Part shown: positions 1 to 64,000 of the stretch, piece after piece
Layout: each line of letters starts with the position of its first letter
How positions within the stretch are numbered: position 1 is the stretch's first letter
IMG/VR virus record: IMGVR_UViG_3300020810_001175
Location: 20,280-84,279 of that record
From: a virus
DNA length: 64,000 nt
Direction: 5' to 3' (one strand)
Notes under the pieces: generated by a model
Databases searched by the model: none
Told to the model about the DNA's origin: nothing
What the model saw: only the letters and a program-made list of their open reading frames with translations
Translations under genes and position numbers: made by a program

Positions 1-785
1 CTCAAATTGCTCCGGGTGGATCTGTTAACTGGAACGGTGGTGCTTCAATCACAACTCAAACATCAGATACTCAAGCACTGATGACATCAACTTCTAATAA
101 CTGGTTCAATGTTGGAGGAAACAGAAATTACACTTACTTCTTAGAAGCAGATTGGGAAGGCAAAGGACACGTGGTAGGTATGTCAGTTACTTCAGGTCAA
201 TTCCCAGCAAACACAGTGGTCACACAGATTCAAGATAACGGATCTTACTACTTTGTAAGATTCTCAAATAGACACACAGGAATATCGGCAGGACAAGCAG
301 TTACTTTTTCTTATGGTGGTGATCTAACAGGAACAAACTACTTGTTCTTTGATCCTGCATCATGGGAAGCCGCAGGTGCTACAAGTGGTACAGAAGTAGA
401 CACTTCAGTTTCTACAGAATTTCCACCAGGCACAACTGTACAACAGGTGTATGCTAAAACTGTGTTTGGTTCAACAGAATATTACAGAGTTGAATTTAAC
501 CAAACGTTTAGTGGAACAATTTCGGCGGCAAGTTCGATTACATTCAAATTTGGTAATCCACCATATGCACAACCAGGTGAAACAATATTCTCATTCATTG
601 CCCAACCAGGTGAAAGAGCAACATTGGCTCTAGACAAAATCAAAGTGTTAACAAACACTACACTGGGCGGTAGAGGTACATTCCCGAACGGTCCGGACGT
701 ATTAGCAATCAACGTATTCAGAACTGCTGGTACAGGAGATGTTTCAGGTACGGTAACACTTCGTTGGTCAGAAGCACAAGCGTAA
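1..785 (+). CDS. C-terminal part of a large virion structural (tail/baseplate-type) protein, 5' truncated by the window
   Basis: Frame is open from position 3. G/T/S-rich beta-type sequence with an internal repeat (FPANTVVTQI...YYFVRFS / FPPGTTVQQV...YYRVEFN), ending GPDVLAI...LRWSEAQA. Confidence 0.6.
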   Translation, partial: QIAPGGSVNWNGGASITTQTSDTQALMTSTSNNWFNVGGNRNYTYFLEADWEGKGHVVGMSVTSGQFPANTVVTQIQDNGSYYFVRFSNRHTGISAGQAVTFSYGGDLTGTNYLFFDPASWEAAGATSGTEVDTSVSTEFPPGTTVQQVYAKTVFGSTEYYRVEFNQTFSGTISAASSITFKFGNPPYAQPGETIFSFIAQPGERATLALDKIKVLTNTTLGGRGTFPNGPDVLAINVFRTAGTGDVSGTVTLRWSEAQA

Positions 786-789
786 AAAA

Positions 790-1170
790 CTATTCGTTAT
801 TTTGTATTTTTTGAGAATCACCAGGAATGATTCTGTAATTATCTTCAGGATCGTCAGCAGTGCTAACTTCAGTTATACTGCCTCTTTCACTTAACAATTG
901 AACTTGATGTGGCATCAAAGGAAGGTTCCTCCAAGTTTCACCTTCTTTTAATTCTTTTGTGAACAGTGTTGCTGTTTTTGTATCTATGTAACTGAGTAAA
1001 AATTTACCTTCGTTTACAAACCAAGTCTCGTCTTTGGTTTTATGAAAATGCATTGAAAATTTTGCACCTCTTTTTTCAAATACCATGATTTTACCACAGT
1101 ACTTGTCGTTGGACGCCCATATTAATTCGTAACCCCAACCTTTTTTAACTTGTCCTTCTTTATTAATCAT
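790..1170 (-). CDS. Cupin-domain protein (sugar-phosphate isomerase-like)
   Basis: KGWGYELIW...FSMHFHKTKDETWFV...PHQ cupin motifs; downstream of hldD. Confidence 0.7.
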   Translation of the reverse strand: MINKEGQVKKGWGYELIWASNDKYCGKIMVFEKRGAKFSMHFHKTKDETWFVNEGKFLLSYIDTKTATLFTKELKEGETWRNLPLMPHQVQLLSERGSITEVSTADDPEDNYRIIPGDSQKIQNNE

Positions 1171-1978
1171 TTAGATATTGCTCAACTGTTTTAAATTGTA
1201 TTGTAACATTTTTATTTAATTGTGTCAAATCTGCACAGGTGTAAGACTGATATTGCCCTTTGAGTTCTGCTGGCATTGGTATGGTTTCTATTTTGGCCCC
1301 ATATTTTTTGGCAACAGAATCGGCCACAGATTGAAAGGATGTTGGCACCCCTGTTCCCACATTGAATATTCCACTAACATCTTGTTGTAGCATTTGACTA
1401 TGTACTGTGCATACATCGTCTACACAAACAAAATCTCTTTTGTATTGATCACTATTTTCAAAAACTTTAATCACTCCTGTTTCTTTGGCTTGTTGAGTAA
1501 ATTTTGTTACGGGAGATGCTTGATTACCTTTGTGTTCTTCGTGAGCACCGTACACATTAAAATATCTAAAACCCTGTACCAATACTTTAAAATCTCCCAT
1601 TGCCTGCATAACAAATCTATCAAATAGATATTTGCTCCAAGCATACGGTGATTGTGGATATAATGGTCCAGATTCTTTAAAATGAGTTGTGTTGCCATAC
1701 ACACTGGCTGAACTGGCATATTGAAAATTAGTGCCCATAGTATCACACATTTGTAATAGTTTTAGACTGTATTCATAATTTTGATCCATGATCAATTCAA
1801 CATCTCTTTCTGTGGTTGAACTGATTGCTCCTAAATGAATAACCCAATCATATTGACTAGGATCAGGAAATCGATTAGGAACATATTCAAAACATTCTAC
1901 TTCATGTTGTTGATCCATTAAATGATTAACTAAATTTTGTCCAATAAATCCTGCTGAACCTGTTACACAAATTTTCAT
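1163..1978 (-). CDS. hldD: ADP-L-glycero-D-manno-heptose 6-epimerase
   Basis: TGSAGFIG Rossmann motif, HLGAISSTTE, YASSASVYG, YAWSK (YxxxK), FRYFNVYG, EEHKG, RDFV, YQSYTCAD. Confidence 0.9.
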   Translation of the reverse strand: MKICVTGSAGFIGQNLVNHLMDQQHEVECFEYVPNRFPDPSQYDWVIHLGAISSTTERDVELIMDQNYEYSLKLLQMCDTMGTNFQYASSASVYGNTTHFKESGPLYPQSPYAWSKYLFDRFVMQAMGDFKVLVQGFRYFNVYGAHEEHKGNQASPVTKFTQQAKETGVIKVFENSDQYKRDFVCVDDVCTVHSQMLQQDVSGIFNVGTGVPTSFQSVADSVAKKYGAKIETIPMPAELKGQYQSYTCADLTQLNKNVTIQFKTVEQYLND

Positions 1979-2571
1979 ATCCAAGTTTCCACTATTTTTT
2001 TAAATTCTTCAGGCCAGATATCTTTAACTAACTTATTTGTATTGTCAGTCATAAAATTAATATTGATATTGATTCTTGATCTTTTATCTGTGCAAGTTGA
2101 TCCACTGTGTTTTTTATTGCTAGGAAATATAATCATAGAATTTGCTACACTATCTATTTTAGTTCCGTCTTCAAATTCTGTATATCCATTGTTTGTGTTA
2201 ACGTAATATATTGCTGTCCAACTTAAAGGCACTGTGGTATCTGTGTGAAATCCGTGCGATACTTGGCTGTCATTTCCTGGTATATTGTTTGCTTTTACTC
2301 TAATAAAACTGTAAGGTTGAAGTATCTCAAAAATAGGGAACAACATCTGCCAATTTTCATGTGAAGTTATCACCGTGGAATTCTGATGGAACCAATGCAC
2401 AAATTGTACTTGATATTTTGTATCAGTCATCATGTCTTTTGTGTCCACAACGTGGTCATTGTAAAACCAAGGAAATCTATCAGAAGTTAATTGTTGTTGT
2501 AAAATATCAAATGCTTTTTGATTCAAAACATTTGTACAAATCAATTTACTTTTTTCTATTTTAGTTTCCAT
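1975..2571 (-). CDS. 2OG-Fe(II) oxygenase (prolyl-hydroxylase-like)
   Basis: HTD...TAIYYVNTNNGYTEF...H.G...R.NININF pattern. Confidence 0.75.
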   Translation of the reverse strand: METKIEKSKLICTNVLNQKAFDILQQQLTSDRFPWFYNDHVVDTKDMMTDTKYQVQFVHWFHQNSTVITSHENWQMLFPIFEILQPYSFIRVKANNIPGNDSQVSHGFHTDTTVPLSWTAIYYVNTNNGYTEFEDGTKIDSVANSMIIFPSNKKHSGSTCTDKRSRINININFMTDNTNKLVKDIWPEEFKKIVETWI

Positions 2572-3811
2572 TTTTAAATTTTTCTAATATATTTGTAGTT
2601 GAAAAACCTTGTACAGTTGGAAATATTACAACTTCAGCCATATCATTACCCACTGTGGTTTCTATCGTGTAATCTCCACCTTTAACTATCACATTAGGTT
2701 GATGTATTTTAATTGCTTCTAAAGGAGTATCTTCATCGAACACAACCACTTTGTCTACCCATGGTAATTGTAGCAACTGTTGTTCTCTGATTAATGTGTT
2801 GTTTAAAGGTCTATCGTTTCCTTTTAATCTTTTTACACTGGCATCTGAATTAATACCCACAATCAATTTGTCTCCTTGCAGTTTGGCAAATTTTAAAAGT
2901 TCTAAATGTCCTTTGTGTAGTATATCAAACACACCGTTGGTCCAAACAATTCTATCTTCGATATCAGTTTTTTTAACCACAGTAACTCCTCTGTGTTGTA
3001 CGACTCTACTTGCACCTTTCAATGCTTTTTCACAAGCATCTATCATTGAACTGCCTTGTTCATGATAATAAACAATGATTGCTAATACTGTGTCACCAGC
3101 ACCACTGACATCTGCCAACTCAACAGCATCTCCTGTGATGTGTTTGTATATGTTCTCTCCCACAACATGAATACCATTAGCACCATCGGTAACAATTAAC
3201 CATTGCCAATTGTGATGTATTCTTTTTATGTCTGCTGTGTGTGGATCAAATTTACCAAACCAATTTTCGTATTCTTTCATGTTGGGTTTAATCAAATATG
3301 AGCCGTAATAAATGTTGGGATCTTGCTTGGGATCTACATAAATTCTTTTGACTTTGTCTTGAATACGTCTCACTAGATGTTCTTTAACAACACCTTTGTT
3401 GTAATCACTAATAATAACAATGTCATTGTTTTGTAAATTTTTAAGTAAAGTTTCTTGTGGTGTATCGCGTGTGTATTCTTCCTCTTTGTCCAGTCTTAAC
3501 AGGTGCTGTCCATCAGGTCCTATCATACGTGTTTTGGTAGTGGTTGCAGAACCATCCTGACATAGGTAGGTTTTAATGCTGTTTTCTAGTAAAATTTCCT
3601 GTATTTTATGTCCTGGGGCATCGTTGCCCACCGATCCATACAGATGCGTGTCTGCGCCAAGATTTGACAGGTTTAAAGCGAGGTTTCCAGCGCCTCCTAC
3701 GTTGTGATTACGTGTGTATTCTTTTAATACTAGTGCAGATGCTTCAGGAGACACTTTGGTACAATCTCCTTGCACCCATATGTCCAACATAACATCGCCA
3801 ATTATTTTCAT
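2561..3811 (-). CDS. hldE: Bifunctional D-beta-D-heptose 7-phosphate kinase / heptose 1-phosphate adenylyltransferase
   Basis: GDVMLD..SPEA, GGAGN, SDYNKG, VDPK, DVSGAGDT (PfkB kinase), then TNGVFDILHKGH, NSDASVKRLKG..RP, KGGDY, GFSTT (cytidylyltransferase-like). Confidence 0.93.
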   Translation of the reverse strand: MKIIGDVMLDIWVQGDCTKVSPEASALVLKEYTRNHNVGGAGNLALNLSNLGADTHLYGSVGNDAPGHKIQEILLENSIKTYLCQDGSATTTKTRMIGPDGQHLLRLDKEEEYTRDTPQETLLKNLQNNDIVIISDYNKGVVKEHLVRRIQDKVKRIYVDPKQDPNIYYGSYLIKPNMKEYENWFGKFDPHTADIKRIHHNWQWLIVTDGANGIHVVGENIYKHITGDAVELADVSGAGDTVLAIIVYYHEQGSSMIDACEKALKGASRVVQHRGVTVVKKTDIEDRIVWTNGVFDILHKGHLELLKFAKLQGDKLIVGINSDASVKRLKGNDRPLNNTLIREQQLLQLPWVDKVVVFDEDTPLEAIKIHQPNVIVKGGDYTIETTVGNDMAEVVIFPTVQGFSTTNILEKFKNGN

Positions 3812-4242
3812 TTGATCAATCTTAACATTTTAAACACAGTGTCTAATTTAATCTGATTAGTCTTATTTTGAAAAGTTTTGCGTAAACCTTGATGTAACGG
3901 TTTGGGCCAATTGCCAAAACTTACCCAAGCATATCCATCGTGTTCTGTGTTTAAATGTGGAATAAATTCTTTTTCAACCACACAAAGATATGTGTGATAC
4001 AGAAAGTTTTCATCATTACTAATGAACGTTTCCATAGGTATGGTTTTTCTGATTGGTTGTTCTCCAATTTCTTCTTTGATTTCTCTTTGAAGTCCTTCCC
4101 ACAAATTTTGATCTGTGGTAGTGGTTCCGCCAACTAATCCCCAAACATTGTTCTGTTTGCTTTGGGCTCTGTGTAATAATAAAAAACGTTTTGTGTCTAG
4201 TGTATAGAAGAGTGCCCCGCACCCTACAATTTTATTGCTCAT
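3808..4242 (-). CDS. Nudix hydrolase
   Basis: WGLVGG...GLQREIKEEIG Nudix box, LNTEHDGYAW. Start placed at the MSNKIV ATG. Confidence 0.85.
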   Translation of the reverse strand: MSNKIVGCGALFYTLDTKRFLLLHRAQSKQNNVWGLVGGTTTTDQNLWEGLQREIKEEIGEQPIRKTIPMETFISNDENFLYHTYLCVVEKEFIPHLNTEHDGYAWVSFGNWPKPLHQGLRKTFQNKTNQIKLDTVFKMLRLIK

Positions 4243-4258
4243 GTAATTAATTATGTGA

Positions 4259-5686
4259 CTATTGAATCTTCCAGGTGCCTTTTCGATACTCGCCTTCGAA
4301 TGATAATAACCATTCTGTACCATTCCATTTGTACTGCACACCGGTATTTAAATTGGTAATATATTTGATACTGAAATTACTTGCTGTTGCTGGATTGGCA
4401 CTGGCATCAAAAATAACCTGCCAATTTGTTCCATTCCATTCAATAATATCATTTTCGCCTGCCACTAAATCGATATTGCTGTCGCCTTTCCAAGCATCTG
4501 CTCCGTCGACGTTATCAGCACTTCCAATGCCTTTCAATAATAATAATCTTTTACCAGTTTGCTTAACACTTGATGGATCAAACTTTGTAGGATCCACTAT
4601 AAAATCAACTGATCCACTTGTTGTACCTGGGCCTACAATCACCGTGTCTGTGGGTAATGTATCTTCATCCCAGTCTATTAATAGTTGATAAGGATTGCTT
4701 TCGTTGATAGCAACTGTGCCCACTACTTGAGCATCTATACCTTCTCTGTTGAGATAAATTTTACTCAATCCATTTTTATAATTAGGTATTGTGTCGACAT
4801 TGCCATTCCATACTAAACCACCTATTACACCTTTGGTTACTATTTGTGCCACACTGCCTAACACATAGATGTCATAATTAATTCCTGTTGTGCCTAATAC
4901 AGCATCAGTGTCTTTTCTAACAGCATTACCTTTGTCATCTAATTTAATACTGTTTTCATAACCGTCTTGATATGCTTTTAATTCTGGCATTGTTTGACTT
5001 AGATCAATATTGCCAGATTGTTCATTGAATATACTTGTGATTATATGAGTAATAACTCCAAGTTTCTTAACCTTTGTAGGAGGTGAAATATATATTGGAG
5101 TTGTAAATCCTAATGTAGCAACATCAACTTCTGTTTCAGTACCTAGTGGAATAGTTCTAGAAGAAAAATTAATATTTGCTAATTCGACCACACTTAAACT
5201 CGTCCAATCCACATAGTTGTCTGTGGTTTGTATTTCTAATGATGGATTAAACAACATCATTATTTGTTCCATTATTTGTAATTTTTGTTCAGTATTTGAT
5301 GTCCAAATATCCACATTTAATGTCAGTGTGTATGGTGTAGGCATTAAACGTTCCACAGTAACATTTTTGCCTTGTGTATTTAGATATTCATTATTGTTAC
5401 TGTCGTATGCTCTTTCTCTGATATGAATTTTACTTACAAAACTAGCATCAGACAAACGAGTTCTATCCATTTCTAAATTCGTAACATATACTCCCATTCT
5501 TGGTACTGAAGGCAGTTTGTTTTCTGAATTGTCTCTTATGATGTGTCCAACCTGTCTAGAAATATCACCATACATAACAGGTATTGTTTTTAAATTACCA
5601 CTACCATCTTTGTATGAAAAATTACTCATCAGTCTAATAATTTGAGTAATATATCTTCTAATCTGTCCGTCGTAGAAAAACTGCAT
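4259..5686 (-). CDS. gp15: Tail sheath stabiliser/terminator (T4 gp15-like) with C-terminal extension
   Basis: MQFFYDGQIRRY...PTPYTL...QKLQIMEQI..LFNPSLEIQ; position next to the neck genes. Confidence 0.75.
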   Translation of the reverse strand: MQFFYDGQIRRYITQIIRLMSNFSYKDGSGNLKTIPVMYGDISRQVGHIIRDNSENKLPSVPRMGVYVTNLEMDRTRLSDASFVSKIHIRERAYDSNNNEYLNTQGKNVTVERLMPTPYTLTLNVDIWTSNTEQKLQIMEQIMMLFNPSLEIQTTDNYVDWTSLSVVELANINFSSRTIPLGTETEVDVATLGFTTPIYISPPTKVKKLGVITHIITSIFNEQSGNIDLSQTMPELKAYQDGYENSIKLDDKGNAVRKDTDAVLGTTGINYDIYVLGSVAQIVTKGVIGGLVWNGNVDTIPNYKNGLSKIYLNREGIDAQVVGTVAINESNPYQLLIDWDEDTLPTDTVIVGPGTTSGSVDFIVDPTKFDPSSVKQTGKRLLLLKGIGSADNVDGADAWKGDSNIDLVAGENDIIEWNGTNWQVIFDASANPATASNFSIKYITNLNTGVQYKWNGTEWLLSFEGEYRKGTWKIQ

Positions 5687-6843
5687 TAATTATCCGCCTT
5701 TGGTCTGAGTGCTTTGGATAAACTCTGTCTTTCTGTAACAGTTTCTCCAGCAATGGTTGATGTTTTAGTATTGTTTACAAATGTGCCTTTTAAATTACTT
5801 CTTGTGTCAGTGTTAGATAATGTCATACGCACATTATCTTCCATTTTAACCCAACGACCACCATCGTATCTAAATAATCTGTTTGGTAAAAAATCTGTTC
5901 TTAAAAAATAACTGCCTTTATCGGACTGTGCTGGAAATGATATGCCAAATCCAAACTGTTCACCATTAGGTGGAACACCATCTCCCAATAGATATCCATC
6001 ATAGCCTTCTTTAGTAGGAGTTTGATTTACTCTATCTGTAAGTGTGTTAGCAGTTGAAGTATCTAATGTTGAAATATCTGTGGTTACTAATTCAGGTTTA
6101 CCTTTATCATCAACTTGTAATGTATAGAAATGAGCAATGTCATATCCTGATTTAGGAGCATCTGCTTGTGCCTGAGCCACCACAGCATTATTAATTTGCA
6201 TTTCTGCTTCATATGTAGACAGTACATCTCTTAATGTCTGTCCATTACCTGCTCCTGCATCTTTATCTAATATTTCTTTAAATTCTTGTGAATCGTATAT
6301 TTGTTTTAGTTTTACTCTATATAAATGAGGATACCAAGTTTGTGAAAAACCTTCTGCCGCTCTGTTAACATCTTCTACAACATAAAATCTTTTCAATGCT
6401 ACATTGAAATCATTCAATGCATATTCATCTTTTAAATGTGGTAATTCAAAAACATCACCTGGCATCACTTTTCTGCCAAGAGTTTTCACACTGGTTGTGA
6501 TTGGTATAGTCATGAATAATGTATCATTCTGTAAAAATAATCCAAACTGACTCATATCGAAGTCAATATCTTGAACGTTATAGATGCCTCTTATACTATA
6601 AACATCTTGATCGTATTTTCTATCTCTATTCTCCAGGAATAACATATCTTGTATGTTAGTTTCTTTGACAGCATCATATCTAGGCTGTGCCGCAGTGGCA
6701 TCTGCTTCGTCTGGATTTTTAGGTCCTAGGTATTTGTGAACAAATACGTCGGTACCGCCCACAGTGAACATTTCGACCACTGTTTTGTCTAAAAATGTGT
6801 AATCGTTCCCTTTTTCTGGTTTATAAAGACTTAATCTTGGCAT
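5686..6843 (-). CDS. gp14: Neck protein (T4 gp14-like)
   Basis: IQDMLFLENRDRKY, DMSQFGLFL, GDVFELPH; divergent from gp13. Start inferred at MPRLSLY behind a TAAATA promoter. Confidence 0.7.
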   Translation of the reverse strand: MPRLSLYKPEKGNDYTFLDKTVVEMFTVGGTDVFVHKYLGPKNPDEADATAAQPRYDAVKETNIQDMLFLENRDRKYDQDVYSIRGIYNVQDIDFDMSQFGLFLQNDTLFMTIPITTSVKTLGRKVMPGDVFELPHLKDEYALNDFNVALKRFYVVEDVNRAAEGFSQTWYPHLYRVKLKQIYDSQEFKEILDKDAGAGNGQTLRDVLSTYEAEMQINNAVVAQAQADAPKSGYDIAHFYTLQVDDKGKPELVTTDISTLDTSTANTLTDRVNQTPTKEGYDGYLLGDGVPPNGEQFGFGISFPAQSDKGSYFLRTDFLPNRLFRYDGGRWVKMEDNVRMTLSNTDTRSNLKGTFVNNTKTSTIAGETVTERQSLSKALRPKADN

Positions 6844-6850
6844 AGACATA

Positions 6851-6870
6851 TATTTATCGGACGATAAATA
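6851..6870. promoter_or_regulatory. Back-to-back T4-type late promoters (GATAAATA on each strand)
   Basis: TATTTATC-GGAC-GATAAATA between the divergent gp14 and gp13 genes. Confidence 0.75.
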
Positions 6871-6887
6871 TGTATAAGGAAAACTGT

Positions 6888-7646
6888 ATGAGCGATTTGA
6901 CCACACAAAAGCAAGAGATATTTGATTACGTATACACCAGCCTAGGCGGTGGTATGGTCGATGTAGAACTGGATCCAGCACACTACGAAACAGCATTGCA
7001 AGACGCTTTGGATAGATTTAGACAGAGATCAGACAATTCAGTAGAAGAAAGTTATATGTTTTTGCCACTGATATTGGATCAAAATGACTATATCTTGCCA
7101 AATGAAGTTATAGAAGTAAGACAAATTTTTAGAAGATCAATTGGATCACGTTCTGGAGGTGGTCAAGGTGGTACAGTTTTTGAACCGTTCAATCTTGCGT
7201 ACACAAACACTTATCTATTAGCCAGTTCAAATATGGGTGGAGTTGCAACGTATAATATGTTTGCTCAACATCAGGAATTAGTAGGACGTATGTTTGGATC
7301 CTTCATTGAATTCAAATGGAATCCAACCACTCACAAATTAACAATTCTTCAAAGACCAAGAGCAGGCGAAGAAGTACTGTTAGAGTGCTATAATTACAGA
7401 CCAGATTCAGAACTACTTAAAGATTATTTGGCAAAAAAATGGTTAAAAGATTACACTTTGGCAAAATCTAAATTTATGTTAGGCGAAGCCAGAAGCAAAT
7501 TTAATACCATAGCAGGTCCACAAGGTGGTACTTCACTAAACGGTGACGCTCTTAAACAAGAAGCTCAAGCAGAAATGGAACGTTTAGAATTGGAAGTGAA
7601 AACACAAACTAGTGGTGGTGTTGGATATTCCTTCACAATTGGTTAA
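6888..7646 (+). CDS. gp13: Neck protein (T4 gp13-like)
   Basis: LGGGMVDVELD, WLKDYTLA, LGEARSKF..IAGPQGG..LNG; SD AAGGA before ATG 6888. Confidence 0.8.
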   Translation: MSDLTTQKQEIFDYVYTSLGGGMVDVELDPAHYETALQDALDRFRQRSDNSVEESYMFLPLILDQNDYILPNEVIEVRQIFRRSIGSRSGGGQGGTVFEPFNLAYTNTYLLASSNMGGVATYNMFAQHQELVGRMFGSFIEFKWNPTTHKLTILQRPRAGEEVLLECYNYRPDSELLKDYLAKKWLKDYTLAKSKFMLGEARSKFNTIAGPQGGTSLNGDALKQEAQAEMERLELEVKTQTSGGVGYSFTIG

Positions 7647-7653
7647 TTCTTAG

Positions 7654-7682
7654 TTGACAATTCAATAAACATATAGTAATAT
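7654..7682 (+). promoter_or_regulatory. sigma70-type promoter, leaderless
   Basis: TTGACA-17-TAATAT, ATG 6 nt downstream. Confidence 0.6.
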
Positions 7683-7688
7683 TACTGT

Positions 7689-8324
7689 ATGACTCATCAA
7701 ACAATACCTTTATTTTCTGTGCCTTTGCACAAAACCAATATAGGTGTTATGGATCCGATTGAAAAAACTTGGGTAAAGAATTTACATTTTCCTCCACAGA
7801 GTGTCGGTTTATACAATGCTGACGAAGAACCAAAAAATGCAGGAATGAAAGTTTTGGACCAACCACAAATTAAAAAACTTAAACATAAAATTTTAGAATC
7901 AGTAAACCACTTCACAAGAGAAATTCTAGATATTGAGCAAACATTTGAATTAACTACCAGTTGGATAAACAAATATGGAAAAGAAGATAGAAATCATCAA
8001 CATTCTCATCCAAACGCAATGATCAGCGGAGTATACTATATTGAAAGCGATGAAACGTCTGCTCCTATTATTTTTAATAAACCTTATTTTCATACTAATC
8101 TTTTTCATTCCACTTTTCAACCAACCTTTAAAAATACTAACAACAATCAATACAATCTAGATTACTATGGATTTAATCCTACTTCAGGTGATTTGTTTAT
8201 TTTTCCTTCTTGGTTAGAACACACTGTTCCTCCACAAGAATCTAGTAAAATTAGATGGAGTCTAGCATTCAATTGTTTTGTTAGAGGAAAACTAGGTGTA
8301 GGCACTAAACAATTAGAATTATGA
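7689..8324 (+). CDS. Putative 2OG-Fe(II) oxygenase (TIGR02466-like)
   Basis: SWIN...HSHPNAMISGVYY...FPSWLEHTV...RWSLAFN. Confidence 0.8.
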   Translation: MTHQTIPLFSVPLHKTNIGVMDPIEKTWVKNLHFPPQSVGLYNADEEPKNAGMKVLDQPQIKKLKHKILESVNHFTREILDIEQTFELTTSWINKYGKEDRNHQHSHPNAMISGVYYIESDETSAPIIFNKPYFHTNLFHSTFQPTFKNTNNNQYNLDYYGFNPTSGDLFIFPSWLEHTVPPQESSKIRWSLAFNCFVRGKLGVGTKQLEL

Positions 8325-8947
8325 TTATAGGAATATGTGGCTTGATTGGATCAGGCAAAGATACCATTGCTGATTATCTTGTGAACGATCATAACTTTGT
8401 AAAGTTGTCGTTTGCTGACAAGTTAAAAGATTCTGTGGCAGAAATGTTTGATTGGGACAGAAACTTGTTGGATGGTAAAACAGACGAGAGCAGAGCCTGG
8501 AGAGAACAATTAGATCCTTTCTGGAGCAAAGAAATGGGTCGTGATATCACTCCTAGATTTGTGCTTCAAGTGTTTGGCACAGAGTGTATGCGTGATGGGT
8601 TTTATGATGGTGTATGGGTAAGTCTTGCCAAAAAGAAAATCATAGACAATCCTCAAATAAATTGGGTTATACCAGATGTACGTTTTGAAAATGAAGCAGA
8701 AATGATTAAAGATATTAAAGGTGAAGTTTGGTGGATAAAACGAGGACAACTTCCTATATGGTTTAGAATGTATCAAGACATAGGTCAAAAACCTAAAGAT
8801 GTACATCCATCAGAATGGGCATGGGCCAACACAAAATTTGATGCTGAATTGTCCAACAACAGTACTATTGCTCAACTTAAAAATCAGGTACAAGATCGCC
8901 TTGTTTCCAACGGATTCCTTCAAGGTGTAAAGATCTTTGGCAATTAG
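8321..8947 (+). CDS. Deoxynucleoside monophosphate kinase (T4 gp1-like)
   Basis: GLIGSGKDT P-loop, SFADKLK, TPRFVLQVFGTE, DVRFENE, HPSE. Confidence 0.88.
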   Translation: MIIGICGLIGSGKDTIADYLVNDHNFVKLSFADKLKDSVAEMFDWDRNLLDGKTDESRAWREQLDPFWSKEMGRDITPRFVLQVFGTECMRDGFYDGVWVSLAKKKIIDNPQINWVIPDVRFENEAEMIKDIKGEVWWIKRGQLPIWFRMYQDIGQKPKDVHPSEWAWANTKFDAELSNNSTIAQLKNQVQDRLVSNGFLQGVKIFGN

Positions 8948-9218
8948 CACACACTGTCTTTAAATTATTAAATTTACAATTATTAAGATCCCCGTCTATA
9001 TGAAACACGTTAAAGTGTGATTCGTAATCACTTTTGTGTCCGCATTTATCACATTTTTTATTAATTCTATATCCAGCAACGTGCCACTTGGGCATATATC
9101 CGCTAGGACCTCCATAACGCAAACACTGTTCACACTGTTTTCTATAATAGGTTTTATCACCTTTTTTATAGTTGACTGCTGACGGTCTTTGGTTACATTT
9201 GTTGCATAATGGTCTCAT
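8877..9218 (-). CDS. Zn-binding HNH-like protein
   Basis: Four CxxC pairs and HIDGDLNNCKFNNLKTVCANC; TAAATA promoter 7 nt upstream. Confidence 0.7.
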   Translation of the reverse strand: MRPLCNKCNQRPSAVNYKKGDKTYYRKQCEQCLRYGGPSGYMPKWHVAGYRINKKCDKCGHKSDYESHFNVFHIDGDLNNCKFNNLKTVCANCQRSLHLEGIRWKQGDLVPDF

Positions 9219-9341
9219 ATATGCTTATTTACCTGCCCTTTTCTGTCCCTTTTCTTCGACGTGTAATACAGTACGATTTGAGCATTTGTCATAAATACTA
9301 ACAATAATAAAGTTTTACCACTTTAATAGGAGATAAAGAAA

Positions 9342-12300
9342 ATGGCATTAGTTTCACCAGGAGTACAGGTTAGTGTAATAGACGAAAGTTTCTACACACC
9401 AGCAGAACCGGGCACAGTCCCAATGATATTTGTTGCTTCGGCACAAGATAAAACAAACAGTTCAGGAACAGGAACAGCACAAGGTACATTAGCCGCTAAC
9501 GCAGGCAAAGTATACTTGATGACTTCACAAAGAGAATTAGCAGAAACATTTGGCGATCCAGTTTTTAAAACTGACGCAAGTAATAATCCTATACACGGTG
9601 GTGAAACAAATGAATACGGATTACAAGCGGCTTATTCTTATTTAGGTGTAGCCAACAGAGCATATGTTGTAAGAGCAGATATTAACTTAGGACAATTAGA
9701 AGCAAGTGCAACAGCACCGGCGGCTAATCCAGAATCAGGTACATACTGGTTTGACACAGCAAACTCTAAATTTGGAATTTTTGAATGGAATGGTGCTTCT
9801 GCATCAACAACAGGCGGACAAACATTCACAAACAAAATACCTCACGTAATCACAGACACAGCATTTGTATCAGCAGGCATTCCTAAAAACTCTTTTGGAC
9901 AAGCAGGCGATTATGCTATCGTGGCTACTGACGATGCTAACACAATGTATTATAAAAAATACAACGGTGACTGGGTAGCAGTTGGAACAGCAGACTGGGT
10001 TGGATCAAATCCAACTGTTTCTGGTTCTACAGCAACAGCAGGTTACACAGGTGTTATTGGTTCAGGTACAAACTTTACAATCACTATTAATGCTGGTGTG
10101 ACAACAATCACAACAACAGGTACAACAGTAACGCAAGTTGCGGCAGATATTTCAGGAGCAGGTGTTTCAGGTTTATCAGCAAGAGCAGTTGGTGGTTTAT
10201 TAGCGATTTATTACAATGGTTCGGCAGATGCTGACATTCAAATTGCAAGTGGTACATTAGACACATCAATAGCATTAGGTATTGCTCCTGGTACTTACTA
10301 TGTTCCAGCATTATCAACTGGTCCACACACTTCAGTTCCAGCATTCAAATCAACAGATTCGAATCCAAGACCAACTGGTTCTGTTTGGGTTAAAACAACT
10401 ACTCCTAATTCAGGGGCTGTTTGGGCAGTTAAAAAATTCAACGGTACTACAAAATTATGGGAAACTATTTCCGCACCAATTTACGCAAGTAACGAAGAGG
10501 CTTTATACAATTTAGATAGAGCAGGCGGCGGATTAAATCTTGCTGTAGGCGATCTGTATATTGATTGGGAAAATTCTGCAACTGGTTTAGATCAAACTAT
10601 TCACAGAAGAGAATCAACAGGTTCAACAGCAATCACAAGTTCAGTGATAGCGGCACAAGTTTCAACTGGTGCTCAATCATTTACTATTGCTGAATCAATT
10701 GTTGGTCAAGCGGCTTTAAATTCAGCAATCACTGTTAGTGTAACTCCAACAGGAGCGGCAACTGACGCAGATTTAATTGCTGGTCAAATCAATGGCGCAG
10801 GCTTTACAAACATTAAAGCAAGTGTTGATGCAACTAACAGAGTAGTAATTGAACATACAAAAGGCGGAGACTTTGTGATAGTAGATACATCAGGTGTATT
10901 TGCTTCTATGGGATTCTCAGCATACAATTATGTGACAAAAGCAGGAACACCAAACTTATACACAGATGGTTCAAACTTTAGAGCAACTAACTGGAAAATT
11001 TTATCTTACACACCAAGTGACACAGCAGTAACAACAACTGCGGCAGACGGTCAATTATGGTATTCATCAATTGTTGATGAAGTTGATATAATGTATCACA
11101 ACGGTACAGACTGGAAAGGATACTCAGCAGTATCAAGTTCAGATCCAGCAGGTCCACAAGTTAAATCAACTGCTCCAACTACACAATCAGATGGAACAGC
11201 ACTTGTAGAAGGTGACTTATGGATTTCAACAGCAGACTTAGAAAACTATCCAACAATTTACAAATGGAATGCTTCTACTTTGAAATGGGTTGAAGTTGAC
11301 AAAACTGATCAAACAACAGAAAACGGAATATTGTTTGCTGATGCGAGATGGAGTACAGCAGGTGCTAATTCAACTGCGGCTACAATCGCTGAATTATTAG
11401 CAAGTGATTACTTAGACACAGATGCTCCAGATCCAGCATTATATCCAAAAGGTATGTTGTTATGGAACCTAAGACGTTCTGGATTTAATGTTAAGAAATT
11501 TGTGAGAAATCATGTTGATGTAACAGCAAGAAACACAAGAGGTTCAGACAAAGACTCTCTAATGTCAAGTTACTATCCACACAAATGGGTAACTGAATCA
11601 GCAAACCAAGTAGACGGTGCAGGTTCGTTTGGCAGAAAAGCACAAAGAAAAGTTATTATACAATCTTTACAAGCAATGGTTAACTCTAATCAAGAAATTA
11701 GAGATGACGAATCTAGATTGTTCAATTTAATGGCAACACCTGGTTATCCAGAATTGATTGGTGAAATGATTTCACTAAACAATGATAGAGGATTATCAGC
11801 ATTTATAGTTGGTGACTCACCAATGAGATTAACACCAGATGCAACAACTTTACAAGATTGGGCATCAAATGTTAAAAAAGCAGTTGAAGATAACGACAAT
11901 GGTTTAGTAAGCACAGACTCATACTTGGGTGTGTTTTATCCATCAGGTTTCACTTCAGACAACTTTGGTAACAATGTAGTTGTTCCAGCATCACACATGA
12001 TGTTAAGAACTATTGCGTTAAGTGATCAGGTTAGTTTCCCATGGTTTGCTCCAGCAGGAACTAGAAGAGGTGGAATTACAAACGCTTCAGCAACAGGTTA
12101 TATCAACAGCGAAGGTGAATTTGTTTCAACAGCATTAAATGAAGGTCAAAGAGACACATTGTACACAAACAATGTAAACCCAATCACTTTCATAACAGGT
12201 GCTGGTTTAGTGAACTACGGACAAAAAACTAGATTTGCTGGAAGTTCTGCACTAGACAGAATCAACGTTGCTAGATTAGTAATCTACTTAAGAAGTCAAT

Positions 12301-12572
12301 TGAACAAATTGGCAAGACCTTATGTGTTTGAACCAAATGATAAAATCACAAGAGATGAAATCAAGGCTCAAGCAGAAAGTTTATTACTAGAACTAGTGGG
12401 TAATAGAGCAATCTATGACTTCTTAGTTGTGTGTGATGAATCAAACAACACACCTACAAGAATAGACAGAAACGAGTTGTACTTGGATATTGCAATTGAA
12501 CCAGTCAAAGCAGTTGAGTTCATCTACGTACCATTAAGATTGAAAAACACTGGTGAAATAGCAGGATTATAA
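9342..12572 (+). CDS. gp18: Tail sheath protein
   Basis: MALVSPGVQVSVIDES N-terminus; WFAPAGTRRG, RINVARL, FEPND, IEPVKAVEFIYVP C-terminus; SD AGGAG and CATAAATA at 9290. Confidence 0.95.
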   Translation: MALVSPGVQVSVIDESFYTPAEPGTVPMIFVASAQDKTNSSGTGTAQGTLAANAGKVYLMTSQRELAETFGDPVFKTDASNNPIHGGETNEYGLQAAYSYLGVANRAYVVRADINLGQLEASATAPAANPESGTYWFDTANSKFGIFEWNGASASTTGGQTFTNKIPHVITDTAFVSAGIPKNSFGQAGDYAIVATDDANTMYYKKYNGDWVAVGTADWVGSNPTVSGSTATAGYTGVIGSGTNFTITINAGVTTITTTGTTVTQVAADISGAGVSGLSARAVGGLLAIYYNGSADADIQIASGTLDTSIALGIAPGTYYVPALSTGPHTSVPAFKSTDSNPRPTGSVWVKTTTPNSGAVWAVKKFNGTTKLWETISAPIYASNEEALYNLDRAGGGLNLAVGDLYIDWENSATGLDQTIHRRESTGSTAITSSVIAAQVSTGAQSFTIAESIVGQAALNSAITVSVTPTGAATDADLIAGQINGAGFTNIKASVDATNRVVIEHTKGGDFVIVDTSGVFASMGFSAYNYVTKAGTPNLYTDGSNFRATNWKILSYTPSDTAVTTTAADGQLWYSSIVDEVDIMYHNGTDWKGYSAVSSSDPAGPQVKSTAPTTQSDGTALVEGDLWISTADLENYPTIYKWNASTLKWVEVDKTDQTTENGILFADARWSTAGANSTAATIAELLASDYLDTDAPDPALYPKGMLLWNLRRSGFNVKKFVRNHVDVTARNTRGSDKDSLMSSYYPHKWVTESANQVDGAGSFGRKAQRKVIIQSLQAMVNSNQEIRDDESRLFNLMATPGYPELIGEMISLNNDRGLSAFIVGDSPMRLTPDATTLQDWASNVKKAVEDNDNGLVSTDSYLGVFYPSGFTSDNFGNNVVVPASHMMLRTIALSDQVSFPWFAPAGTRRGGITNASATGYINSEGEFVSTALNEGQRDTLYTNNVNPITFITGAGLVNYGQKTRFAGSSALDRINVARLVIYLRSQLNKLARPYVFEPNDKITRDEIKAQAESLLLELVGNRAIYDFLVVCDESNNTPTRIDRNELYLDIAIEPVKAVEFIYVPLRLKNTGEIAGL

Positions 12573-12598
12573 TAAGATAAATATTATAGGAGAAACAA

Positions 12599-13225
12599 AT
12601 GAGTATATCTACACTATCAAAAATTACAGTACCTTTAGACAGTAACCAATCTGCTTCTAATCAAGGTCTGTTAATGCCAAAGTTACAGTATCGTTTTAGA
12701 GTAAGTCTTGAAAACTTTGGTGTATCTACACCAACTACTGAACTTACAAAACAAGTTGTAGATGTAACAAGACCCAATTTAACTTTCGAAACAACAACAA
12801 TTGATGTTTACAACTCAAAAGTATATCTAGCAGGTAAACACAGTTGGGAAACTGTAACACTTACATTAAGAGAAGATGTTTCTAACAATGTTCAAAAACT
12901 TGTTGGTGAACAATTACAAAAACAATTTGACTTCTTTGAAATGAGTGCGGCGGCTTCAGGTAGCGATTACAAATTCGTTACAAGAATAGAAATTACAGAC
13001 GGTGCGAATGGTGCCAACCAAGTTAATGTTTTAGAAACATTTGAACTATATGGTTGCTACATTGAAAACGCAAACTATAACCAATTAGCATATGGTACAA
13101 GTGACCCTGTAACAGTAACATTATCACTAAGATATGATAATGCTATACAAACACCTCAAGGTACTGGCGTAGGAACTGCTGTAGGCAGAACTGTAAACAC
13201 TTTAATTACAGGCGGCGGTGCGTAA
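12599..13225 (+). CDS. gp19: Tail tube protein
   Basis: Follows the sheath; PKLQYRFRV, LAGKHSW, LRYDNA; GATAAATA at 12576. Confidence 0.85.
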   Translation: MSISTLSKITVPLDSNQSASNQGLLMPKLQYRFRVSLENFGVSTPTTELTKQVVDVTRPNLTFETTTIDVYNSKVYLAGKHSWETVTLTLREDVSNNVQKLVGEQLQKQFDFFEMSAAASGSDYKFVTRIEITDGANGANQVNVLETFELYGCYIENANYNQLAYGTSDPVTVTLSLRYDNAIQTPQGTGVGTAVGRTVNTLITGGGA

Positions 13226-13250
13226 TTTTCGTAAGCATTTATAAAGCAAT

Positions 13251-13272
13251 AAGGGGCTTCGGCCCCTTTTTT
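13251..13272 (+). terminator. Rho-independent terminator
   Basis: GGGGC-TTCG-GCCCC stem-loop followed by a T tract. Confidence 0.9.
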
Positions 13273-13314
13273 GTTTTTAAAACATCACATTTTTCCCGTA
13301 CATAAATACAGTAT

Positions 13315-14448
13315 ATGGCAAATTTACTCAAAGGGTTTTTAGATAATGTGTTCAAAGGTACCTTGAATCCAAAAGGTAATTTGGCAGATTTTGCTCACGC
13401 ATCAAGATTGTATGTTGATGACAGTTTTAGATTAGCACCCAAACAAAAGTTTTTATACCATGTTGTATTCAACATAAACCCACAAGCAAAAGTAACTGAT
13501 CCACCATTAAGCAATCATCAACGTGAATTGAATATGTTGGTAAAATCAGTGGACTTGCCACAATACACTGTGGACATGGTAACTGCACAACAGTACAATG
13601 TAAAAAGAAAAATACAAACAAAAATTTCATACGATCCAATCAACATCACATTTCATGATGACAATTATGGAGTAACAACTGCTCTTTGGGAAACATATTA
13701 TAGATATTATTACAATGACGGAAATTATGGATCAAAAGATACTCAAGGAAATCAATCTACAAACACAAACAGATCATACAGCAAAAGCGGTGGATTGACC
13801 AACAACAAGAACACACAAAACAGATTTGGTTTAGATAATGATGCTAACATTCCATTTTTTACCAGCATACAGATTTATCAAATGGCAAGAAAAACTTACA
13901 CTTGCTATACGCTGGTAAATCCAATTGTGCAAAGATGGCAACACGACACAATGAACAATCAAGAGTCTGCACCAGTACAGAATCAGATGACTGTGGAATA
14001 TGAAGCAGTGTTTTATTCAAGAGGCAGAGTTCAAGCCAACGGTGCTCCAGCAGGATTTGGTCAAGAGCATTACGATAAAACCCCATCACCTAATTCTTTA
14101 TCAGGTGGAGGATCCACAAGTTTATTAGGTACAGGAGGAATTCTTTCAGGTCTGTTTGGAGCCAACGACGGACCATATACATACATTGGTAGTCAATTAG
14201 GTGGAGGTAGAGGAGGAATCACATTGGGTTCAATAATACGAACTGCCAACAGATTAAAAAATGCTAAAAATTTATCAAAAGAAGGATTAAAACAAGAAGG
14301 TTTCAATATATTAACAGGAGCCATTGGAAGAATAGGAAACACAGCAGATCAAGCCTACGGTGTGCCTAACACATTTATAGGAAGAAGTGCTTCAAATATT
14401 GGTTCAGGTTTAAAAGCAGTAACAAAAGCATTAATAAGGAATAGATAA
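13315..14448 (+). CDS. Baseplate tail-tube initiator/cap (gp48/gp54-like, tube-fold)
   Basis: Tube-like region VKSVDLP...YDPINITFHDD...MTVEYE; follows the tube gene. Confidence 0.6.
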   Translation: MANLLKGFLDNVFKGTLNPKGNLADFAHASRLYVDDSFRLAPKQKFLYHVVFNINPQAKVTDPPLSNHQRELNMLVKSVDLPQYTVDMVTAQQYNVKRKIQTKISYDPINITFHDDNYGVTTALWETYYRYYYNDGNYGSKDTQGNQSTNTNRSYSKSGGLTNNKNTQNRFGLDNDANIPFFTSIQIYQMARKTYTCYTLVNPIVQRWQHDTMNNQESAPVQNQMTVEYEAVFYSRGRVQANGAPAGFGQEHYDKTPSPNSLSGGGSTSLLGTGGILSGLFGANDGPYTYIGSQLGGGRGGITLGSIIRTANRLKNAKNLSKEGLKQEGFNILTGAIGRIGNTADQAYGVPNTFIGRSASNIGSGLKAVTKALIRNR

Positions 14449-14810
14449 TGTCAAATTTACCAAGTAACAACAACGATAGCAATCGACCAGTAAAAGAATT
14501 TTTCAATAATTATTTCAATGATACTCTTTCTTTTCCAAGCAATGATGTTGATGCTGTGGTTGGATTTTTTGAATCAAGAGGTTTCGATAGAACGGCAAGT
14601 ATTTCAACTGCCACGGTGATACTACAACAGGCTAAAATTGACGGAGTAAAAGTTTTTGAATTGTTAGATACACTTAAAGGTATGGATAAAGTTCAATTGA
14701 GTTATATTGTAACAGAAATTTTAAACCATAACAGATCAAACACATCTTCCCTTGGATACAAAGTAAAAACTGAAAACAGTTTATCTGAAAAAAGAAACAT
14801 AGTGGTATAA
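14448..14810 (+). CDS. Hypothetical virion morphogenesis protein
   Basis: Translationally coupled ORF in the tail module. Confidence 0.5.
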   Translation: MSNLPSNNNDSNRPVKEFFNNYFNDTLSFPSNDVDAVVGFFESRGFDRTASISTATVILQQAKIDGVKVFELLDTLKGMDKVQLSYIVTEILNHNRSNTSSLGYKVKTENSLSEKRNIVV

Positions 14811-14814
14811 TCCA

Positions 14815-15252
14815 ATGGCGAAGTTCGCTCAAGGTAGATTCCAAATGAAATTTCCAGACAAGTACATTGGAGGAAGAACTCCATTGTATCGTAGCAGTTG
14901 GGAATTTGCATTTATGAGATTTTGTGACGAAAGTCCTAGCATACAAAAATGGGCTAACGAATCGATAAAGATTCCGTATAAACATCCACTCACAGGCAAA
15001 TACACAATTTATGTTCCTGATTTTTTTATTGCATACACAGATAAAAATGGGAAGCCACACGCAGAAGTGATAGAAATAAAACCAGAAAATCAAACACTGG
15101 TAGAGAAAGTTGGAAAGAATAGATACAATCAAGCACAATTGATTATAAACAAAGCCAAATGGATGAGTGCTCAAATGTGGTGTAAGAACAAAGGGTTTAA
15201 GTTTAGAGTAATCAATGAAAAAGATATTTTTCACAATGGTAGAAAAGGTTAA
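14815..15252 (+). CDS. gp4: Head completion protein (T4 gp4, TnsA-like nuclease fold)
   Basis: YRSSWE..FM.FCD, W.NE.IKIPY, YVPDF, EIKP, NKAKW, INE. Confidence 0.88.
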   Translation: MAKFAQGRFQMKFPDKYIGGRTPLYRSSWEFAFMRFCDESPSIQKWANESIKIPYKHPLTGKYTIYVPDFFIAYTDKNGKPHAEVIEIKPENQTLVEKVGKNRYNQAQLIINKAKWMSAQMWCKNKGFKFRVINEKDIFHNGRKG

Positions 15253-15788
15253 TGAGCGTTCGCAAAATAAAAGAATGGGCGTGGCCTTTTATTAAAAATT
15301 TTAGAACATACATAGATGTTGGTGCTCTTGATGGAGACACTTCTGTTCCATTTGTAAATGATTTTAAAAAAGTTATTGCGTTTGAGCCAAATCCTTTAAC
15401 ATTTAAAAAAATTCCAGAAACAATCGAAAAATATAATGTTGCATTAGGCAATACTAACGAAACACAAACATTGATAATTCCAGATAACAAACAAAACAAT
15501 CCTGGTTATGGAAGTTTTGTACGATATGGAAAAGGTTTAGGTAATCACAAAGTATCTGTTAAATGTTTAGATGATTATAATTTTGAAGATGTAGATTTTA
15601 TAAAAATAGATGTTGAATGGTATGAATTAAAAGTTTGCCAAGGTGCAGAACAAACCATAAAGAAATATATGCCAACCATAATGTTTGAAAACAAAAGAAA
15701 CGAAGCAGATAATTGTAAAGCCTACCTAGAATCACTTGGATACCAAACCAAAAAGTACAAGTCAGAGACCATAGCATACACTAAATAG
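15252..15788 (+). CDS. FkbM-family methyltransferase
   Basis: IDVGALDG, AFEPNP, LDDY, DFIKIDVE. Confidence 0.85.
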   Translation: MSVRKIKEWAWPFIKNFRTYIDVGALDGDTSVPFVNDFKKVIAFEPNPLTFKKIPETIEKYNVALGNTNETQTLIIPDNKQNNPGYGSFVRYGKGLGNHKVSVKCLDDYNFEDVDFIKIDVEWYELKVCQGAEQTIKKYMPTIMFENKRNEADNCKAYLESLGYQTKKYKSETIAYTK

Positions 15789-15799
15789 AAATATAAGTT

Positions 15800-16330
15800 A
15801 TGACCAAAAAATTAGAAGAACTACTCAATCTTCCAGAATCACAGGATATTGTGAAAGAAGAACAAGACAAAGCCAAAGTGGAAGAGAAAAAAGTAGAAAA
15901 GAAAAATAAAAGCATTGAACAACAGCAGTCTACAATGAGTAACATTGCCGAATTTGATAAAATTGCGGCGGCATTACCAAAAGTAGAAGGGTTAGGTGAA
16001 ATGGGAGATGCTGAACTAGACGATGTGGGACAAAGAGCAATCACAGCCTATGAAGACCTCATGGATTTAGGCATGAACGTTGAAAGCAGATATTCAGCAC
16101 GTATTTTTGAGGTAGCAGGACAAATGCTTAAAACCACATTAGATGCCAAAGTTGCCAAAATAGATAAGAAGTTAAAAATGGTGGATTTACAACTAAAAAA
16201 ACAAAAACAAGACATTAAAACAGGTGATTCCGACTCAAACGTGGTGCAAGGTGAAGGATATGTAATATCAGACCGTAACAGTTTATTGGAAAAACTAAAA
16301 AAGATGGATAAATACAACGATGACAAGTAG
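15800..16330 (+). CDS. Probable terminase small subunit
   Basis: Helical protein MTKKLEELLNL...DLMDLGMNVE...DRNSLL upstream of terL; assignment mainly positional. Confidence 0.5.
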   Translation: MTKKLEELLNLPESQDIVKEEQDKAKVEEKKVEKKNKSIEQQQSTMSNIAEFDKIAAALPKVEGLGEMGDAELDDVGQRAITAYEDLMDLGMNVESRYSARIFEVAGQMLKTTLDAKVAKIDKKLKMVDLQLKKQKQDIKTGDSDSNVVQGEGYVISDRNSLLEKLKKMDKYNDDK

Positions 16331-16907
16331 ATTAAAACAGATATTAGCAGAAAGCACAAAATCATACCCATTTAAAATTGGAGTAGCAGGTGATTTACCT
16401 GAAGGTTTTGCTGACCATTTAGAATCAGCACTAGAGAAATTTGTGGTTGTAAAAATGAGCAACGGCAAGAAAACTCCAATACAAAAAAGACCATTAGATT
16501 TTCCTGCTCTTGAAAATGAAAGAGCAACATACTTCGAAACAGAATTACAATACCCAACAACAACACAAGTTCTACAACAGTACATCAAAAACTATTGTGG
16601 TATACCTGAAAGTCATGTAATTGTGAGAAACCCAAATGAACCACAAGAAGCATACCAAGAACCTAAAAGCGATGAACCATACGAAGCAATGTTAAATTCA
16701 GAATATGAAGAAAACAAAGATGCACAGAAGTCAGCAGGCTCTATGAGAGTTATGGAATTATTGAAAGAATTAGAGAAAGCACGTAAGGAAAGACACGCAC
16801 CAGATGCCGCAGGCGATATCAAAGCACCTAAGGATGGTGGTACAACTGAAAATGCTGAAGACTCAAAAGGTAAAGTTTCACCGATATCAGGAAAAGGAAA
16901 AAAATAA
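16320..16907 (+). CDS. Hypothetical (probable head) protein
   Basis: GATAAATA 5 nt before ATG; N-terminal LxE motif (LKQILAES). Confidence 0.55.
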   Translation: MTSRLKQILAESTKSYPFKIGVAGDLPEGFADHLESALEKFVVVKMSNGKKTPIQKRPLDFPALENERATYFETELQYPTTTQVLQQYIKNYCGIPESHVIVRNPNEPQEAYQEPKSDEPYEAMLNSEYEENKDAQKSAGSMRVMELLKELEKARKERHAPDAAGDIKAPKDGGTTENAEDSKGKVSPISGKGKK

Positions 16908-17461
16908 TGGACATTAGAGATTTTTTATACAAGATTGATGCTATTCAAAACAAAGAACAATTAAAAGAAGATGTTAAAAGAACACACATCAAAGAAGCAT
17001 CACAAGTTATGTTGTATGGTGACACACCAGAAGACATGGCGGCAATAGCACAAATTTTTAAAAGTGCAGGAGTTACGCCTCCGGCAATAGCAATTGGTCC
17101 TAAGCCAGAAGAAAGTGTAGAAGAAGAAATTCCAGGCAAAGCAAACACAACACCTGAACCAGAATACAAAGACACGCAATACATGACAAAAGATTTATCA
17201 GGTGGTGCAAACAAAATTAAAAAGTCTTACAGAAAAGAATATCCTGGAGACAATCCTATGGCAGTTGAAAAGACTGAAGAAGTTCAATCATCAATCAAAG
17301 AAGCATTGAAACAAGCCTACGAAGCAAAAAAGAAGGCACAATCACCATACGCAATTGGCATGGCAAAAGCAATGAAAATGAAAGGTGACACACCACCTTT
17401 AGAAAAAAGCACAATTAAAAAAGCACACGACATAGCCAAAGCAATCGCAAAAGACAAGTAA
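16907..17461 (+). CDS. Hypothetical (probable head) protein
   Basis: Coupled ORF, charged, several L/IxE motifs. Confidence 0.5.
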   Translation: MDIRDFLYKIDAIQNKEQLKEDVKRTHIKEASQVMLYGDTPEDMAAIAQIFKSAGVTPPAIAIGPKPEESVEEEIPGKANTTPEPEYKDTQYMTKDLSGGANKIKKSYRKEYPGDNPMAVEKTEEVQSSIKEALKQAYEAKKKAQSPYAIGMAKAMKMKGDTPPLEKSTIKKAHDIAKAIAKDK

Positions 17462-17501
17462 TAGCATTTAATCTTTTCATAAAAATCAGTTAAATATTTT
17501 T

Positions 17502-17927
17502 ATGAGAGACAGTTACATCTGGGCTTTTTACAAAATAGTAAAAGAAGTTCAAACAAAAACTGGATACGAGTTACCACACAACGTGGAGTCTTACGTCACG
17601 ATACTTTTGGCAAATCACATAGATAAAACAAATTTCCTTCCAAAGAAAACATTTGCAGAAAGTTTTTTAAATCTTTGTTACACATCTTGGAGAGATTCAG
17701 TTGCGTTGGGCGATACTTGTTTATTCATGACAGGAGTTTTTCCAGAGTATCATACTTCTAAAGGATTTGATGTAGAGTATTTCAGCAATATAGGAAAATC
17801 ATCGTATGACCAAGCAACTGAAAAAAATCCAGAGTCGATATACGGCACACTGTCAAAAAACTTCAACTTTGTGCGTGATTTCATATCTATCACAGTCAAT
17901 AAGAAGGATTTGACCCCCATCTTGTAG
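17502..17927 (+). CDS. Conserved hypothetical protein
   Basis: LGDTCLFMTGVFP...YFSNIGKSSY motif; TAAATA 5 nt upstream. Confidence 0.6.
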   Translation: MRDSYIWAFYKIVKEVQTKTGYELPHNVESYVTILLANHIDKTNFLPKKTFAESFLNLCYTSWRDSVALGDTCLFMTGVFPEYHTSKGFDVEYFSNIGKSSYDQATEKNPESIYGTLSKNFNFVRDFISITVNKKDLTPIL

Positions 17928-17941
17928 CATAAGTACAGTAT

Positions 17942-19525
17942 ATGAGTAATAAAAGTTTAGATGGTGTTCTTACCAAAAAAGCACACCAACGAGAAAAATT
18001 CACAGAAGAACAAATAGCAGACTTGGCGGATTGTTCAGACGCTAAGAGTGGTTTTGAATATTTTGCCAAAAAGTTTTTCTATATACAGCACCCTGTAAAA
18101 GGTAAATGTGTATTCGAGCCATTTGAATATCAAAGAAAATTGTTACACAGTTATCACGATTACAGATTTAATATCAATATGTTGCCTAGACAGAGTGGCA
18201 AGACCACCACTGCGGCTTGTTATCTACTTTGGTATGCAATGTTTCATCCAGATCAAACTATTTTAATTGCGGCACACAAATACACAGGTGCTCAAGAAAT
18301 TATGCAACGTATAAGATATGGATACGAACTGTGTCCTGATTATGTCAGAGCAGGTGTAACCAACTACAACAAAGGATCGATGGAATTTGAAAATGGCTCA
18401 CGTATTGTATCAGCAACCACAACAGGTAACACTGGTAGAGGTATGTCTATTTCATTATTATACTGTGATGAGTTTGCGTTTGTTAATCCGGGCATAGCAC
18501 AAGAATTCTGGACTTCAATATCTCCAACACTGGCAACAGGAGGTAGAGCAATTATAACATCGACACCTAACTCAGACGAAGATGTGTTTGCTACCATATG
18601 GAGAGAAAGTCAAAATAAATTTGACGAACACGGCAACGAACAAGAATTGGGCATAAACGGATTTCATGGATACACAGCCAGTTGGGACGAACATCCTGAC
18701 AGAGATGAAGAATGGAAAAAACAAGAACTAGGGCGTATTGGCGAAGAAAGATTTAGACGTGAATATGGTTGTGAATTTTTAGTGTATGATGAAACACTGA
18801 TCAACAGTATTGTGTTAACCACATTAGAAGGTGCAGAACCAACATTGAACATGGGACAAACACGTTGGTATAAAAAATTAGATCCACACAGCACATACGT
18901 TGTTGCATTAGATCCTGCTATGGGTACCGGTGGAGACAATGCGGCAATTGAAGTTTTTGAATTGCCAAGTTACGAACAAGTTGCAGAATGGAAACACAAC
19001 ACAACTGCTATTCCTCAACAAGTAAGAATTTTAAGAGACATATGTAACTATATCAAAGAAGAAACAAAATCTACAGGTTCTAACATCTATTGGAGCGTGG
19101 AAAACAACACTATTGGTGAATCAGCATTGTTGGTTATAAATGATTTTGGAGAAGATTCAATACCAGGATTATTTGTATCAGAACCTATAAGAAAAGGACA
19201 TATTAGAAAGTTTAGAAAAGGATTTAACACCACACACAAAACAAAAATTAGTGCTTGTAGCAGACTAAAAAATATGATTGAAAAAAGCAAATTAAAGATA
19301 CACAGTAAACCTTTAATCAGCGAACTTAAATCTTTTATTGCTTCAGGATCATCATTCAAAGCAAAATCAGGTCAAACAGATGACTTGGTCAGTGCTACAC
19401 TATTGATAATGCGTATTATAAGTGTGTTAAAAGACTGGGATCCTAAAATATACACATCATTCAGTCAAGCAGACGAAGATACAGCAGATAAGGTAATGCC
19501 AATGCCTATCTTTGTAAGCCACTAG
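17942..19525 (+). CDS. gp17: Terminase large subunit
   Basis: PRQSGKTT Walker A, LLYCDEFAFV Walker B, ITSTPN motif III, ALDPAMG and DDLVSA nuclease motifs. Confidence 0.97.
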   Translation: MSNKSLDGVLTKKAHQREKFTEEQIADLADCSDAKSGFEYFAKKFFYIQHPVKGKCVFEPFEYQRKLLHSYHDYRFNINMLPRQSGKTTTAACYLLWYAMFHPDQTILIAAHKYTGAQEIMQRIRYGYELCPDYVRAGVTNYNKGSMEFENGSRIVSATTTGNTGRGMSISLLYCDEFAFVNPGIAQEFWTSISPTLATGGRAIITSTPNSDEDVFATIWRESQNKFDEHGNEQELGINGFHGYTASWDEHPDRDEEWKKQELGRIGEERFRREYGCEFLVYDETLINSIVLTTLEGAEPTLNMGQTRWYKKLDPHSTYVVALDPAMGTGGDNAAIEVFELPSYEQVAEWKHNTTAIPQQVRILRDICNYIKEETKSTGSNIYWSVENNTIGESALLVINDFGEDSIPGLFVSEPIRKGHIRKFRKGFNTTHKTKISACSRLKNMIEKSKLKIHSKPLISELKSFIASGSSFKAKSGQTDDLVSATLLIMRIISVLKDWDPKIYTSFSQADEDTADKVMPMPIFVSH

Positions 19526-19541
19526 ACGATAAATATACTAT

Positions 19542-21794
19542 ATGAACCTTAATACCATAGCAAAAGACCTTTTTAACAAGATCAGAGGACAATTTCCTCA
19601 GGTAACATTGGGTGATTCTCAGGGAAAAATGACCACAGAACCTACCCAAGCAAGATTTTTTGACTTTGATTTTAAAGAAGGTGGAAACACTTTAGGAAAG
19701 GTAAGTATTAGCATAAGTGAAGAAGATGGCATGGTCGTTATGCACAGCAAAGACTTTGTTGAGCAAACAGATGAGCCATTAAAACGTGGATGGTTTAATT
19801 TTCTCAAAGAATTGAGAGGTTTTGCCAAAGCAAGAGTGCTTGGATTTGATACAAGAGATATCACAAAAAGCAATCTTGAAAAAAGAGACTATGACTTTTT
19901 AGGAAAAGGAAAAGAGGTAGAAAAAGTGAGCGAATCAAATTTATACGGCACAACAAAAACAAGTTTTCAAACTGTGGGCGAAGCAAGATTAGTAATCAAA
20001 CATTCAGCACCAGTAAATCCAACAGTAGCAGGTGGACGCACACACAGAATAGAATCTCTTTTCATAGAAAACAAAGCAGGCGAAAGATTCAAGTATCCAA
20101 TGAAACATTTGAATGGTGCAAGAGCAATGGCTCGACACGTATCAGAAGGTGGAAATCCATTTGATGATTTTGGAAAACACATCACAGAGATGAGTTCAGA
20201 GTTGAATCAGTTGAGAAAATTCAAAACATACATGAACAGATCCAATGTGATGGCTGAAGGTTTAAAAAAGTATCAGTCAGTTGTGGATGAAAGAATAGAA
20301 GAAATTAAATCAAACTGTTTACGTTTACAAAAACAAACTGCTTATAAAGAATCATTTGAAAGTTTTAGCAAATCAGAATTAGCAGAAGTTCCAGAAGATG
20401 TTAAAAAAAGTTGGATTGATGAATTAACAATCAAAACATTCAATGAAGAATTACAAGATGTATTTCCTTACATCTACAAATTGGTTACAGAAAGAACAGC
20501 AATAGAAGAACTAGGACCTAACTCATTTGAAGCACACGGATATCAAGGTGGCGTAGAGCCAAGAACGTTAAGATACGATCTTGCAGGAGACTTTGATCAA
20601 GACAGAGGTGTAAGTGAAAAAGATTCTGAAGATATAAAAAATCTTTTAGCAAAGGCTGGCATTAATGCTGATGTTCAACCAGACGAATCAAGACACCAAG
20701 GTGTTGTGATACACACAGATGCATCACCAGATGATGTAGAACAAGTGTTGGGTGGTATGATTGAAACCATCGATAATTTCCATGAATTTGAATCAGCAAT
20801 GGAATCAATTGTGAGAGAAGACAATGGATTGTTTTCACAAGATGCTGATGAACAAGCAGAAGCATTAGAAAAATTAAACACACTGATGGCAAAACATTTT
20901 CCAGCAGGTGTAAATGGTACCAACGGTATTGAAAGTTTACAAGGCATAATTGATGACGAAGAATTAAATGACGAAATTCAAAAAGCGGCAAGCGAAGATT
21001 CAGACATCTGCATACGTCCAATGATTATGGACTATGTGGCACAAAAAGATCCTACACTGGTTTCAAAAATTAGCACAGGCGACATGAAGCAAGAAGACGA
21101 AGCAATCACATTTGAAGACATCAAACCTTATGTTTCTATGTACAAAGGTGAAGATGGCAAAATGGTGTATGATGTGTTAGACAAAGATGGAGAATCAGTA
21201 GAAAAATTTGCTGATGCCAAAGGAGCAATGGCATATTTGAAACAAAATTTCAACAAATTAAAAAATAAAGAAGTTCAAACAGAAAACGAAACAGATTACG
21301 AAGGCTCGTTTGAATACGAATTACCAGGTGATGATGGTGAAATGGCTTATGGTACAATTCATTACAAAGCCATCAACGGTGTAGTTGATCCAAACTCTTT
21401 GAGAGGTGAATACGAATATGATGGTAATCACAAAGTAGATGATGACTATGCTAATGAAGTGATTAAACCAGGTGGCCCAGAACACGAAGAAGCATTAAAA
21501 GCCGCTCAAGAAGATTATGATTACGAAGCAAGTCGTATGAAATCTAAATTTGGTATAGAAGATCAAGAAGAAAAATCATTCAAAGACAAAGAACAAACTG
21601 TGGATGAATTTGTGAAAAGTTTCTTTGACTACACATCAAATCAATTTCCAAAAGGCGAAACAGCAGTGCTAACATCAGTAGAAAAGAAATTTGGTGACAA
21701 TGCTGTATCAACTGCACAGGAAACAATTCAGAAGTTAATGGCAAACAAAGATCCCGAAATTGCCAAAATCAAAAAATTAGCAGGCGTTCAATAA
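19542..21794 (+). CDS. Large acidic hypothetical protein (probable virion/head protein)
   Basis: 750-aa ORF; GATAAATA 6 nt before ATG; GERFKYP..HLNGARAMARHV motif. Confidence 0.6.
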   Translation: MNLNTIAKDLFNKIRGQFPQVTLGDSQGKMTTEPTQARFFDFDFKEGGNTLGKVSISISEEDGMVVMHSKDFVEQTDEPLKRGWFNFLKELRGFAKARVLGFDTRDITKSNLEKRDYDFLGKGKEVEKVSESNLYGTTKTSFQTVGEARLVIKHSAPVNPTVAGGRTHRIESLFIENKAGERFKYPMKHLNGARAMARHVSEGGNPFDDFGKHITEMSSELNQLRKFKTYMNRSNVMAEGLKKYQSVVDERIEEIKSNCLRLQKQTAYKESFESFSKSELAEVPEDVKKSWIDELTIKTFNEELQDVFPYIYKLVTERTAIEELGPNSFEAHGYQGGVEPRTLRYDLAGDFDQDRGVSEKDSEDIKNLLAKAGINADVQPDESRHQGVVIHTDASPDDVEQVLGGMIETIDNFHEFESAMESIVREDNGLFSQDADEQAEALEKLNTLMAKHFPAGVNGTNGIESLQGIIDDEELNDEIQKAASEDSDICIRPMIMDYVAQKDPTLVSKISTGDMKQEDEAITFEDIKPYVSMYKGEDGKMVYDVLDKDGESVEKFADAKGAMAYLKQNFNKLKNKEVQTENETDYEGSFEYELPGDDGEMAYGTIHYKAINGVVDPNSLRGEYEYDGNHKVDDDYANEVIKPGGPEHEEALKAAQEDYDYEASRMKSKFGIEDQEEKSFKDKEQTVDEFVKSFFDYTSNQFPKGETAVLTSVEKKFGDNAVSTAQETIQKLMANKDPEIAKIKKLAGVQ

Positions 21795-21813
21795 ACAACT
21801 TTACCATTTCAGG

Positions 21814-21870
21814 TTGACTAAATAGTAATATTAGTATATATTTGACAATATGTTTGTCTTGTGCTATACT
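21814..21870 (+). promoter_or_regulatory. Tandem sigma70-type promoters for ssb
   Basis: TTGACT-17-TATATT (21814) and TTGACA-17-TATACT with TG extension (21842). Confidence 0.7.
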
Positions 21871-21926
21871 AATTTTATAAAGGCACATAATATAATAACA
21901 ACAGGCAACAATAGGAGGCTTAAATT

Positions 21927-22898
21927 ATGGCAACACTAGCAGAAATACGTGCTAAACTGAAAGAACAAGAAGTTAAGACAGGTGGCACTACTTCAAGAAC
22001 AGGCGGAGACAACGCCATTTACCCATTTTGGAATCTAAAAGAAGGAGAGCAGGCAACTGTTCGATTCTTACCAGATGGCGATAAAGAAAACACTTTTTTC
22101 TGGAAAGAGAGATTGATGATCAAACTACCTTTCGCAGGACTTAAAGGTGAAACAGATTCAAGACCAGTACAAGTACAAGTTCCATGTATGGAAATGTATG
22201 GTGAGTCTTGTCCAATCTTATCTGAGGTAAGAGGATGGTTCAAAGATCCTAAATTAGAAGATTTAGGAAGAAAATATTGGAAGAAAAGAAGTTATATCTT
22301 CCAAGGTTTTGTAAAGGACGATCCACTTAACGAAGAATCAACTCCAGAGAATCCAATTAGAAGATTCATAATTGGTCCACAAATATTCCAAATTATCAAA
22401 GGAGCATTAATGGATCCAGATATGGAAGATCTTCCAACTGATTCAACAAGCGGTGTTGATTTTAGAATTATCAAAACATCCAAAGGTGGATATGCTGATT
22501 ATTCAACATCAACATGGTCTAGAAAATCAAGACCTTTAACAGAAGAAGAAAGCAAAGCGATTGAGTCAAATGGTTTATTCAATCTAAACGATTTCTTACC
22601 TAAAAAACCTTCAGAAGTTGAAGTTAAGGTAATGAAAGAAATGTTTGAAGCATCTGTTGACGGTGAAGCATATGACATGGACAAATTTGGTCAGTACTTT
22701 AGACCAGCGGGCGTGTCAGCAAAAACTGGTGATCCAGTAACTCCAAGAGCAGAAACACCTACTCCTGAAGTGAAAGCAGAACCAGTAGTTGAGGCAAAAA
22801 CTCAAGAAACACCAAAGCCAACTGCGGAAGAAAATAAATCTTCAAGCGGAAAAGCAGAGGATATCTTGGCAATGATAAGAGCAAGACAATCAAAATAG
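21927..22898 (+). CDS. gp32: Single-stranded DNA-binding protein (T4 gp32-like)
   Basis: VRFLPDG, CMEMYGESCPI, YWKKRSY, GYADYS.S; strong SD AGGAGG. Confidence 0.88.
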   Translation: MATLAEIRAKLKEQEVKTGGTTSRTGGDNAIYPFWNLKEGEQATVRFLPDGDKENTFFWKERLMIKLPFAGLKGETDSRPVQVQVPCMEMYGESCPILSEVRGWFKDPKLEDLGRKYWKKRSYIFQGFVKDDPLNEESTPENPIRRFIIGPQIFQIIKGALMDPDMEDLPTDSTSGVDFRIIKTSKGGYADYSTSTWSRKSRPLTEEESKAIESNGLFNLNDFLPKKPSEVEVKVMKEMFEASVDGEAYDMDKFGQYFRPAGVSAKTGDPVTPRAETPTPEVKAEPVVEAKTQETPKPTAEENKSSSGKAEDILAMIRARQSK

Positions 22899-22908
22899 TA
22901 AAGTACAT

Positions 22909-22930
22909 TGTGGGGAGGCAACTCCCCACA
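22909..22930 (+). terminator. GC-rich stem-loop after ssb (terminator or stabiliser)
   Basis: TGTGGGGAG-GCAA-CTCCCCACA, perfect 9-bp stem with a GNRA loop; no U tract. Confidence 0.6.
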
Positions 22931-22953
22931 CATACTAAAAGAAGGAATAAATT

Positions 22954-24021
22954 ATGGTAAAGGCATTTGATGTAAGTAAATTTAGAAAAAACTTAACAAA
23001 ATCCATCACTGGAATGAGTGCTGGATTTCATGATCCAACAGATTGGATTTCAACAGGTAACTTCGCACTTAACTATTTGGTAAGTGGCGATTTCAACAAA
23101 GGTATTCCACTAGGCAAAGTAACTGTATTTGCAGGAGAGTCTGGAGCAGGTAAATCATATATCTGTTCAGGAAACATTGTCAAAGCGGCACAGGATCAAG
23201 GTATATTTGTTGTACTAATTGATTCAGAAAACGCACTTGACGAAGCATGGTTACACGCATTAGGAGTTGATACAGATGAGAAAAAATTATTAAAACTGAA
23301 TATGTCAATGATTGATGATGTTGCTAAAACAGTATCAACATTTATGGCAGACTATAAAGAAATGCCTGAGGCTGACAGACCAAAAGTTTTATTTGTGATT
23401 GACTCATTGGGTATGTTACTAACGCCGACAGATGTTGATCAGTTTAATAAAGGTGATATGAAGGGTGACATGGGTAGAAAACCTAAGGCACTTACATCAC
23501 TTGTGAGAAACTGTGTTAATATGTTTGGTTCACACAATGTTGGACTTGTAGCAACCAATCACACATATGCATCACAGGATATGTTTGATCCTGATGATAA
23601 GATATCAGGTGGACAAGGATTTATCTATGCATCATCTATTGTAGTTGCAATGAAAAAATTGAAACTAAAAGAAGATGAAGACGGTAATAAAACAACAGAC
23701 GTCAAAGGTATTAGAGCAGGTTGTAAAGTAATGAAAACTCGTTATGCTAAACCTTTTGAAGGTGTGCAAGTTAAGATTCCATATGAAACAGGAATGAATC
23801 CATACAGTGGACTAGTTGATCTATTTGAAAAGAAAGGTATACTGTCCAAAGATGGAAACAGACTTAAATATGTGGATTCAAAAGGAACAGAAGTTAAAGA
23901 ATATCGTAAGGTTTGGGAAGCCGGCGGCGACTTATTAGACAACATTATGAAAGACTTTAACAGTATAGTTTCTACAGAAGAAGAAAAACAAACAACAGAA
24001 ACAGAAGCAGTTGAGGAGTAA
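22954..24021 (+). CDS. uvsX: RecA-like recombinase
   Basis: AGESGAGKS Walker A, IDSENALD, VIDSLG, TNHTY, SGG. Confidence 0.93.
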   Translation: MVKAFDVSKFRKNLTKSITGMSAGFHDPTDWISTGNFALNYLVSGDFNKGIPLGKVTVFAGESGAGKSYICSGNIVKAAQDQGIFVVLIDSENALDEAWLHALGVDTDEKKLLKLNMSMIDDVAKTVSTFMADYKEMPEADRPKVLFVIDSLGMLLTPTDVDQFNKGDMKGDMGRKPKALTSLVRNCVNMFGSHNVGLVATNHTYASQDMFDPDDKISGGQGFIYASSIVVAMKKLKLKEDEDGNKTTDVKGIRAGCKVMKTRYAKPFEGVQVKIPYETGMNPYSGLVDLFEKKGILSKDGNRLKYVDSKGTEVKEYRKVWEAGGDLLDNIMKDFNSIVSTEEEKQTTETEAVEE

Positions 24022-24022
24022 A

Positions 24023-24241
24023 ATGATTGAAGGAAGTCAGTTAGTTGAAATTTGGCAGTTTTTCAAAGAATACGTTGATAGAAAACAATCTATGGACGTT
24101 GTCGCAGAAAAATTTGTAGATTTAATGGCAGACTATGGCGTTGATGATGAAGAGTTTCAAAACGCACTAGGCGCCGATGACGATTTGGATCAAGCAATTC
24201 AATATTATTTGGATGCTGAATCCGAAGACGAGGATTATTAA
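24023..24241 (+). CDS. Small acidic hypothetical protein
   Basis: SD GAGGAG before ATG 24023; between uvsX and uvsY. Confidence 0.6.
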   Translation: MIEGSQLVEIWQFFKEYVDRKQSMDVVAEKFVDLMADYGVDDEEFQNALGADDDLDQAIQYYLDAESEDEDY

Positions 24242-24699
24242 TGGCTGGATGGTATCAGAAAATTGCTAAAGATATTGGAGTAATTCCTGATGCCATCAAG
24301 CATTACGAAGATGAACTCGAACAGGCAAGATCAGAAATAAGAATACGAGGTAATATCGAGAAAGCATCAGCAGATATGCCTGGTATTGTTGAACAAAGAT
24401 TTAATCAGTTACAAGAAATAGAAGCAATTCTACAATACATGAACATAGAATTACGTAGATTGCGTTCGAAACATTTCAAAAAATATTTAGAAAACTATCA
24501 AAGAGCATTATCCAGCAGAGATGTTGAAAAGTACGTCGACGGTGAAGCAGATGTTGTTGATTATGAAAAAATAATTAATGAATTTGCACTGTTAAGGAAC
24601 AAATGGTTAGGTATTACAAAAGGACTTGATCAGAAACAATGGCAAATGACAAACATTGTTAAATTAAGAGTTGCTGGTATGGAAGACGCTTCTATATAA
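24241..24699 (+). CDS. uvsY: Recombination mediator UvsY-like
   Basis: Coiled-coil, SSRDVEKYVDGE, KGLDQKQW...IVKLR; next to uvsX. Confidence 0.7.
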   Translation: MAGWYQKIAKDIGVIPDAIKHYEDELEQARSEIRIRGNIEKASADMPGIVEQRFNQLQEIEAILQYMNIELRRLRSKHFKKYLENYQRALSSRDVEKYVDGEADVVDYEKIINEFALLRNKWLGITKGLDQKQWQMTNIVKLRVAGMEDASI

Positions 24700-24735
24700 C
24701 ACAATACCAAAAAATATATCAATAAATATTCAAAA

Positions 24736-25473
24736 ATGACTTTGAATATTCCATCATACATTATCACAATGCAAGGCGAATCTGTGAGCGAAACATTATC
24801 ACAAGAATGTGCCAAATCTGCTGAACAGTTTGGTATAAACACAGTAATTTTTCCTGCAACTCATGGAAAAGATATCAATGTACAATGGCACAAACATAAT
24901 CTAAAAGATTTTAAGTTCAATCAACGCATTAAAAAAATAAATCCTGGAATGGTAGGTTGTTTGATATCTCATTTGTCCTTGTGGAAAAAATGTATAGAAA
25001 TACAACAACCAATTTTAATTTTTGAGCACGATGCTTTGATGATAAGGGAGATTCCTCACAGTATATTGGATAAATTTAAAGATGTTTGTAATTTAGATTG
25101 GCTCAGTCGACGCACAACAAATTATGACGAAGAAGTAAAGATTGACAGAGGTCCTGGTGTTAAACTTTATATGGAAAAACGACCACCGTATTCTGGATTG
25201 GAACTTTATAATAAAAGTCATATAAAAGGTGCTCACAGTTACATTGTAAAACCGCAAGGTGCACAAAAGTTAGTAGACTTTGTATGGTCAGCAGGAGCAT
25301 TGGCTCCAGATGTTATTATTAACAGTATAAGTTGTTTATTGACGTATTCTGAAACCAGTTATTGTAGAATTAATCCTCGTTTTTGGAATTCTTCAAGAAT
25401 GAAGGCAAAAAATAGTTTTTGTCGACCTAATAATAAAGACAAAATTGCAATGAAAGAAGGAAAAAATGTTTGA
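24736..25473 (+). CDS. Glycosyltransferase family 25
   Basis: GCLISHLSLW, ILIFEHDA, GAHSYIVKPQGAQKL. Confidence 0.85.
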   Translation: MTLNIPSYIITMQGESVSETLSQECAKSAEQFGINTVIFPATHGKDINVQWHKHNLKDFKFNQRIKKINPGMVGCLISHLSLWKKCIEIQQPILIFEHDALMIREIPHSILDKFKDVCNLDWLSRRTTNYDEEVKIDRGPGVKLYMEKRPPYSGLELYNKSHIKGAHSYIVKPQGAQKLVDFVWSAGALAPDVIINSISCLLTYSETSYCRINPRFWNSSRMKAKNSFCRPNNKDKIAMKEGKNV

Positions 25474-26314
25474 TCAACAAAACATTGCTGGAGATTTTCC
25501 TAAAAATAAAGCCCACATCATTTATTACAGTTGTGATCCTACATATTGGGCTGAGCACGGACAATATCTTGCAAAAAGTACTCTAGCACTAAACAAAAAA
25601 AATCTGATTCATGTACACGTTCATATGATTTACGAACATAATCAATCACACACATTAAAAAATTTAATACAAGATGAAAACATAACGTATACATACGAAA
25701 TTCATTCAAAAGATTTTTATGATCAATTTCAACTAGCAAAAGAGCATCCATTGTTTAGCAGAGGACCAGAAATTTGTAATACAAAGTCAGATGATGAATT
25801 AAAAAGAAAAATATATCTTTCAAGTGCTAGATTTTTTTACTTTGACAAATTTTTTGATAGATACCAACACGTTTTACAATTAGATGCTGACGGAATTAAT
25901 AGAGAACGACTGCCTTTACTAGAATTTAAAACCATAACCACTTTTCCAGCCGCCATGCGTAAACCTAAAGATCCTAGTGTATACATTGCCAGTTGCGTTA
26001 CACCTGGAATTGGGGAGGCCGGAGAAACTTTTAAAAAAGAATTAAGCACTTCGATGATAGAAGCATTCAAAAAACCTATATATTGGTTTGTGGATCAACA
26101 CGTATTAAAAAAACTATTAGATGCAAGACAATTTGTCAGTATTCCTTACAAATGGAACAGTTGGGGACTGAAATCAGGTGGTGAACTTTTCAGTACAGCC
26201 AAAGGTACAAAAAAATATGGCTTTAGATATAAAAGTTTAAAATATGCTTGGTTCGATGATAACGACAAATTAAAATTTCATAAAAACAAAGCCAAAGAAC
26301 ATGGAAAAAAATAA
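25466..26314 (+). CDS. Putative GT-A glycosyltransferase
   Basis: LQLDADG (DxD), WFVDQ, island context. Confidence 0.55.
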   Translation: MFDQQNIAGDFPKNKAHIIYYSCDPTYWAEHGQYLAKSTLALNKKNLIHVHVHMIYEHNQSHTLKNLIQDENITYTYEIHSKDFYDQFQLAKEHPLFSRGPEICNTKSDDELKRKIYLSSARFFYFDKFFDRYQHVLQLDADGINRERLPLLEFKTITTFPAAMRKPKDPSVYIASCVTPGIGEAGETFKKELSTSMIEAFKKPIYWFVDQHVLKKLLDARQFVSIPYKWNSWGLKSGGELFSTAKGTKKYGFRYKSLKYAWFDDNDKLKFHKNKAKEHGKK

Positions 26315-26882
26315 AGGTTACATCATTTATTTGAAAAATCATAAAAATTCTGTTGAATGGGCTCAACAGGCACTGGCATCTGGCAGGGCATTAGATTGGA
26401 ATTTAGAATTGTACGAAGGAGTTGATGGCACTACAACATCAATTGAAAAAAATAATTTAAAATTATTCAAAAATAGTAAAAAAAGTTTTAAATTGATGCA
26501 GAGACCAGGCACACTGGGTTGTTTTCTTAGCCAGTACAGTTTATGGAAAAAATGTTATAAGGAAAATACATCTATCTGTATTTTTGAACACGATGTTGTG
26601 TTCAAAAAACCTTTTTCAATCGAGCAAGAATTTGAAGATGTGTTAAAATTCGAAGGGTTCATGCCAGCCAAACCAATGAGTGTGGGACAATGGTGGGAAG
26701 GTGCAAGAGCATACTGTTTGAAACCACAAGGAGCCAAAAAAATTTTAGATTTTGTTAAAAATCAAGGAGCCATGCCTGCCGATTGGTGTCTCAATTCGGG
26801 AATTTTAAATGTAGAATTTGATAAATCTAATAAAGTAACATTCGATCATAAAAAATTCAGTTTCACAAAGGACCTCAAATGA
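26301..26882 (+). CDS. Glycosyltransferase family 25
   Basis: EGVDG, GCFLSQYSLW, IFEHDV, AYCLKPQGAKK, PAD. Confidence 0.85.
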   Translation: MEKNKGYIIYLKNHKNSVEWAQQALASGRALDWNLELYEGVDGTTTSIEKNNLKLFKNSKKSFKLMQRPGTLGCFLSQYSLWKKCYKENTSICIFEHDVVFKKPFSIEQEFEDVLKFEGFMPAKPMSVGQWWEGARAYCLKPQGAKKILDFVKNQGAMPADWCLNSGILNVEFDKSNKVTFDHKKFSFTKDLK

Positions 26883-27658
26883 AAAAATTAATATTTCAAG
26901 TAAGTGTGGGTAAACCAAGTAAACTATACGAAACCTGTATTCAGAGTGTGGCTGATTATTGTAAAAAATTTTCCATAGATCACATTGTATTAACTGAACC
27001 TAAACTAAAAATAAGACCCGATCCTACAAGAACAGGTAGAAGTCTTCAAGCAGTTGAAAGATTAGGCTATATGCCTATTTACGAAAAAGAAAATGCATTT
27101 GAGTACCTTGATAGATATGATCAAGTGGCAATAGTAGACAGCGACATTTATATTAAATCATCTGCTCCTGATATATTTTTAGATTTACCACAACAATACG
27201 ACTTTGGTGGTGTATTGGAAAGAGAGATGCCGTTGAATCACAAATATCAAAATAAGATTAGAAAATATTCACAAAGTGCTTTTAGCAATTTAAAAGATGT
27301 TGATTGGAAATGGAATACACTAGGTGCTGAATTTTACAATATGGGACTAATGGTGATGAATAAATCATTTGCCAAATATCTAAATGGACAAACTCCCCGT
27401 GAATTCATTCTAAGACCTGAATTTAAGGATTTTGTAGATGGCGTAGGCTTTTACAAATGGAGCACAGATCAGATGTTGTTGAATTGGTTTGTAAAAAAAC
27501 AAAATATTAAATGTAAAAACATGGACTGGCGTTGGAATTCATTATACACAGCAGTTGAGAAACATAAACAGACAGAAAGTTACTTTGTTCACTTCTTTTT
27601 GAGAGATCATTTACCAGAACGTGGTGAAAACATAAAAGAATTATTAAAAAAAATATGA
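26879..27658 (+). CDS. GT-A glycosyltransferase (GT8/GT34-like)
   Basis: IVDSDIYI DxD, YNMGLMV, DQMLLN, WN, VHF. Confidence 0.75.
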   Translation: MKKLIFQVSVGKPSKLYETCIQSVADYCKKFSIDHIVLTEPKLKIRPDPTRTGRSLQAVERLGYMPIYEKENAFEYLDRYDQVAIVDSDIYIKSSAPDIFLDLPQQYDFGGVLEREMPLNHKYQNKIRKYSQSAFSNLKDVDWKWNTLGAEFYNMGLMVMNKSFAKYLNGQTPREFILRPEFKDFVDGVGFYKWSTDQMLLNWFVKKQNIKCKNMDWRWNSLYTAVEKHKQTESYFVHFFLRDHLPERGENIKELLKKI

Positions 27659-28443
27659 TACATCTAGCAATACGTTCGATGAGTATTAAAAAACGTAATA
27701 GAAGATACACGACTCCTGGTCTAGGCGACAGAATTCATACACTTATGATAGGATACTTGTTTTCTCAAGCAAAAAAAGATCAGGTTACGTTACATCTTAC
27801 AAGTGATAAAGGCATTGAAAGAAAATTAAAAAGTTACAATGAATTGTTAAAATTATTTCCAAAAGACACGGTACACTTACAAATTCACGATGTGTCCGGT
27901 CTACCGGAAATAAAGTGGATACAATATTTACAAGCGAAAAACATCGATGCCAAGCCTTATTTTTATAAAGATTATCAACATTTAAACAAATTAGATACAA
28001 CAGAAGAAATTGATATTTCAAAATATTTTAGAAATTTTACACCCTTAAAGTTCTCACAAAAAAGTTTATTTTCATTACCGACAGAAAAATTCATTGTTAC
28101 ACAATTTGATAGTACTGATAAACAAAGAGGTATAAAAAAGCAAATCGTTGATAAAATTCTTAAGAATTATGAAGATTTGCGTTATAAAAAAATAGTGATA
28201 GGAGGAGATGCTACAGAAGATTTGTTAAAGTCTACACATCCAGACAATATTATTAACACAGCATACGCAATATCAAAAGCAGAATATTATGTTGGTGTAG
28301 ACTCTGCTATGATGCACATGGCATCAATGTATTTGCCAGCAGAAAAAATGCATCTGTATCATACAGGTGCAGTAGAAAAAAGTCATCATCTTTTACGAAA
28401 TATTGATAATGGTGCAGTGTTAAATAACTATGGATTGAAATAA
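27655..28443 (+). CDS. GT9-like (heptosyltransferase-like) glycosyltransferase
   Basis: GLGD near the N-terminus and YYVGVDSAMMHMAS, matching the GT9 G-D-S-x3-H motif. Confidence 0.6.
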   Translation: MIHLAIRSMSIKKRNRRYTTPGLGDRIHTLMIGYLFSQAKKDQVTLHLTSDKGIERKLKSYNELLKLFPKDTVHLQIHDVSGLPEIKWIQYLQAKNIDAKPYFYKDYQHLNKLDTTEEIDISKYFRNFTPLKFSQKSLFSLPTEKFIVTQFDSTDKQRGIKKQIVDKILKNYEDLRYKKIVIGGDATEDLLKSTHPDNIINTAYAISKAEYYVGVDSAMMHMASMYLPAEKMHLYHTGAVEKSHHLLRNIDNGAVLNNYGLK

Positions 28444-29138
28444 TGAAATCATTTATAATACACGTAACATCAAATAAAAAGTCAGTTGAATATGCAAATA
28501 TATGCTCAGAAAGTTGCAAAGGAAAATTCGATGCAGAACTTTTTGAAGGTGTGACACCAGAAACTTTACCTACATACGAAGAAAAATATCCATTCACACA
28601 TATGGTGGACAGCAGAGCAAAAGACTTCAATGATCAGAACAAACTGTTATACAGAGTTAAAAAATCGTGTTTTATGAATCATGTAAGATTGTGGAATAAA
28701 TGTATAGAATTAAATGAAACCATTGCAGTAATTGAACAAGATTCGTTTTGCGTAAGACCTTGGCAACCAGTTAATTTTGACGATGTATTAATACTTAATT
28801 TTGAATCTGCATGGAATCAAAGAATCTTTAAAGGCTTCTGGAAAGAAGGACACAAAAAACCAAAAATTAAGCCAGGCGTGTTTGATTATGAATTCAATCA
28901 AATGATGCACTATCATAGAAAAAATTACTATCATAACAGTTATCGAATACCAGGCACCGCCGCATATGCTGTCACAGTGCAAGGTGCTAAGAAACTTTTA
29001 GACAGTTTAAACAAGAATGGTTGGGAACAATCTGATTATTTTGTAAATAACAAGAACGTAAGATTACAGGCATTTGGCCCTGAATTCTTTACATTTAAAA
29101 TGCCAAATTTAAACATGAGTCACGGTAAACATTTATGA
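28443..29138 (+). CDS. Glycosyltransferase family 25
   Basis: SCFMNHVRLW, VIEQD, GTAAYAVTVQGAKKLL. Confidence 0.8.
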   Translation: MKSFIIHVTSNKKSVEYANICSESCKGKFDAELFEGVTPETLPTYEEKYPFTHMVDSRAKDFNDQNKLLYRVKKSCFMNHVRLWNKCIELNETIAVIEQDSFCVRPWQPVNFDDVLILNFESAWNQRIFKGFWKEGHKKPKIKPGVFDYEFNQMMHYHRKNYYHNSYRIPGTAAYAVTVQGAKKLLDSLNKNGWEQSDYFVNNKNVRLQAFGPEFFTFKMPNLNMSHGKHL

Positions 29139-29710
29139 TGGTAGGTGAAAATAAATTTTCTGTAAAAACTTTACAAAGAATTCCTGAAAATTCAATAGGC
29201 GCAGAACTGGGAGTTTGGAAGGGAGATTCATCGAAATTATTTCTTAAGAAAGTAAAATTATTACATCTTGTAGATAGTTGGTCAGTGAGTCCTTACAATA
29301 ATAGCACCGAGCATGGAACATATGAAGCATATATTGAACGTTATAAAAAAATTGTAGGTAGTAAAGATCCAAACGATTTTCAAAAGTATTATGACAAAAT
29401 ATATGAAGGTGTTGTGGATCGTTTTAAAGGACAACCTGTAAACATACACAGATGCACCACAACAGAATTTTTTGAAAGAAATAAAGATCTACAATTAGAC
29501 TGGGTGTATGTAGATGCCGCTCATAGTTATGAAGGATGCTTAAAAGACTTGTATGGCAGTTTAAATATAATAAAAAAGGGTGGATTTATATTTGGAGATG
29601 ACTACACAAACAAGCCTGGAGTGAACAAAGCGGTAAAACAATTTGTGAAAGAAACAGGATTGAAGTTTGATAATTTTTATAATAATCAATTCCAAATAGA
29701 TGTAATCTAA
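29135..29710 (+). CDS. Class I SAM methyltransferase (Methyltransf_24-like)
   Basis: AELGVWKG, VDSW, YVDAAHSYE, GDDY. Confidence 0.85.
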   Translation: MMVGENKFSVKTLQRIPENSIGAELGVWKGDSSKLFLKKVKLLHLVDSWSVSPYNNSTEHGTYEAYIERYKKIVGSKDPNDFQKYYDKIYEGVVDRFKGQPVNIHRCTTTEFFERNKDLQLDWVYVDAAHSYEGCLKDLYGSLNIIKKGGFIFGDDYTNKPGVNKAVKQFVKETGLKFDNFYNNQFQIDVI

Positions 29711-29716
29711 AATGTT

Positions 29717-30694
29717 ATGGCAAACAAATATGATTATTTTAATGTTGAAAAAGCAAAAATCAATCTAAAAAATAGAAAAGAAGAAATATACAATCATTAT
29801 AATATTAGATATAACACTCCTGAAAAGATATTCATTGAATGTACTAATTTATGTAATGCAAGATGTACTTTTTGTTTTTATAAAAATAAAGCAGATGCCG
29901 GTTTTCCTAAAAAAATTATGTCGATTGATAATTTCAAAAATATAATCGAACAATACACATCTATAGGAGGCAAACATCTTGGATTAACTCCTACCCTTGC
30001 TGATCCTTTAACTGATCCGTTATTTGCTGAAAGATTACAATATCTCGATACTACTAAAATTGAAACCTTAGATTTTTATACAAATTTGATAAGTTTTGGT
30101 CCAAAAGTTCAAGAAGCAGTTCGAAATTATAAAAGTAGTTTAACAATTAAAATTTCATTCACAGGATTTAATAAGCCAATGTATGATAAATTTATGGGCG
30201 TGGATAAATTTGACACAGTGATAGAAAATATCGATAAATTAGCGAACATAGTACGTGGTAAAAAGAATGTACGTTATGACGTTATAATGAGATCATATGT
30301 CAACGATCAAAAAGAAAAAAAAGATTTAGAACATAAATTTAAAAAATCAAAAATTCCATTTACTATAATGAATGATGGCTTTGATACCTGGGGAGGATTA
30401 TTAGAAGAACAATTAAAAGCAGACAAAGATATAAAAATTAGAGAACGTTTACCTAGAGTAGGTCCTTGTAGAGTAAGTTATATAAAGCCAGGTATTACGG
30501 TAGACGGTGATTTTAAAATATGTGATTGTAGAGATGTGTTCGATAAGTTAGTTGTGGGTAATGTCTTTAAACAAACTATTAAAGAAATTTGGCAAGGACA
30601 AACTATTAAAGATTTGCGTAAAAAATTTTTTACTCCTGAATCATTACCTGAAGTTTGTCAAAATTGTGAAATATACGATAGCATATACAAATAA
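29717..30694 (+). CDS. Radical SAM protein with SPASM/twitch domain
   Basis: CNARCTFC (CxxxCxxC); C-terminal C...DG..ICDC...GN..EIW...CQNC. Confidence 0.88.
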   Translation: MANKYDYFNVEKAKINLKNRKEEIYNHYNIRYNTPEKIFIECTNLCNARCTFCFYKNKADAGFPKKIMSIDNFKNIIEQYTSIGGKHLGLTPTLADPLTDPLFAERLQYLDTTKIETLDFYTNLISFGPKVQEAVRNYKSSLTIKISFTGFNKPMYDKFMGVDKFDTVIENIDKLANIVRGKKNVRYDVIMRSYVNDQKEKKDLEHKFKKSKIPFTIMNDGFDTWGGLLEEQLKADKDIKIRERLPRVGPCRVSYIKPGITVDGDFKICDCRDVFDKLVVGNVFKQTIKEIWQGQTIKDLRKKFFTPESLPEVCQNCEIYDSIYK

Positions 30695-30695
30695 A

Positions 30696-31301
30696 ATGAA
30701 AATTTATCAATACAAAGACTATAACGAATATAAAAAAGCACAGGTAGATGCAAACGTAAAAAAACTTAAAAATGTATGGGTTCAAGAATCTACTATACAT
30801 CAAATAAAAAATTTTAAGACAGATGCTACACAAATATTATGTCACGGTGTACGTAATGGTAAAGAATTAGAATTTTTTCAAAAGTATTATCCATCGTCTC
30901 AGATTATAGGAACAGAAATATCGCACACAGCAAAACAATTTAAAAATGTTGTAGAGTGGGATTTTCATAATGAGAAAGAAGAATGGAAAAATAAATTTGA
31001 TATAGTTTACTCTAATAGTTGGGATCATAGTTACGATCCAACAAAAAGTTTATCTGCATGGAAAGATCAATTAACAAATAATGGACATATATTTTTAGAA
31101 CACGCTTACGAACCTAATCATAATAAAGCGAAAATTACAGATCCATTAGAAATTTATCATGAAGAAATAATAAAATTGTCTATAGAATTAGGACTAATTT
31201 ATGTAGATACTTTAACAGTACACGCAACCGAAGTGCGATACAAATCAAAAAAAACTGTAGATAGATATAAATCAAGAGTTTATATTTTTGGAAAAAAATG
31301 A
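30696..31301 (+). CDS. Putative methyltransferase
   Basis: LCHGVRNGKE, DFH, FDIVYSNSWDH. Confidence 0.6.
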   Translation: MKIYQYKDYNEYKKAQVDANVKKLKNVWVQESTIHQIKNFKTDATQILCHGVRNGKELEFFQKYYPSSQIIGTEISHTAKQFKNVVEWDFHNEKEEWKNKFDIVYSNSWDHSYDPTKSLSAWKDQLTNNGHIFLEHAYEPNHNKAKITDPLEIYHEEIIKLSIELGLIYVDTLTVHATEVRYKSKKTVDRYKSRVYIFGKK

Positions 31302-31963
31302 AAGCATTCATAATAACATTGATGAAAGACGTTTGGAGTTTGTCATATGCTGAACGTTGTTTACAAAGTATACAAGAAACAGAAAGCGATTTGGAAGCCA
31401 CGCTGTTCGAGGCTACTACTCCAGAAACAATTTTTCCAGTTGCTTGGACTTGGCCTACAGGCAAAAAAATAACTTGTCCTAAAACAAATTTGTTACTAAA
31501 ACCATATAAAACTTACGATAATAATAAAAGAATAGCCGCGGCACAAAGTCATTTTAGACTATGGCAAATGTGTGTGTCAATGAATGAACCTATTATGATA
31601 TTGGAACATGATGCACTCTTTACACGTAAATTTACAGAACCAAAACTATTTGACAATGTGGGAGCATACAGCATTAACGATCCCAGAGGATCCACATTTA
31701 AAGCAGAGGACTATCATAATGGTTTACAAGAAGGCTTTAACAATGTTCCGTGGGTAGCATCTAAAAACATACCACAAGGATTACCAGGACACTCTGCATA
31801 TGTAATAACACCTTGGGCGGCTAAAGATATAATTGAAAAACAAGACAGCATTGGTTGGTGGCCCAACGATGCAATTATGTGCAGTCAATTGTGTGGATGG
31901 TTGTTTGTGTACAAGCCATATTTTACCAAAACACAAGGCATCAAATCTACCACATCATTGTAA
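31298..31963 (+). CDS. Glycosyltransferase family 25
   Basis: SHFRLW, ILEHDA, GHSAYVITPWAAK, PND. Confidence 0.8.
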   Translation: MKAFIITLMKDVWSLSYAERCLQSIQETESDLEATLFEATTPETIFPVAWTWPTGKKITCPKTNLLLKPYKTYDNNKRIAAAQSHFRLWQMCVSMNEPIMILEHDALFTRKFTEPKLFDNVGAYSINDPRGSTFKAEDYHNGLQEGFNNVPWVASKNIPQGLPGHSAYVITPWAAKDIIEKQDSIGWWPNDAIMCSQLCGWLFVYKPYFTKTQGIKSTTSL

Positions 31964-31995
31964 ATACCTCCAATAAATATTTCAAAAGGATTCCA

Positions 31996-32718
31996 ATGAA
32001 AATTTTAGTTACAGGACACAATGGCTTTATCGGCACACAATTAGTAAAAAGATTACAACAAGACAATCACGAAATAGTTGGCATAGACAAAAAATCTGAT
32101 ACAGATATTAACTCAAGCGACTTGCCTAAAGTGGATTTAGTCATACATCTAGCAGGTATAGGCGGTGTGAGAGAATCTATGAAAGATCCAAAAAAATATT
32201 GGGACAACAATGTAGAAGGTACAAAAAGAATTTTAGCACACTATCAAAACACAAGAGTACTATTTGCCAGTTCAAGTTCACAATATGATCCATGGAGAAA
32301 TCCTTATGCGGCATCTAAACACGTAATAGAATACATACCGCACCCCAACTGCGTGGCAATGAGATTTCACACAGTGTATTCAGACAAAGCCAGATCAGGA
32401 ATGTTTTTTGACAAATTGCAACAAGGTACATTGGAATATGTAACAGAACATACAAGAGATTTTGTACACGTAGAAGATGTTTGCGAAGCAGTAATGTGTT
32501 TAATGAAATCAGATTTTAAAGGTCCTATTGATATTGGAACAGGAGAAAGTGTGCGTATTGTAGACATAGCACCCAACTTACCTATCAAAGAAGGTATGCC
32601 TGGCGAACGTCCGCACACACTTGCAGACCCAACAAAAATGAAAGAATTAGGTTGGGAACCAAAATGGAGTGTGAAAAAATTCTTAGACTCTCAAGGATTT
32701 GAACACAATATAAAATGA
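31996..32718 (+). CDS. NAD-dependent epimerase/dehydratase
   Basis: VTGHNGFIG, IHLAG, ASSSS, PYAASK, RDFVHV. Confidence 0.88.
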   Translation: MKILVTGHNGFIGTQLVKRLQQDNHEIVGIDKKSDTDINSSDLPKVDLVIHLAGIGGVRESMKDPKKYWDNNVEGTKRILAHYQNTRVLFASSSSQYDPWRNPYAASKHVIEYIPHPNCVAMRFHTVYSDKARSGMFFDKLQQGTLEYVTEHTRDFVHVEDVCEAVMCLMKSDFKGPIDIGTGESVRIVDIAPNLPIKEGMPGERPHTLADPTKMKELGWEPKWSVKKFLDSQGFEHNIK

Positions 32719-33065
32719 AGTCAGGAAAGATTTGGGGCAAAACAGAATTAATCCATGCTAATGGTGTATTGGAATTTCATCGCATAGAATTTAAAGCAGG
32801 GTACAAGTGTTCAGAACACAAACACAAATATAAGTGGAATGGATTCTTTGTTGAGTCGGGCAAGATGATTGTACGTGTTTGGCAAGATGCTGATCAACAA
32901 GGACTAGTTGACGAAACAATTTTAAATGCTGGAGATTACACCACAGTTAAACCGGGCAAGTTTCATCAGTTCGAAGGAGTCGAAGACGGTGTTGCTTTTG
33001 AATTATACTGGGCAGAATTCAATCATGACGATATAGAGCGTAGAACTATTGGAACTAAATCATGA
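32715..33065 (+). CDS. Cupin-domain protein
   Basis: GKIWG, CSEHKH..KWNGFFVESG, PGKFHQF. Confidence 0.7.
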   Translation: MKSGKIWGKTELIHANGVLEFHRIEFKAGYKCSEHKHKYKWNGFFVESGKMIVRVWQDADQQGLVDETILNAGDYTTVKPGKFHQFEGVEDGVAFELYWAEFNHDDIERRTIGTKS

Positions 33066-33742
33066 AAATATATGTAGGGTACGACACAAGAGAAGACATT
33101 GCCTATCAAGTGTGCGAACATTCGATATATACTCATTCTAAAGAAGCGGAAGTGATGCCTCTCAATCAAGAACAACTACGCAAAGACAAATGGTATTGGA
33201 GAGAGTTAGATAAATTGGCTTCTACAGAATTTACATTCACAAGATTTTTAATACCAGCATTAGAAAATTATAAAGGTTGGGCATTGTTCTGCGATTCAGA
33301 CATTGTTTTTATGAAAGATATTAAAGAATTGTTTGATTGTGTAGACAACAAATATGCTGTGATGTGTGTTCAACACGATTACACACCAAAGCCTGGAATT
33401 AAAATGGATGGTCAAAAACAAACGTTATATCCAAGAAAAAATTGGAGTTCGATGGTGTTGTGGAACTGTGGACACCCTTCAAATGAAAAAGTCACAGTTG
33501 ATTTAGTAAACAATCCTAATTATGACGGAGCATACTTTCACAGATTTAGTTGGCTCAAAGACGAAGAAATTGGTTCGCTCAGTCATGAATGGAATTGGCT
33601 TGTGGGATGGTACAAATCTCCACAAGATGGTGAGCCCAAAGCCTTGCACTATACTGAAGGCGGCCCGTGGTTTAAAAACTATAGACACTGCGAATATGGA
33701 GATGTTTGGAAAAAATATCTAGCAGAAATGATGAACAAATGA
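33062..33742 (+). CDS. GT-A glycosyltransferase
   Basis: GYDTRE, STEFTFTRFLIP, FCDSD, YPRKNWSS, HYTEGGPW. Confidence 0.8.
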   Translation: MKIYVGYDTREDIAYQVCEHSIYTHSKEAEVMPLNQEQLRKDKWYWRELDKLASTEFTFTRFLIPALENYKGWALFCDSDIVFMKDIKELFDCVDNKYAVMCVQHDYTPKPGIKMDGQKQTLYPRKNWSSMVLWNCGHPSNEKVTVDLVNNPNYDGAYFHRFSWLKDEEIGSLSHEWNWLVGWYKSPQDGEPKALHYTEGGPWFKNYRHCEYGDVWKKYLAEMMNK

Positions 33743-33743
33743 T

Positions 33744-34541
33744 ATGCACTATGCTTTTGACAAACAAGATGAAATACTACAACACTGGGTTAGAGGCCTA
33801 GGCTGTCATCATCTTCCTTACGAAGCAATCAAAAAACTACCGATAGAAAACACAGTAAGTTTTAGAAGTTTAGCCAAAAGAAAAATTATAAACGATTGTA
33901 AAAAATCTGGTCGAACATTTTATTATATAGACACAGGTTATGTGGGAAATTTAATCAAAAAGAAATTGTATCACAGAGTAGTAAAGAATGACGTACAACA
34001 TAGCATAGTTTTTAATGTGCCTGATGATCGTTGGCAAAAAATTAAAAGAACTAGTCCAGAATTAGAATTTGTTGACTGGAGAAAGAATCACAAAGGAAAA
34101 ATATTACTGGTTACTCCGAGCGAAAAGCCTTGTAAATTTTATAATATTGACAGAAATCAATGGGTGGAGAATACTGTTGCAGAATTAAAAAAATATACAG
34201 ATAGAGAAATTATTATTAGAGATAAAGGCAAACGCCATGAAAGAGTTGGTGCTGGCAGTGTTCCTTGGTATCTTATTAAAGAAAAAATTTATGCCACAGT
34301 GACCTATCAATCAATTGCGGCGATAGAAAGTGTTTGTGTAGGAGTACCTGCTTTTACCATGCAGAAGACAGCGGCTGATTCTGTAACTTCACAAGATTTA
34401 AGTAAAATTGAATCACCATTTTATCCATCTAAACATCAGGTTGAAAAATGGCAACACTGGTTGGCTTATTGTCAATACCACATTAAAGAATTAGGCACAG
34501 GTGAAGCAGTAAGAATTATGGAGGCACACGGACTATTATGA
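33744..34541 (+). CDS. Capsule-biosynthesis (KpsC/KpsS-like) GT-B protein
   Basis: YIDTGY, TDREIIIR, VTYQSIAAIESVCVGVP. Confidence 0.5.
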   Translation: MHYAFDKQDEILQHWVRGLGCHHLPYEAIKKLPIENTVSFRSLAKRKIINDCKKSGRTFYYIDTGYVGNLIKKKLYHRVVKNDVQHSIVFNVPDDRWQKIKRTSPELEFVDWRKNHKGKILLVTPSEKPCKFYNIDRNQWVENTVAELKKYTDREIIIRDKGKRHERVGAGSVPWYLIKEKIYATVTYQSIAAIESVCVGVPAFTMQKTAADSVTSQDLSKIESPFYPSKHQVEKWQHWLAYCQYHIKELGTGEAVRIMEAHGLL

Positions 34542-35485
34542 TAAGTGTTGTTGGATATATGAAAGTTATTCCTCCTGGAAATAAAAAATTACAAAAGCCT
34601 TTGATTATTAAAAATTTTATTGAAGGTGTTAATAGATGTGGAGATAGAGGGATAATCAGTAATGGTTGGACAATAGTTCCTAGCGATATAGCAGTGTTAC
34701 AAGGATTTGTACACCAACAACCACAAAAGCATAGACATCTCATGTTGCGTAAAAGTGTGTACGAAGAGCAACAAAAAAGAAACAAACGCACAATGATTGT
34801 TGACAGTAGTTTGTTTTTGTATGCTGATCCAACACAATCTAAAAATTATCTACGTTATGGTTATGATGGAATATTTCCTAATACAGCAGAATATTGTTAT
34901 GATAACCCAGACCCATTGCGTTGGGAATTAATCAAAAAAGATTTAGGTATAGATTTAAAACCATGGAGATTGGGTGGTGGCAAATACATTTTAGTTTGCT
35001 GTCAAAGAGACGGTGGTTGGAGTATGGGTGGTTTAAAAGTAAACGTATGGCTACAACACACAATACAAGAAATAAGAAAATTTACTAAAAAAGAAATTAG
35101 AATAAGATTTCATCCCGGTGATAAAATGTCTGTTCAATGGAAATCGCTTGTGCGTCAATGGATTAACTCTGGACAACCACAATATACCAATATTGTTATA
35201 AGTGGGGCCAAGGACTTGCGTGATGAATTTGTTCACGCTCAAGCAGTTGTAGGTCATAACTCTAGTCCTACTGTGGCATCAGTAATAGAAGGAATACCAA
35301 CACTGGTAACAGATCCAGATAGAGCTCAGATTAAAGGAGTCAATTTAGAAAAGTGGGAAGACCTTGAAAATCCAAAAGAATTTGATAGAGAACTTTGGAT
35401 TAGACGAATAGCACAAATACACTGGACATTGGATGAAGTAAAATCGGGCTTGGCTTGGCAACACCTAAAAAAATATGTAAAATGA
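34538..35485 (+). CDS. Capsule-biosynthesis (KpsC/KpsS-like) GT-B protein
   Basis: LKPWR, CCQRDG, IRFHPG, HNSSPTVASVIEGIP, HWTLDE. Confidence 0.5.
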   Translation: MISVVGYMKVIPPGNKKLQKPLIIKNFIEGVNRCGDRGIISNGWTIVPSDIAVLQGFVHQQPQKHRHLMLRKSVYEEQQKRNKRTMIVDSSLFLYADPTQSKNYLRYGYDGIFPNTAEYCYDNPDPLRWELIKKDLGIDLKPWRLGGGKYILVCCQRDGGWSMGGLKVNVWLQHTIQEIRKFTKKEIRIRFHPGDKMSVQWKSLVRQWINSGQPQYTNIVISGAKDLRDEFVHAQAVVGHNSSPTVASVIEGIPTLVTDPDRAQIKGVNLEKWEDLENPKEFDRELWIRRIAQIHWTLDEVKSGLAWQHLKKYVK

Positions 35486-36318
35486 TTAAAGTATTAACAA
35501 CATTTCATAAACCTGGATTAGATTTATATGGGCAAAGATTCTTAGATAGTTTTGCTCGTAATGTGGATAAACAAATTAAATTACTGGTGTATGCAGAAAA
35601 TTGTTCACCAGTAAATCCGGATTCATCTCAAATTGAAATTATTGATGCAAAAGAATTAATCAAACTTAATCAATTTAAAGCACGTTGGGGGAATGTACCT
35701 AAAGCAAATGGTAAATGTCCTTTTCCGGAAAAACGTCCAAGAGATCATCACAAAGAATTTAAATGGGACGCTGTAAGATTTGCCAACAAAGTATATGCTG
35801 TGTTTGATGCTGTAAATCGAACAGAAGATGGATGGACTGTATGGATGGATGGAGATACCTATGTACACTCTGCTATTTCATATGATCAATTTCAAAATTT
35901 ATTACCCAATGATAAATGGATAACATTTGTAGGCAGAGGTAAAGGATCACAGACTTGGCCTGAATGTGGATTTTACGGATTGAATATTAAAAATGAAACC
36001 TGCAAAAAGTTTTTAAAAGAATTTGAACGTATGTACGAAGACGCAGACAACGGTATATTCAAATTGATTGAATGGCACGACAGTTATGTCTTTGGAGATG
36101 TACTGAATAAACTCACACCTATCGATAAAAATTATTTGGATTATGCTGAAAGTATTTTTAATCAAACAGCAAAAACAGGTGGAGGTGGACATCCGCTGAT
36201 TAATTCAGTTTTAGGAAAATGGTTTGATCATATGAAAGGTGCTAGAAAAAATCAAGGCAAAAGTCAAAAGAAAGATTTGATCTCAAATAGATCAGAGACA
36301 TATTGGAATGAAGTTTAG
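35482..36318 (+). CDS. Putative GT-A glycosyltransferase
   Basis: RFANKVYA, WMDGD, ECGF, EWHDSYVF, DHMKG. Confidence 0.65.
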   Translation: MIKVLTTFHKPGLDLYGQRFLDSFARNVDKQIKLLVYAENCSPVNPDSSQIEIIDAKELIKLNQFKARWGNVPKANGKCPFPEKRPRDHHKEFKWDAVRFANKVYAVFDAVNRTEDGWTVWMDGDTYVHSAISYDQFQNLLPNDKWITFVGRGKGSQTWPECGFYGLNIKNETCKKFLKEFERMYEDADNGIFKLIEWHDSYVFGDVLNKLTPIDKNYLDYAESIFNQTAKTGGGGHPLINSVLGKWFDHMKGARKNQGKSQKKDLISNRSETYWNEV

Positions 36319-37144
36319 TTTGTTTACAGATTACGGTTCTTTAAACAGTCCTCCTGTGTGGGACGCTGTGAAATTAGGACTGTTGAAGTTGGGACACACT
36401 GTAGACGAAAACAATATAGACACAGATATTCCTGTGATATGGTCATTATTGTGGCATGGCAGGATGATAAAAAATAAAATTGTTTGGGACAAATTTAGAT
36501 CACAAAATAAAAAAGTTTTAGTTATAGAAGTGGGCGGTATCAAAAGAAATTCAACTTGGAAAGTTGGTATCAACGGCATTAATAGACTGGCAGACTTTGG
36601 TCCTAAAAATAATGATGACACAAGAGTTGCACAATTAGGATTAGACATAAGACCTTGGCGCACTCAAGGAGAACATATATTGTTGTGCTTACAACACGAC
36701 AAAAGTGAACAGTGGAAAAATATGCCACCATTAGAACAATATGTATTAGAAACTGTTCAACGTTTACGACAGCACACTGATCGAAAAATAATTGTACGAT
36801 CGCATCCTAGATGCATATTACCAGCTCAACTGAGATTGGATAATGTTGTTTATGAAATTCCAAAACAGATTGATAACACATATGATGATTTTGATTTAAA
36901 TTTTTCTAATGCTTGGGCCGTTGTAAGTTGGAGCAGTAATCCAGGCATACACGCTGTACTGAATGGAATCCCTGCATTTGTAGGAGAACAAAGTCTAGCA
37001 TATGACGTTGCCAATCACGATTTCAGCACCATTAACAGCCCAAAGACCCCTGATAGACAGCAATGGCTGAATGATTATGTTCATACTGAGTGGACTACAG
37101 AAGAAATAGCACAAGGTATACCTTTTTCTAGATTGACTTTTTAA
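36308..37144 (+). CDS. Capsule-biosynthesis (KpsC/KpsS-like) GT-B protein
   Basis: IRPWR, CLQHD, VRSHPR, SSNPGIHAVLNGIP, EWTTEEI; paralogue of 34538..35485. Confidence 0.5.
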   Translation: MKFSLFTDYGSLNSPPVWDAVKLGLLKLGHTVDENNIDTDIPVIWSLLWHGRMIKNKIVWDKFRSQNKKVLVIEVGGIKRNSTWKVGINGINRLADFGPKNNDDTRVAQLGLDIRPWRTQGEHILLCLQHDKSEQWKNMPPLEQYVLETVQRLRQHTDRKIIVRSHPRCILPAQLRLDNVVYEIPKQIDNTYDDFDLNFSNAWAVVSWSSNPGIHAVLNGIPAFVGEQSLAYDVANHDFSTINSPKTPDRQQWLNDYVHTEWTTEEIAQGIPFSRLTF

Positions 37145-37161
37145 CCAAAATCCGTTATACT
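37133..37161 (+). promoter_or_regulatory. sigma70-type promoter, leaderless
   Basis: TTGACT-17-TATACT, ATG 6 nt downstream. Confidence 0.7.
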
Positions 37162-37167
37162 TGTGAA

Positions 37168-38451
37168 ATGCGTTCAATCACAATAGAAGAGTGTCTAGAA
37201 TTAATGGCAGGACTATCTGCCAAAGCAATCAATCCTGCGTTCATTGTACTGGATCGTGACAAAAAAATTATTTTCGATATTGCTAAAAAAGTTTATAAAG
37301 GTTCCGCATTAACTGATAGGCAACTAGAAGCAGTCAAAAAAATACTAATCACCAGATATAAATCACAATTCAAAATGCGAGGCATTGACCTGGAGAACAG
37401 TGTTAACACATTAAGGCAACCGTTAAGACATTTGGATAGAAGCGAATATATCAGATTGGAAGATGGATCTGCTTATGTAGAACCATATTGGTCCGGATTT
37501 ATTCCTACCAAAGTTATTGTAATAAGATTTCCGTTCAATATGACTTATACAAAAACAATCAACGAAGTTAGACGTTTACTAGGTCCTACTATTAGCAGAT
37601 ACTATGCTCAAAGATTAAAAGACAAATATATTTTACCTTACACAGAAAAAGTAACGCACAAACTTCTATCAAAATTTAAGAACAAAATCAAAGACATAGA
37701 TCCGATTCTAATCGATGTTTACAATGAATGTGAAAAAATATCAAAAAATCCAGAAAAGTTTGTGCCGGGTATATATGATTATGAGATTAAACACAGTGCC
37801 GATATAATAACTCAACACTATGTCGAATTTTTTGGAGAACCTGTTAAAGAAAATTTATGTTTGTACTATGATAGAAAAGAAAAAATGGGACTTCATTATT
37901 TTGATAACAAAGAACTAGACAGTTCCAAAAGTAATTTATCATCATTATCAAAAAAGATATTAGAACGACAGTGGCCTAGAATCAATTTAGACATAGACAA
38001 GTGGCATCTTCAACAAGTAATCGATACCATAATAGAACTGAGAAGATTTCCTTTATTGGTTGTTTTACCCAGTAATACCGATGAAGACACTCTAAATCAT
38101 CTTCATAAGACACACAAACTTTTTACAAACATTATACCTAGCGATGAAATATCTGTACTGTCAAGGTGCAAAAGCAATTCTGTTTTTGGTAAAGAATTTA
38201 ATGATTACATTAAGGACAAACAATTAAATAATTCACTTGCTAAAACAACAAAAATAGTGTATATTACAAATAAGAAGATACCAAAGCCTTTATTGACTTC
38301 TACTTGGGAACCTGAAGCAGTATTGATATGTGACAACACTAGAAATTATTCTAAGGTTGACAAATATGTGAGTAATATCGATTTACAATTACAAGTCAAC
38401 GGACAAGACAGTTTTTGGAATCAACTACACTTTGGAAGCGAAACACTATGA
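37168..38451 (+). CDS. Hypothetical protein upstream of uvsW
   Basis: 427-aa ORF with its own promoter; LTDRQ motif. Confidence 0.6.
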   Translation: MRSITIEECLELMAGLSAKAINPAFIVLDRDKKIIFDIAKKVYKGSALTDRQLEAVKKILITRYKSQFKMRGIDLENSVNTLRQPLRHLDRSEYIRLEDGSAYVEPYWSGFIPTKVIVIRFPFNMTYTKTINEVRRLLGPTISRYYAQRLKDKYILPYTEKVTHKLLSKFKNKIKDIDPILIDVYNECEKISKNPEKFVPGIYDYEIKHSADIITQHYVEFFGEPVKENLCLYYDRKEKMGLHYFDNKELDSSKSNLSSLSKKILERQWPRINLDIDKWHLQQVIDTIIELRRFPLLVVLPSNTDEDTLNHLHKTHKLFTNIIPSDEISVLSRCKSNSVFGKEFNDYIKDKQLNNSLAKTTKIVYITNKKIPKPLLTSTWEPEAVLICDNTRNYSKVDKYVSNIDLQLQVNGQDSFWNQLHFGSETL

Positions 38452-39905
38452 GATGTAAAATTATTATAAGCGACGAAGTCAATGTAAAAATTGAAGGACT
38501 GCCTGTTGAAGTGCGAAGAAAAATAGCAAACAAATTTAAATTTCAAGTGCCTTATGCTAGATATCTTCCTCAATATAAACTAGGACGTTGGGACGGTACA
38601 GTTGGTTTCTTTGGTCTAGGTGGTAATGGTTATGTCAATCATCTGGACAAGATCATTCAATATCTCAATGAAGCAGGTGTAGAAATCGAAGAAGTCGTAG
38701 ACAAAAGAGAAAAATTTGATCTAACTTTTAGTAAAGTAGACAAAAACTTTTTCGGAAATAAAACGTGGCCCAAAGGACATCAATGCGAAGGACAAAAAAT
38801 CGAATTACGTGACTACCAAGTGGACGTGATTAATAATTTTATCAAGGAGCCACAAAGTTTACAAGAAGTTGCCACAGGTGCTGGTAAAACAATTATCACT
38901 GCGGCATTGAGTAGCATATGTGAAAAGTTTGGAAGAACATTGGTTATTGTGCCTAACAAAGGATTAGTTACACAAACAGAAGAAGATTACATCAACGTAG
39001 GATTAGATGTTGGAGTTTATTTTGGAGATAGAAAAGAATTAAATCGAACACACACTATTTGTACATGGCAAAGTCTTAATGTATTAGATAAAAAATCTAA
39101 AGCAGGAGAATCTGTTTTTAGTTTAGCAGAGTTTTTAGACGGAGTAAAAACTGTTATAATAGATGAAGTGCACCAAGCAAAAGCAGAAGTTTTAAAAAAA
39201 TTACTCACACATCATTTAAAAAATTCCCCTGTTCGTTGGGGTCTAACTGGAACTGTGCCCAAAGAACAATTTGAATTTCAAAGCATCTTAGCCAGCATTG
39301 GTCCAGTTGTTAATCAAATATCAGCAAAAGAATTACAAGACAAAGGAGTGCTATCTAAATGTCATGTAAATGTTGTACAATTGGTAGATACCAACGTGTA
39401 TAAAAATTATCAAGAAGAATTAAAGTTTTTAGTTACAGACGAAAAAAGAATTGAGTATTTAGGTAAACTTGTAAACAAAATAAAATCAAGCGGTAACACA
39501 TTGGTATTAATTGATAGACTTACAGCAGGTAAAAAATTATTAGAAATCATAGATGACAGTGTGTTTATTCAAGGAGAAACCAAATTAGCAGATCGTAAAG
39601 AACAGTATGACGAAATATCTAGCAGTACTAATAAAGTAATTATTGCCACGTACGGTGTAGCCAGTGTGGGAATTAATATTCCTAGAATATTCAATCTTGT
39701 ATTGATTGAGCCAGGCAAATCATTTGTAAGAGTAATTCAATCAATCGGCAGAGGAATACGTAAAGCCAAAGACAAAGACTTTGTACAGATATGGGATTTA
39801 ACTTCAAGTTGTAAATTTGCTAAAAGACATTTAACACACAGAAAAAAATTTTACAAAGAAGCAAATTATCCTTTTACAATAGAGAAAGTGGATTGGACAA
39901 AATGA
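38448..39905 (+). CDS. uvsW: SF2 DNA helicase
   Basis: LRDYQ, ATGAGKT, DEVH, GLTGT, QSIGRGIR. Confidence 0.92.
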   Translation: MRCKIIISDEVNVKIEGLPVEVRRKIANKFKFQVPYARYLPQYKLGRWDGTVGFFGLGGNGYVNHLDKIIQYLNEAGVEIEEVVDKREKFDLTFSKVDKNFFGNKTWPKGHQCEGQKIELRDYQVDVINNFIKEPQSLQEVATGAGKTIITAALSSICEKFGRTLVIVPNKGLVTQTEEDYINVGLDVGVYFGDRKELNRTHTICTWQSLNVLDKKSKAGESVFSLAEFLDGVKTVIIDEVHQAKAEVLKKLLTHHLKNSPVRWGLTGTVPKEQFEFQSILASIGPVVNQISAKELQDKGVLSKCHVNVVQLVDTNVYKNYQEELKFLVTDEKRIEYLGKLVNKIKSSGNTLVLIDRLTAGKKLLEIIDDSVFIQGETKLADRKEQYDEISSSTNKVIIATYGVASVGINIPRIFNLVLIEPGKSFVRVIQSIGRGIRKAKDKDFVQIWDLTSSCKFAKRHLTHRKKFYKEANYPFTIEKVDWTK

Positions 39906-40720
39906 AAATAGCAGGTGCACAAATACCAGTAAGTAGAAACGTTCAAGACAACTACAACGAAATTTTAAAAGCCTGCGAATGGGCAGTAGAAAATAAAGTT
40001 GATTATCTGTTTACACCAGAAGCATCATTGAGTGGTTATGATGCTCCTAGTTTTAATATCAATACTTGTAAAGAAACAGAACAGGCAATGGAAAAACTAG
40101 TAAGTTTTGCATCTTCAAAGAACCTTGGTTTAATTATTGGAACGCTATGGTTGGACGATAAAGAAACAATCAATGGTCCATTTTTTGGAAAAAAAACAAA
40201 TCAATTGCGTTTCTATAATAAAAAAGGAGAGCACATTGGATCAACATTCAAAACAAAACTGGTATCATTTGATCAAGATTGTGAAAAGCGGAATGAATTT
40301 CCCGTTGTAGAACTTGTCACAGAACACGAAACAATCAAAGTTGGTGCGTTAATATGTAATGATCTGGTGGGTAATTATTATTCAGGCGGAGACAATCTAG
40401 CCAAAAAGTTGAAAGAAAAAAACGTCGATCTAATAATACACTCAAGCAATACTCAAAAAGATCAAGGACCTCAGGTTAAAAAAATACATGATGAATTTCA
40501 TGATGCTTGTACAAAATTTATAGCATATGCTACCAACACACCCATCATCAGTGTAGATAATCCTTGGCACATACACGGATATGAAACTGATGTAGGAACG
40601 TCTTTTACATCAGGAATTTATCTTCCAATCGATACTGTATTACAACTACCCAAAACAGGCACACACTATTTTTACTACAATACGTCTAACACAAAATATT
40701 CTTATCAGGAAGGAAATTAA
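39902..40720 (+). CDS. Carbon-nitrogen hydrolase (nitrilase superfamily)
   Basis: KIAGAQ, TPEASLSGY (Glu), KTKL (Lys), ICND (Cys) catalytic triad. Confidence 0.8.
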   Translation: MKIAGAQIPVSRNVQDNYNEILKACEWAVENKVDYLFTPEASLSGYDAPSFNINTCKETEQAMEKLVSFASSKNLGLIIGTLWLDDKETINGPFFGKKTNQLRFYNKKGEHIGSTFKTKLVSFDQDCEKRNEFPVVELVTEHETIKVGALICNDLVGNYYSGGDNLAKKLKEKNVDLIIHSSNTQKDQGPQVKKIHDEFHDACTKFIAYATNTPIISVDNPWHIHGYETDVGTSFTSGIYLPIDTVLQLPKTGTHYFYYNTSNTKYSYQEGN

Positions 40721-40722
40721 TA

Positions 40723-41229
40723 ATGAAAATATTAACAGTAGACAATATACCATACGACCTTAACAAGATGCCACAAACTGTGTCAGATGACATGGCATTT
40801 TCAGTTTTGGACAACAGTAATCCTAAAGAACCAGACTTCTTTTTCTTACCACTGATTTATATTGAATCATTCAGTGCTCCAGCCATTGTGTTGGAAATTG
40901 GTGGAAAAGAACTTACTATGCCTTTAGATTGGAGCATAGCAGTTGGAGACAAAGAAGACAGCAACACTGTAGAAGTTGTACCTTTAACCAGTATAGCAGA
41001 CCGAGGTTTCAGTGCTTTTATATTCAATCCTTTGAAAGGATTCAAAGCAGACTTTTTTGAAGTGAATGTGATAAACTTTTACAATGATGTTAAATGGTAT
41101 TTTCCAAAAATTAAAAATAATCAGTTATTAACAACACCTCTAACTGATAACGAAAATCCAAACTGTGCATTCTTTGTAAAAGATATTTCTCGTCAATGTG
41201 AAAGTATTGAGTACACAATGTTGTTATAA
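40723..41229 (+). CDS. Conserved hypothetical protein
   Basis: Beta-rich 168-aa ORF in the replication operon. Confidence 0.6.
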   Translation: MKILTVDNIPYDLNKMPQTVSDDMAFSVLDNSNPKEPDFFFLPLIYIESFSAPAIVLEIGGKELTMPLDWSIAVGDKEDSNTVEVVPLTSIADRGFSAFIFNPLKGFKADFFEVNVINFYNDVKWYFPKIKNNQLLTTPLTDNENPNCAFFVKDISRQCESIEYTMLL

Positions 41230-41498
41230 TGCCTAAAGCAGTCAAAAAAAGAAAACGTATTAAACAAGAAGAAATGATTTTTACTTCTCCTGATGGAGGT
41301 AAAACTGTGTATGGTCAACCATTAAATGGTAAAGGACCAAAAATATTAGTTGAAGAAACTAAAGATCCTGATTGGTATTTGTCCGAATTAGAAATTAGCG
41401 AAGTGGTAGATTACGCAAACGAAGGAAATAAAACTTTACAAATTCAGTTAAAGAAGTTAAAATTACTTTATAATTTAATAAAAGAAGATAGATGGTAA
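41229..41498 (+). CDS. Hypothetical protein
   Basis: Coupled ORF; SPDGGKTVY motif. Confidence 0.55.
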   Translation: MPKAVKKRKRIKQEEMIFTSPDGGKTVYGQPLNGKGPKILVEETKDPDWYLSELEISEVVDYANEGNKTLQIQLKKLKLLYNLIKEDRW

Positions 41499-41968
41499 CC
41501 AAAACTAACAAACTACCTTTGAAAGATATATTGGCGGCTATTGATATGAATGCCAAAAGCGTTTGGGACGAACTTTCAGATGACGATAGAAAACAAGTTT
41601 CTTTTTATTTGTTGAATAGATATGCTAGTGCTATCAAAGGAACCAAAGAACAAAAAGAATTACAAATTTTAAAAACCAACCAATATTACAATAAAAACTT
41701 TTTTACATTGAGCAAACATAAAAAACTATTGTGGTTTCTGTTGTGTATGACTGCTAGTGACAAAAAGAACATCAGATATCATGAATGGATTGGTTATAAG
41801 TTTAAAGAATCTAACAATAACAAAGCATTTAAGTTTTTAGAAAAACTTTATCCTAATAAAAAAATTGACGAATTAAGATTATTAGCAAATATTAACACCA
41901 CTAAAGAACTTAAAGAATTAGCAGAAGATTTAGGAATGAGTAAAGAGCAAATCAAAAAATTATTATGA
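41492..41968 (+). CDS. Possible clamp-loader small subunit (gp62-like)
   Basis: DILAAID, YLLNRYAS, N...HKKL.W pattern; weak resemblance plus context. Confidence 0.4.
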   Translation: MVTKTNKLPLKDILAAIDMNAKSVWDELSDDDRKQVSFYLLNRYASAIKGTKEQKELQILKTNQYYNKNFFTLSKHKKLLWFLLCMTASDKKNIRYHEWIGYKFKESNNNKAFKFLEKLYPNKKIDELRLLANINTTKELKELAEDLGMSKEQIKKLL

Positions 41969-42648
41969 TAGAAAAGTTATACCCTTGCAAATATTGTAAT
42001 GCTAAATTCGCCAAAGAAAAGACATTATCAGTACATATGTGTGAGCAAAAAAGAAGATATCTACAGAAAGATGAACGTAGAGTACAATTAGGATTTCAAA
42101 CTTTTGTAAGATTCTATGAACTGTGTCAAAAAGTTACAACACCTAAAACTTATGAAGAGTTTTGTAAATCTCCATACTATACAGCATTTGTAAAATTTGG
42201 AAGTTTTATCAGTAATGTTAAACCATTGTATCCAAACAAGTACATAGATTACGTTGTAACATCTGGAGTTAAACTTGATCACTGGTGTAGAGAAGAACTG
42301 TATCAAAAATATGCTATTGATTTGATTTTAAGAGAACGAGTTGAAACAGCCATGGAAAGATCAATCAAAACAATGATGGATTGGGGTGATGAAAAACAAG
42401 CACCATGGAGTGATTATTTTAGATATGCTAGTTTGAATAGAGCAGTTGTAGATATAAAAGATGGTAAAATTTCTCCTTGGCTTATATTGAATTGTAAAAC
42501 TGGAAAAGAAATGATGAAAAGATTTAACGATGAACAATTACAAATGGTATATGCTATAATGGATCCCAGTCATTGGACATTAAGATTTAAAAGACTACCC
42601 GCAGATATTGAAATGGTTAAAGAAGTAATCAAGGAGGCAAATTTATAA
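41965..42648 (+). CDS. Zinc-finger hypothetical protein
   Basis: YPCKYCNAKF...LSVHMC N-terminal zinc finger; GKISPW. Confidence 0.6.
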   Translation: MIEKLYPCKYCNAKFAKEKTLSVHMCEQKRRYLQKDERRVQLGFQTFVRFYELCQKVTTPKTYEEFCKSPYYTAFVKFGSFISNVKPLYPNKYIDYVVTSGVKLDHWCREELYQKYAIDLILRERVETAMERSIKTMMDWGDEKQAPWSDYFRYASLNRAVVDIKDGKISPWLILNCKTGKEMMKRFNDEQLQMVYAIMDPSHWTLRFKRLPADIEMVKEVIKEANL

Positions 42649-43214
42649 TGTTCGATATTGATATAGACTTTGCTGATAGAAATGTGTTGTTAGAAAAACT
42701 TAAACACAGAATAGCAAAATTAGACACAGAAAAAAAACATAACACAGGTGTTTACTTCACAGAAATTCCACACGACCCAGCAACAAATATGGCAACAATA
42801 GATTACGAAACTGCTGAAGAAAGAAACTATTTTAAAATAGATTGTCTCAACGTAAGCATATACAAAGATGTAAAGGATGAGGATCATTTGAATCAATTGA
42901 TGAATAAGGAACCTGTATGGGAATTGTTAGAAGCAAAAGAATTCAGCGATCAGGTATTTCATTTGAACGGTCATAATGAAATATTGAAAAGATTAAAACC
43001 GAAAAATATAGAACAACTGGCGGCTGTATTAGCAATCATCAGACCAAGCAAAAGATATCTACTAAACAAAGATTGGGATTCTATTATGAAGGAAGTATGG
43101 GTCAAGCCCACTGATGGATATTATTTTAAAAAATCACACGCAACGTCATATGCTGTGGCAGTTGTGATACACATGAATTTAATCTGCGAACAATTACAAA
43201 ACAATGACAAGTAA
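42648..43214 (+). CDS. Miniature DNA polymerase III alpha (DnaE)-like catalytic core
   Basis: DIDIDF, HNTGVY, KIDCL, AIIRP and FKKSHATSY occur in DnaE order within 188 aa. Confidence 0.8.
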   Translation: MFDIDIDFADRNVLLEKLKHRIAKLDTEKKHNTGVYFTEIPHDPATNMATIDYETAEERNYFKIDCLNVSIYKDVKDEDHLNQLMNKEPVWELLEAKEFSDQVFHLNGHNEILKRLKPKNIEQLAAVLAIIRPSKRYLLNKDWDSIMKEVWVKPTDGYYFKKSHATSYAVAVVIHMNLICEQLQNNDK

Positions 43215-43458
43215 AATAAGAAGAAGTTTAGTTAAAACATTAACCTGGAGAATAGTTGCTACTACCGATACATTTATAATTGCTTGGTTGATAACAGGAG
43301 AATGGACATGGGCCAGTGCTATTGCTGGAGTCGAAGTTTTAACAAAAATGTTTTTGTATTATGGTCATGAGAGAGTGTGGAATAAAATTGCTTGGGCTAA
43401 AGAATACAAAGAACCACACACTACTATATTCCCTTATAAAGAAGATAAACGTTGGTAA
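43204..43458 (+). CDS. DUF2061-like small membrane protein
   Basis: RSLVKTLTWR...TKMFLYYGHERVW. Confidence 0.75.
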   Translation: MTSKIRRSLVKTLTWRIVATTDTFIIAWLITGEWTWASAIAGVEVLTKMFLYYGHERVWNKIAWAKEYKEPHTTIFPYKEDKRW

Positions 43459-43824
43459 TTATTTAGGTTTTCTAACCAGTTGAACCGACTTCCTTTTGCT
43501 ACGCTTCATAGCAAGATTGCCGAGACTGGTGACTGGACCAATCTTCACTTTCACATCTTTTGTATTCATCATCATTAAAACACTACGGAATTTTTGTAAT
43601 TCTTTACGTAAAAAGATGCCAATTGGTACCATTCTATTGGATTCCCACCACCATGTTTTACATAATTCCATGAAAGTTTCTCTCGAATTGGTGTGAATTT
43701 CTTCATATATGTACATGGACGTAATGGAGTTATCTTGATTATTGATTACCCCTACATACTCTTGTCCGCCATATTCGACGACTGATATAAACGGAAAGTT
43801 CTTTTCTATGTCGTCTAACAGCAT
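43459..43824 (-). CDS. Conserved hypothetical protein
   Basis: FPFIS...EYVGVINN...WWWESNRMVPI. Confidence 0.6.
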   Translation of the reverse strand: MLLDDIEKNFPFISVVEYGGQEYVGVINNQDNSITSMYIYEEIHTNSRETFMELCKTWWWESNRMVPIGIFLRKELQKFRSVLMMMNTKDVKVKIGPVTSLGNLAMKRSKRKSVQLVRKPK

Positions 43825-43861
43825 TTTATTTCAAATAAATACATTTAAATTATTAAAGATT

Positions 43862-44647
43862 ATGCAACTTGTGCCAAAATATTTATTAAATAACAGTGTG
43901 AGCCTGACGGCAAATCTGGCTGGACAAATAACGGAGTATAGAGCAGTGTATCAAAGAAATATCAACGTCGCTAGAGGTATAGACAATACTATTCAATTCA
44001 ATGTGCTGAATGCTGATCAGAAACCAGTATCTATTCTGAACACATACACACCTAAGTTTCAACTGTATGACGAAAATAATCGCTTGATTGTTGAAAGAGA
44101 TGGCACTATAATTGAAACAGGAACTCCAAGCAAGGTTGGACATTTTACTATAACCATAGCAGAAAGCGACTTGCTAAACATCAAATCTCAATATTTACAC
44201 TACACTGTGTATCTTCAAAATGATTCCACTAACGCAAAAACTATTCTACACAGTGGAACTAATTTTGAAAACAAAGGCACAATTTTTGTGAGTTCGGAAG
44301 AATTTCCTGGACCACTTGACTCGTATTCAGTGACTACATTTACTGAAACTAATCCTGCATCAGGCATTTTTATTTCAGAAACAGTTACGGCTCAACCTGC
44401 TATAAATGGAAACTCAGCACTACATACTGTAACATATTATTTGAATCAAGCAGTTGGCACTATTGTTGTTCAAGGTACTTTAGATAACCAACCAAACTCC
44501 AATACATTTTGGTCTGACATAAACACGTTCACAGCCGCAAGTTTAGACACAATCAAATATATTAATTTCAATGGAGTGTTCAATCACTTAAGATTCAAAC
44601 ACACATTAAGTTCTGGTAGCATTACCAAAATATTAGTTCGAAACTAA
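43862..44647 (+). CDS. Putative virion structural protein
   Basis: Beta-rich, T/S/N-rich; AATAAATA upstream at 43834. Confidence 0.5.
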   Translation: MQLVPKYLLNNSVSLTANLAGQITEYRAVYQRNINVARGIDNTIQFNVLNADQKPVSILNTYTPKFQLYDENNRLIVERDGTIIETGTPSKVGHFTITIAESDLLNIKSQYLHYTVYLQNDSTNAKTILHSGTNFENKGTIFVSSEEFPGPLDSYSVTTFTETNPASGIFISETVTAQPAINGNSALHTVTYYLNQAVGTIVVQGTLDNQPNSNTFWSDINTFTAASLDTIKYINFNGVFNHLRFKHTLSSGSITKILVRN

Positions 44648-44676
44648 TTGACTTTTCCAAAAAATTAACTTATAAT
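44648..44676 (+). promoter_or_regulatory. sigma70-type promoter, leaderless
   Basis: TTGACT-17-TATAAT, ATG 6 nt downstream. Confidence 0.75.
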
Positions 44677-44682
44677 AAGAGC

Positions 44683-45687
44683 ATGAATATTGTGCTTGAT
44701 ACTTTACAAACTTATCTTCCAGCAAAACGAAAACAAACACCAAGTGGATGGGTGGCTTTCAATGCTCCTTGTTGTGAGCATAACGGTACTACACCAGACA
44801 CTAGACAAAGGGGCGGACTGATTGCTAATGCCAGTGACGGTGTAAGTTTTCATTGTTTCAACTGTGGATTCAAAACCAGTTGGCGTATTGGTAGAAATTT
44901 GTCTTACAAAATGAAAAAGTTTATGCGTTGGCTTAATATGCCCGACGACATCATAACAAAATTAGCACTGCAGGTTTTACAACAAAAAACAGATACATCT
45001 GGATTTAAAGCAATAACACAACTTCCGAAATTTGAAATAAAAGAATTACCAGCAAAAGCCAAGCCCATATATGATTGGGCAGATTACAAAGCACTAGAAC
45101 CAAGTGGAGTAGATAAAGATTTATTTTCAGTGATAGAATACATTGCAGAGAGAAAACTAACACTAGATGATTATGATTTTTACTGGAGTCCTGAACCTGG
45201 TTTCAAAGACAGATTAATTATACCTTTCACATATCAATCTAAGATTGTAGGATACACAGCAAGAAAAGTTGTAGAAAGCAAAGTAAAATATCTATCCGAA
45301 CAACAACCTGGTTATGTGTTCAACACAGATGCTCAGGATGATGATAGAAAATACATTGTGGCTGTGGAAGGTCCAATTGATGCTATTGCTATTGATGGTG
45401 TAGCACTGCTAGGCAGTGAAGTAAAAGAGCAACAATCAACACTGATAAACAGTCTGGGCAAACACGTCATAGTTGTTCCAGACAGAGATGAAGCAGGTCA
45501 AAAGTTAGTTTGGGACAGTCTTGAAACAGGTTGGAGTGTGAGTATGCCTGACTGGAGTCACGAAATAAAAGACGTTAATGATGCTGTGCGTAAATATGGT
45601 AGATTGCATACTTTGTACACAATTATAAAAAACGCAGAAGATTCACAACTTAAAATAAAACTGAGGATGAAAAAATGGTTTACTTAA
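44683..45687 (+). CDS. gp61: DNA primase (T4 gp61-like)
   Basis: Zn motif PCC...HCFNCG, RLIIP, VEGPIDA and PDRDEAG TOPRIM, KDVND. Confidence 0.9.
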   Translation: MNIVLDTLQTYLPAKRKQTPSGWVAFNAPCCEHNGTTPDTRQRGGLIANASDGVSFHCFNCGFKTSWRIGRNLSYKMKKFMRWLNMPDDIITKLALQVLQQKTDTSGFKAITQLPKFEIKELPAKAKPIYDWADYKALEPSGVDKDLFSVIEYIAERKLTLDDYDFYWSPEPGFKDRLIIPFTYQSKIVGYTARKVVESKVKYLSEQQPGYVFNTDAQDDDRKYIVAVEGPIDAIAIDGVALLGSEVKEQQSTLINSLGKHVIVVPDRDEAGQKLVWDSLETGWSVSMPDWSHEIKDVNDAVRKYGRLHTLYTIIKNAEDSQLKIKLRMKKWFT

Positions 45688-45797
45688 AAAAAGCGATATC
45701 ATTTTTGTTTTCTCCTATCACGAAACTTGTGTCATACATCAAGTACAAAAAGAAGATAAGAGAATTACAAAAAAGAGATCCATTCATTTACAAATAG
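45675..45797 (+). CDS. 40-aa basic peptide (ends RDPFIYK), not in the ORF track
   Basis: GAGG SD; MVYLKKAISFLFSPITKLVSYIKYKKKIRELQKRDPFIYK fills the gap before the carbamoyltransferase. Confidence 0.55.
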   Translation: MVYLKKAISFLFSPITKLVSYIKYKKKIRELQKRDPFIYK

Positions 45798-45804
45798 GAA
45801 ATAG

Positions 45805-46803
45805 ATGATAGTTTGGGGAATAACAGGAAATAATCACGATGCCAGTCTGGCTGTGATGGAATATCATGTAAAAGGTTTAACAGACAGATATGGATTGTAT
45901 GTTCATTGGGCTGGTAAGAGTTCAGACTTCAGTGGCATACCTGGTGATCCTAACCTGTGTCCAGAAATGTTAGCACACGTGAGATCAAATCCTAGATGGG
46001 CTCACCCGGCAAAAATAATTTGGTATGAAAAACCTTTTAAGAAGAGTATGCGTCAACTGTTGGCAGGACAAGGATTAAAATTTAAAGAAAATGACGTGAA
46101 GAAATTTTTACAGCGTCAAGGTATCCATGTTCCTGTTGAATATATAGATCATCATATGAGCCATGCGGCATATGGTTATTACACATCTCCATACAACAAC
46201 GCGGCAGTTGTTGTGCTAGATTCAATTGGTGAGTTTGAAACATACACAATTTGGCACGGACAAGGAGATCAATTAGAAAAGAAATACACACAAAGATACC
46301 CACACAGTATTGGTTTATTTTATTCAGCCATGACTCAACGATGTGGATTCAAAGCCAATGCAGAAGAGTACAAACTGGAACAATTGGCACAAAAAGGCAA
46401 CTGGCGAAAATATCATAGAATCATGATGGAAGAAATTATCAAAACCAGAATGCCTTTCAAGACAAGAGTTAATCTACACCGAGGATGTAATTGGTGGAGA
46501 CCAGAATTAAATTCGGAACAGGATACAGCAGATTTGGCGGCAACCACACAACACATTTTTGAACAAGTGTTGATGTGTGCCAGTTCGTGGATTCAAATGA
46601 ATATTCCTACTAATAACATTGTTTTGGTAGGAGGTTGTGCATTGAACAAGACTGCTAGAATCAAACTGGCATCGGTTTGGGATGACATATGGGTTCCAAA
46701 AAATCCTGGCGATCCTGGTTCATGCATAGGTGCTGTGTGTGCCAAATACAACAAGCACATTGACAATTCAGACAAAATGTGGTATAATAAGGACAATGGT
46801 TAA
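45805..46803 (+). CDS. Carbamoyltransferase, NodU/CmcH family, N-terminal (Kae1-like) domain only
   Basis: NHDASLA, YEKP, DHHMSHAA, DSIGE, PHSIGLFYS, EEYK, GGCALN, PGDPG. Confidence 0.85.
   Translation: MIVWGITGNNHDASLAVMEYHVKGLTDRYGLYVHWAGKSSDFSGIPGDPNLCPEMLAHVRSNPRWAHPAKIIWYEKPFKKSMRQLLAGQGLKFKENDVKKFLQRQGIHVPVEYIDHHMSHAAYGYYTSPYNNAAVVVLDSIGEFETYTIWHGQGDQLEKKYTQRYPHSIGLFYSAMTQRCGFKANAEEYKLEQLAQKGNWRKYHRIMMEEIIKTRMPFKTRVNLHRGCNWWRPELNSEQDTADLAATTQHIFEQVLMCASSWIQMNIPTNNIVLVGGCALNKTARIKLASVWDDIWVPKNPGDPGSCIGAVCAKYNKHIDNSDKMWYNKDNG
46760..46788 (+). promoter_or_regulatory. Consensus sigma70-type promoter for the helicase
   Basis: TTGACA-17-TATAAT with TG extension, ATG 7 nt downstream. Confidence 0.8.
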
Positions 46804-48241
46804 ACAGAACAAAGACTATGGATATGAGATACAAAAACTGTATCTCGAAATGATGCTGAGTGACGCAGAAACATTTGTGCGTTGCCAATCTATATTTGAT
46901 TATTCTTTATTTGATAGAAAGTTACAAGACACAGCAGACTTTGTGAACAAGTATGTGTCACAATACAATTCATTGCCAACATATGACATTGTGAACAAGA
47001 GTTGTAATGTTGATTTGAAGCCAACAGAAAATCTAACTGAAGAACATTTTACTTGGTTGCTTGATGATTTTGAAACATTTGTTAGACACAAAAGTTTAGA
47101 AAGAGCAATTTTAAAATCAGCAGATATGTTGGAAAAAGGTGAATATGGTCCAGTTGAAGAATTGGTCAAGAAGGCAGTACAGATTGGATTACACAAAGAT
47201 ATAGGTACAGATTATTTCGATGATCCAAAAGCAAGACTTATGGGACTAAAAAATTCTAATGGACAGGTCAGCACAGGCTGGGCAACACTAGATAAGAAAT
47301 TATTTGGTGGATTTAACAAAGGTGAATTGAATATATTTGCAGGTGGTTCTGGAGCAGGTAAATCGTTGTTCTTGGCAAACTTAGGTTGCAATTGGGTATT
47401 GAATGGATTGAATGTGGCGTATATTACTTTTGAATTGAGTGAAGCACTAGTGAGTATGAGATTGGATTCAATGTTAACTGATATTCCAGCAAGAGAAATT
47501 TTTAAAGATTTAGATGGTGTTGAAATGAAAGTTAAACTGTTAGGCAAAAAAGCAGGTAGATTTCAAATCAAATACATGGCAAGTGGTAAAAATGCAAACG
47601 ACTTAAGAAGTTACATCAAAGAATATGAAATTAAAACAGGTAAAAAATTAGATGTAATACTGGTAGACTATTTGGATCTTATGATGCCAATCAGTAGAAA
47701 AGTTTCTCCAAGTGATTTATTTGTGAAGGACAAATTTGTTTCAGAAGAATTAAGAAATTTATCAATGGAATTGAATGTAATCTTTGTTACAGCATCGCAG
47801 TTGAATAGAGGAGCAGTAGAAGAAATTGAGTTTGATCATTCGCATATATCTGGAGGTTTAAGTAAAATACAAACTGCTGACAACGTGTTTGGTATATTCA
47901 CATCAAGAGCAATGAGAGAAAGAGGCAGATATCAAATACAGTTAATGAAAACAAGATCATCCAGTGGTGTTGGTCAAAAGATTGATTTAGAATTTGATGT
48001 GGACAGTTTAAGAATAAGAGATCTAGCAGAAGACTCAGACAGTCAAGATTATAAAGGGTCAAGCACAATTTATAATTCATTAAAAAAGACATCTACAGTT
48101 AATGATAGTGCAGAAAAAAACACAACTGAACTTAAATTACCTGATCCTACCAAAGGTGATACAGTAAGTAGAATTGATTCAGGTAATACTGATCAAACAA
48201 AATTAAGGGACTTCTTAAAGAACCTTGATGGCGATGAATAA
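46796..48241 (+). CDS. gp41: Replicative DNA helicase (T4 gp41/DnaB-like)
   Basis: STGW, GGSGAGKS, VDYLDLM, TASQLNR, KTRSS. Confidence 0.92.
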   Translation: MVKQNKDYGYEIQKLYLEMMLSDAETFVRCQSIFDYSLFDRKLQDTADFVNKYVSQYNSLPTYDIVNKSCNVDLKPTENLTEEHFTWLLDDFETFVRHKSLERAILKSADMLEKGEYGPVEELVKKAVQIGLHKDIGTDYFDDPKARLMGLKNSNGQVSTGWATLDKKLFGGFNKGELNIFAGGSGAGKSLFLANLGCNWVLNGLNVAYITFELSEALVSMRLDSMLTDIPAREIFKDLDGVEMKVKLLGKKAGRFQIKYMASGKNANDLRSYIKEYEIKTGKKLDVILVDYLDLMMPISRKVSPSDLFVKDKFVSEELRNLSMELNVIFVTASQLNRGAVEEIEFDHSHISGGLSKIQTADNVFGIFTSRAMRERGRYQIQLMKTRSSSGVGQKIDLEFDVDSLRIRDLAEDSDSQDYKGSSTIYNSLKKTSTVNDSAEKNTTELKLPDPTKGDTVSRIDSGNTDQTKLRDFLKNLDGDE

Positions 48242-49067
48242 ACAATACAAAAGAATAGTAATTCCAAAAGGTTTAGATTTAGGAACCAGCAGGCGTACTT
48301 GTCATCAGTTGGCAAATACTATAAGTGCTAGAACAGGATTGAATATTTTCACCGATGTGGAATCAATTGTCCAAGGGGACTTGGTAGTATTAGGTGGAGT
48401 TGGTGGACACGATGGATTTAAAAAATACCATGAAACATTTCAAGAGCAAAATATAGATTATCTCAACGTTGAAAAAGGTTACTGCAATTGGTGGAAACCT
48501 GTTTATTGGAGAGTGACATTCAACGAAAATCAAATCACAGACATCAAAGGTGAATGGACTAACGAACGTTTTGTAAAATTCAATATGAAAATTAAACCTT
48601 GGCAAATGGGAGATCAAGTGTACATTGTGGCGCCTAGCCAAAATGGTTTAGATGTGTATGGTATAAAACAAACTGTGGATCAATGGATAGAATCAACAAC
48701 AGAAGAAATCAAAAAACACACAAATAGACCAATCAAAGTGAGGAAAAAACTGCCTAAGAAAGCAAGAGGTTCAAGAGGATTCTGTGATTCATTAGAAAAT
48801 ATACACTGTGTGGTCAGTTTGCACACTATGGCAATGACTGAAGCATTGAGAGAAGGCTGTCCAATTATATCATTAGTGCCTGGTTGTTTAAAAGATTACA
48901 GTGTGGATTCAATTTCAAAAATTAATAATCTATATTATCCTGATAATAGACAGTATCTATTCAATTGTTTAACTAATTTACAATTTAATTCTGGTGAATT
49001 AATCACAGGTGTTGCTTGGGACACTATCAGCAAATACTACGGAATCAATATTACTAAAATTAATTAA
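48234..49067 (+). CDS. KpsC/KpsS-like GT-B protein
   Basis: EKGY, IKPWQ, TNRPIKVR, EALREGCP; paralogue of 33744..34541. Confidence 0.45.
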   Translation: MNKQYKRIVIPKGLDLGTSRRTCHQLANTISARTGLNIFTDVESIVQGDLVVLGGVGGHDGFKKYHETFQEQNIDYLNVEKGYCNWWKPVYWRVTFNENQITDIKGEWTNERFVKFNMKIKPWQMGDQVYIVAPSQNGLDVYGIKQTVDQWIESTTEEIKKHTNRPIKVRKKLPKKARGSRGFCDSLENIHCVVSLHTMAMTEALREGCPIISLVPGCLKDYSVDSISKINNLYYPDNRQYLFNCLTNLQFNSGELITGVAWDTISKYYGINITKIN

Positions 49068-49091
49068 GTCTATAAAACTGATACATACAGT

Positions 49092-49730
49092 ATGGGACTA
49101 AAATTATACATACTACAAGATATAGAAGAAGATATTTTAAAAGTTCACAACAGTTGTAAAGATTTGAAAATGCTGGAACTTGGTGATCAAATAATTCGTC
49201 CTAAATTAAATCCAGCAAAAGAATATTGGCAAACTAGAGGATTCATACACACTTCTGTTGATGTAAATGGTAAGCACGGATCAATTGTAAAAGATCTTTC
49301 TGTATTTGATCAATTTGTGGATTGGAAAGAGCAATACGATGTTGTGTACAACATGGGTACATCAGAACACGTTGAACCGTTTGATGCACAGTACACTTGT
49401 TTTAAAATAGCAGATCATTGCTGTAAAACAAATGGTATAATGATACACGGAGTTCCAGAAGTAAACAAAAGAGATAAAGAAAAAATATTCGCAAAACACT
49501 GTCACTATTATTATAGCGAAAAGTTTTTTGAAACACTAATAAAAGAAAGCAATTACAAATTCATCAATAAAAGATACACAACAGGAGGTTGTGTTTACTA
49601 TGCATTTCAAAAGACAGAGCAAAGTAAATTTATGATCAACAAAGATTTATTCTTGTCTAACATAGCAATAAGAAACCAACATATCGATTTTTCAAAAGAT
49701 AGCAACTACATCCATCAAAAGAAAGCCTAG
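49092..49730 (+). CDS. Putative SAM methyltransferase
   Basis: MLELGDQ, SVDVNG, YDVVYNMGTSEHV. Confidence 0.7.
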   Translation: MGLKLYILQDIEEDILKVHNSCKDLKMLELGDQIIRPKLNPAKEYWQTRGFIHTSVDVNGKHGSIVKDLSVFDQFVDWKEQYDVVYNMGTSEHVEPFDAQYTCFKIADHCCKTNGIMIHGVPEVNKRDKEKIFAKHCHYYYSEKFFETLIKESNYKFINKRYTTGGCVYYAFQKTEQSKFMINKDLFLSNIAIRNQHIDFSKDSNYIHQKKA

Positions 49731-49747
49731 AGGCGGACAGCAAAAAT

Positions 49748-49812
49748 TCCGCGAAGCGGTAACGCAGAAATTTCAAATCCGCGAAGCGGTAAGCACAGCG
49801 ATTTCGGTAAGC
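49748..49812. repeat. Direct repeat of the TCCGCGAAGCGGTAA hairpin (30-nt period) plus a partial third copy
   Basis: Copies at 49748 and 49778; CGGTAAGC again at 49805. Each full copy folds CCGC-GAA-GCGG. Confidence 0.85.
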
Positions 49813-49816
49813 AATT

Positions 49817-50884
49817 TTAATCTATGATCTGTCTTTTGACGCCTCGTCTTTTGACATCAAGTGTGCTACAATGTATTCCACCGTCCCAAAACAAATAGTG
49901 TCTCTGTGGCACAACGTGACAGTCTATGTGTAAGGACTTCAGTTTTGCAAACAGTTTGGGTATGTGTCGTGCAAACACAATGTTGTTTCTGTCTATCACC
50001 AACACATTGAGATCAAAGCACACTTCTTGATTGTAACCTCTCCAATTCTCCAAGTACTTGTTGACCCAAGCAATGTCCATTCTATTTTTGGCTTCTGCAT
50101 AATCCTGCACAAATCTATCCATTTTCAATTCAGGCAAACAGTCACTCACATCAATCAACTGTTTGTTGCGTAAGCAGTCTGGTACCCAATCCATGCCTGC
50201 GTGTATCACAGTGTCATCATCTATCATGATAAAGCCGTGGTCAATGTGTCCAAAGCCGTTAAAACGTGTGCCTGTGTTGGGAATAAATCTGTACTCCGGC
50301 AACTCTCTGCGGCACCATTCCAATCCTGTTGCTGAGCCAGGACCTTCTGGATTCACAATGAAGGCATCTCCTGCTCGAAACATGGTGGCTGTGTGCCACA
50401 ACACTCTGTCCATTAATTTGTCCTTGTAGGTTCTATCATTCACAAACCAATCATCTTCAGTGTTTAAATTCTGTAACACGGGCGGGGGTTGGCTGATCCA
50501 ACGATAGCCTTCACGAAACATCTTTTCAAATATGGGATAATAACTCACAGCATCAAAGTATCTGTCGGTGTAACTGGTGTATGTCTGTATGATTGTGCGA
50601 CCCATCACCATCAGTGCATCTCTGGGCACTATGGGAGCAATGGGAAATTCCACATCAAAATCAGGCATATGTATGGGATCATAGTACTCATGCACAGTGG
50701 GACGCATCACTTCAACGCCACCTTTCTTTAAAAAGTCTGCTAGATTGTCCAGATCTCGTTTGGTTTCTTCCAGGATACGATTGAACTTGCTGGGATCCTT
50801 ATGATGCAACACGTGAACCTGTCCGGGATCGTATGTGTCTCCCACTATGATTGATTCCAACGGATCGTATTCTGTGTATATCAT
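49817..50884 (-). CDS. Amidinotransferase (glycine/inosamine-phosphate amidinotransferase family)
   Basis: EYDPLESIIVG, PRD, GHID, GGIHCSTLDVKR (catalytic Cys). Confidence 0.85.
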   Translation of the reverse strand: MIYTEYDPLESIIVGDTYDPGQVHVLHHKDPSKFNRILEETKRDLDNLADFLKKGGVEVMRPTVHEYYDPIHMPDFDVEFPIAPIVPRDALMVMGRTIIQTYTSYTDRYFDAVSYYPIFEKMFREGYRWISQPPPVLQNLNTEDDWFVNDRTYKDKLMDRVLWHTATMFRAGDAFIVNPEGPGSATGLEWCRRELPEYRFIPNTGTRFNGFGHIDHGFIMIDDDTVIHAGMDWVPDCLRNKQLIDVSDCLPELKMDRFVQDYAEAKNRMDIAWVNKYLENWRGYNQEVCFDLNVLVIDRNNIVFARHIPKLFAKLKSLHIDCHVVPQRHYLFWDGGIHCSTLDVKRRGVKRQIID

Positions 50885-51432
50885 ATGTTCAAATATTTCA
50901 CGTGCATAAAAGCCTGTAGACTGCGTCGTTTCACATCTGGCGTCACAATTTTTGTCACAGCATGATACAGATCTTCGTTGTTGATTATGATTCTATTGCC
51001 GATGGGTTCCACATATTCGCCTCTGTCTGCATCATCCTTGCGGAACAAAAACAATCCGCCATCCTTAAAGTCCCACGTTTCATTTAAGAAAAATGTCACT
51101 CCCATAAAATCTATTTCTTCTTTTTCCCAATCAAGAAATCTGTCCTTGTGCCATGTGCTCACATAAGGATATTTCATTTCATGATATCGCAGTGTTTGAT
51201 CGTGTCCTGTGAGCAATTCCTCTGTGAAGTAACCTTTTTCCACCAACAAGCCAAAAAAGAAATCTTTTATTTCTTTGTTGAGATAGAACAGATTACAATC
51301 GTCTGTTTCGTGATGATCCACTTCATCATCGTATCTTTCAAAACGTCCATTGTGCTGTGTGATATCTGCATCAATCATCTGATTGATTTGAACCAATTGC
51401 TCTGATGTCAAAAAATTATCTTTTATGATCAT
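50881..51432 (-). CDS. 2OG-Fe(II) oxygenase
   Basis: WHKD, FFLNETW...GGLF, HAVT, RRSLQ. Confidence 0.85.
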   Translation of the reverse strand: MIIKDNFLTSEQLVQINQMIDADITQHNGRFERYDDEVDHHETDDCNLFYLNKEIKDFFFGLLVEKGYFTEELLTGHDQTLRYHEMKYPYVSTWHKDRFLDWEKEEIDFMGVTFFLNETWDFKDGGLFLFRKDDADRGEYVEPIGNRIIINNEDLYHAVTKIVTPDVKRRSLQAFMHVKYLNI

Positions 51433-52523
51433 TGTAACTGTCCTTTCAACACATCAAAATATTCTTCTGTGGCATTGATGGGTATGATAAAAAATTTATG
51501 ATCATCGCCTTTGATCAAATCAAATAGTGTACCAAACTGTCCCACTATGGTATAGCCTGCTTGTTCAAACGTTGCTTTTGCTGTTGCCACAATGTTGTGA
51601 TGTTGTGTCATCAATTGTTCCTGATGCAGTATATCAATATATTTAATACAACTCAATATGCCAGGCAGACTGTAATTGTATGTGAACCCGTGTTCCCAAT
51701 CAAAATCATCTGGCAACACATCATCAATCTTTGAGTTGTACATGGTGATGCTGAGCGGAAAAAATCCACCTGTGATTGCTTTGCCCATGGTGAATATGTC
51801 TGGCTGAATGGGAGTTTGTTGCCACCCAACAAATGTGCCTGTCTTTCCGCCGCCAATAAAAATGTCGTCCACAATCACAACCACACCCTGCTCCTGCAAC
51901 TGTTTTATCTTGTTCCAGAATTCTTTTGAGTTGGGTCTCAATTGTTCACCATATGAACACGTTTCCACCATCACACACATCACTTGATTCCACTCTGTTT
52001 GATTGATATCAAAATCTCTTTTCAGTCGGATCACTTGGTCATAAGGTTTTAAAGTGTAGAAAGGATCGGTAAACAGACTGTCTCCCATGTTGTAGTTTAA
52101 AAATGTAGAGCCGTGATAACTGTTTTCAAAACACACAATTTTTGTGCGTTGTGTTTGTCCTAGCAGTTTTTGATAAGCACTGGCAAGTTTGACCGCACCT
52201 TCGTTGGCATCTGATCCACTGAGAGCAAATATACTTTTGTAGCCTGTCATGTGAAACAGAGTGTCGGACAATTGATAACTGGGTTCATTGAGATACAGTT
52301 CTTCATTCTGCACAATGCTTTCTGCTATTTCTGGTTTCACTCGAATATTGTCATACACATAATCCAATATGTCATGTCGGTCAAACCCCAATGTGAAACA
52401 ACCATAGTGCAACAATGGATCTATTATCTTCTTACTGTTGTCCATGTAACCGTACTGCCAATGAGGTTTGGCAACTGTGGTCAATCTTTGTACACCTGGT
52501 ATGAGTCCTTTAATTGATTTCAT
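51429..52523 (-). CDS. Class III PLP-dependent aminotransferase
   Basis: SGSDANEGAVKLA, SYHGST, DDIFIGGGKTG, PDIFTMGKAITGGFFPLS, HGFTY. Confidence 0.88.
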   Translation of the reverse strand: MKSIKGLIPGVQRLTTVAKPHWQYGYMDNSKKIIDPLLHYGCFTLGFDRHDILDYVYDNIRVKPEIAESIVQNEELYLNEPSYQLSDTLFHMTGYKSIFALSGSDANEGAVKLASAYQKLLGQTQRTKIVCFENSYHGSTFLNYNMGDSLFTDPFYTLKPYDQVIRLKRDFDINQTEWNQVMCVMVETCSYGEQLRPNSKEFWNKIKQLQEQGVVVIVDDIFIGGGKTGTFVGWQQTPIQPDIFTMGKAITGGFFPLSITMYNSKIDDVLPDDFDWEHGFTYNYSLPGILSCIKYIDILHQEQLMTQHHNIVATAKATFEQAGYTIVGQFGTLFDLIKGDDHKFFIIPINATEEYFDVLKGQLQ

Positions 52524-52531
52524 AATCTTAA

Positions 52532-53068
52532 TTATTGTATTTCAAACTCCAATTGATCGTATGTGATGTCATTGGAATCTTCAAATTGTTTTTTGGATTC
52601 TAAACTTACTGTGATCGGCAAACTCATATCCACAAAATTTTGAACAGATATCTTTTTAGTTTCGCCTTTGTGAAATGTTTTATCAAGAGTGTGTGTTTGA
52701 TCATTAATCTTTAGCGTTACACAGTATTGATCAGTTAATTTTTCACTGCCTTGTACAAAATTTTTTCTATTAAAATTTGTGGTGCATATAGAACTGTTGC
52801 TATCAAACACAAAGTCCACTTCGGATTTTTCTTTGATTTCTCCAAAAGAAATATCATAAATTAAACTCACTGAGTTCACACTGTCTGAATCGAATAATAT
52901 TTGATCACTCAATGTTAAAGGTAAATTTTCTTCAGCATCATTAATATTTTCAAACACAACAGCATCGTTAATCATCACAGTAAGATTGTTTTTGTATTGA
53001 TGCTTTTCTAAACTGAAATAATTTTTGCCTTTTTCTTTTGGACAACGCAGTGTGAAAATTTTATTCAT
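52532..53068 (-). CDS. Hypothetical protein
   Basis: 178-aa ORF overlapping the upstream gene. Confidence 0.55.
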   Translation of the reverse strand: MNKIFTLRCPKEKGKNYFSLEKHQYKNNLTVMINDAVVFENINDAEENLPLTLSDQILFDSDSVNSVSLIYDISFGEIKEKSEVDFVFDSNSSICTTNFNRKNFVQGSEKLTDQYCVTLKINDQTHTLDKTFHKGETKKISVQNFVDMSLPITVSLESKKQFEDSNDITYDQLEFEIQ

Positions 53069-53687
53069 GTTCTATGCTGTCCTTAAACTTTAACAATGCT
53101 TCTTCAAAACTTAGATGTTCGCCTGGCAATTTCAACAGAGTTAGTGATAAAGTCCATCTGTGTTGTGTGGGATCTGGATTGTGCGTGTTGTGTAGTTGTC
53201 CAACATTTAATATGCTTGGCTTATTGATCACTGCCTGATGAACCAGTTCTATATTGTTTTCATCTGCACTGTAACATTTGTAACAATCAATGTCTGGTTC
53301 TATACCAGCCTCTTGAAAACTTTTGTTTACTTCGGTTTCATCGTGATTTATTTCTATATAGTTGCAACCAGATTTTAACTTCCACCATCTTGTGGTACTA
53401 GTTTCAGGACCCCATGTAAAATTAAGTTTACAAGCATCTCGTTGTCCAGGAGGTATCACTGTATCGTTATGAATAGGTATCGCGCCTCCATTGGGTTTGG
53501 TATAAAATCCTTCAATCACATTTGATATTTTTAAATTGTGTTGAGCCAACCATTTGAACAATTCGTCGGGCAGTTCATCCGGATTAACATACATCAAAAA
53601 ATTATCTGTTAAACCTTCAGCAAAACATTTTGGTTTATTGATAATAAATGGTAATTTGATGTATCTGTGATATATGTTGAAATTCAT
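53061..53687 (-). CDS. Putative cupin/2OG-Fe(II)-type oxygenase
   Basis: IPIHND, KLNF, LNVGQLH, RWTLSL; start set at MNFNIY, 7 nt after TAAATA. Confidence 0.55.
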   Translation of the reverse strand: MNFNIYHRYIKLPFIINKPKCFAEGLTDNFLMYVNPDELPDELFKWLAQHNLKISNVIEGFYTKPNGGAIPIHNDTVIPPGQRDACKLNFTWGPETSTTRWWKLKSGCNYIEINHDETEVNKSFQEAGIEPDIDCYKCYSADENNIELVHQAVINKPSILNVGQLHNTHNPDPTQHRWTLSLTLLKLPGEHLSFEEALLKFKDSIEHE

Positions 53688-53900
53688 TGTAAAATATTTA
53701 TAGACTGCGAAAACAACAGGTTGTAGGTATGGTTTTGATGCTGATAACCGCACATACATCAACACTGTGACTGGCCCGTGTATTGACGTCTATGACGCTT
53801 TAAAACACTGTTTTATGGTACTGTAGATGCCTATATGTTAGTGCAACAGCACCAGTCAAAATACTGCTGTTATCAACCAGGTCAAGATAAGTAATTTCAA

Positions 53901-54584
53901 ATGTCCAACGAAATTCAAAACAAAACAATCAATCTCCGTCAGTGGGAAGAAGGCAATGAGCCTCCTTTCAATCCTGAAATGGAAGTAGAGATCAGAGACT
54001 TTGTTGGTGTGTTTAAAAAAGCATACACAAAAGAATGGTGTGATCAAGCAATTAAATATTTCGATGAAATGACTAAGATGGGTTTTGGTAGATCCATACA
54101 AGAAATTTCAGGAGCACCTAGACATCTTAAAGACACACAAAATTTTAACACCACAAGATTGTATTCGCAAGGAGATAATCTTTTGAGTATAGTAGGAGTG
54201 CCTGGAGTACAGAATAAATTTTTAGATACATTTTGGGCGTGTTACAACGGAATATACAGACATCAATTTTCATCTTTGCAAACAGAAGGTGCACCACAAA
54301 TGGTGTATGAAATGAAGATTCAAAGAACAGCACCTGGTGAAGGATATCACGTGTGGCATTGGGAACAGAGCAGTAGATCAGACACCACAAGGTTTATGGT
54401 GATACAGGTATTTCTTAATGACGTGGAAGATGGTGGTGAAACAGAATTTTTATATTATCCTAGAAGACTCAAAGCAGAAGCAGGAACATTATTAATTTTT
54501 CCTGGAAATTATACTCACACACATAGAGGCAACCAGCCTTTATCTGGACCTAAGTACACAATTAATACCTGGCTAGAATTTTAA
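53901..54584 (+). CDS. 2OG-Fe(II) oxygenase
   Basis: GYHVWHWE, FLNDVEDGGETEF, FPGNYTHTHRG, KY. Confidence 0.88.
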   Translation: MSNEIQNKTINLRQWEEGNEPPFNPEMEVEIRDFVGVFKKAYTKEWCDQAIKYFDEMTKMGFGRSIQEISGAPRHLKDTQNFNTTRLYSQGDNLLSIVGVPGVQNKFLDTFWACYNGIYRHQFSSLQTEGAPQMVYEMKIQRTAPGEGYHVWHWEQSSRSDTTRFMVIQVFLNDVEDGGETEFLYYPRRLKAEAGTLLIFPGNYTHTHRGNQPLSGPKYTINTWLEF

Positions 54585-54612
54585 GGCTGGTTACTGGTTT
54601 AATTTAAATCAA

Positions 54613-54732
54613 TTAATTTTCAAAACTTTTTACGGCTTTTTCAACAAATTTTTCTAACCTGTTGTATATCCTAATAAAAAAATTTTTAATTGAAGACGTC
54701 ACGAATGTGACTATTTGTTTGACTTTTTTCAT
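54613..54732 (-). CDS. 39-aa amphipathic peptide, not in the ORF track
   Basis: SD AGGGAG and an upstream TAAATA; MKKVKQIVTFVTSSIKNFFIRIYNRLEKFVEKAVKSFEN. Confidence 0.55.
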   Translation of the reverse strand: MKKVKQIVTFVTSSIKNFFIRIYNRLEKFVEKAVKSFEN

Positions 54733-54829
54733 TGCCTATTCTCCCTTATTTGAGTTGTTATGTTTGCCTTATTCGCAAGTTATTTACATCAGTATCGATA
54801 AAATTTATCTGCTACTATTGTTTTTATAA

Positions 54830-55690
54830 TTAAGATATAAATGCATGGACAACTTTTTGTGCTAACATTTTCCAGTTAGCAAGTTCTCCAATTTCTTGAA
54901 TATGGTGTGCTTTGGTTCCGTCATGATAAGAACAACGTATCTGCATCATTCCTTTTTCAGGTCTAGCATCTGCGGTAACGCCTATTGCTGTTTGACAATC
55001 TCCATTAACTAATTCTAAAACATATCGTTCTGCCATTAATTCAATCGTGGGCCATTCTAATATTTGAGGATTCCATATGTCTTTCATTTTGATGTCATCG
55101 CTTCTTATCTGCACAACAACTTTTCCTTGTCCTGCGGCAGGCAACAATTCTGTTTCGGGCATCACAGTGTGTTGTACTTGTACGTTTAATCTATCTAACG
55201 CACACTTTGCCATAATGATTCCATCAACTTCTTGTTTAGCAATTAAATCTATTCTTGTTTGAATATTTCCTCTTATAGGCACAAACCGCAAATCAGGTCT
55301 TTGGTCTGATAACATTTTTGCTCTACGTGGAGCACTTGTTCCTATTCTGTATCCGCTTGGAATAGAATCAAAATTTTCGAAAGGTCCAATCAACACATCA
55401 CGTCTGTCACCTTGCTCCCAGACACATCCTAATAGTTCTGTGCCGTCTGCTATTTCCGTTCCAACGTCTTTGGCACTGTGTATCGCACAATCTATTTCAC
55501 CTGAAAGTAACTTGTCTTCTATGGCAGAACAAAAAATATGTTTGCCACCCATTTCATGAATAGGAGTTGTTTGATCTATATCGCCTTGACTTTTTATTTG
55601 AATTAGTTCATAAGGTTGAACCAAACCTGACGCGGCTCCGTCTGCTTGTCTAATGGCGAGAGGTGATCCTCTAGTTCCTATCTTTAACAT
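54830..55690 (-). CDS. hemC: Porphobilinogen deaminase (hydroxymethylbilane synthase)
   Basis: IGTRGSPLA, GD, HSAKD, GTSAPRR, RGNIQTR, PAAGQG, AER, GDCQTAIG (cofactor Cys). Confidence 0.93.
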   Translation of the reverse strand: MLKIGTRGSPLAIRQADGAASGLVQPYELIQIKSQGDIDQTTPIHEMGGKHIFCSAIEDKLLSGEIDCAIHSAKDVGTEIADGTELLGCVWEQGDRRDVLIGPFENFDSIPSGYRIGTSAPRRAKMLSDQRPDLRFVPIRGNIQTRIDLIAKQEVDGIIMAKCALDRLNVQVQHTVMPETELLPAAGQGKVVVQIRSDDIKMKDIWNPQILEWPTIELMAERYVLELVNGDCQTAIGVTADARPEKGMMQIRCSYHDGTKAHHIQEIGELANWKMLAQKVVHAFIS

Positions 55691-55695
55691 TGAAC

Positions 55696-55884
55696 TTATG
55701 CTCTATTCCAAGAAATAGGAGTGCCGTTTTCATCAAGAACAAGATCACCTGTGTCTTTGTACTGAGCCACCATGATGCCTTTTCCTCTACCTTTGCTGAT
55801 CCATTTGCAAGGTTTGATTTCTCTTTCGTTATAATATCTTATGGCATGATGTGTTATTATTCCACGAGCCTTTACTCCAGCCAT
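55696..55884 (-). CDS. Small hypothetical protein
   Basis: 62-aa ORF in the hemC operon. Confidence 0.55.
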   Translation of the reverse strand: MAGVKARGIITHHAIRYYNEREIKPCKWISKGRGKGIMVAQYKDTGDLVLDENGTPISWNRA

Positions 55885-55885
55885 T

Positions 55886-56032
55886 TTATTTTCCTTGTCC
55901 TACTTTAAACTTTAAACTGCGTTTTTTGTGTTTGTTCATTGAACTCATTTTGCACTTACTTTTCTTTCCTGCTTGACTGGTTTTTTTTGGAACCGAAACG
56001 TGTTCAACAAATCCTTTTGCTAATTTTGCCAT
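55886..56032 (-). CDS. 48-aa very basic peptide, not in the ORF track
   Basis: MAKLAKGFVEHVSVPKKTSQAGKKSKCKMSSMNKHKKRSLKFKVGQGK fills the gap between neighbours, leaving 1 nt on each side. Confidence 0.65.
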   Translation of the reverse strand: MAKLAKGFVEHVSVPKKTSQAGKKSKCKMSSMNKHKKRSLKFKVGQGK

Positions 56033-56033
56033 A

Positions 56034-56252
56034 CTATCTACCTAACTTTTTGCTTCTACCCAAAGGTAATGATTGGACTTTGAAAAATTCTTCACCTTTT
56101 TTGGTTGTCCATTCAATCTCAACTTCTTTGGCTTTGCTGGATGATTGATAACTCTTGACTGCTCGTTTGAAGCCGTTGGCTTCGATCTCTTTGACCTGTT
56201 CACCTTCAGGAGCAGTTCTGTCCGTGAATATAAATTTTCTTTCTTTTGCCAT
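56034..56252 (-). CDS. Small basic hypothetical protein
   Basis: SD AAGGAG and TAAATA upstream. Confidence 0.65.
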   Translation of the reverse strand: MAKERKFIFTDRTAPEGEQVKEIEANGFKRAVKSYQSSSKAKEVEIEWTTKKGEEFFKVQSLPLGRSKKLGR

Positions 56253-56305
56253 AAAGACTCCTTATTTTTTGTTGTATTTATTAAATGGTAGTATTATTTT
56301 GGTCC

Positions 56306-56334
56306 TTGACATTCGGCCCCGTGTGTGCTATAAT
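56306..56334 (+). promoter_or_regulatory. Consensus sigma70-type (early) promoter
   Basis: TTGACA-17-TATAAT with TG extension. Confidence 0.8.
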
Positions 56335-56356
56335 CAAGCAACTTAAGGAGAACATT

Positions 56357-56602
56357 ATGTATTATAGAATAAAATTTATATTAAAAGATTTGTTTTTGAC
56401 CCCTTTTAAGATGTTTTGGAAACAGATCACAATATCAGTCATACTGTCCATAATTTTTACATTGTTGGTCAAACCAGATATATCAGTATTTTTAACTATG
56501 GTTGGTATTTGTTTTTTAGCATCATTAATGATCACAATGGCTAATGACAATTATAACCGTCAAAAAGAAAAAATCTTAGACGCTCTTAAAGAGAAAAAAT
56601 AA
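56357..56602 (+). CDS. Small two-TM membrane protein
   Basis: SD AAGGAG; two hydrophobic segments and a charged tail. Confidence 0.65.
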   Translation: MYYRIKFILKDLFLTPFKMFWKQITISVILSIIFTLLVKPDISVFLTMVGICFLASLMITMANDNYNRQKEKILDALKEKK

Positions 56603-56949
56603 TGAGTGAAAAAACGAAACAAATATTAGAAAATTTAAGAACCATTGTTCAGAAAGAACCGGTGGAGGATCCAACCACACAAGGAGCAATTGCCAGCAAC
56701 ATGGGTGGCGATAGAATATACGGAAGTATCAATAACACTATTCATTTAATTAATGCTGACGGATCTAGATACAAAGGCAAAATAGACAAACGAAGAATCA
56801 CAGTAAAAGGTATAGACGGTGCTAATTTTTTCAGTCATGTGTACGAAACAGCAGATGGTAGATGGTTTGATAGAACTGGATTACCTTGTGCTAAACCGAC
56901 CACTCTAGTTAAACAATCTGAAAACGAGATTGTTGAAACTGATAATTAA
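56602..56949 (+). CDS. Hypothetical protein
   Basis: Coupled ORF. Confidence 0.6.
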   Translation: MSEKTKQILENLRTIVQKEPVEDPTTQGAIASNMGGDRIYGSINNTIHLINADGSRYKGKIDKRRITVKGIDGANFFSHVYETADGRWFDRTGLPCAKPTTLVKQSENEIVETDN

Positions 56950-56953
56950 TTTC

Positions 56954-57214
56954 ATGATTACTTTAGAACAGTACAATGATATGCCCGAGTACTGGGACTA
57001 TCAACGCAAGATAGAATTCAACAAAGAAAAATGTCGCAAGGCTTGTGAGAACATACAAGAAAATTTTGGAGAGTTGTCCAGCGAAGCAGACGTAGATGAT
57101 ATGTTTGAAATGATGTGGCACCAGATTGAAGCAGAAGATTATGAAGATCCACCTTTGGATTGGGTACCAAAAAATCCTGCACTGAGATTAGAACACGAAA
57201 CATACAATAAATAA
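56954..57214 (+). CDS. Acidic hypothetical protein
   Basis: ORF; start at MITLEQ. Confidence 0.55.
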   Translation: MITLEQYNDMPEYWDYQRKIEFNKEKCRKACENIQENFGELSSEADVDDMFEMMWHQIEAEDYEDPPLDWVPKNPALRLEHETYNK

Positions 57215-57218
57215 TTGC

Positions 57219-57386
57219 ATGACACACACACTAAAATACGGAACCAACGAGCCTGTTTATAATGCAGGTAACTTTCAAGAATATCATTATGAGCTGGAAC
57301 ATATGGAATGCGAGTGGAAAATAATTTACGGCACATTTAATTTGGTAACAGCATTCACATATCCTTGGATTCAAATACGCTATTGA
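57219..57386 (+). CDS. 55-aa hypothetical protein, not in the ORF track
   Basis: AATAAATA 5 nt before ATG; MTHTLKYG...WIQIRY. Confidence 0.5.
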   Translation: MTHTLKYGTNEPVYNAGNFQEYHYELEHMECEWKIIYGTFNLVTAFTYPWIQIRY

Positions 57387-57456
57387 CAAACAGTCAAAAA
57401 CGTGTTAAATTAATCACTATGTATTAAATGCATACCTGCTATGCTAAATACATATA

Positions 57457-57502
57457 CGTTCAGGCATCAGCCCGGAAGTAGGTTATACCGAAGGAACGCA
57501 CC
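57457..57502 (+). ncRNA. Glutamine riboswitch (glnA RNA motif)
   Basis: P1 CGTTC/GAACG, P2 GGC-ATCA-GCC, GGAAGTA junction, P3 GGT-TAT-ACC, GAAG; followed by SD AAGGAGG and ATG. Confidence 0.8.
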
Positions 57503-57524
57503 TAACTTTAACAAGGAGGGTGAT

Positions 57525-57719
57525 ATGAATAGATTCAGTCATCTACTTAAAAAATACACAGAAAATAGTGTGCTAGCCAAAAAGGCAATGACGCTGTTTA
57601 GTGCTAGAAAAGAAGTAGATATCAATGCCAATGGCACACAAGGATACGTGGTAAAACACGGTCCTAATGCAGGCAAGGCATTGGCACACAGAGCAGTCAA
57701 ATCTACAAATAATTGGTAA
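57525..57719 (+). CDS. 64-aa basic protein downstream of the glutamine riboswitch
   Basis: SD AAGGAGG at 57513; MNRFSHLLKKY...KSTNNW. Confidence 0.75.
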   Translation: MNRFSHLLKKYTENSVLAKKAMTLFSARKEVDINANGTQGYVVKHGPNAGKALAHRAVKSTNNW

Positions 57720-57983
57720 TTATTTTTTAGTAAACAAAAAAGACCTGCTGGCGGAACTGTATCTAAAATTCAAGTTTCGCCAGTGCGGTTCACTCCAAAT
57801 TGTTTTTTCCCAATGTCTACAAGCCTGATGTGTCCAGCGTTCTAAAGCCACTTTGATTTGATATCTATTGTGAGGCTGTTTGAGTGCTTCATCCATGAAT
57901 CGCACCAACTCCACATCTGAAAAGACGTCTTCTCCTTCTAGGGTGTGTCGGATGGTTTTTTTAGTGTGTCGAGTGGATCGCAT
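57720..57983 (-). CDS. Hypothetical protein
   Basis: 87-aa ORF with an upstream TAAATA. Confidence 0.5.
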   Translation of the reverse strand: MRSTRHTKKTIRHTLEGEDVFSDVELVRFMDEALKQPHNRYQIKVALERWTHQACRHWEKTIWSEPHWRNLNFRYSSASRSFLFTKK

Positions 57984-58019
57984 ACTAAAAGTATATTTAT
58001 TCAGCCGATAAATATTGTT

Positions 58020-59327
58020 ATGCGTTACAGAGAATTCAAAAAAACAATAACAGAGGCCACTATTGCCTCATCTACACCTTCCAGTATACCTACATACATT
58101 GCAAATTTAAATCAGTTATTATCAACTAATCAACCCATTCTAGCAGGTAAACAGGGAGAAATTAATTTTGTTCCTGATCCGAATCAAAAAGTCAACAGTA
58201 TCGCAGATGTGATTAAGGGTAAGATTGACAATAAACCTGCTGAAATACAAGTGAGCAAAGTTTTCAAAAGTGCCGATGTAAAAGGCAAAGCGGGGAGATC
58301 ATTCAATTTAGGTAATGCAACCGAAGGAATGTTTGCCACTGCTATCTATACAAGATTGATCACAGACAAAGATATTTCAATACAGGGTTTAAAATCTAGT
58401 TTGGCTAAATTACCGCCACACAATAAAAACGGTGTAACTGTTGGGCCTGCTTCAGTAAAAGATAGAAAAGGTATTGTAGATAAAATTCAATTGTTTATTA
58501 AATTAGATGTCAGCAGTTATGAAGGTATTAAGGATCCTCAATCTTTACAAAATTTAATTCCTCATCTACAATCAATTGTAAATTATGTAAACAATGAAGA
58601 AATAAAAACACTGACCGCAGAATTTAAAAATAATGGCACAGTTGATTCTGTAAAAGTAATATCCGATGGAGTTACAGATGCTAAAAGTTCTAAAGTAGAT
58701 GTTGAAGTAGTTTATCTCAACGACAAAGGTGAAAGAAAAGTTGTTAGATATGAAAGATCAGTTAAAACCGGAGGAGTAAAACAGTTTGGTCAAGTCACAG
58801 CCGGAGGAGCCAAGCCTGAAGATGATACAGGCAAAGGTATAACACGAACAGAACGATATGATTTACAAGAACAGTTTTGGGACGATTTTGAAATTGATAT
58901 TTCCGCTTCGCAGGATGACTTTGAAGATTGGCCAGATTTTGTTGAAGCATATGATTTTACATACGCTGAAGCGGCTAAACAATTAAATGCTAAACTACAA
59001 GGTGATAAAAAAGAAAAACAAACTGTAAAAAATATTTTTGACGTGATTAAGAAACATGGGTTCGGAGATAGACCTAATGCTAAAACTGTAGACTTTGGAC
59101 CGAAAGGTTACAAAATTTTAGATTATAAAAAACTAGATGACTTCATTGAGAAAACAGATTTATCAGCAAAATTTATAAAAGAACAAAAGAGACCAGGAGT
59201 CGTAATACAAGATCAAAACGGAAAAGATTTTGTGATAATAAGATTGTACAAAGGTGAAACCAAAATGACCAACATGATAGAACGTGGTCCGGCAATGGAA
59301 CAAATAGTAAAAGTAAAAGAAGGTTAA
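58020..59327 (+). CDS. Hypothetical (probable internal head) protein
   Basis: GATAAATA 5 nt before ATG; MRYREFKKTITEA N-terminus. Confidence 0.6.
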   Translation: MRYREFKKTITEATIASSTPSSIPTYIANLNQLLSTNQPILAGKQGEINFVPDPNQKVNSIADVIKGKIDNKPAEIQVSKVFKSADVKGKAGRSFNLGNATEGMFATAIYTRLITDKDISIQGLKSSLAKLPPHNKNGVTVGPASVKDRKGIVDKIQLFIKLDVSSYEGIKDPQSLQNLIPHLQSIVNYVNNEEIKTLTAEFKNNGTVDSVKVISDGVTDAKSSKVDVEVVYLNDKGERKVVRYERSVKTGGVKQFGQVTAGGAKPEDDTGKGITRTERYDLQEQFWDDFEIDISASQDDFEDWPDFVEAYDFTYAEAAKQLNAKLQGDKKEKQTVKNIFDVIKKHGFGDRPNAKTVDFGPKGYKILDYKKLDDFIEKTDLSAKFIKEQKRPGVVIQDQNGKDFVIIRLYKGETKMTNMIERGPAMEQIVKVKEG

Positions 59328-59328
59328 T

Positions 59329-59688
59329 ATGAATCCAGTAGAATTGATAAAAAAGATATTACAGGCACTTGATCAACAAGAGCAAGAAAAAGATCTGCCC
59401 AATGCCAACAGAATGAAACAAATAGATGATGTGAATCAAAAGACCATCACACAGTATTCCAACTCTCCAGATGAAAGATATTCCACCGTGGACAAGGTCA
59501 CAACCAAAGCAGGAGGCGGTGCCAACTATCCAAAACATCCAGCAGACATCAGAGGTGAACATCCATCACAGTACCCTGAAACACGCAAAACTTTTAGAGA
59601 CTACTACGCTGATGTGGTGTCACAAAGACAAACATCACATGATGCAATGATAGATCAAATGAACACCATGAACAAGGAGACCGAATAA
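59329..59688 (+). CDS. Hypothetical protein
   Basis: YSNSPDERY...AGGG..PKHPADIR motif. Confidence 0.55.
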   Translation: MNPVELIKKILQALDQQEQEKDLPNANRMKQIDDVNQKTITQYSNSPDERYSTVDKVTTKAGGGANYPKHPADIRGEHPSQYPETRKTFRDYYADVVSQRQTSHDAMIDQMNTMNKETE

Positions 59689-60869
59689 TGGCAACTGTAA
59701 AATATAGAGGATTGAGTGGTACCAGAGTGGAATTGACTGTGAACACCACAGACACTCTAACCACAATAACCAATGCGGCAATTGCCGATGAAGGTTTGAA
59801 TGCCAACTACTATGCTGACTTCTTTTTGTTGAGAGACAACTCAGTATTGTTATCAAACAGCGGCGCACAAACTTATGCTCAATTGAATTTGACTGCTGAT
59901 GATGAATTGGTGGCTGTGTTGGATGACGATCCTGCCACGTACACCAAACAGGAACGTCAGGTTAGAAAATTAGAAATTGCCAGCATACAGCGTGAAGATG
60001 ATGGTTATGCCAATCATGTTTATGATTTGACCTCACTGCCAGATACCTACAACGGCAATGTACCAGGAGCAGATGACAATCCCAACACAGGCGGATTGTT
60101 GCCAAAACGTCCTTGGATAGAAGTGGGTGCTATTGCGGCGCCGACATCAATTGCAGAAGCAGTTGATGGTGGCTCACTGCCGGACCTACAGGTTTGGTAT
60201 GATGGCAGTGATCCTACAACTATTCAAAATGCTGGAGTTGATGAAGAAGATATAGAACAATGGAATGACAAATCTAATTTTGCTCACAACGCTAATCCTG
60301 TTGGAGGAGCATCTGCGAAACCGTTGTATGAAGCCAGCGATTTAAAAAATAACAATGAGTATGTTAAGTTCGACGGCAACGACATTCTCAGTGTTAATCC
60401 TTTTACACAACTCGACGAAGCAACTGGATGGAGTATGTTTATTGTTGCCAATGCTACAGACATCAGTGCCAACGGTGGATTGTGTGCTACAAACACAGGC
60501 GACTTGAAGATAAGAATTGACGCAGATGGTAGCACCAGTTTTAGAAGCACAAGCAACAACTATGCCTACTTTGGAACAGGCACTATTACAGATAACACTT
60601 GGCATATATGGAGTTTGATATATGATGGCACCGCATCAGGAAACGCAAGGCTGATTGGTAGGTTGGACAAGACCAGTGCTACACTTTACACAGGCACCCA
60701 ACCAGCACAATTAAGCACAGGAAGTGATATAATGTATCTTGGTAGCACCAACGAAGCAGGCTACGACCTAACAGGCTATATAGGTGAAGTTATTATGTTT
60801 AACAGAACACTTACAGCAACAGAATACGGCAACGTAGAAAACTATCTAAGCAACAAGTGGGGCTTGTAA
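59688..60869 (+). CDS. Putative virion protein: ubiquitin-like N-terminal domain plus LamG/ConA-like C-terminal domain
   Basis: N-terminal ~78 aa align with ubiquitin; C-terminal LQVWYDGSD...WNDKS...GYIGEVIMFNRTLT...ENYLSNKWG. Confidence 0.65.
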   Translation: MATVKYRGLSGTRVELTVNTTDTLTTITNAAIADEGLNANYYADFFLLRDNSVLLSNSGAQTYAQLNLTADDELVAVLDDDPATYTKQERQVRKLEIASIQREDDGYANHVYDLTSLPDTYNGNVPGADDNPNTGGLLPKRPWIEVGAIAAPTSIAEAVDGGSLPDLQVWYDGSDPTTIQNAGVDEEDIEQWNDKSNFAHNANPVGGASAKPLYEASDLKNNNEYVKFDGNDILSVNPFTQLDEATGWSMFIVANATDISANGGLCATNTGDLKIRIDADGSTSFRSTSNNYAYFGTGTITDNTWHIWSLIYDGTASGNARLIGRLDKTSATLYTGTQPAQLSTGSDIMYLGSTNEAGYDLTGYIGEVIMFNRTLTATEYGNVENYLSNKWGL

Positions 60870-60872
60870 TAA

Positions 60873-61631
60873 ATGGCTAACCGTAAGCACTACAATCTAA
60901 AACAAATGGTAGTCGCAGGCTACTCAGATGATCACACATTTAATCACAAGTTTGGTGCTGTTCCAAGTTTAAGCATCAACACCATGGGTACAATCTGGGA
61001 CATACCTGACACACTTTATCCTTGGACAGCATTGGACACTCCAGCGATAGTAAATGTGGAACGCAACGATGCTGATGACACAGGATTGATTGTTACCATA
61101 CAAGGATTGGACAGTGATTGGAACTTTCAAGAAGAACAAATCACAATCACAGGCGCGGATCAAGTGGGCACCAAACTGTGGCGTAGAGTCAACAGAGCAT
61201 TTGTTACTTCAGGCACAGCCGTAGTGAATGTGGGCGACATTGACATTGAAGCAGGAGCCGCCGGTGGAACCACAGTTGCTCGTATCACAGCCGACCTTGG
61301 ACAGACACTGATGGCTGTTTATACCATACCAGCAGGATACATTGGATACTTGTATCAAGGAACCATGACCGTACAGGCTAACGCAGATGCTACAGGCTTT
61401 ATGTTTATTCGCAGAAACACAGTAGGCACAACTTTCCGTGTTGGACATACTTTTGAAGTTGGTGGCGGATCACAATATGATTACGAGTTTGCCTTTCCAC
61501 CACCAATACCAGAGAAAAGCGATATTGATGTGAGAGCCGCAGTTAGAAGTAACAATGCTAGGGTCACAGCCGCTTTTGATATCTTGCTTGTTGAGAACGA
61601 TCCCGAAGCACCTATTACTGACCTACTATAA
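60873..61631 (+). CDS. Putative virion structural protein
   Basis: KFG..., GLDSDW, RVNRAFV, GQTLMAVYTIPAG, EKSDIDVR; beta-rich. Confidence 0.55.
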   Translation: MANRKHYNLKQMVVAGYSDDHTFNHKFGAVPSLSINTMGTIWDIPDTLYPWTALDTPAIVNVERNDADDTGLIVTIQGLDSDWNFQEEQITITGADQVGTKLWRRVNRAFVTSGTAVVNVGDIDIEAGAAGGTTVARITADLGQTLMAVYTIPAGYIGYLYQGTMTVQANADATGFMFIRRNTVGTTFRVGHTFEVGGGSQYDYEFAFPPPIPEKSDIDVRAAVRSNNARVTAAFDILLVENDPEAPITDLL

Positions 61632-61652
61632 AAGATTAACCCCTGCCTAATC

Positions 61653-62396
61653 ATGTTGACTCCGATTGAGATAAAATTTTCAGCACAGAGCATCCTCAAC
61701 ACCCTGAAACACTGTCAATTGGAACAGGATCAGTTTGATGACATGAACAAACTGGACATCATGGAACCCACAGGCAATTTCTTCTATGATCCTTGGCAGT
61801 TGAAAGAATCTTTTCGCACACCAGAGTTGATTGCACTGTTTGATCAGTTGCCACCAGTGGGGCAGACCAAGATAGTGAGCATACCACCCGGCACAGCCTA
61901 TCAGGCTCATGCTGACATTGAAGACAGATATCACATCACTCTGCAAGGCAAACACAGTTACCTTATAGACCTAGAACACAATGAGATGCATTCAACAGAT
62001 GTGAATGATCAGTGCTATCTCATGGACACCACCTGTGTACACACAGCGGCAAACTTTGGAGATTGTGACAGAATACAGTTGGTGATCAGACTGCTGTTGA
62101 ATCGCAACAGATTGAACACACCTGTGAGAATCAGCATTCAACCCAAACTGTTGGACCAACCTCACAATCAAAGACTGTGGATGGATCAACACATCCTCAC
62201 ATGGTTGAACCTGGCCAACAAACGTGGCATCATGGCTCATTACAATCCCATGGGAGAAGACACACATTGGTGTTTTGATCTGGAGCAGGAGTGCGTGACA
62301 GAATTTGAACAGAGGGTGCGTGAATTGCCTTTTGAATGTGTAGTGGCTTGCGACAGTGTTGCACAACTGCCGCAAACCTCAACTCGAGTTGCCTAA
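61653..62396 (+). CDS. Aspartyl/asparaginyl beta-hydroxylase-like (cupin) protein
   Basis: YQAHADIEDRYHI, HTAANFG..RIQLV. Confidence 0.6.
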   Translation: MLTPIEIKFSAQSILNTLKHCQLEQDQFDDMNKLDIMEPTGNFFYDPWQLKESFRTPELIALFDQLPPVGQTKIVSIPPGTAYQAHADIEDRYHITLQGKHSYLIDLEHNEMHSTDVNDQCYLMDTTCVHTAANFGDCDRIQLVIRLLLNRNRLNTPVRISIQPKLLDQPHNQRLWMDQHILTWLNLANKRGIMAHYNPMGEDTHWCFDLEQECVTEFEQRVRELPFECVVACDSVAQLPQTSTRVA

Positions 62397-62431
62397 GGAA
62401 GGCATTGACCGTGTCTGAAGTGGTCAATACT
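62345..62431 (-). ncRNA. Candidate small structured RNA
   Basis: Minus-strand TTGACA-17-TACAAT promoter (62466-62438) followed by three hairpins whose G-U pairs work only on the minus strand. Confidence 0.45.
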
Positions 62432-62505
62432 ATCCTTATTGTAGCAGATATTTTGGCAAATGTCAAGCCTTGACTTTGTGCATCAAATAAGGTATAACTA
62501 ATACT

Positions 62506-62682
62506 ATGCAAAAAATATACGAAGAAATAGTGAAAGACTTGTTGGCATACAGAGGAGCCATTCATCCGTTTGTGGCAAAGAACACCAAAAAAGGTGACTC
62601 TTGGCATGAACCATCAATGCAACATCTACAAAAACTGTTGAACAAGTATCACGATTTGGCAAAAAAAGCCACCCAAGACTAG
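62506..62682 (+). CDS. 58-aa hypothetical protein, not in the ORF track
   Basis: TTGACT-17-TATAAC promoter 7 nt upstream; MQKIYEEIVKDLLAY...KATQD. Confidence 0.55.
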   Translation: MQKIYEEIVKDLLAYRGAIHPFVAKNTKKGDSWHEPSMQHLQKLLNKYHDLAKKATQD

Positions 62683-62825
62683 TACACACACCAAAAAAAA
62701 TTTAATCAAAAAAAATTTAATTGGGTACTTAACACCACCATGGGCCTACTTTTGAGCTGGTCCATTTGGTGTGTTAGGTTGGTTTGGTGTGAACAACACC
62801 TGTGGATAAGTTAAATACACACAGT

Positions 62826-63449
62826 ATGATGAATCCCAACGATATACCAGGCTGGATCAATCAAAGACATCAGGAAAGACTGATGGAAACACTGATCAAC
62901 CACAAACCTCAACGCATACTGGAGATCGGTTGTGGCTATGGCAGAAGCACAGTGACCATACTGAATCATATGCCTGATACTGCTGTGTTGCACACTGTGG
63001 ACACATATCGACATCTGGATCCACGCAAGTTTGCCAAAAAACATTTCAAAGGCTACAAACGCAGAGGCTGGGCAATGCCACCCGTACTGACCGAAAACAT
63101 TCATTTGATGCAACAGTTGGGACAGAGAGGCTTTTGGGAACACATCACAGCACAGCACCCACGCCGACAGTCAGTCACAGCACACGAAATGACCAGTGTG
63201 CAGTACATTCAGCAGTATCAGGATCGAGCATACGACATGGTGTATTTGGATGGTGATCACTCATATGCGGCTGTGAAAGCAGAGATCACACACTATGAAC
63301 AGACACCCATACTGTGCGGAGATGACTATGGACCAGCACATCCAGGAGTGATACAGGCAGTGGATGAACTGCGACTGAAGTATCCTGATAGAGCATGGCA
63401 ACCATCAGAACAGCACGTCAAGAGTGGTTATTGGGTGGTGCGAATCTAA
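62826..63449 (+). CDS. Class I SAM methyltransferase (Methyltransf_24-like)
   Basis: LEIGCGYGRST, VDT, YLDGDHSY, CGDDY. Confidence 0.85.
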   Translation: MMNPNDIPGWINQRHQERLMETLINHKPQRILEIGCGYGRSTVTILNHMPDTAVLHTVDTYRHLDPRKFAKKHFKGYKRRGWAMPPVLTENIHLMQQLGQRGFWEHITAQHPRRQSVTAHEMTSVQYIQQYQDRAYDMVYLDGDHSYAAVKAEITHYEQTPILCGDDYGPAHPGVIQAVDELRLKYPDRAWQPSEQHVKSGYWVVRI

Positions 63450-63455
63450 CTGCAA

Positions 63456-63992
63456 TCAAGCAAAGTACACACGATGTAGATGATCAGCAAAGCGACTGTG
63501 ATGTTGCACTGAAGGGTGCATATCATTTTCTGCTGGCGGTATTGTGGGATCCAGGATCACTTCACAACTGTGATAATCCACTGGCACTGTGTACCAGTCC
63601 TTGGGATTGGGTATGCGATAGGGTGCTTTCAATGAACTGTCCAACTGATTGCGAGCTGATTCCAACTGTGTGTGCAAGGGTTCAGTCTCCACAGATAGAT
63701 GTATCACACGAGCACCTGTGCCACGCAGAAACCCATCAGTGATCTGTTGTAGCACCATGCTGTTGTAGTAACGGTTGTACACACCCATGGGATTTAGATA
63801 GGTGTCTTTGGTGCTCTTTTCTATGTACTGCTGTATGTAAGACTCTGTGCTGTCTGATGTGTTGTCTGAATGACTCAATCCAAAAAACTTGTTGAATCCC
63901 AATATCACTGTTTTCCAACCAAATGAGGGATCAACCACATTGCAGAAAGGCACAGTGGTACGAGCGGGCCATTGCAGTGATAATCTGCTCAT
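63456..63992 (-). CDS. Hypothetical protein
   Basis: 178-aa ORF with a C-terminal DMHPSVQHH (SGNH-like DxHP). The frame may begin beyond the window. Confidence 0.4.
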   Translation of the reverse strand: MSRLSLQWPARTTVPFCNVVDPSFGWKTVILGFNKFFGLSHSDNTSDSTESYIQQYIEKSTKDTYLNPMGVYNRYYNSMVLQQITDGFLRGTGARVIHLSVETEPLHTQLESARNQLDSSLKAPYRIPNPKDWYTVPVDYHSCEVILDPTIPPAENDMHPSVQHHSRFADHLHRVYFA

Positions 63993-64000
63993 GTAGGTCC

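Follow-up and report, generated by a model that had tools for sequence, protein, structure and literature searches.

A split, minimal form of the DNA polymerase III alpha subunit has been described from sequence in group 2.2 (T4-like) jumbo phages by Iyer et al. 2021 (Viruses 13:63, PMC7824862). In our literature search this was the sole paper found on the split mini-enzyme, and no enzymatic or genetic test of it was found in print. The terms 'polymerase III', 'DnaE' and 'split' do not occur in a 2026 review (PMC13282480), and 'DNA polymerase' does not occur in the PA5oct omics paper (PMC7318152); a 'DNA polymerase III DnaE' gene is named, without comment, in the Sharanji paper. In bacteria, B. 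subtilis DnaE is presented in PMC3664799 as the primer-extending partner of PolC.

Here we describe a gene of this kind in the window, that is, the whole stretch of 64,000 nucleotides that was analysed, which comes from an uncultured marine giant (jumbo) phage lineage. The gene is a 188-aa ORF (42648..43214, + strand) and is very probably the C-terminal unit (C-half) of a minimal DNA polymerase III alpha that T4-like (group 2.2) jumbo phages encode in two genes, without inteins. The basis of this reading is homology, fold, residue conservation, a strictly conserved split point, co-occurrence with the other half (N-half) in relatives and a natural fusion of the two. The kind of gene is already known, having been published in 2021; the window adds a member, not a concept.

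The 188-aa protein and its catalytic residues

The start of the ORF is firm, since there is an in-frame TAA 10 codons upstream and no further start codon in between. A Shine-Dalgarno sequence, AGGAGG (42632..42637, + strand), is found 10 nt 5' of the ATG, within the 3' end of the preceding zinc-finger gene. At its 3' end, the 188-aa gene shares an overlap with the gene for a DUF2061 membrane protein.

The protein contains DIDIDF (residues 3-8), HNTGVY (31-36), KIDCL (63-67), IIRPS (130-134) and FKKSH (160-164), and both the ORF and its DnaE-like motifs are thereby found as, and in the order in which, the initial annotation had given them. The counterparts in E. coli K-12 DnaE are DFDVDF (401-406), KHAGGVV (510-516, matched to HNTGVY by eye), KFDFLG (553-558), LFRPG (637-641) and FNKSH (756-760), so that DnaE and the 188-aa protein have DxDxDF, KHxxGV, KxDxL, RP and FxKSH in common. 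This correspondence is far above chance level, as the profile and fold matches given below also show.

At the level of codons, D3-I-D5-I-D7 (42654..42668, + strand) corresponds to D401-F-D403-V-D405 in E. coli, and K63-I64-D65 (42834..42842, + strand), in the hhalign register, to K553-F554-D555, which includes the third catalytic aspartate. The finger motif R132-P133 (43041..43046, + strand) corresponds to R639-P640, and K161-K-S-H164 (43128..43139, + strand) to N757/K758-S-H760 of the motif FNKSH. We take D401, D403 and D555 to be the catalytic residues of E. coli DnaE. The predicted catalytic pair of the 188-aa protein is then D3 and D5, in register with D401 and D403; the pair had earlier been placed at D5 and D7, which is the wrong register. 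That all three catalytic aspartates are kept is nevertheless correct: D3, D5 and D65 are invariant in 67/67 homologues of 30-59% identity, and so are K63, R132 and P133. D7, K161 and H164 are conserved in at least 90% of the same homologues.

The extreme reduction of the enzyme, and the fact that our literature search found no report of activity, would fit a catalytically dead remnant with a structural or regulatory role, for instance in binding DNA or parts of the host replisome. We consider this exceedingly unlikely, as D3, D5 and D65 together with K63, R132 and P133 remain invariant in the 67 sequences down to 30% identity, and the GRGS loop is invariant in 40/40 of the N-halves described below.

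The protein belongs to a large family. It matches PHROG 11778, 'DNA polymerase', with an E-value of 7.9e-62, its residues 2-182 covering positions 7-194 of the 197 in the profile. All 96 matching phage records belong to jumbo phages similar in type to PA5oct, Atu_ph07 or 121Q/RaK2, and in several of them the gene is labelled DNA polymerase (III alpha). That similar short genes might already be annotated in related jumbo phages had been anticipated, and a demonstrated function was not found in the literature search. The identity of the 188-aa protein is 52% to PA5oct-like phages, 51% to Atu_ph07 and 39% to 121Q-like phages. Further, it matches at least 7988 clusters at the 90% identity level, many of them from ocean samples, and 427 at the 50% level. 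These numbers, together with the invariant catalytic residues, bear out the view of the initial annotation that the gene is a purposeful miniature and not a broken fragment.

The Pfam fingers family PF17657 scores 21.2 bits against the 188-aa protein, below its cut-off of 22, PF07733 (NTPase/palm) gives no match to it, and a PDB sequence search reaches an E-value of 0.7 at best. Pfam by itself would therefore be insufficient to place the protein. A profile of 67 C-half sequences aligns to DnaE residues 541-642 in hhalign with an E-value of 4.3e-5.

The AlphaFold (AF2) model of the protein has a pLDDT of 96.8, and its best 10 Foldseek matches are all Pol III alpha. The comparison with the DnaE palm and fingers that had been proposed gives a clear superposition: in VIA, 16 family-C polymerase entries are matched with Z 6.4-9.8 and an rmsd of 3.2-4.3 A over 170-184 of the 188 residues, and the first row from outside family C has a Z of 3.1. 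In the comparison with DnaE and PolC, the model falls on E. coli DnaE residues 400-784 with Z 9.2-9.8. The PHP, clamp-binding and OB parts are absent, as had been stated, because the entire protein maps to this segment alone.

The other half of the palm

The chain opens M1-F2-D3, and because it begins two residues before the first aspartate, the GRGS loop and the following helix (DnaE 361-393) are not part of it. This is general in the family, with 1-17 residues ahead of the DxD motif in 67/67 C-half homologues. In the relatives the corresponding part of the palm is found as a separate gene. PF07733 (curated cut-off 23.9 bits) finds an N-half in 4/4 complete cultured jumbo relatives with 37-46.5 bits. 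These ORFs are 169-180 aa long, have the C-terminal end ...EFL(K/N) and are separated from the C-half by distances that range from 31 to over 180 kb. The N-half aligns to DnaE 323-393 with an E-value of 2.7e-6.

The same split is seen in uncultured phages. In 80/80 IMG/VR N-half ORFs the stop lies 0-6 residues past EFL[KR], and in 0/80 is there a C-half within 900 nt. Among 10 large IMG/VR contigs with an N-half, seven also carry the C-half. Two other N-half records, 38% and 43% complete, gave no C-half, and neither did the near-complete record G008 (359 kb, 94% complete), even in a search at E<=10 with the profile built from 67 C-half sequences. A family B polymerase scores above the cut-off in 5/5 relatives that carry both halves.

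The phage's own record has 84,279 bp and is 24% complete. In it, no N-half was found with PF07733 at E<=10 and no match with a profile of four N-half sequences; with the hmmsearch filters off, the best E-value for an N-half among 1241 six-frame segments is 0.42. Nor did this record contain the 114-aa gene that is conserved after the N-half of 121Q, or a match to PF00136 (family B polymerase). Other pieces of DnaE and a family B polymerase, both thought worth looking for elsewhere in the genome, are missing from the 24%-complete record but present in relatives; at this completeness, their absence speaks neither for nor against a split polymerase. The split N-half is likewise absent from 5/5 longer contigs of IMG/VR that carry a close C-half. 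Weak N-half matches on two of these five contigs belong to a different, unsplit DnaE-like gene of 595 aa. A DNA search of window positions 52000-64000 against 50 of the 70 listed N-half contigs gave no match. The N-half of this phage presumably lies in the approximately 76% of the genome that is off the contig.

It was initially proposed that the 188-aa protein is a stand-alone Pol-beta-fold nucleotidyltransferase or primer-extension enzyme, which would need no other piece of the palm. In favour of this, its ORF is unbroken and highly conserved with all three acidic residues present, the partner gene was not found on the 84-kb record (24% complete), and the near-complete G008 has one half only, though in that case the N-half. 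However, the glycine-serine nucleotide-binding loop and helix (DnaE 361-393) are outside the chain, a partner that ends exactly at the junction is found in 4/4 cultured and 7/10 large uncultured relatives, and both halves also occur naturally fused. Because the nucleotide-binding half of the palm is on a separate protein, distant in the relatives and joined in three fused clusters, the 188-aa protein cannot be a complete nucleotidyltransferase alone, and a self-sufficient enzyme is very unlikely.

The natural fusion is seen in a metagenomic sequence, P0243, where a single chain of 375 aa consists of an N-half, a linker of about 10 residues and a C-half. PF07733 spans the junction (residues 97-207, 59.6 bits), and the N-terminal part ends ...EFIK. 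The C-terminal 185 residues of the fused form align with the 188-aa window protein, at 37% identity between residues 3-173 of the latter and 191-371 of P0243. Fused clusters (P0243, P0271 and P0272, 375-376 aa) make up 3 among 16 matches of 206-657 aa, and are rare, given that the separate C-half accounts for at least 7988 clusters.

A complex of the two halves was predicted using the window C-half and the N-half of its closest complete relative (G010), whose C-half is 58% identical. The ipSAE is 0.90 in 3/3 runs and 0.00 in the best of three controls; the ipSAE mark is reached by 58/80 solved complexes and by 2/110 mismatched pairs. The contact agreement is at least 94% and the pLDDT of the partner at least 82, and the predicted interface includes residues 2-9 of the C-half against 138-151 of the N-half. 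This score may, however, arise because intact DnaE structures were part of what the model had learned.

In the split-polymerase reading, the 188-aa protein would hold the metal-binding strand (D3, D5), the strand with K63 and D65, and a reduced finger module (R132-P133 and K161...H164). A separate protein of about 175 aa, ending exactly where the C-half begins, would bring the part of the palm that binds the nucleotide (...VWGVGRGSS...EFLK). The two would dock non-covalently, with the VWGVG strand pairing with the DxD strand, and so give an active core of about 365 aa. The halves presumably form a physical heterodimer with polymerase activity.

Neighbouring genes and possible role

Two genes directly precede the 188-aa gene on the same strand: one for a 158-aa protein of PHROG 11758 (41492..41968, +) and one for a C2H2 zinc-finger protein of 227 aa, PHROG 11058 (41965..42648, +). 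The overlaps are as had been noted: 4 nt (ATGA) between these two and 1 nt (TAATG) between the zinc-finger gene and the 188-aa gene. In all 75 related loci whose upstream sequence reaches at least 2.7 kb, those of cultured jumbo phages among them, a zinc-finger homologue is found upstream on the same strand. It is immediately adjacent to the C-half in 5/75 of these loci, and in the others there is an insert of 0.15-1.9 kb.

The initial annotation had suggested that these neighbours replace the missing domains, and they might also be accessory DNA-binding subunits of the mini-polymerase beside the N-half. The presence of the zinc-finger homologue in all 75 loci and the overlaps of the three genes in the window are consistent with this. 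However, with filters off, neither of the two products shows any likeness to the missing half of the palm (E ~9), and direct adjacency to the zinc-finger gene is limited to the 5/75 loci. The zinc-finger AF2 model, with a pLDDT of 92.1, has no informative fold match: the best Foldseek E-value is 0.69, and in VIA-align against 48,161 chains the best Z is 4.4 and 0 chains have Z>=5. This predicted structure gives no fold assignment. Neither protein is the missing half; the zinc-finger protein is a member of a conserved neighbourhood, and it is improbable that the two are subunits of the polymerase.

The neighbourhood extends to both sides. Its upstream edge is a UvsW-like SF2 helicase (38415..39905, +; Pfam ResIII/DEAD/Helicase_C), from which a conserved replication module runs. 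Directly downstream of the 188-aa gene is a conserved 121-aa gene (43459..43824, - strand) with no Pfam family, present in all 80 related loci that extend at least 1 kb further downstream. It is followed by a DnaG-type primase (44683..45687, +; Pfam Toprim_2), found in 54/54 loci with at least 5 kb downstream, and by a DnaB-type replicative helicase (46730..48241, +; Pfam DnaB_C), found in 52/54. PAC2, 121Q and Atu_ph07 have the same order from UvsW to primase and DnaB. The block from UvsW to DnaB is wholly syntenic, and therefore co-location within it need not imply a complex.

The 188-aa gene is located between UvsW and primase/DnaB. Tentatively, the split polymerase could be a low-processivity second polymerase that works with the primosome by extending primers or filling short gaps, and it would then hand over the DNA to a clamp-bound family B replicase. 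About equally likely, and likewise tentative, is that the two-chain enzyme serves repair or recombination-dependent synthesis, such as gap filling or lesion bypass, rather than extending primers at the fork. The gene is a neighbour of UvsW in the window, the annotation of phage PAC2 places a UvsY-like recombination mediator beside UvsW, and the enzyme has no thumb, clamp-binding or proofreading parts, as would be expected for short-patch synthesis. On the other hand, the primase and the DnaB helicase are equally near, and the N-half is near a clamp-loader gene in 121Q and PAC2.

A wider proposal, which we regard as rather unlikely, is that T4-like jumbo phages, including abundant marine ones, have a two-polymerase replisome with the split mini Pol III on the primosome. 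The mini Pol III would be a dedicated primer extender or gap filler on the primase-helicase primosome, like Pol alpha or B. subtilis DnaE. Its assembly, across its own active site, would have to wait until both chains meet, and the two-gene layout would be an assembly switch rather than an accident of gene structure.

No smaller version of the core of the bacterial replicative polymerase is known than the mini-enzyme, whose predicted active site is made from two chains. If active, it would define the minimum for family-C catalysis, and many giant phages (at least 7988 matching clusters) would have a second polymerase in addition to their T4-type replicase. For the window, the gain is that the annotation of the gene is corrected to the C-terminal half of a two-gene polymerase, with catalytic D3, D5 and D65 and a partner expected off the contig.

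Comparison with known family-C polymerases

The mini-enzyme shares the C-terminal Pol-beta-like palm and finger core with bacterial DnaE (E. coli 2hnh, T. aquaticus 3e0d, M. tuberculosis 5lew) and PolC (3f2b). The 188-aa protein has one sixth of the length of DnaE and is without the PHP, thumb, clamp-binding, HhH, OB and tau-binding parts. Relative to DnaE, the distances between shared motifs are shortened by gaps of about 82 residues in the thumb region and about 90 in the fingers. Further, the break in the palm falls after FLN and before the DxD strand, with the remaining part encoded as a protein of its own.

In cyanobacteria a family-C polymerase, the intein-split DnaE, is made from two distant genes. 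The mini-enzyme is likewise a family-C polymerase of two distant genes, but unlike in the cyanobacterial enzyme its cut falls inside the catalytic palm. An intein-split DnaE was considered and rejected: the N-halves stop 0-6 residues past EFL[KR] and the C-halves have 1-17 residues before DxD. This leaves no room for intein halves at the junction, and rejoining by protein splicing is therefore excluded. With B. subtilis DnaE there is a possible functional analogy, namely a second family-C polymerase that acts with primase and helicase and hands over to the main replicase; however, B. subtilis DnaE is full-length, unlike the split mini-enzyme.

The closest system is the split Pol III alpha of Iyer et al. 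2021 (PMC7824862), and compared with it nothing here is different in kind; the lineage is an uncultured marine one. The window copy differs in having no N-half gene on the fragment, an overlap with a DUF2061 gene and an abutting zinc-finger gene. With the C-terminal Mg2+-/template-binding unit as described there it shares the size, the start at the DxD strand and the invariant catalytic residues, and with the system as a whole the phage clade and the neighbourhood from UvsW to primase and DnaB.

Half of a family-C catalytic core in 188 residues

The open reading frame at 42648..43214 (+) encodes 188 residues and starts with MFDIDIDF. An AGGAGG lies 10 nt 5' of the ATG. An in-frame stop is found 10 codons upstream, and the stretch between offers no other start, so the N-terminus is firm. 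All five DnaE-like motifs named in the initial annotation are found, in the same order. Their equivalents were located using E. coli K-12 dnaE as the reference: DFDVDF (D401, D403, D405), KFDFLG (K553...D555), LFRPG (637-641) and FNKSH (756-760). Here D3/D5/D7 of the window protein are in register with D401/D403/D405. We take the catalytic residues of E. coli DnaE to be D401, D403 and D555; therefore the catalytic pair is D3/D5, and the earlier assignment to D5/D7 was wrong.

Pfam by itself is nearly blind to this protein, hereafter the C-half: PF17657 scores 21.2 bits, below the cut-off of 22, and PF07733 gives no match. A sequence search of the PDB reaches only E 0.7 at best, yet points to the correct DnaE segments. 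The full length matches PHROG 11778 ('DNA polymerase', 197 positions) with E 7.9e-62. A profile of 67 sequences, the C-half and 66 homologues, matches DnaE 541-642 by hhalign with E 4.3e-5 and a probability of 69%.

The family is large. At least 7988 clusters at 90% identity match at E<=0.001 (8000 scored), 427 clusters match at 50% identity, and 178 IMG/VR stretches match. A tblastn search detects the gene in 96 records of phages; identity stays below 60% and coverage of the query is at least 80% throughout, and several of these records label it DNA polymerase (III alpha). Identity is 52% in PA5oct-like Pseudomonas phages, 50-51% in Atu_ph07 and Phosso, and about 39% in 121Q/RaK2-like phages. 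When the C-half is aligned with 66 near-full-length representatives (30-59% identity), D3, D5, K63, D65, R132 and P133 are invariant in all 67 sequences, while D7, H31, G34, Y36, K161 and H164 are kept in at least 90%. The three aspartates D3, D5 and D65 are thus retained in homologues.

In Atu_ph07 (NC_042013.1; positions 5001-5561 of locus L004) the RefSeq start of the C-half is at locus position 5067, 66 nt past the start of the tblastn match, so that the annotated protein loses the DIDIDF strand and its catalytic aspartates. This start is probably mis-called, since the open frame offers an earlier Met.

AlphaFold2 models the C-half with high confidence (pLDDT 96.8, pTM 0.88). The best 10 Foldseek matches in the PDB are without exception Pol III alpha, with E from 4e-4 to 0.15 and query TM 0.40-0.46. 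VIA-align superposes the model on the palm and fingers of 16 family-C entries, which comprise PolC and the DnaE proteins from Thermus, Mycobacterium and E. coli, at Z 9.8-6.4 and rmsd 3.2-4.3 A over 170-184 of the 188 residues; the first unrelated row has Z 3.1. The C-half spans E. coli DnaE residues 400-784, with two segments much shortened: D405-H511, the thumb region, has 23 residues against 105 in E. coli, and P640-K758 has 27 against 117. The C-half is therefore the metal-binding and finger part of the family-C catalytic core, with its key residues strictly conserved.

A Pol-beta-type palm requires a glycine-serine nucleotide-binding loop before the DxD strand. In E. coli DnaE this loop is GRGSG at 361-365, followed by ...FERFLN at 388-393. 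The C-half lacks it, because the chain begins two residues before the first Asp. The initial annotation is therefore confirmed in its observation and partly supported in its interpretation: the DnaE-like fold stands, while a self-sufficient, stand-alone enzyme is not borne out, as the C-half has no palm loop and relatives carry the missing part in a separate gene.

The complementary half in relatives

In each of four complete cultured relatives, PF07733 gives one short match above the cut-off (37-46.5 bits vs 23.9). The corresponding frames, the N-halves, are 169-180 aa long; each closes with ...GVGRGSSVASY...EFL(K/N) and a stop codon, the point where the window C-half begins. Their profile matches DnaE 323-393 with E 2.7e-6. 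The two halves lie about 31 kb apart in 121Q, about 43 kb in PAC2 and more than 180 kb in Atu_ph07 and Phosso; in 121Q and PAC2 the existing annotation already marks both as polymerase pieces.

N-halves occur in at least 595 IMG/VR stretches. In 80/80 loci kept, the frame stops 0-6 residues past EFL[KR], in 73 exactly there. No C-half was found within 900 nt downstream in any of these 80 loci; two motif matches in this search were rejected, being the N-half's own YDLDIDEF. Of the large contigs with an N-half, 7/10 also hold a C-half (E<=1e-47), as do three of the four that are at least 90% complete. The 67-sequence profile detects no C-half at E<=10 in a 359-kb, 94% complete record with an N-half (G008, behind locus L109), and likewise none in two incomplete large N-half records.

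The two halves are occasionally fused. In the 375-aa protein P0243, one of 150 representatives listed at 50% identity, an N-half with the end ...EFIK takes up the first 180 residues, and a joint of about 10 residues leads to a C-half at 191-371; PF07733 crosses the junction (residues 97-207, 59.6 bits). Only three such clusters were found, among 16 matches of 206-657 aa. The complementary half is thus a separate gene in relatives, with fusion as the exception.

An unsplit, PHP-less DnaE-like gene of 595 aa (PF07733 149.7 bits, PF17657 56.9 bits) follows directly after the DnaB helicase gene in two related marine contigs, G003 and G004 (IMGVR_UViG_3300023087_000014, about 12.0-12.8 kb; L089:139-1926, minus strand). 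These contigs also hold a 188-aa-type C-half, so each has two family-C polymerase relatives. The unsplit type was not found in the window.

The window C-half (alignment A2) was also modelled with the N-half (alignment A4) of G010, the closest complete relative with both halves (328 kb, terminal repeats; C-half 58% identical to the window's). The predicted pair has ipSAE 0.90 in 3/3 runs, and the best of three controls 0.00; the ipSAE mark is reached by 58/80 solved complexes vs 2/110 mismatched pairs. Contact agreement is at least 94% and partner pLDDT at least 82, with C-half residues 2-9 placed against N-half 138-151 (VWGVGRGS). This result may stem from model memory, because the two chains together equal one chain of solved DnaE structures. 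The prediction shows likeness, not binding, and its N-half comes from another phage.

The record that contains the window has 84,279 bp and is judged 24% complete; neither an N-half, nor the gene that follows it in 121Q, nor a family B polymerase was found on it. The distance between the two halves of G010 is about 97 kb when counted across the ends and 230 kb the other way, so absence of the N-half from a fragment of this size is expected and proves nothing either way. Attempts to tie any N-half to the lineage of this phage gave no link. Of the relatives with both halves, 5/5 tested have a family B polymerase.

Gene neighbourhood

In the window the order is UvsW-like helicase, CN-hydrolase, 168-aa, 89-aa and 158-aa genes, C2H2 zinc-finger gene, C-half, DUF2061 gene, 121-aa gene (other strand), 301-aa gene, primase, half carbamoyltransferase and DnaB helicase. 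The stop codon of the 227-aa zinc-finger gene (41965..42648) and the C-half ATG have one base in common; at its other end the zinc-finger gene overlaps by 4 nt with the 158-aa gene (41492..41968).

Neighbours were counted by local tblastn in 91 related loci (80 IMG/VR, 4 cultured, 7 from large contigs). Wherever 2.7 kb or more of sequence precedes the C-half, the zinc-finger gene is upstream (75/75 loci). It abuts the C-half in only five of these, including a contig that is 100% identical, and 0.15-1.9 kb is inserted in the rest; the translational coupling seen in the window is therefore local. Downstream, the reverse-strand gene (121 aa in the window) is found in 80/80 loci with at least 1 kb, and, where at least 5 kb is available, primase in 54/54 and DnaB in 52/54.

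The suggestion that these neighbours replace missing domains fails for the palm: the 158-aa and zinc-finger proteins show no N-half likeness (E about 9), and the upstream neighbours are not the missing half. They may still be accessory subunits. The zinc-finger protein (PHROG 11058; 41965-42648, plus strand) is predicted as a zinc finger with a helical body (pLDDT 92.1), and no PDB structure matches it with a Z of 5 or above.

Some nearby genes vary between loci. A carbon-nitrogen hydrolase (39893-40720, plus strand; PF00795, E 1.9e-10) directly 3' of the UvsW-like helicase is present in only part of them. The 84-aa DUF2061 predicted membrane protein (43204-43458, plus strand; PF09834, E 7e-23), which overlaps the polymerase gene at its 3' end by 11 nt, is found in some, absent from others and upstream of the C-half in two. 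Between primase and DnaB, a 332-aa protein with only the N-terminal domain of a carbamoyltransferase (45805-46803, plus strand; PF02543, E 2e-33) is found in marine relatives and not in the four cultured phages. A 12.7-kb contig from another sample (L009, IMGVR_UViG_3300044491_000800) has a 100% identical polymerase gene and an unchanged UvsW-to-DnaB order, so the same phage recurs elsewhere.

Possible role and comparison with known polymerases

We propose that strand pairing would bring the two halves together as one palm, and that this two-chain palm would polymerise DNA. Synthesis is expected to be short-range, because thumb, clamp-binding and proofreading parts are missing. Our tentative suggestion is that the pair serves as a second polymerase for primer extension or gap filling, before the family B replicase takes over. 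This role is favoured because the C-half lies among UvsW, primase and DnaB, and because in 121Q and PAC2 the N-half is found close to the clamp-loader gene. A role of the two-chain enzyme in repair or recombination is about as likely.

This kind of polymerase was published in 2021, and GenBank records annotate both halves. According to Iyer et al. (2021, PMC7824862), group 2.2 jumbo phages have a family B polymerase and, in addition, a 'phage-specific minimal version' of Pol III alpha. Our literature search found no experimental test of the split mini-enzyme. To this the present analysis adds a correction to the numbering of the catalytic residues, the exact conservation of the cut (80/80), a naturally fused form, the stretches of DnaE that are missing and the counts of neighbouring genes. 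For the proposed second polymerase, B. subtilis DnaE (abstract of PMC3664799) may serve as an analogue.

What the first reader, a model, noticed from the sequence alone, without database searches (positions are those of the whole stretch)
57445..57719. Phage-encoded glutamine riboswitch behind a late-type promoter, in front of an unknown 64-aa protein
Seen: TAAATA (57445-57450), then 6 nt later CGTTC-A-GGC/ATCA/GCC-C-GGAAGTA-GGT/TAT/ACC-GAAG-GAACG-CACC, then SD AAGGAGG and a 64-codon basic ORF. A TTGACA-17-TAAATT promoter also lies at 57383. Established: this three-way junction with the GGAAGTA...GAAG element matches the glnA RNA motif (glutamine riboswitch), which in hosts controls nitrogen-metabolism genes. 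Inference: the phage senses host glutamine and switches on a small effector, for example a glutamine-synthetase/PII modulator or a lysis-timing factor. The ORF is not a gene I recognise.
Basis: partly seen in the sequence, partly recalled or inferred. Interest (0 to 1): 0.85.

Follow-up and report, generated by a model that had tools for sequence, protein, structure and literature searches.

The report
Phage glutamine riboswitch with small protein
A large marine phage carries a genuine glutamine-sensing RNA switch in front of a 64-residue basic protein, which is a phage copy of a small uncharacterised protein found in most SAR11 ocean bacteria; such switches are already known in phages, but what they control was not.

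Summary
Rfam's glutamine riboswitch model (RF01739) matches window 57455-57502 at 49.7 bits against a cut-off of 35. Helices P1 and P2 and a hairpin that hides the ribosome-binding site pair in 30 of 30 related leaders, with compensatory changes. The element is a self-contained module of about 290 bp (57429-57719): promoter-like block, aptamer, anti-Shine-Dalgarno hairpin and a 64-codon gene. It sits at different places in related phages estimated at about 350 kb. It most likely acts as a translational ON switch, as proposed for Synechocystis gifB.

The kind is known. Glutamine riboswitches are published for cyanophages and for OM43 and SAR11 myophages. This scan already holds 760 notes on them in at least 377 genomes, none with this protein.

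What is new is the cargo:
- The protein is not DUF4278/IF17.
- Its family is in 86 of 121 Pelagibacteraceae genomes, and in 0 of 300 other Alphaproteobacteria and 0 of 400 other Pseudomonadota sampled.
- It occurs in pelagiphages.
- It is fused in frame to a SpeD-like decarboxylase in 64 of 80 viral loci.

Its function is unproven.

The parts
57431..57450 (+). Conserved promoter-like block ending in TAAATA (57445-57450). It resembles a T4-late-type -10 box, and the transcript would start at or just before the aptamer.
   Evidence: The block ending in TATGCTAAATA or a TATAAATA variant recurs in the related leaders printed. DNA similarity to close relatives starts at 57429-57431. Across viral contigs, TAAATA ends 5-12 nt before P1 in 55 of 95 unique aptamers, against 0.6% of background tiles. 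TGCTAAATA occurs only once in the window. The start site is not mapped.
57455..57502 (+). Glutamine riboswitch aptamer, type 1 (glnA RNA, RF01739): P1 57457-57461/57494-57498, P2 57463-57465/57470-57472, core GGAAGTA 57474-57480, P3 57481-57483/57487-57489, GAAG 57490-57493.
   Evidence: Score 49.7 bits against a gathering score of 35, full-length match. P1 and P2 pair in 100% of cells in 30 leaders, and 3 of 3 P2 pairs show compensatory changes.
57499..57522 (+). Expression platform: a hairpin in which the tail CACCU (57499-57503, starting at the first base after P1) pairs with GGGUG (57518-57522), and CUU (57506-57508) pairs with AAG (57513-57515). This encloses the SD AAGGAGG (57513-57519).
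   Evidence: The fold gives -8.5 kcal/mol, z -3.74, and 0 of 200 shuffles fold as well. The outer helix pairs in 30 of 30 leaders, with C-G to U-A in 3. Seven or more compensating helix types appear among 103 unique leaders: mean anchored helix 4.40 against 3.07 in controls, control maximum 3.55.
57525..57719 (+). Gene for the 64-aa basic protein ('family A', phrog_32989). It has an N-terminal basic stretch and a conserved core of the form NGTxGYVVKHGPN...L.H...S..NW.
   Evidence: 20 invariant columns in 23 homologs. Third-codon-position differences dominate. phrog_32989 matches at E 5.9e-11. 1598 protein clusters match at E<=1e-3, none named and none with a Pfam domain among the 120 listed.
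57429..57719 (+). The whole module (promoter block + aptamer + platform + gene), which behaves as a discrete unit.
   Evidence: blastn similarity to relatives L005, L007 and L011 covers only 57429/57430 to 57718/57720. In L022 and L036 the module lies beside homologs of window 60867-61621 and 47560-48116 instead.
57383..57411 (+).
   Evidence: The site matches 10 of 12 positions, but the number of such sites in the region equals chance. It is not conserved in 15 relatives.

Best explanation
Window 57429-57719 is a self-contained regulatory module on a large marine myovirus (about 350 kb by CheckV's completeness estimate). A conserved T4-late-like TAAATA box starts an mRNA whose first about 48 nt fold into a type-1 glutamine aptamer.

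Proposed mechanism. Without glutamine, the five bases that follow P1 (CACCU) pair with GGGUG at the 3' edge of the Shine-Dalgarno sequence. That hairpin keeps ribosomes off. When glutamine binds, the first C of that tail is drawn into the aptamer's long-range G-C pair, the hairpin opens, and the 64-aa protein is translated. This would be a translational ON switch, as proposed for Synechocystis gifB.

What is shown and what is inferred. Shown: the aptamer, the hairpin, their covariation, and that the gene is real. Inferred: ligand binding, the ON direction, and the promoter.

The cargo. It is not a cyanobacterial IF17/DUF4278 protein. It is a phage copy of a small basic protein found, among genomes sampled, only in Pelagibacteraceae (SAR11). 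There one lineage, which includes strain IMCC9063, has it behind the same riboswitch. The phage therefore carries a host-type read-out of nitrogen status.

My preferred guess for the protein's job (about 25%) is that it works with pyruvoyl-dependent SpeD-like decarboxylases in polyamine synthesis, because it is fused in frame to them in many pelagiphage-like contigs.
For: Aptamer: RF01739 at 49.7 bits against 35. The same hit lies directly upstream of the homologous ORF in 23 of 47 related viral records, plus 2 decayed copies; 5 of the 47 are cut at the ORF, so their upstream could not be judged. P1 and P2 are 100% paired with compensatory changes.

Platform: the tail:SD helix pairs in 30 of 30 leaders. 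Compensating types include CACCU:GGGUG (35), CACUU:GAGUG (10), CAUCUUUC:GGAGGGUG (6), CACUUU:GAAGUG (6), CAUCUUU:GGAGAUG (3) and CAAUCUUU:GGAGAUUG (1) among 103 unique leaders. Hairpins of -5.6 to -9.2 kcal/mol form in 5 of 5 diverse leaders. The full-leader fold shows P1, P2 and this hairpin together. Klahn 2018 (passages read) states that the C of the ligand-dependent pair and the bases after it pair with the putative RBS, and that glutamine is postulated to melt that helix; gifB expression rises with glutamine.

Promoter and module.

Gene.

Host link: family A is in 86 of 121 Pelagibacteraceae genomes, in 0 of 300 other Alphaproteobacteria and in 0 of 400 other Pseudomonadota. The riboswitch plus family A lies on a 263-kb Pelagibacteraceae contig among cellular genes such as MnmA, a DEAD helicase and LysE. 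The 90%-identity cluster of that protein includes an IMCC9063 protein. 10 of 11 phage records with the protein are Pelagibacter phages.

SpeD link: three 50%-identity cluster representatives carry AdoMet_dc plus family A. 64 of 80 viral loci have both in one open frame and 13 have them as separate genes nearby.
Against: No ligand-binding, start-site or expression data exist for this RNA. Metatranscriptome contigs cover the whole region evenly and may be DNA.

P1 and the anti-SD hairpin are compatible in the secondary-structure fold. The switch therefore rests on a tertiary contact known only from the literature on other members.

TGCTAAATA occurs once in the window, and TATAAATA occurs 0 times on the + strand and once on the - strand. 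It is thus not shown that this phage uses such boxes as late promoters.

Most homologs of the protein lack the riboswitch.

The 84-kb record holds no SpeD gene (the record is only 24% complete). Only 4 of 48 related records hold one. The 80 fusion loci were selected with a fused query, so their share is biased.

A host from SAR11 for a roughly 350-kb phage is unproven. Window G+C is 35.5%.
Confidence: 0.75

Rival explanations
1. The 64-aa protein is a functional analogue, not a homolog, of the cyanobacterial glutamine-synthetase inactivating factors IF7/IF17. On this reading glutamine switches on a small basic inhibitor of host GS or of a GS-like enzyme.
For: It has the same regulatory logic and the same RNA class as gifB. 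It is small and basic: 64 aa, pI 10.35. In the same viral collection the same aptamer precedes DUF4278-like YRG peptides in 19 of 102 loci. That SAR11 lacks PII-type nitrogen control is recalled from memory, not checked here.
Against: No Pfam DUF4278 match in the window protein or in any of 23 members. hhalign against phage DUF4278-like peptides gives probability 0.07. No GS gene was seen next to it in the SAR11 loci inspected. Nothing links it to GS except the riboswitch.
Confidence: 0.15
2. The aptamer works in another way than a translational ON switch. It could be an OFF switch, a transcription or RNA-stability element, or a stable 5' structure or small RNA acting on another gene. The Melnitz paper proposed the last of these for ssrA.
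For: Buchholz 2022 assigns the Melnitz riboswitch to tmRNA control. A proposal that the related glutamine-II class is an OFF switch, based on its structure, is recalled from memory and was not read here.
Against: The linker is only 22 nt and holds no terminator-like site on the + strand. The tail:SD helix covaries. In Melnitz itself the aptamer is followed by the same kind of platform and by an unannotated 32-codon ORF, whose family follows the aptamer in 32 of 102 viral loci. Type-1 members tested in Synechocystis switch on.
Confidence: 0.1
3. The aptamer is a passenger, captured together with a host gene and no longer used by the phage.
For: Decayed copies exist (16.8 bits in L008 and L009). 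A phage group of about 60 kb keeps only a remnant of the linker.
Against: In the large-phage group the aptamer stays over threshold in 23 records while the protein diverges to 55-68% identity. Stems change by compensating mutations, which indicates selection on the fold.
Confidence: 0.05

Closest known systems
Type-1 glutamine riboswitch of the Synechocystis gifB (IF17) leader (Klahn et al. 2018, PMC6212724; passages read)
   Same: Same Rfam family and the same conserved core. The base after P1 and its neighbours pair with the ribosome-binding site, there is a small protein downstream, and the logic is presumably an ON switch.
   Different: The element sits on a phage behind a TAAATA box rather than an NtcA-controlled promoter. 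The cargo is not DUF4278/IF17. Neither ligand binding nor regulation has been tested here.
Glutamine riboswitches of marine myophages Melnitz (OM43) and Mosig (SAR11) and of pelagimyophage MAGs (Buchholz et al. 2022, PMC9004378; passages read)
   Same: A phage-borne RF01739 aptamer in phages of streamlined heterotrophs. blastn matches window positions 57473-57528 (aptamer 3' half, platform and start codon) to Melnitz at 80.7%.
   Different: There the switch was ascribed to ssrA. Here, and in Melnitz on re-reading, it precedes a small ORF. The ORF families differ (64-aa family A against 32-aa family B) and show no detectable homology. This phage is far larger, at about 350 kb estimated.
Downstream-peptide / glutamine-II riboswitch with short ORFs (Weinberg et al. 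2010, PMC2864571; passages read)
   Same: A glutamine-class aptamer immediately upstream of conserved short ORFs of no known family.
   Different: That is a different aptamer class (RF01704), restricted to marine picocyanobacteria, and its ORFs are mostly DUF4278-like. Here it is class 1 with a SAR11-type protein.
Pelagiphage SpeD homologs (AdoMetDC-derived pyruvoyl arginine decarboxylase of HTVC201P; Li et al. 2023, PMC9992855; passages read)
   Same: The decarboxylase domain fused to family A is 40-50% identical to these enzymes.
   Different: None of the 15 cultured-phage records has the fused form. Searches of that paper for 'fusion', 'C-terminal', 'extension', 'riboswitch' and 'glutamine' gave 0 occurrences each. 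The window's copy is free-standing.

Membership tests
Glutamine riboswitch, type 1 (glnA RNA, Rfam RF01739) | Covariance-model score at or above the curated gathering score | tested here: met
   49.7 bits against 35, model positions 1-53 of 53.
Glutamine riboswitch, type 1 (glnA RNA, Rfam RF01739) | Three-helix junction (P1, P2, P3) kept by compensatory changes | tested here: met
   P1 is 100% paired with one C-G to G-C change. P2 is 100% paired and 3 of 3 pairs are compensatory. P3 shows compensatory changes but only 77% pairing, because MAFFT misaligns 3-bp and 4-bp stems.
Glutamine riboswitch, type 1 (glnA RNA, Rfam RF01739) | Conserved junction bases (CGUUCA ... CGGAAGUA ... GAAGGAACGCA) | tested here: met
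   Identical to the consensus at these positions. They are invariant or at least 90% conserved in the 30 leaders.
Glutamine riboswitch, type 1 (glnA RNA, Rfam RF01739) | Selective binding of L-glutamine | not testable with these tools
   Needs in-line probing or ITC.
Glutamine riboswitch, type 1 (glnA RNA, Rfam RF01739) | Bases after P1 pair with the ribosome-binding site of the downstream gene (gifB model) | tested here: met
   The model itself comes from the Klahn 2018 passage; its Supplementary Figure S3 could not be seen.
Glutamine riboswitch, type 1 (glnA RNA, Rfam RF01739) | Downstream gene is DUF4278/IF17 or a recognised nitrogen-metabolism gene | tested here: not met
   No Pfam family for the 64-aa protein. 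This is an association, not a defining structural feature, so RNA membership stands.
GS-inactivating factors IF7/IF17 (Pfam DUF4278, PF14105) | Match to PF14105 or profile similarity to DUF4278 peptides | tested here: not met
   0 of 23 members match. hhalign probability is 0.07. Positive control: riboswitch-linked YRG peptides from the same viral collection do match PF14105 (E 4.8e-7 to 9.8e-4 in 4 of 10 proteins scanned, 2 of them over the 25.3-bit cut-off).
GS-inactivating factors IF7/IF17 (Pfam DUF4278, PF14105) | Binds and inhibits glutamine synthetase | not testable with these tools
T4-type late promoter | TATAAATA-like box a few bases before the transcript start | tested here: inconclusive
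   The window has GCTAAATA. The box is conserved in relatives and enriched before viral aptamers. It is unique in the window, and no 5' end could be mapped.
T4-type late promoter | Phage encodes gp55/gp33-type late transcription factors | not tested
   Not searched. The record is only 24% complete.
PHROG phrog_32989 (unknown function) | Profile match | tested here: met
   E 5.9e-11, residues 7-52 on profile positions 6-52 of 54.
SpeD-like decarboxylase + family A fusion proteins | AdoMet_dc domain in the same reading frame | tested here: not met
   The window's gene is free-standing, and no PF02675 match occurs in the 84-kb record. Only the family A domain is shared.

The most novel reading that the evidence does not exclude
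Family A may be the missing effector of glutamine sensing in SAR11 and its phages. It would be a small basic protein, switched on by glutamine, that binds and tunes a pyruvoyl-dependent arginine or AdoMet decarboxylase (or a GS-like enzyme). It would thereby couple nitrogen status to polyamine supply for DNA packaging. Because this protein was found only in Pelagibacteraceae among genomes sampled, its presence on contigs estimated at about 350 kb would also point to the first jumbo phages of SAR11.
Probability: 0.15. Interest if true: 0.8.

Novelty: new member of a known kind. Interest (0 to 1): 0.5.

Why it matters
Glutamine riboswitches are understood only in cyanobacteria, where they gate an inhibitor of glutamine synthetase. 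This case shows the same sensor, with a covarying anti-Shine-Dalgarno platform, packaged with its own promoter as a 290-bp module that sits at different places in related large marine phages.

It also identifies what the sensor controls there: a protein family that is near-universal in the SAR11 genomes sampled, common in pelagiphages, and repeatedly fused to a polyamine-pathway decarboxylase. That turns "what do phage glutamine riboswitches regulate?" into a testable question with a named candidate and a named partner.

It also suggests that the published assignment of the Melnitz riboswitch to tmRNA control should be re-examined.

Tried and rejected
- DNA search of window 56500-59500 against 50,697 phage records found no match.
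- Sigma-70 promoter at 57383: present, but at the chance rate and not conserved. Rejected as part of the element.
- 92-aa ORF from 57441: rejected, because its extension has stop codons in 10 of 13 relatives.
- Homology of the protein to DUF4278 was rejected. Homology to the roughly 32-aa peptide family that follows the aptamer in Melnitz was also rejected (hhalign probability 0.28).
- PDB sequence profile search: the only row is eukaryotic ribosomal protein eS6 at E 6.1, and no member matches the S6e Pfam family. Treated as chance.
- NCBIfam: only OdhI at E 0.13. Treated as chance.
- ESM Atlas: the best rows score 0.82-0.84 and are unnamed. This gives no lead.
- The family A peptide pattern found nothing in 185,579 species genomes. 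The pattern was too narrow; the profile search did find the family.
- Rfam scans of pelagiphage loci, of loci where SpeD and family A are separate genes, and of six SAR11 loci found no riboswitch.
- RNA runs: six salt-marsh metatranscriptomes hold the stretch. When laid, they give long contigs at even depth over the whole 2.3 kb, so neither transcription nor a 5' end is shown. The extra depth over 57486-57528 comes from other organisms' leaders and says nothing about this gene.
- My parser for the SAR11 leader pseudoknot failed. The loop-to-strand complementarity is therefore reported by eye only.
- Supplements of Klahn 2018 (Tables S1 and S2, Figure S3) and of Buchholz 2022 (Table S1) are closed. 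They may list phage or environmental associations that I could not see.
- Claims of 'not in print' rest on searches and on term searches within papers.
- Ames & Breaker 2011, Ren et al. 2015, the OFF-switch proposal for glutamine-II, the PII-independence of SAR11, and the small size and basic character of IF7 are recalled from memory, not read here.

Full report
**The observation.** The sequence is as described. TAAATA lies at 57445-57450, followed by a compact three-way junction at 57457-57498. Then come the tail CACC from 57499, the SD AAGGAGG at 57513-57519 and the ATG at 57525, which opens a 64-codon ORF ending at 57719. Rfam's Glutamine model RF01739 matches 57455-57502 over its full length at 49.7 bits (gathering score 35, E 6.7e-8). 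It is the only family over threshold in the window and in the whole 84,279-base virus record. CheckV rates that record 24% complete, implying a genome of roughly 350 kb. The phage is a contractile-tailed virus: its 1076-aa sheath protein is about 40% identical to those of PA5oct-like and Phosso-like jumbo phages.

**Relatives confirm the aptamer.** A search of IMG/VR with the 64-aa protein gave 47 loci. RF01739 is over threshold in 23 of the 47 records, always directly upstream of the ORF. Two more hold a decayed 16.8-bit copy, 17 lack it, and in 5 the contig is cut at the ORF, so the upstream sequence cannot be judged. The 23 records include fragments of 116-185 kb rated 32-51% complete, so they form a clade of very large phages. 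The records without the aptamer extrapolate to about 60 kb. In an alignment of 30 distinct leaders that precede this protein family (A5), P1 and P2 are paired in every sequence and all three P2 pairs change on both sides. Overall 94.7% of cells pair, against 84.2% in shuffles (0 of 500 reach it) and 35-48% with slid partners. P3 also shows compensating changes but is partly misaligned by MAFFT.

**The expression platform.**
- The five bases after P1 (57499-57503) pair with GGGUG (57518-57522) at the 3' edge of the SD.
- An inner CUU:AAG helix closes over the rest of the SD.
- Alone, this hairpin folds at -8.5 kcal/mol (z -3.74; 0 of 200 shuffles as good).
- In the full leader it coexists with P1 and P2.
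- The outer helix is paired in 30 of 30 leaders, with a C-G to U-A exchange in three.
- Across 103 unique aptamer-plus-ORF leaders from all loci, 73 have at least 4 contiguous pairs anchored on the first base after P1.
- The helix appears in many compensating versions: CACCU:GGGUG 35, CACUU:GAGUG 10, CAUCUUUC:GGAGGGUG 6, CACUUU:GAAGUG 6, CAUCUUU:GGAGAUG 3, CACUC:GAGUG 3, CAAUCUUU:GGAGAUUG 1, and others.
- The mean anchored length is 4.40, against 3.07 when tails and SD regions are mismatched (maximum of 500 controls 3.55).

This matches what Klahn et al. 2018 describe for gifB. There the C of the ligand-dependent long-range pair and its downstream neighbours can pair with the putative RBS. Glutamine is postulated to melt that helix, and expression rises with glutamine (passages read). 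I therefore read the element as a translational ON switch. The pairing is shown; ligand binding and direction are inferred.

**Promoter and module.** A block ending in TATGCTAAATA, or a TATAAATA variant, precedes the aptamer in the related leaders. In a wider sample of viral contigs, TAAATA ends 5-12 nt before P1 in 55 of 95 unique aptamers. The same motif occurs in 0.6% of background 16-nt tiles. The T4-like late box TATAAAT is the motif that Buchholz et al. used to find late promoters. In this window, however, TGCTAAATA occurs once and TATAAATA once, on the minus strand. The box therefore travels with the module and is not a common promoter of this phage. blastn shows that similarity to close relatives begins at 57429-57431 and stops at 57718-57720. 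In L022 and L036 the module lies next to homologs of quite different parts of the window. The unit is thus a roughly 290-bp cassette. The sigma-70-like site at 57383 is at chance level and not conserved.

**The gene.** The ORF is real. Twenty of 64 columns are invariant across 23 homologs of 55-91% identity. Differences concentrate at third codon positions (for example 8/5/19 for L006). The upstream in-frame extension is interrupted by stops in 10 of 13 relatives. The protein is basic: pI 10.35, with 11 K/R against 3 D/E. It has no Pfam family, no NCBIfam family, no relative of solved structure and no useful Atlas neighbour. It belongs to phrog_32989, of unknown function.

**Where the protein family occurs.**
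- The profile finds 1598 clusters at 90% identity. The 120 best listed carry no name beyond 'hypothetical protein' and no Pfam domain.
- It finds 153 representatives at 50% identity.
- In cultured phages it occurs in 11 records, 10 of them Pelagibacter podoviruses or siphoviruses. Three of three inspected lack the riboswitch.
- A pattern joining the aptamer and this platform hits 22 species genomes. Among them are two Pelagibacteraceae MAGs in which the riboswitch precedes a 70-aa member of the family. One lies on a 263-kb contig among ordinary cellular genes.
- That protein's 90%-identity cluster includes a hypothetical protein of the cultured strain Pelagibacter sp. IMCC9063.
- The family profile matches 86 of 121 Pelagibacteraceae genomes, but none of 300 other Alphaproteobacteria and none of 400 other Pseudomonadota. 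These are samples; many genomes are incomplete.
- RF01739 is found in only 2 of the 121.

So the cargo is a lineage-specific SAR11 protein that pelagiphages and these large phages also carry. The riboswitch-plus-gene arrangement exists in one SAR11 lineage.

**A functional lead.** Three representatives (194, 204 and 109 aa) join an AdoMet_dc domain (PF02675) to family A. Searching IMG/VR with one of them gave 340 relatives. Of the 80 loci kept, 64 have both parts in one open frame, 13 have family A as a separate gene close by, and 3 lack it. For example, L243 has a 132-aa SpeD-like gene, a 61-aa gene and a 65-aa family A gene. The set is biased because the query was the fused form. The decarboxylase part is 40-50% identical to pelagiphage SpeD homologs, none of which is fused. 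One of those homologs is a pyruvoyl arginine decarboxylase (Li et al. 2023, passages). A SpeD gene is present in 4 of 48 records that carry family A, once convergent about 340 nt downstream of the gene, but not in the 84-kb record of the window. This is a Rosetta-stone hint of a link to polyamine synthesis, not proof.

**The wider picture.** Of these, 102 have the full aptamer. Its downstream ORF is:
- a roughly 32-aa basic peptide family in 32 loci;
- a DUF4278-like YRG peptide in 19;
- family A in 18;
- two further small families in 8 and 5;
- other small ORFs in 13;
- and none found in 7.

The roughly 32-aa family also follows tandem aptamers in SAR116, Ca. Levibacter, Ca. Marisalimonas and betaproteobacterial genomes. 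In phage Melnitz the riboswitch was published as controlling ssrA. There the aptamer is followed by the same type of platform and by an unannotated 32-codon ORF of this family.

**What is known, and novelty.** Glutamine riboswitches in T4-like cyanophages and in OM43 and SAR11 myophages are in print. The class and its short downstream ORFs were described in 2010. This scan holds 760 notes on phage glutamine riboswitches in at least 377 genomes, none sharing this protein. The RNA is therefore a new member of a known kind. I found no paper naming this protein family, its SAR11 distribution or its SpeD fusion (searches; term searches). The supplements of the key papers were closed.

**Verdict.**

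| Claim | My odds |
|---|---|
| The riboswitch is real | about 0.95 |
| Translational ON switch through the anti-SD hairpin | about 0.75 |
| Late-type promoter | about 0.5 |
| Protein acts with a SpeD-like decarboxylase | about 0.25 |
| Protein is a GS-inhibitor analogue | about 0.15 |
| Host is SAR11 | about 0.4 |

No fold or binding test could therefore be made.

Noticed in passing
L052 (Methylophilales phage Melnitz, MZ577097.1) 2484-2632: The published 'ssrA-controlling' glutamine riboswitch is followed by a covarying anti-SD platform and an unannotated 32-codon ORF. A 33-aa minus-strand CDS is annotated there instead. The same peptide family follows the aptamer in 32 of 102 viral loci and in betaproteobacterial and SAR116-type genomes.
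   Followed up: partly
L277, L280-L300 (Pelagibacteraceae genomes), about 80-95 nt before the family A start codon: Most SAR11 copies of the gene lack RF01739 but have a conserved leader with no Rfam hit in six loci. The leader has a CCAU-loop-AUGG hairpin, an A-rich linker, a strand complementary to that loop (CCAC:GUGG, UCAC:GUGA, GUC:GAC by eye), a second covarying hairpin and a UU..AAAG..GG box. It may be an undescribed cis-regulatory RNA. Two further leader types exist, one of them behind a gene ending in a CGCG..SF motif.
   Followed up: partly
L173-L252 (IMG/VR contigs); proteins P0126, P0147, P0157: In-frame fusions of a SpeD-like pyruvoyl decarboxylase with the family A protein occur in 64 of 80 loci. 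No cultured phage has the fused form.
   Followed up: partly
L253-L274 (species genomes): Tandem glutamine aptamers with the same platform precede 35-40-aa basic ORFs in SAR116, Ca. Levibacter (complete chromosome), Ca. Marisalimonas and several Burkholderiales/Betaproteobacteria genomes. Type-1 glutamine riboswitches are therefore not confined to cyanobacteria and phages.
   Followed up: partly
L267 (contig of a 'Porticoccaceae' MAG, 118,694 bases): The neighbours of the riboswitch cassette are T4-like baseplate gp6, gp25 and PAAR genes. This contig looks like a myophage binned into a bacterial MAG.
   Followed up: partly
L008, L009; L010, L012, L013 and similar loci: There is a decayed aptamer (16.8 bits) in two contigs. 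In phages of about 60 kb the family A gene keeps only a remnant of the linker (ttcacctaa..aaggagg) without the aptamer or the GGGUG partner.
   Followed up: no
window 54830-55690 (-): A full-length porphobilinogen deaminase (HemC; Porphobil_deam, E 3.3e-59) is encoded on the phage. This is an unusual auxiliary gene.
   Followed up: no
window 57219-57386 (+): A 55-aa ORF just upstream of the cassette has about 72% DNA similarity to stretches of L005 and L006 that lie at other positions relative to the cassette. It has no family.
   Followed up: no
window 57486-57528, runs X1, X2, X15, X16: Salt-marsh metatranscriptome contigs from other organisms overlap only the conserved 3' half of the aptamer and the platform, at word depths of 48-262 against about 10-20 for the phage. 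One continues into a family B-type ORF. Contig depth cannot rank expression.
   Followed up: no

Follow-up and report, generated by a model that had tools for sequence, protein, structure and literature searches.

Two kinds of ubiquitin-like fold connected with phages were known earlier: that of tail assembly protein I (TAPI) of lambda-type phages and, among host proteins, that of Bil-type defense systems. TAPI (gpI) of phages lambda and T1 is described as having an N-terminal ubiquitin-like beta-grasp domain, a linker, and a C-terminal domain, encoded within a structural or assembly gene cluster (PMC1779556). BilA, the ubiquitin-like protein of Bil anti-phage systems, is reported to act at the phage tail-host interface (10.1101/2023.09.04.556158). 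The protein described here comes from an uncultured aquatic T4-like phage, and its N-terminal domain belongs instead with ubiquitin and the integral ubiquitin-like (UBL) domains of eukaryotic proteins (PF00240; RAD23, ubiquilin, and the ubiquitin-eL40/eS31 fusions), with which it shares a sequence family by profile comparison. The domain is closest to eukaryote-type ubiquitin, it forms part of a widespread modular family of uncultured aquatic T4-like phages, and it bears on the spread of ubiquitin-family domains beyond eukaryotes without conjugation machinery.

The window analyzed is a 64,000-nucleotide stretch of IMG/VR record IMGVR_UViG_3300020810_001175 (positions 20,280 to 84,279). On its + strand, the open reading frame 59688..60869 encodes 393 residues and begins with the N-terminal sequence quoted in an earlier note on this DNA. 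The protein has three modules: a ubiquitin-like domain (Ubl; residues 1-78, 59688..59921, +), a conserved phage-specific core (residues 86-143, 59943..60116, +), and a C-terminal region spanning residues ~160-393, within which lies a LamG_3/ConA-like lectin-fold domain (residues 233-379, 60384..60824, +).

The earlier note had proposed a ubiquitin-like N-terminal domain from an alignment made by eye. Profile comparison bears this out for the first ~78 residues, far beyond chance. A profile of 21 N-terminal modules from the window's clade (A2), built without the three members that match Pfam ubiquitin by themselves, aligned by hhalign with 61 ubiquitin units at probabilities of 95.7-96.1 (P 3e-9 to 9e-9) over 68-69 columns, equivalent to window residues 2-76; these units were chosen from the matches of A2 itself, and the aligned span extends well beyond the selected 8-41 region. 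The real alignment scored 47.1, as against 9.6 +/- 1.8 (maximum 17.9) for 100 column shuffles. The window's own sub-clade (n = 8) reached a probability of 94.1 (P 1.3e-7), and the window sequence by itself 75 (P 2.5e-5). The window copy is too diverged for Pfam alone, PF00240 giving no match to it at E<=1, whereas two relatives, P0080 and P0096, score 32.1 and 29.6 bits, above the Pfam cut-off of 25.4, at the same N-terminal position and over model positions 5-66 of 72. The more ubiquitin-like clade that holds relatives of this type (A6) aligns with A2 at a probability of 96.8 (P 2.4e-10) and matches single PDB ubiquitin at E 4e-8 to 1e-6 across ubiquitin residues 2-68.

Searches of larger collections gave the same neighbors. 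Chains of ubiquitin, of ubiquitin-like proteins, or of ubiquitin derivatives make up 59 of the best 60 PDB matches of A2 (from 202 at E<=10), with a single PDB ubiquitin reaching only ~15 bits (E ~0.15). The tiny E-values that A2 obtains on polyubiquitin are sums over repeats. Against 1.84 billion proteins, A2 returned 212 matches at E<=0.001; 147 among the best 150 of these were classified, 75 as family members and 72 as polyubiquitin-like repeats. The Atlas model of one relative (P0086, residues 1-85) superposes on eukaryotic ubiquitin-family clusters (UBQLN, RAD23, polyubiquitin, eL40, and HUB1) with TM scores of 0.68-0.71 over 74-79 aligned residues; for the window protein itself, the Atlas contained neither a model nor a usable match. 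Residues 1-78 are an integral ubiquitin-family domain that is closest to eukaryote-type ubiquitin, and the beta-grasp fold is predicted from this relative's model.

The resemblance to eukaryotic integral UBLs extends beyond the fold predicted for the phage relative: both occur at the N-terminus, and both lack a conjugatable diglycine. The phage domain differs from them in being phage-encoded and fused to a ~60-residue phage core and lectin-type domains. With TAPI, the protein shares an N-terminal ubiquitin-like beta-grasp in a phage protein, a following linker and C-terminal domain, and a structural or assembly gene cluster. Unlike TAPI, which is described as ThiS/MoaD-like, with a conserved C-terminal glycine and a paired gpK carrying JAB (and NlpC/P60) (PMC1779556), the Ubl here is of ubiquitin type, has no such glycine, and has no JAB nearby in the 84-kb record, which is ~24% complete; the phages that carry it are T4-like. 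A Pfam scan of the window protein (only LamG_3 at E<=1) and of 29 relatives revealed no member of the TAPI family (Pfam Lambda_tail_I).

A survey of domain architectures, which the earlier note had suggested, identified the core as the family-defining part and the Ubl and C-terminal domains as optional and swappable. The family comprises 187 relatives of the 393-residue protein in viral contigs and the 212 representatives at E<=0.001, and residues 1-150 have 146 homologs at E<=0.01. The Ubl starts at or before residue 5 in 73 of 75 members, and 53 of the 55 members of at least 130 residues carry the core; 23 proteins have two modules and end just past the RPW of the core, and 26 have three. 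Conversely, 60 of 225 core-bearing proteins are without a Ubl, and stand-alone core proteins of ~75 residues keep the same cassette position. The core, ~60 residues with the pattern TK..RQ..KLEIA..KR ... YD.T.LPDTYNGN.PGADDNPNTGGL..RPW, is also the best conserved module, its mean identity of 68% exceeding those of the Ubl (41%) and the C-terminal domain (30%); 12 columns are invariant among 29 sequences (R90, Q91, L95, R102, D113, L117, P118, Y121, N131, N133, L137, and P142). Two divergent Ubl sub-types occur on this same core. Neither Pfam nor the PDB (A5 core profile, best E 0.69) yielded a relative of it. If our reading of the core is right, the family defines an undescribed adaptor module with swappable lectin-type domains. 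None of 50,697 GenBank phage records contains the family, no cultured phage has it, and a search of the article literature found no description of it.

The C-terminal assignment of the earlier note, a LamG/ConA-like domain, agrees with Pfam PF13385 (E 9.1e-9, 36.1 bits versus a cut-off of 27.6) and with PHROG 10356 (E 8e-15). In 29 relatives, this position is occupied by LamG (16), PA14/GLEYA (10), or ILEI (1) domains. The best PDB match of the C-terminal 244 residues had an E of 0.67. The window's domain probably binds glycans.

The gene is the third of a translationally coupled block on the + strand. A 460-residue protein of PHROG 3560 (function unknown) is encoded first (57945..59327), its stop codon lying 1 nt before the next ATG; a gene for a 119-residue protein follows (59329..59688), whose family consists of small proteins sharing the motif AGGG.NGPKHP.DIR, and is translationally coupled to the Ubl gene through a TAATG overlap. 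Downstream, 3 nt past the stop codon, lies the gene of a 252-residue protein (60873..61631, +) with a PHROG 8198 body (E 5e-49; function unknown). Among 80 loci, which are not independent samples, a homolog of the 119-residue family stands directly upstream in 47, and a gene from the single-linkage cluster of the 252-residue protein stands directly downstream in 52. We reject the view of this downstream cluster as one virion-protein family, because the cluster is a chimera: its window-type body shows no relation to that of PHROG 1645 (hhalign probability 0.1). Many of the downstream partners in relatives do belong to PHROG 1645 (E 2e-140), a group labeled 'virion structural protein' that bears this annotation in 165 cyanophage records. 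In cyanophage Syn33, the PHROG 1645 gene sits between gp16 and gp17, and the core gene and the upstream-family gene are absent. PDB searches gave no matches for the downstream family profile (A3), a best E of 0.84 for the 252-residue protein, and a best E of 0.33 for the upstream family (A4).

The 119-residue protein drew an NCBIfam match to desampylase, a JAB enzyme (E 0.0095, 15.8 bits versus a cut-off of 130), which we rejected as noise because the 25-sequence A4 alignment contains no HxH...S..D (JAMM) motif and the histidine of KHP is not invariant. PADLOC matched none of six proteins, and Pfam, NCBIfam, and PADLOC detected no E1, E2, or JAB among the neighboring genes. The T4 late-promoter motif TATAAATA occurs once in the window versus 6.4 expected, with no copy near the gene, and a scan for sigma-70 promoters and terminators stayed at shuffle level. 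Contigs from RNA libraries span the whole operon in X1-X3 (30/30 bins) and nearly so in X5 (28/30); their flat depth and great length are compatible with DNA carry-over, so they are not counted as expression and do not rank the genes.

Our preferred reading, to which we assign a probability of roughly 0.6, is that of a three-module late or structural protein in which the core docks, the Ubl is an accessory, and the C-terminal domain is of LamG type, and in which the Ubl is not a decoy. The core would dock the protein, as an adaptor, onto a conserved partner of the particle or of an assembly intermediate, and the Ubl and the lectin-type domain would be optional cargo on it. The Ubl itself would most likely be a compact module that either mediates protein-protein interaction or helps the short core to fold and stay soluble. 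The earlier note had also offered a 'virion docking domain': that description fits the core (~86-143) better, the Ubl being optional and less conserved. In a complex prediction, the core (residues 80-150, A1) paired with the 252-residue downstream protein (A3) gave ipSAE values of 0.00 and 0.00, and with a partner of uncertain fold these speak neither for nor against binding. If the core docks, the family would be a natural plug-in display system on phage particles and a handle on variation in host range and adhesion among marine and freshwater phages.

Virion location is inferred here, gene context supporting a structural role. It is unlikely, in our estimation, that the protein acts outside the particle. 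In such a case it would work inside infected cells or at their surface, perhaps as an effector of lectin type or as an assembly factor that, like TAPI, is discarded. Such a role would suit the origin of its PHROG label 'virion structural protein', which is a transfer from the LamG part alone, and the position of the window cassette, ~40 kb from gp13, gp15, and gp17 and beside oxygenase-like and methyltransferase genes. Weighing against it are the PHROG 1645 virion neighbors in relatives and the loci of some relatives in which the cassette abuts gp13 or gp17 (neck/terminase). A short conserved module with swappable lectin- or Ig-like C-terminal domains is, moreover, a typical design of virion surface proteins, which suggests a place on the particle here as well. 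T4 Hoc, a modular phage surface protein, likewise combines a conserved anchor with variable display domains. We found no sequence relation to Hoc, and the analogy is functional only, between a short conserved module and variable Ig- or lectin-type domains.

Alternatively, the Ubl rather than the core could dock the protein to the virion or to a partner, the core being no more than a linker. In eukaryotes, integral UBL domains are established interaction modules, and the small upstream gene accompanies 26 of 35 Ubl-bearing open reading frames versus 17 of 48 Ubl-less ones, although these loci are not independent. Docking through the Ubl is nevertheless distinctly unlikely given the conservation pattern described above, since 60 of 225 core-bearing proteins have no Ubl, its conservation falls short of that of the core (41% versus 68%), two divergent sub-types serve the same core, and core-only proteins hold the same place in the cassette.

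The remaining alternatives turn on the end of the Ubl. The earlier note had seen no GG directly after the domain, and this is correct: residues 79-86 read DDDPATYT, and the window sequence (...VAVLDDDPATYTK) offers no conjugatable glycine or diglycine at the end of the beta-grasp, the feature, free or exposed by processing, that marks conjugatable modifiers such as ubiquitin, NEDD8, ISG15, BilA, and the ThiS/MoaD type. A GG between Ubl and core occurs in 4 of 165 members, and none of 20 short fragments ends in GG. The later NPNTGG, which the earlier note had placed before the LamG domain, is present at residues 131-136 (60078..60095, +), 53 residues past the Ubl end. Its GG is found in 157 of 217 RPW-bearing cores, the first G often being D, and Ubl-less cores have the motif as well; it is a piece of the core, not a ubiquitin-type C-terminus. 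Lacking a C-terminal glycine, the Ubl is by its sequence not conjugatable, nor would it be set free to act as a tag.

These observations make it improbable that the Ubl acts as an intramolecular chaperone or pro-domain to be cut off at maturation, in the manner proposed for lambda TAPI with the gpK JAB or in that of ubiquitin-ribosomal protein fusions. Its N-terminal placement does recall ubiquitin-fusion proteins, and in certain sub-clades one G immediately precedes the core. A conserved glycine at the domain end is absent, however, the window clade reading DDDPATY there, and GG is restricted to the four members noted. A Prok-JAB search of the 84-kb record found none, which counts as weak evidence in a record only ~24% complete, and the desampylase match of the upstream protein is the noise described above.

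Least credible of all, and very improbable in our view, is the decoy proposed in the earlier note, here taken as a decoy or inhibitor of Bil-type E1/E2/JAB defense. A bolder version, equally improbable, has phages capturing eukaryote-type ubiquitin and fixing it on a particle protein, where it would block or misdirect the E1, E2, and deubiquitinase enzymes of Bil-type systems, or would imitate a tail protein that already bears the tag and thereby spare the real target. In favor, Bil systems conjugate their Ubl to a phage tail-tip protein (10.1101/2023.09.04.556158), and a ubiquitin-type fold on a probable phage structural protein would be a striking coincidence. Conjugation, however, is reported to require a strictly conserved C-terminal glycine (10.1101/2023.09.04.556158), which is absent here. 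The domain resembles eukaryote-type ubiquitin, matches no defense Ubl in PADLOC or NCBIfam (libraries that may contain no Bil models), is accompanied by no JAB in the ~24% complete record, is in every case attached to the N-terminus of a single protein family and never free, and is missing from many relatives, 60 of which have the core, to which NPNTGG belongs, without it. BilA is reported to be a host protein that occurs free, depends on its C-terminal glycine, and has E1, E2, and DUB partners; the phage Ubl shows none of these features.

A ubiquitin-family protein encoded by a virus did appear among the structural matches. Of single-domain PDB entries, clade A6 matches 6kna_A, 'Viral ubiquitin', best. 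This is a ubiquitin from a eukaryotic virus, free and conjugatable, from which the phage Ubl differs as a domain built into a phage protein.

The gene at 59688-60869 (+) in the ORF list encodes a 393-aa protein that opens with exactly the N-terminal sequence quoted in the earlier note, and the observation holds as a whole: the ORF, an N-terminal ubiquitin-like (Ubl) domain, the lack of a diglycine after it, a later NPNTGG motif, and a LamG domain are all confirmed. The lectin fold predicted for this protein corresponds to its single Pfam domain, the ConA-like Laminin_G_3 (residues 233-379, E = 9.1e-9), which scores above the Pfam cut-off (36.1 versus 27.6 bits). PHROG families annotated as virion structural protein match residues 159-393 only, and residues 1-160 have no family match in Pfam or PHROGs.

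The N-terminal region, residues 1-150, has 146 homologs at E ≤ 0.01. Among 29 aligned members, three match Pfam ubiquitin and two match Rad60-SLD. Two relatives clear the ubiquitin gathering cut-off of 25.4 bits, P0080 (32.1 bits, residues 10-73 aligned to model positions 5-66 of 72) and P0096 (29.6 bits); P0094 (18.5 bits) and P0036 (13.6 bits) fall below it, and the window protein alone does not reach the threshold. We next turn to an alignment of 21 N-terminal modules, A2, from which P0080, P0094, and P0096 were excluded. Searched against the PDB, A2 matches 202 sequences at E ≤ 10, and 59 of the best 60 are ubiquitin, ubiquitin-like, or ubiquitin-derived chains, the other being an aminopeptidase. 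For one PDB ubiquitin the score is no more than ≈15 bits (E ≈ 0.15), across profile positions 8-41; the E-values of 1e-21 on polyubiquitin simply sum nine copies. A search of 1.84 billion representatives with A2 yields 212 proteins at E ≤ 0.001; among the best 150, the 147 that were classified comprise 75 family members and 72 polyubiquitin-like repeats.

Compared profile to profile with 61 ubiquitin units of <85% mutual identity, cut from the proteins it had matched, A2 aligns over 68-69 columns, equivalent to window residues 2-76, at probabilities of 95.7-96.1 (P = 3e-9 to 9e-9); the units are A2's own hits, and the alignment extends far past the stretch by which they were chosen. When the columns of A2 were shuffled, 100 versions scored 9.6 ± 1.8 (maximum 17.9, maximum probability 7.7) versus 47.1 for the real alignment, and the reversed alignment scored 14.2. 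The close sub-clade of the window protein, eight sequences taken alone, still matches the units (probability 94.1, P = 1.3e-7, 71 columns), as does the lone window sequence (probability 75, P = 2.5e-5). A second, more ubiquitin-like clade of 10 sequences, A6, reaches E = 4e-8 to 1e-6 against single-copy PDB ubiquitin across ubiquitin residues 2-68 and aligns with A2 over 71 columns (probability 96.8, P = 2.4e-10). The structural check proposed earlier was made on a relative: the Atlas model of P0086, which belongs to A2, superposes through residues 1-85 on eukaryotic ubiquilin, RAD23, polyubiquitin, eL40-fusion, and HUB1 clusters (TM 0.68-0.71, 74-79 residues aligned), and its remaining structural matches are the family's own viral clusters only. 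We consider the assignment of residues 1-78 to the ubiquitin family, as a beta-grasp domain, to be sound, with a probability of roughly 0.9.

The Ubl is one of three modules that differ sharply in conservation. Residues 1-78 are variable (mean identity to the window protein 41%, minimum 17%); residues 86-143, which we call the core, are strongly conserved (68%, minimum 52%) with R90, Q91, L95, R102, D113, L117, P118, Y121, N131, N133, L137, and P142 invariant; and the C-terminal part is swappable at 30% identity. Across 29 members the C-terminal domain is LamG_3 in 16, PA14 plus GLEYA in 10, and ILEI in one, with Ig-like or other bodies in some loci. A survey of domain architectures, as the earlier note had suggested, places the Ubl at residue 5 or earlier in 73 of 75 family-type representatives, and the core occurs in 53 of the 55 that reach 130 aa. 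Two-module representatives, ending within 12 residues of the RPW that closes the core, number 23, and three-module ones 26. The core lacks a Ubl in 60 of 225 core-bearing proteins, which typically start MAANGIS, and stand-alone cores of ≈75 aa exist; it has no relative in Pfam or the PDB. Separately, the relative P0183 (358 aa) carries the same N-terminal Ubl followed by tandem repeats, fibre-like by eye, and no core; the Ubl can therefore also sit on another putative structural-protein type.

The proposal that the domain is a decoy for bacterial E1/E2/JAB systems finds no support; the integral Ubl and the lectin-fold domain both stand. The available text of 10.1101/2023.09.04.556158 describes a C-terminal glycine as strictly needed by Bil-type and other conjugation systems. 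No glycine lies next to the Ubl end (…VAVLDDDPATYTK…), in keeping with the earlier reading; GG occurs between Ubl and core in only four of 165 non-redundant Ubl-plus-core proteins, and of 20 short fragment-like representatives none has GG at its end. The Ubl thus has no free or exposable C-terminal glycine. The NPNTGG, correctly placed ahead of Laminin_G_3 at residues 131-136, is 53 residues past the Ubl and belongs to the core, where it is equally present in proteins without a Ubl; GG is found in 157 of 217 cores, its first glycine frequently replaced by aspartate (NTDGL, NPDGL). PADLOC matches none of the six proteins of the block, and no Prok-JAB is found in the viral record, a weak result given that this record (84,279 nt, the window being part of it) is a fragment estimated at ≈24% complete. 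The sole NCBIfam match among the six, 'desampylase' for the 119-aa protein, is far below threshold, and that identity is ruled out by a family alignment without the JAMM motif.

By sequence, the family nearest to the phage Ubl is ubiquitin proper with the integral UBL domains. Among phage proteins, the closest precedent is the lambda/T1 tail assembly protein I, which differs in being ThiS/MoaD-like, with a terminal glycine and a JAB peptidase partner, in the available text of PMC1779556; BilA, the Ubl of the Bil system, differs in every defining feature. In the publications searched, supplements aside, we found no T4-like phage structural or adaptor protein described as carrying a ubiquitin-type domain. 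We recognize here a ubiquitin-family domain that is integral and non-conjugatable, borne by a new family of putative phage adaptors.

The phage is T4-like, with gp13-like (6870-7646), gp15-like (4259-5686, −), and gp17-like (17942-19525) ORFs. The gene is translationally coupled with its neighbors: the stop codon of a 460-aa gene is followed after 1 nt by the ATG of a 119-aa gene (59329-59688, +), whose stop overlaps the ATG of the 393-aa gene as TAATG, and a 252-aa gene (60873-61631, +) starts 3 nt past the next stop. Among 80 viral-contig loci, from a survey that found 187 relatives, the gene immediately upstream in 47 is a ~100-aa member of the 119-aa family. This small-protein family (≈75-130 aa; alignment A4) combines a helix at the N-terminus (MRATDIIR.VLD.ID) with a low-complexity acidic linker and the conserved peptide Y.N.PNE...D.VT..AGGG.NGPKHP.DIR, and has no relative in Pfam, the PDB, or PADLOC. 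Some 4 nt downstream, 52 of the 80 loci have a gene of one single-linkage cluster (A3), which is modular, with NSTNY.HP.EPNLLNLHKAMEYN..G.P..R as a conserved N-terminal motif of 40 aa ahead of two or more bodies that are unrelated to each other. In many members the body is PHROG 1645, annotated 'virion structural protein' (E = 2e-140) and contained in 165 cyanophage records; the window's 252-aa protein lacks the motif, and its body is that of PHROG 8198, which is not related to PHROG 1645 (hhalign probability 0.1) and connects to it solely via intermediates sharing the motif. The cassette adjoins gp13 in some loci (L053-L057) and gp17 in others (L048, L050); cyanophage Syn33 has a PHROG 1645 gene between gp16 and gp17 and no core gene, and the family was not found in 50,697 GenBank phage records.

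A short module that is always present and very conserved, with optional globular domains on either side that phages exchange, encoded among tightly coupled genes of late appearance close to neck and packaging genes, follows the plan of phage fibre or surface proteins in which a conserved portion inserts into the particle. By that analogy, the core would be an adaptor docking onto the particle, the LamG domain a glycan-binding head, and the Ubl an accessory module; the docking function earlier offered for the Ubl would pass to the core. In the two-module representatives there is nothing besides Ubl and core, so the Ubl can be the only domain on display. It likely serves in protein-protein contact or as a folding or solubility aid for the short core, which is predicted with low confidence in complex prediction. 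The sole hint to a partner, a weak one, is the association with the small upstream gene, present for 26 of 35 Ubl-bearing ORFs versus 17 of 48 without a Ubl.

In the whole window the T4 late-promoter octamer TATAAATA has a single occurrence (53695-53702, −) versus 6.4 ± 2.4 expected from shuffles, and this phage probably uses another late motif. RNA-library contigs span the operon, which is not proof of transcription. In the X5 run, summed contig depth, by which genes are not rankable, is 45.6 over a riboswitch/small-ORF region (57481-57707), 115-177 over the 252-aa gene (60886-61566), and much lower (0-10) elsewhere in the block. Directly 3′ of the cassette is an Asp/Asn beta-hydroxylase-like gene (61653-62396, +; PF05118, E = 1.8e-7), followed by a Methyltransf_24/CmcI-like methyltransferase gene (62802-63449, +; E = 6e-12); their products are possibly protein- or sugar-modifying enzymes. 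Of the 80 loci, 31 carry a gene resembling aminolevulinate/8-amino-7-oxononanoate synthase (≈400 aa; family judged by eye on a single sequence) on the opposite strand, ≈0.4 kb before the cassette; a ~146-aa gene cluster occurs in 25, and an ORF matching the 'endonuclease' gene of Syn33 (PF00565 according to its record) is present in 24.
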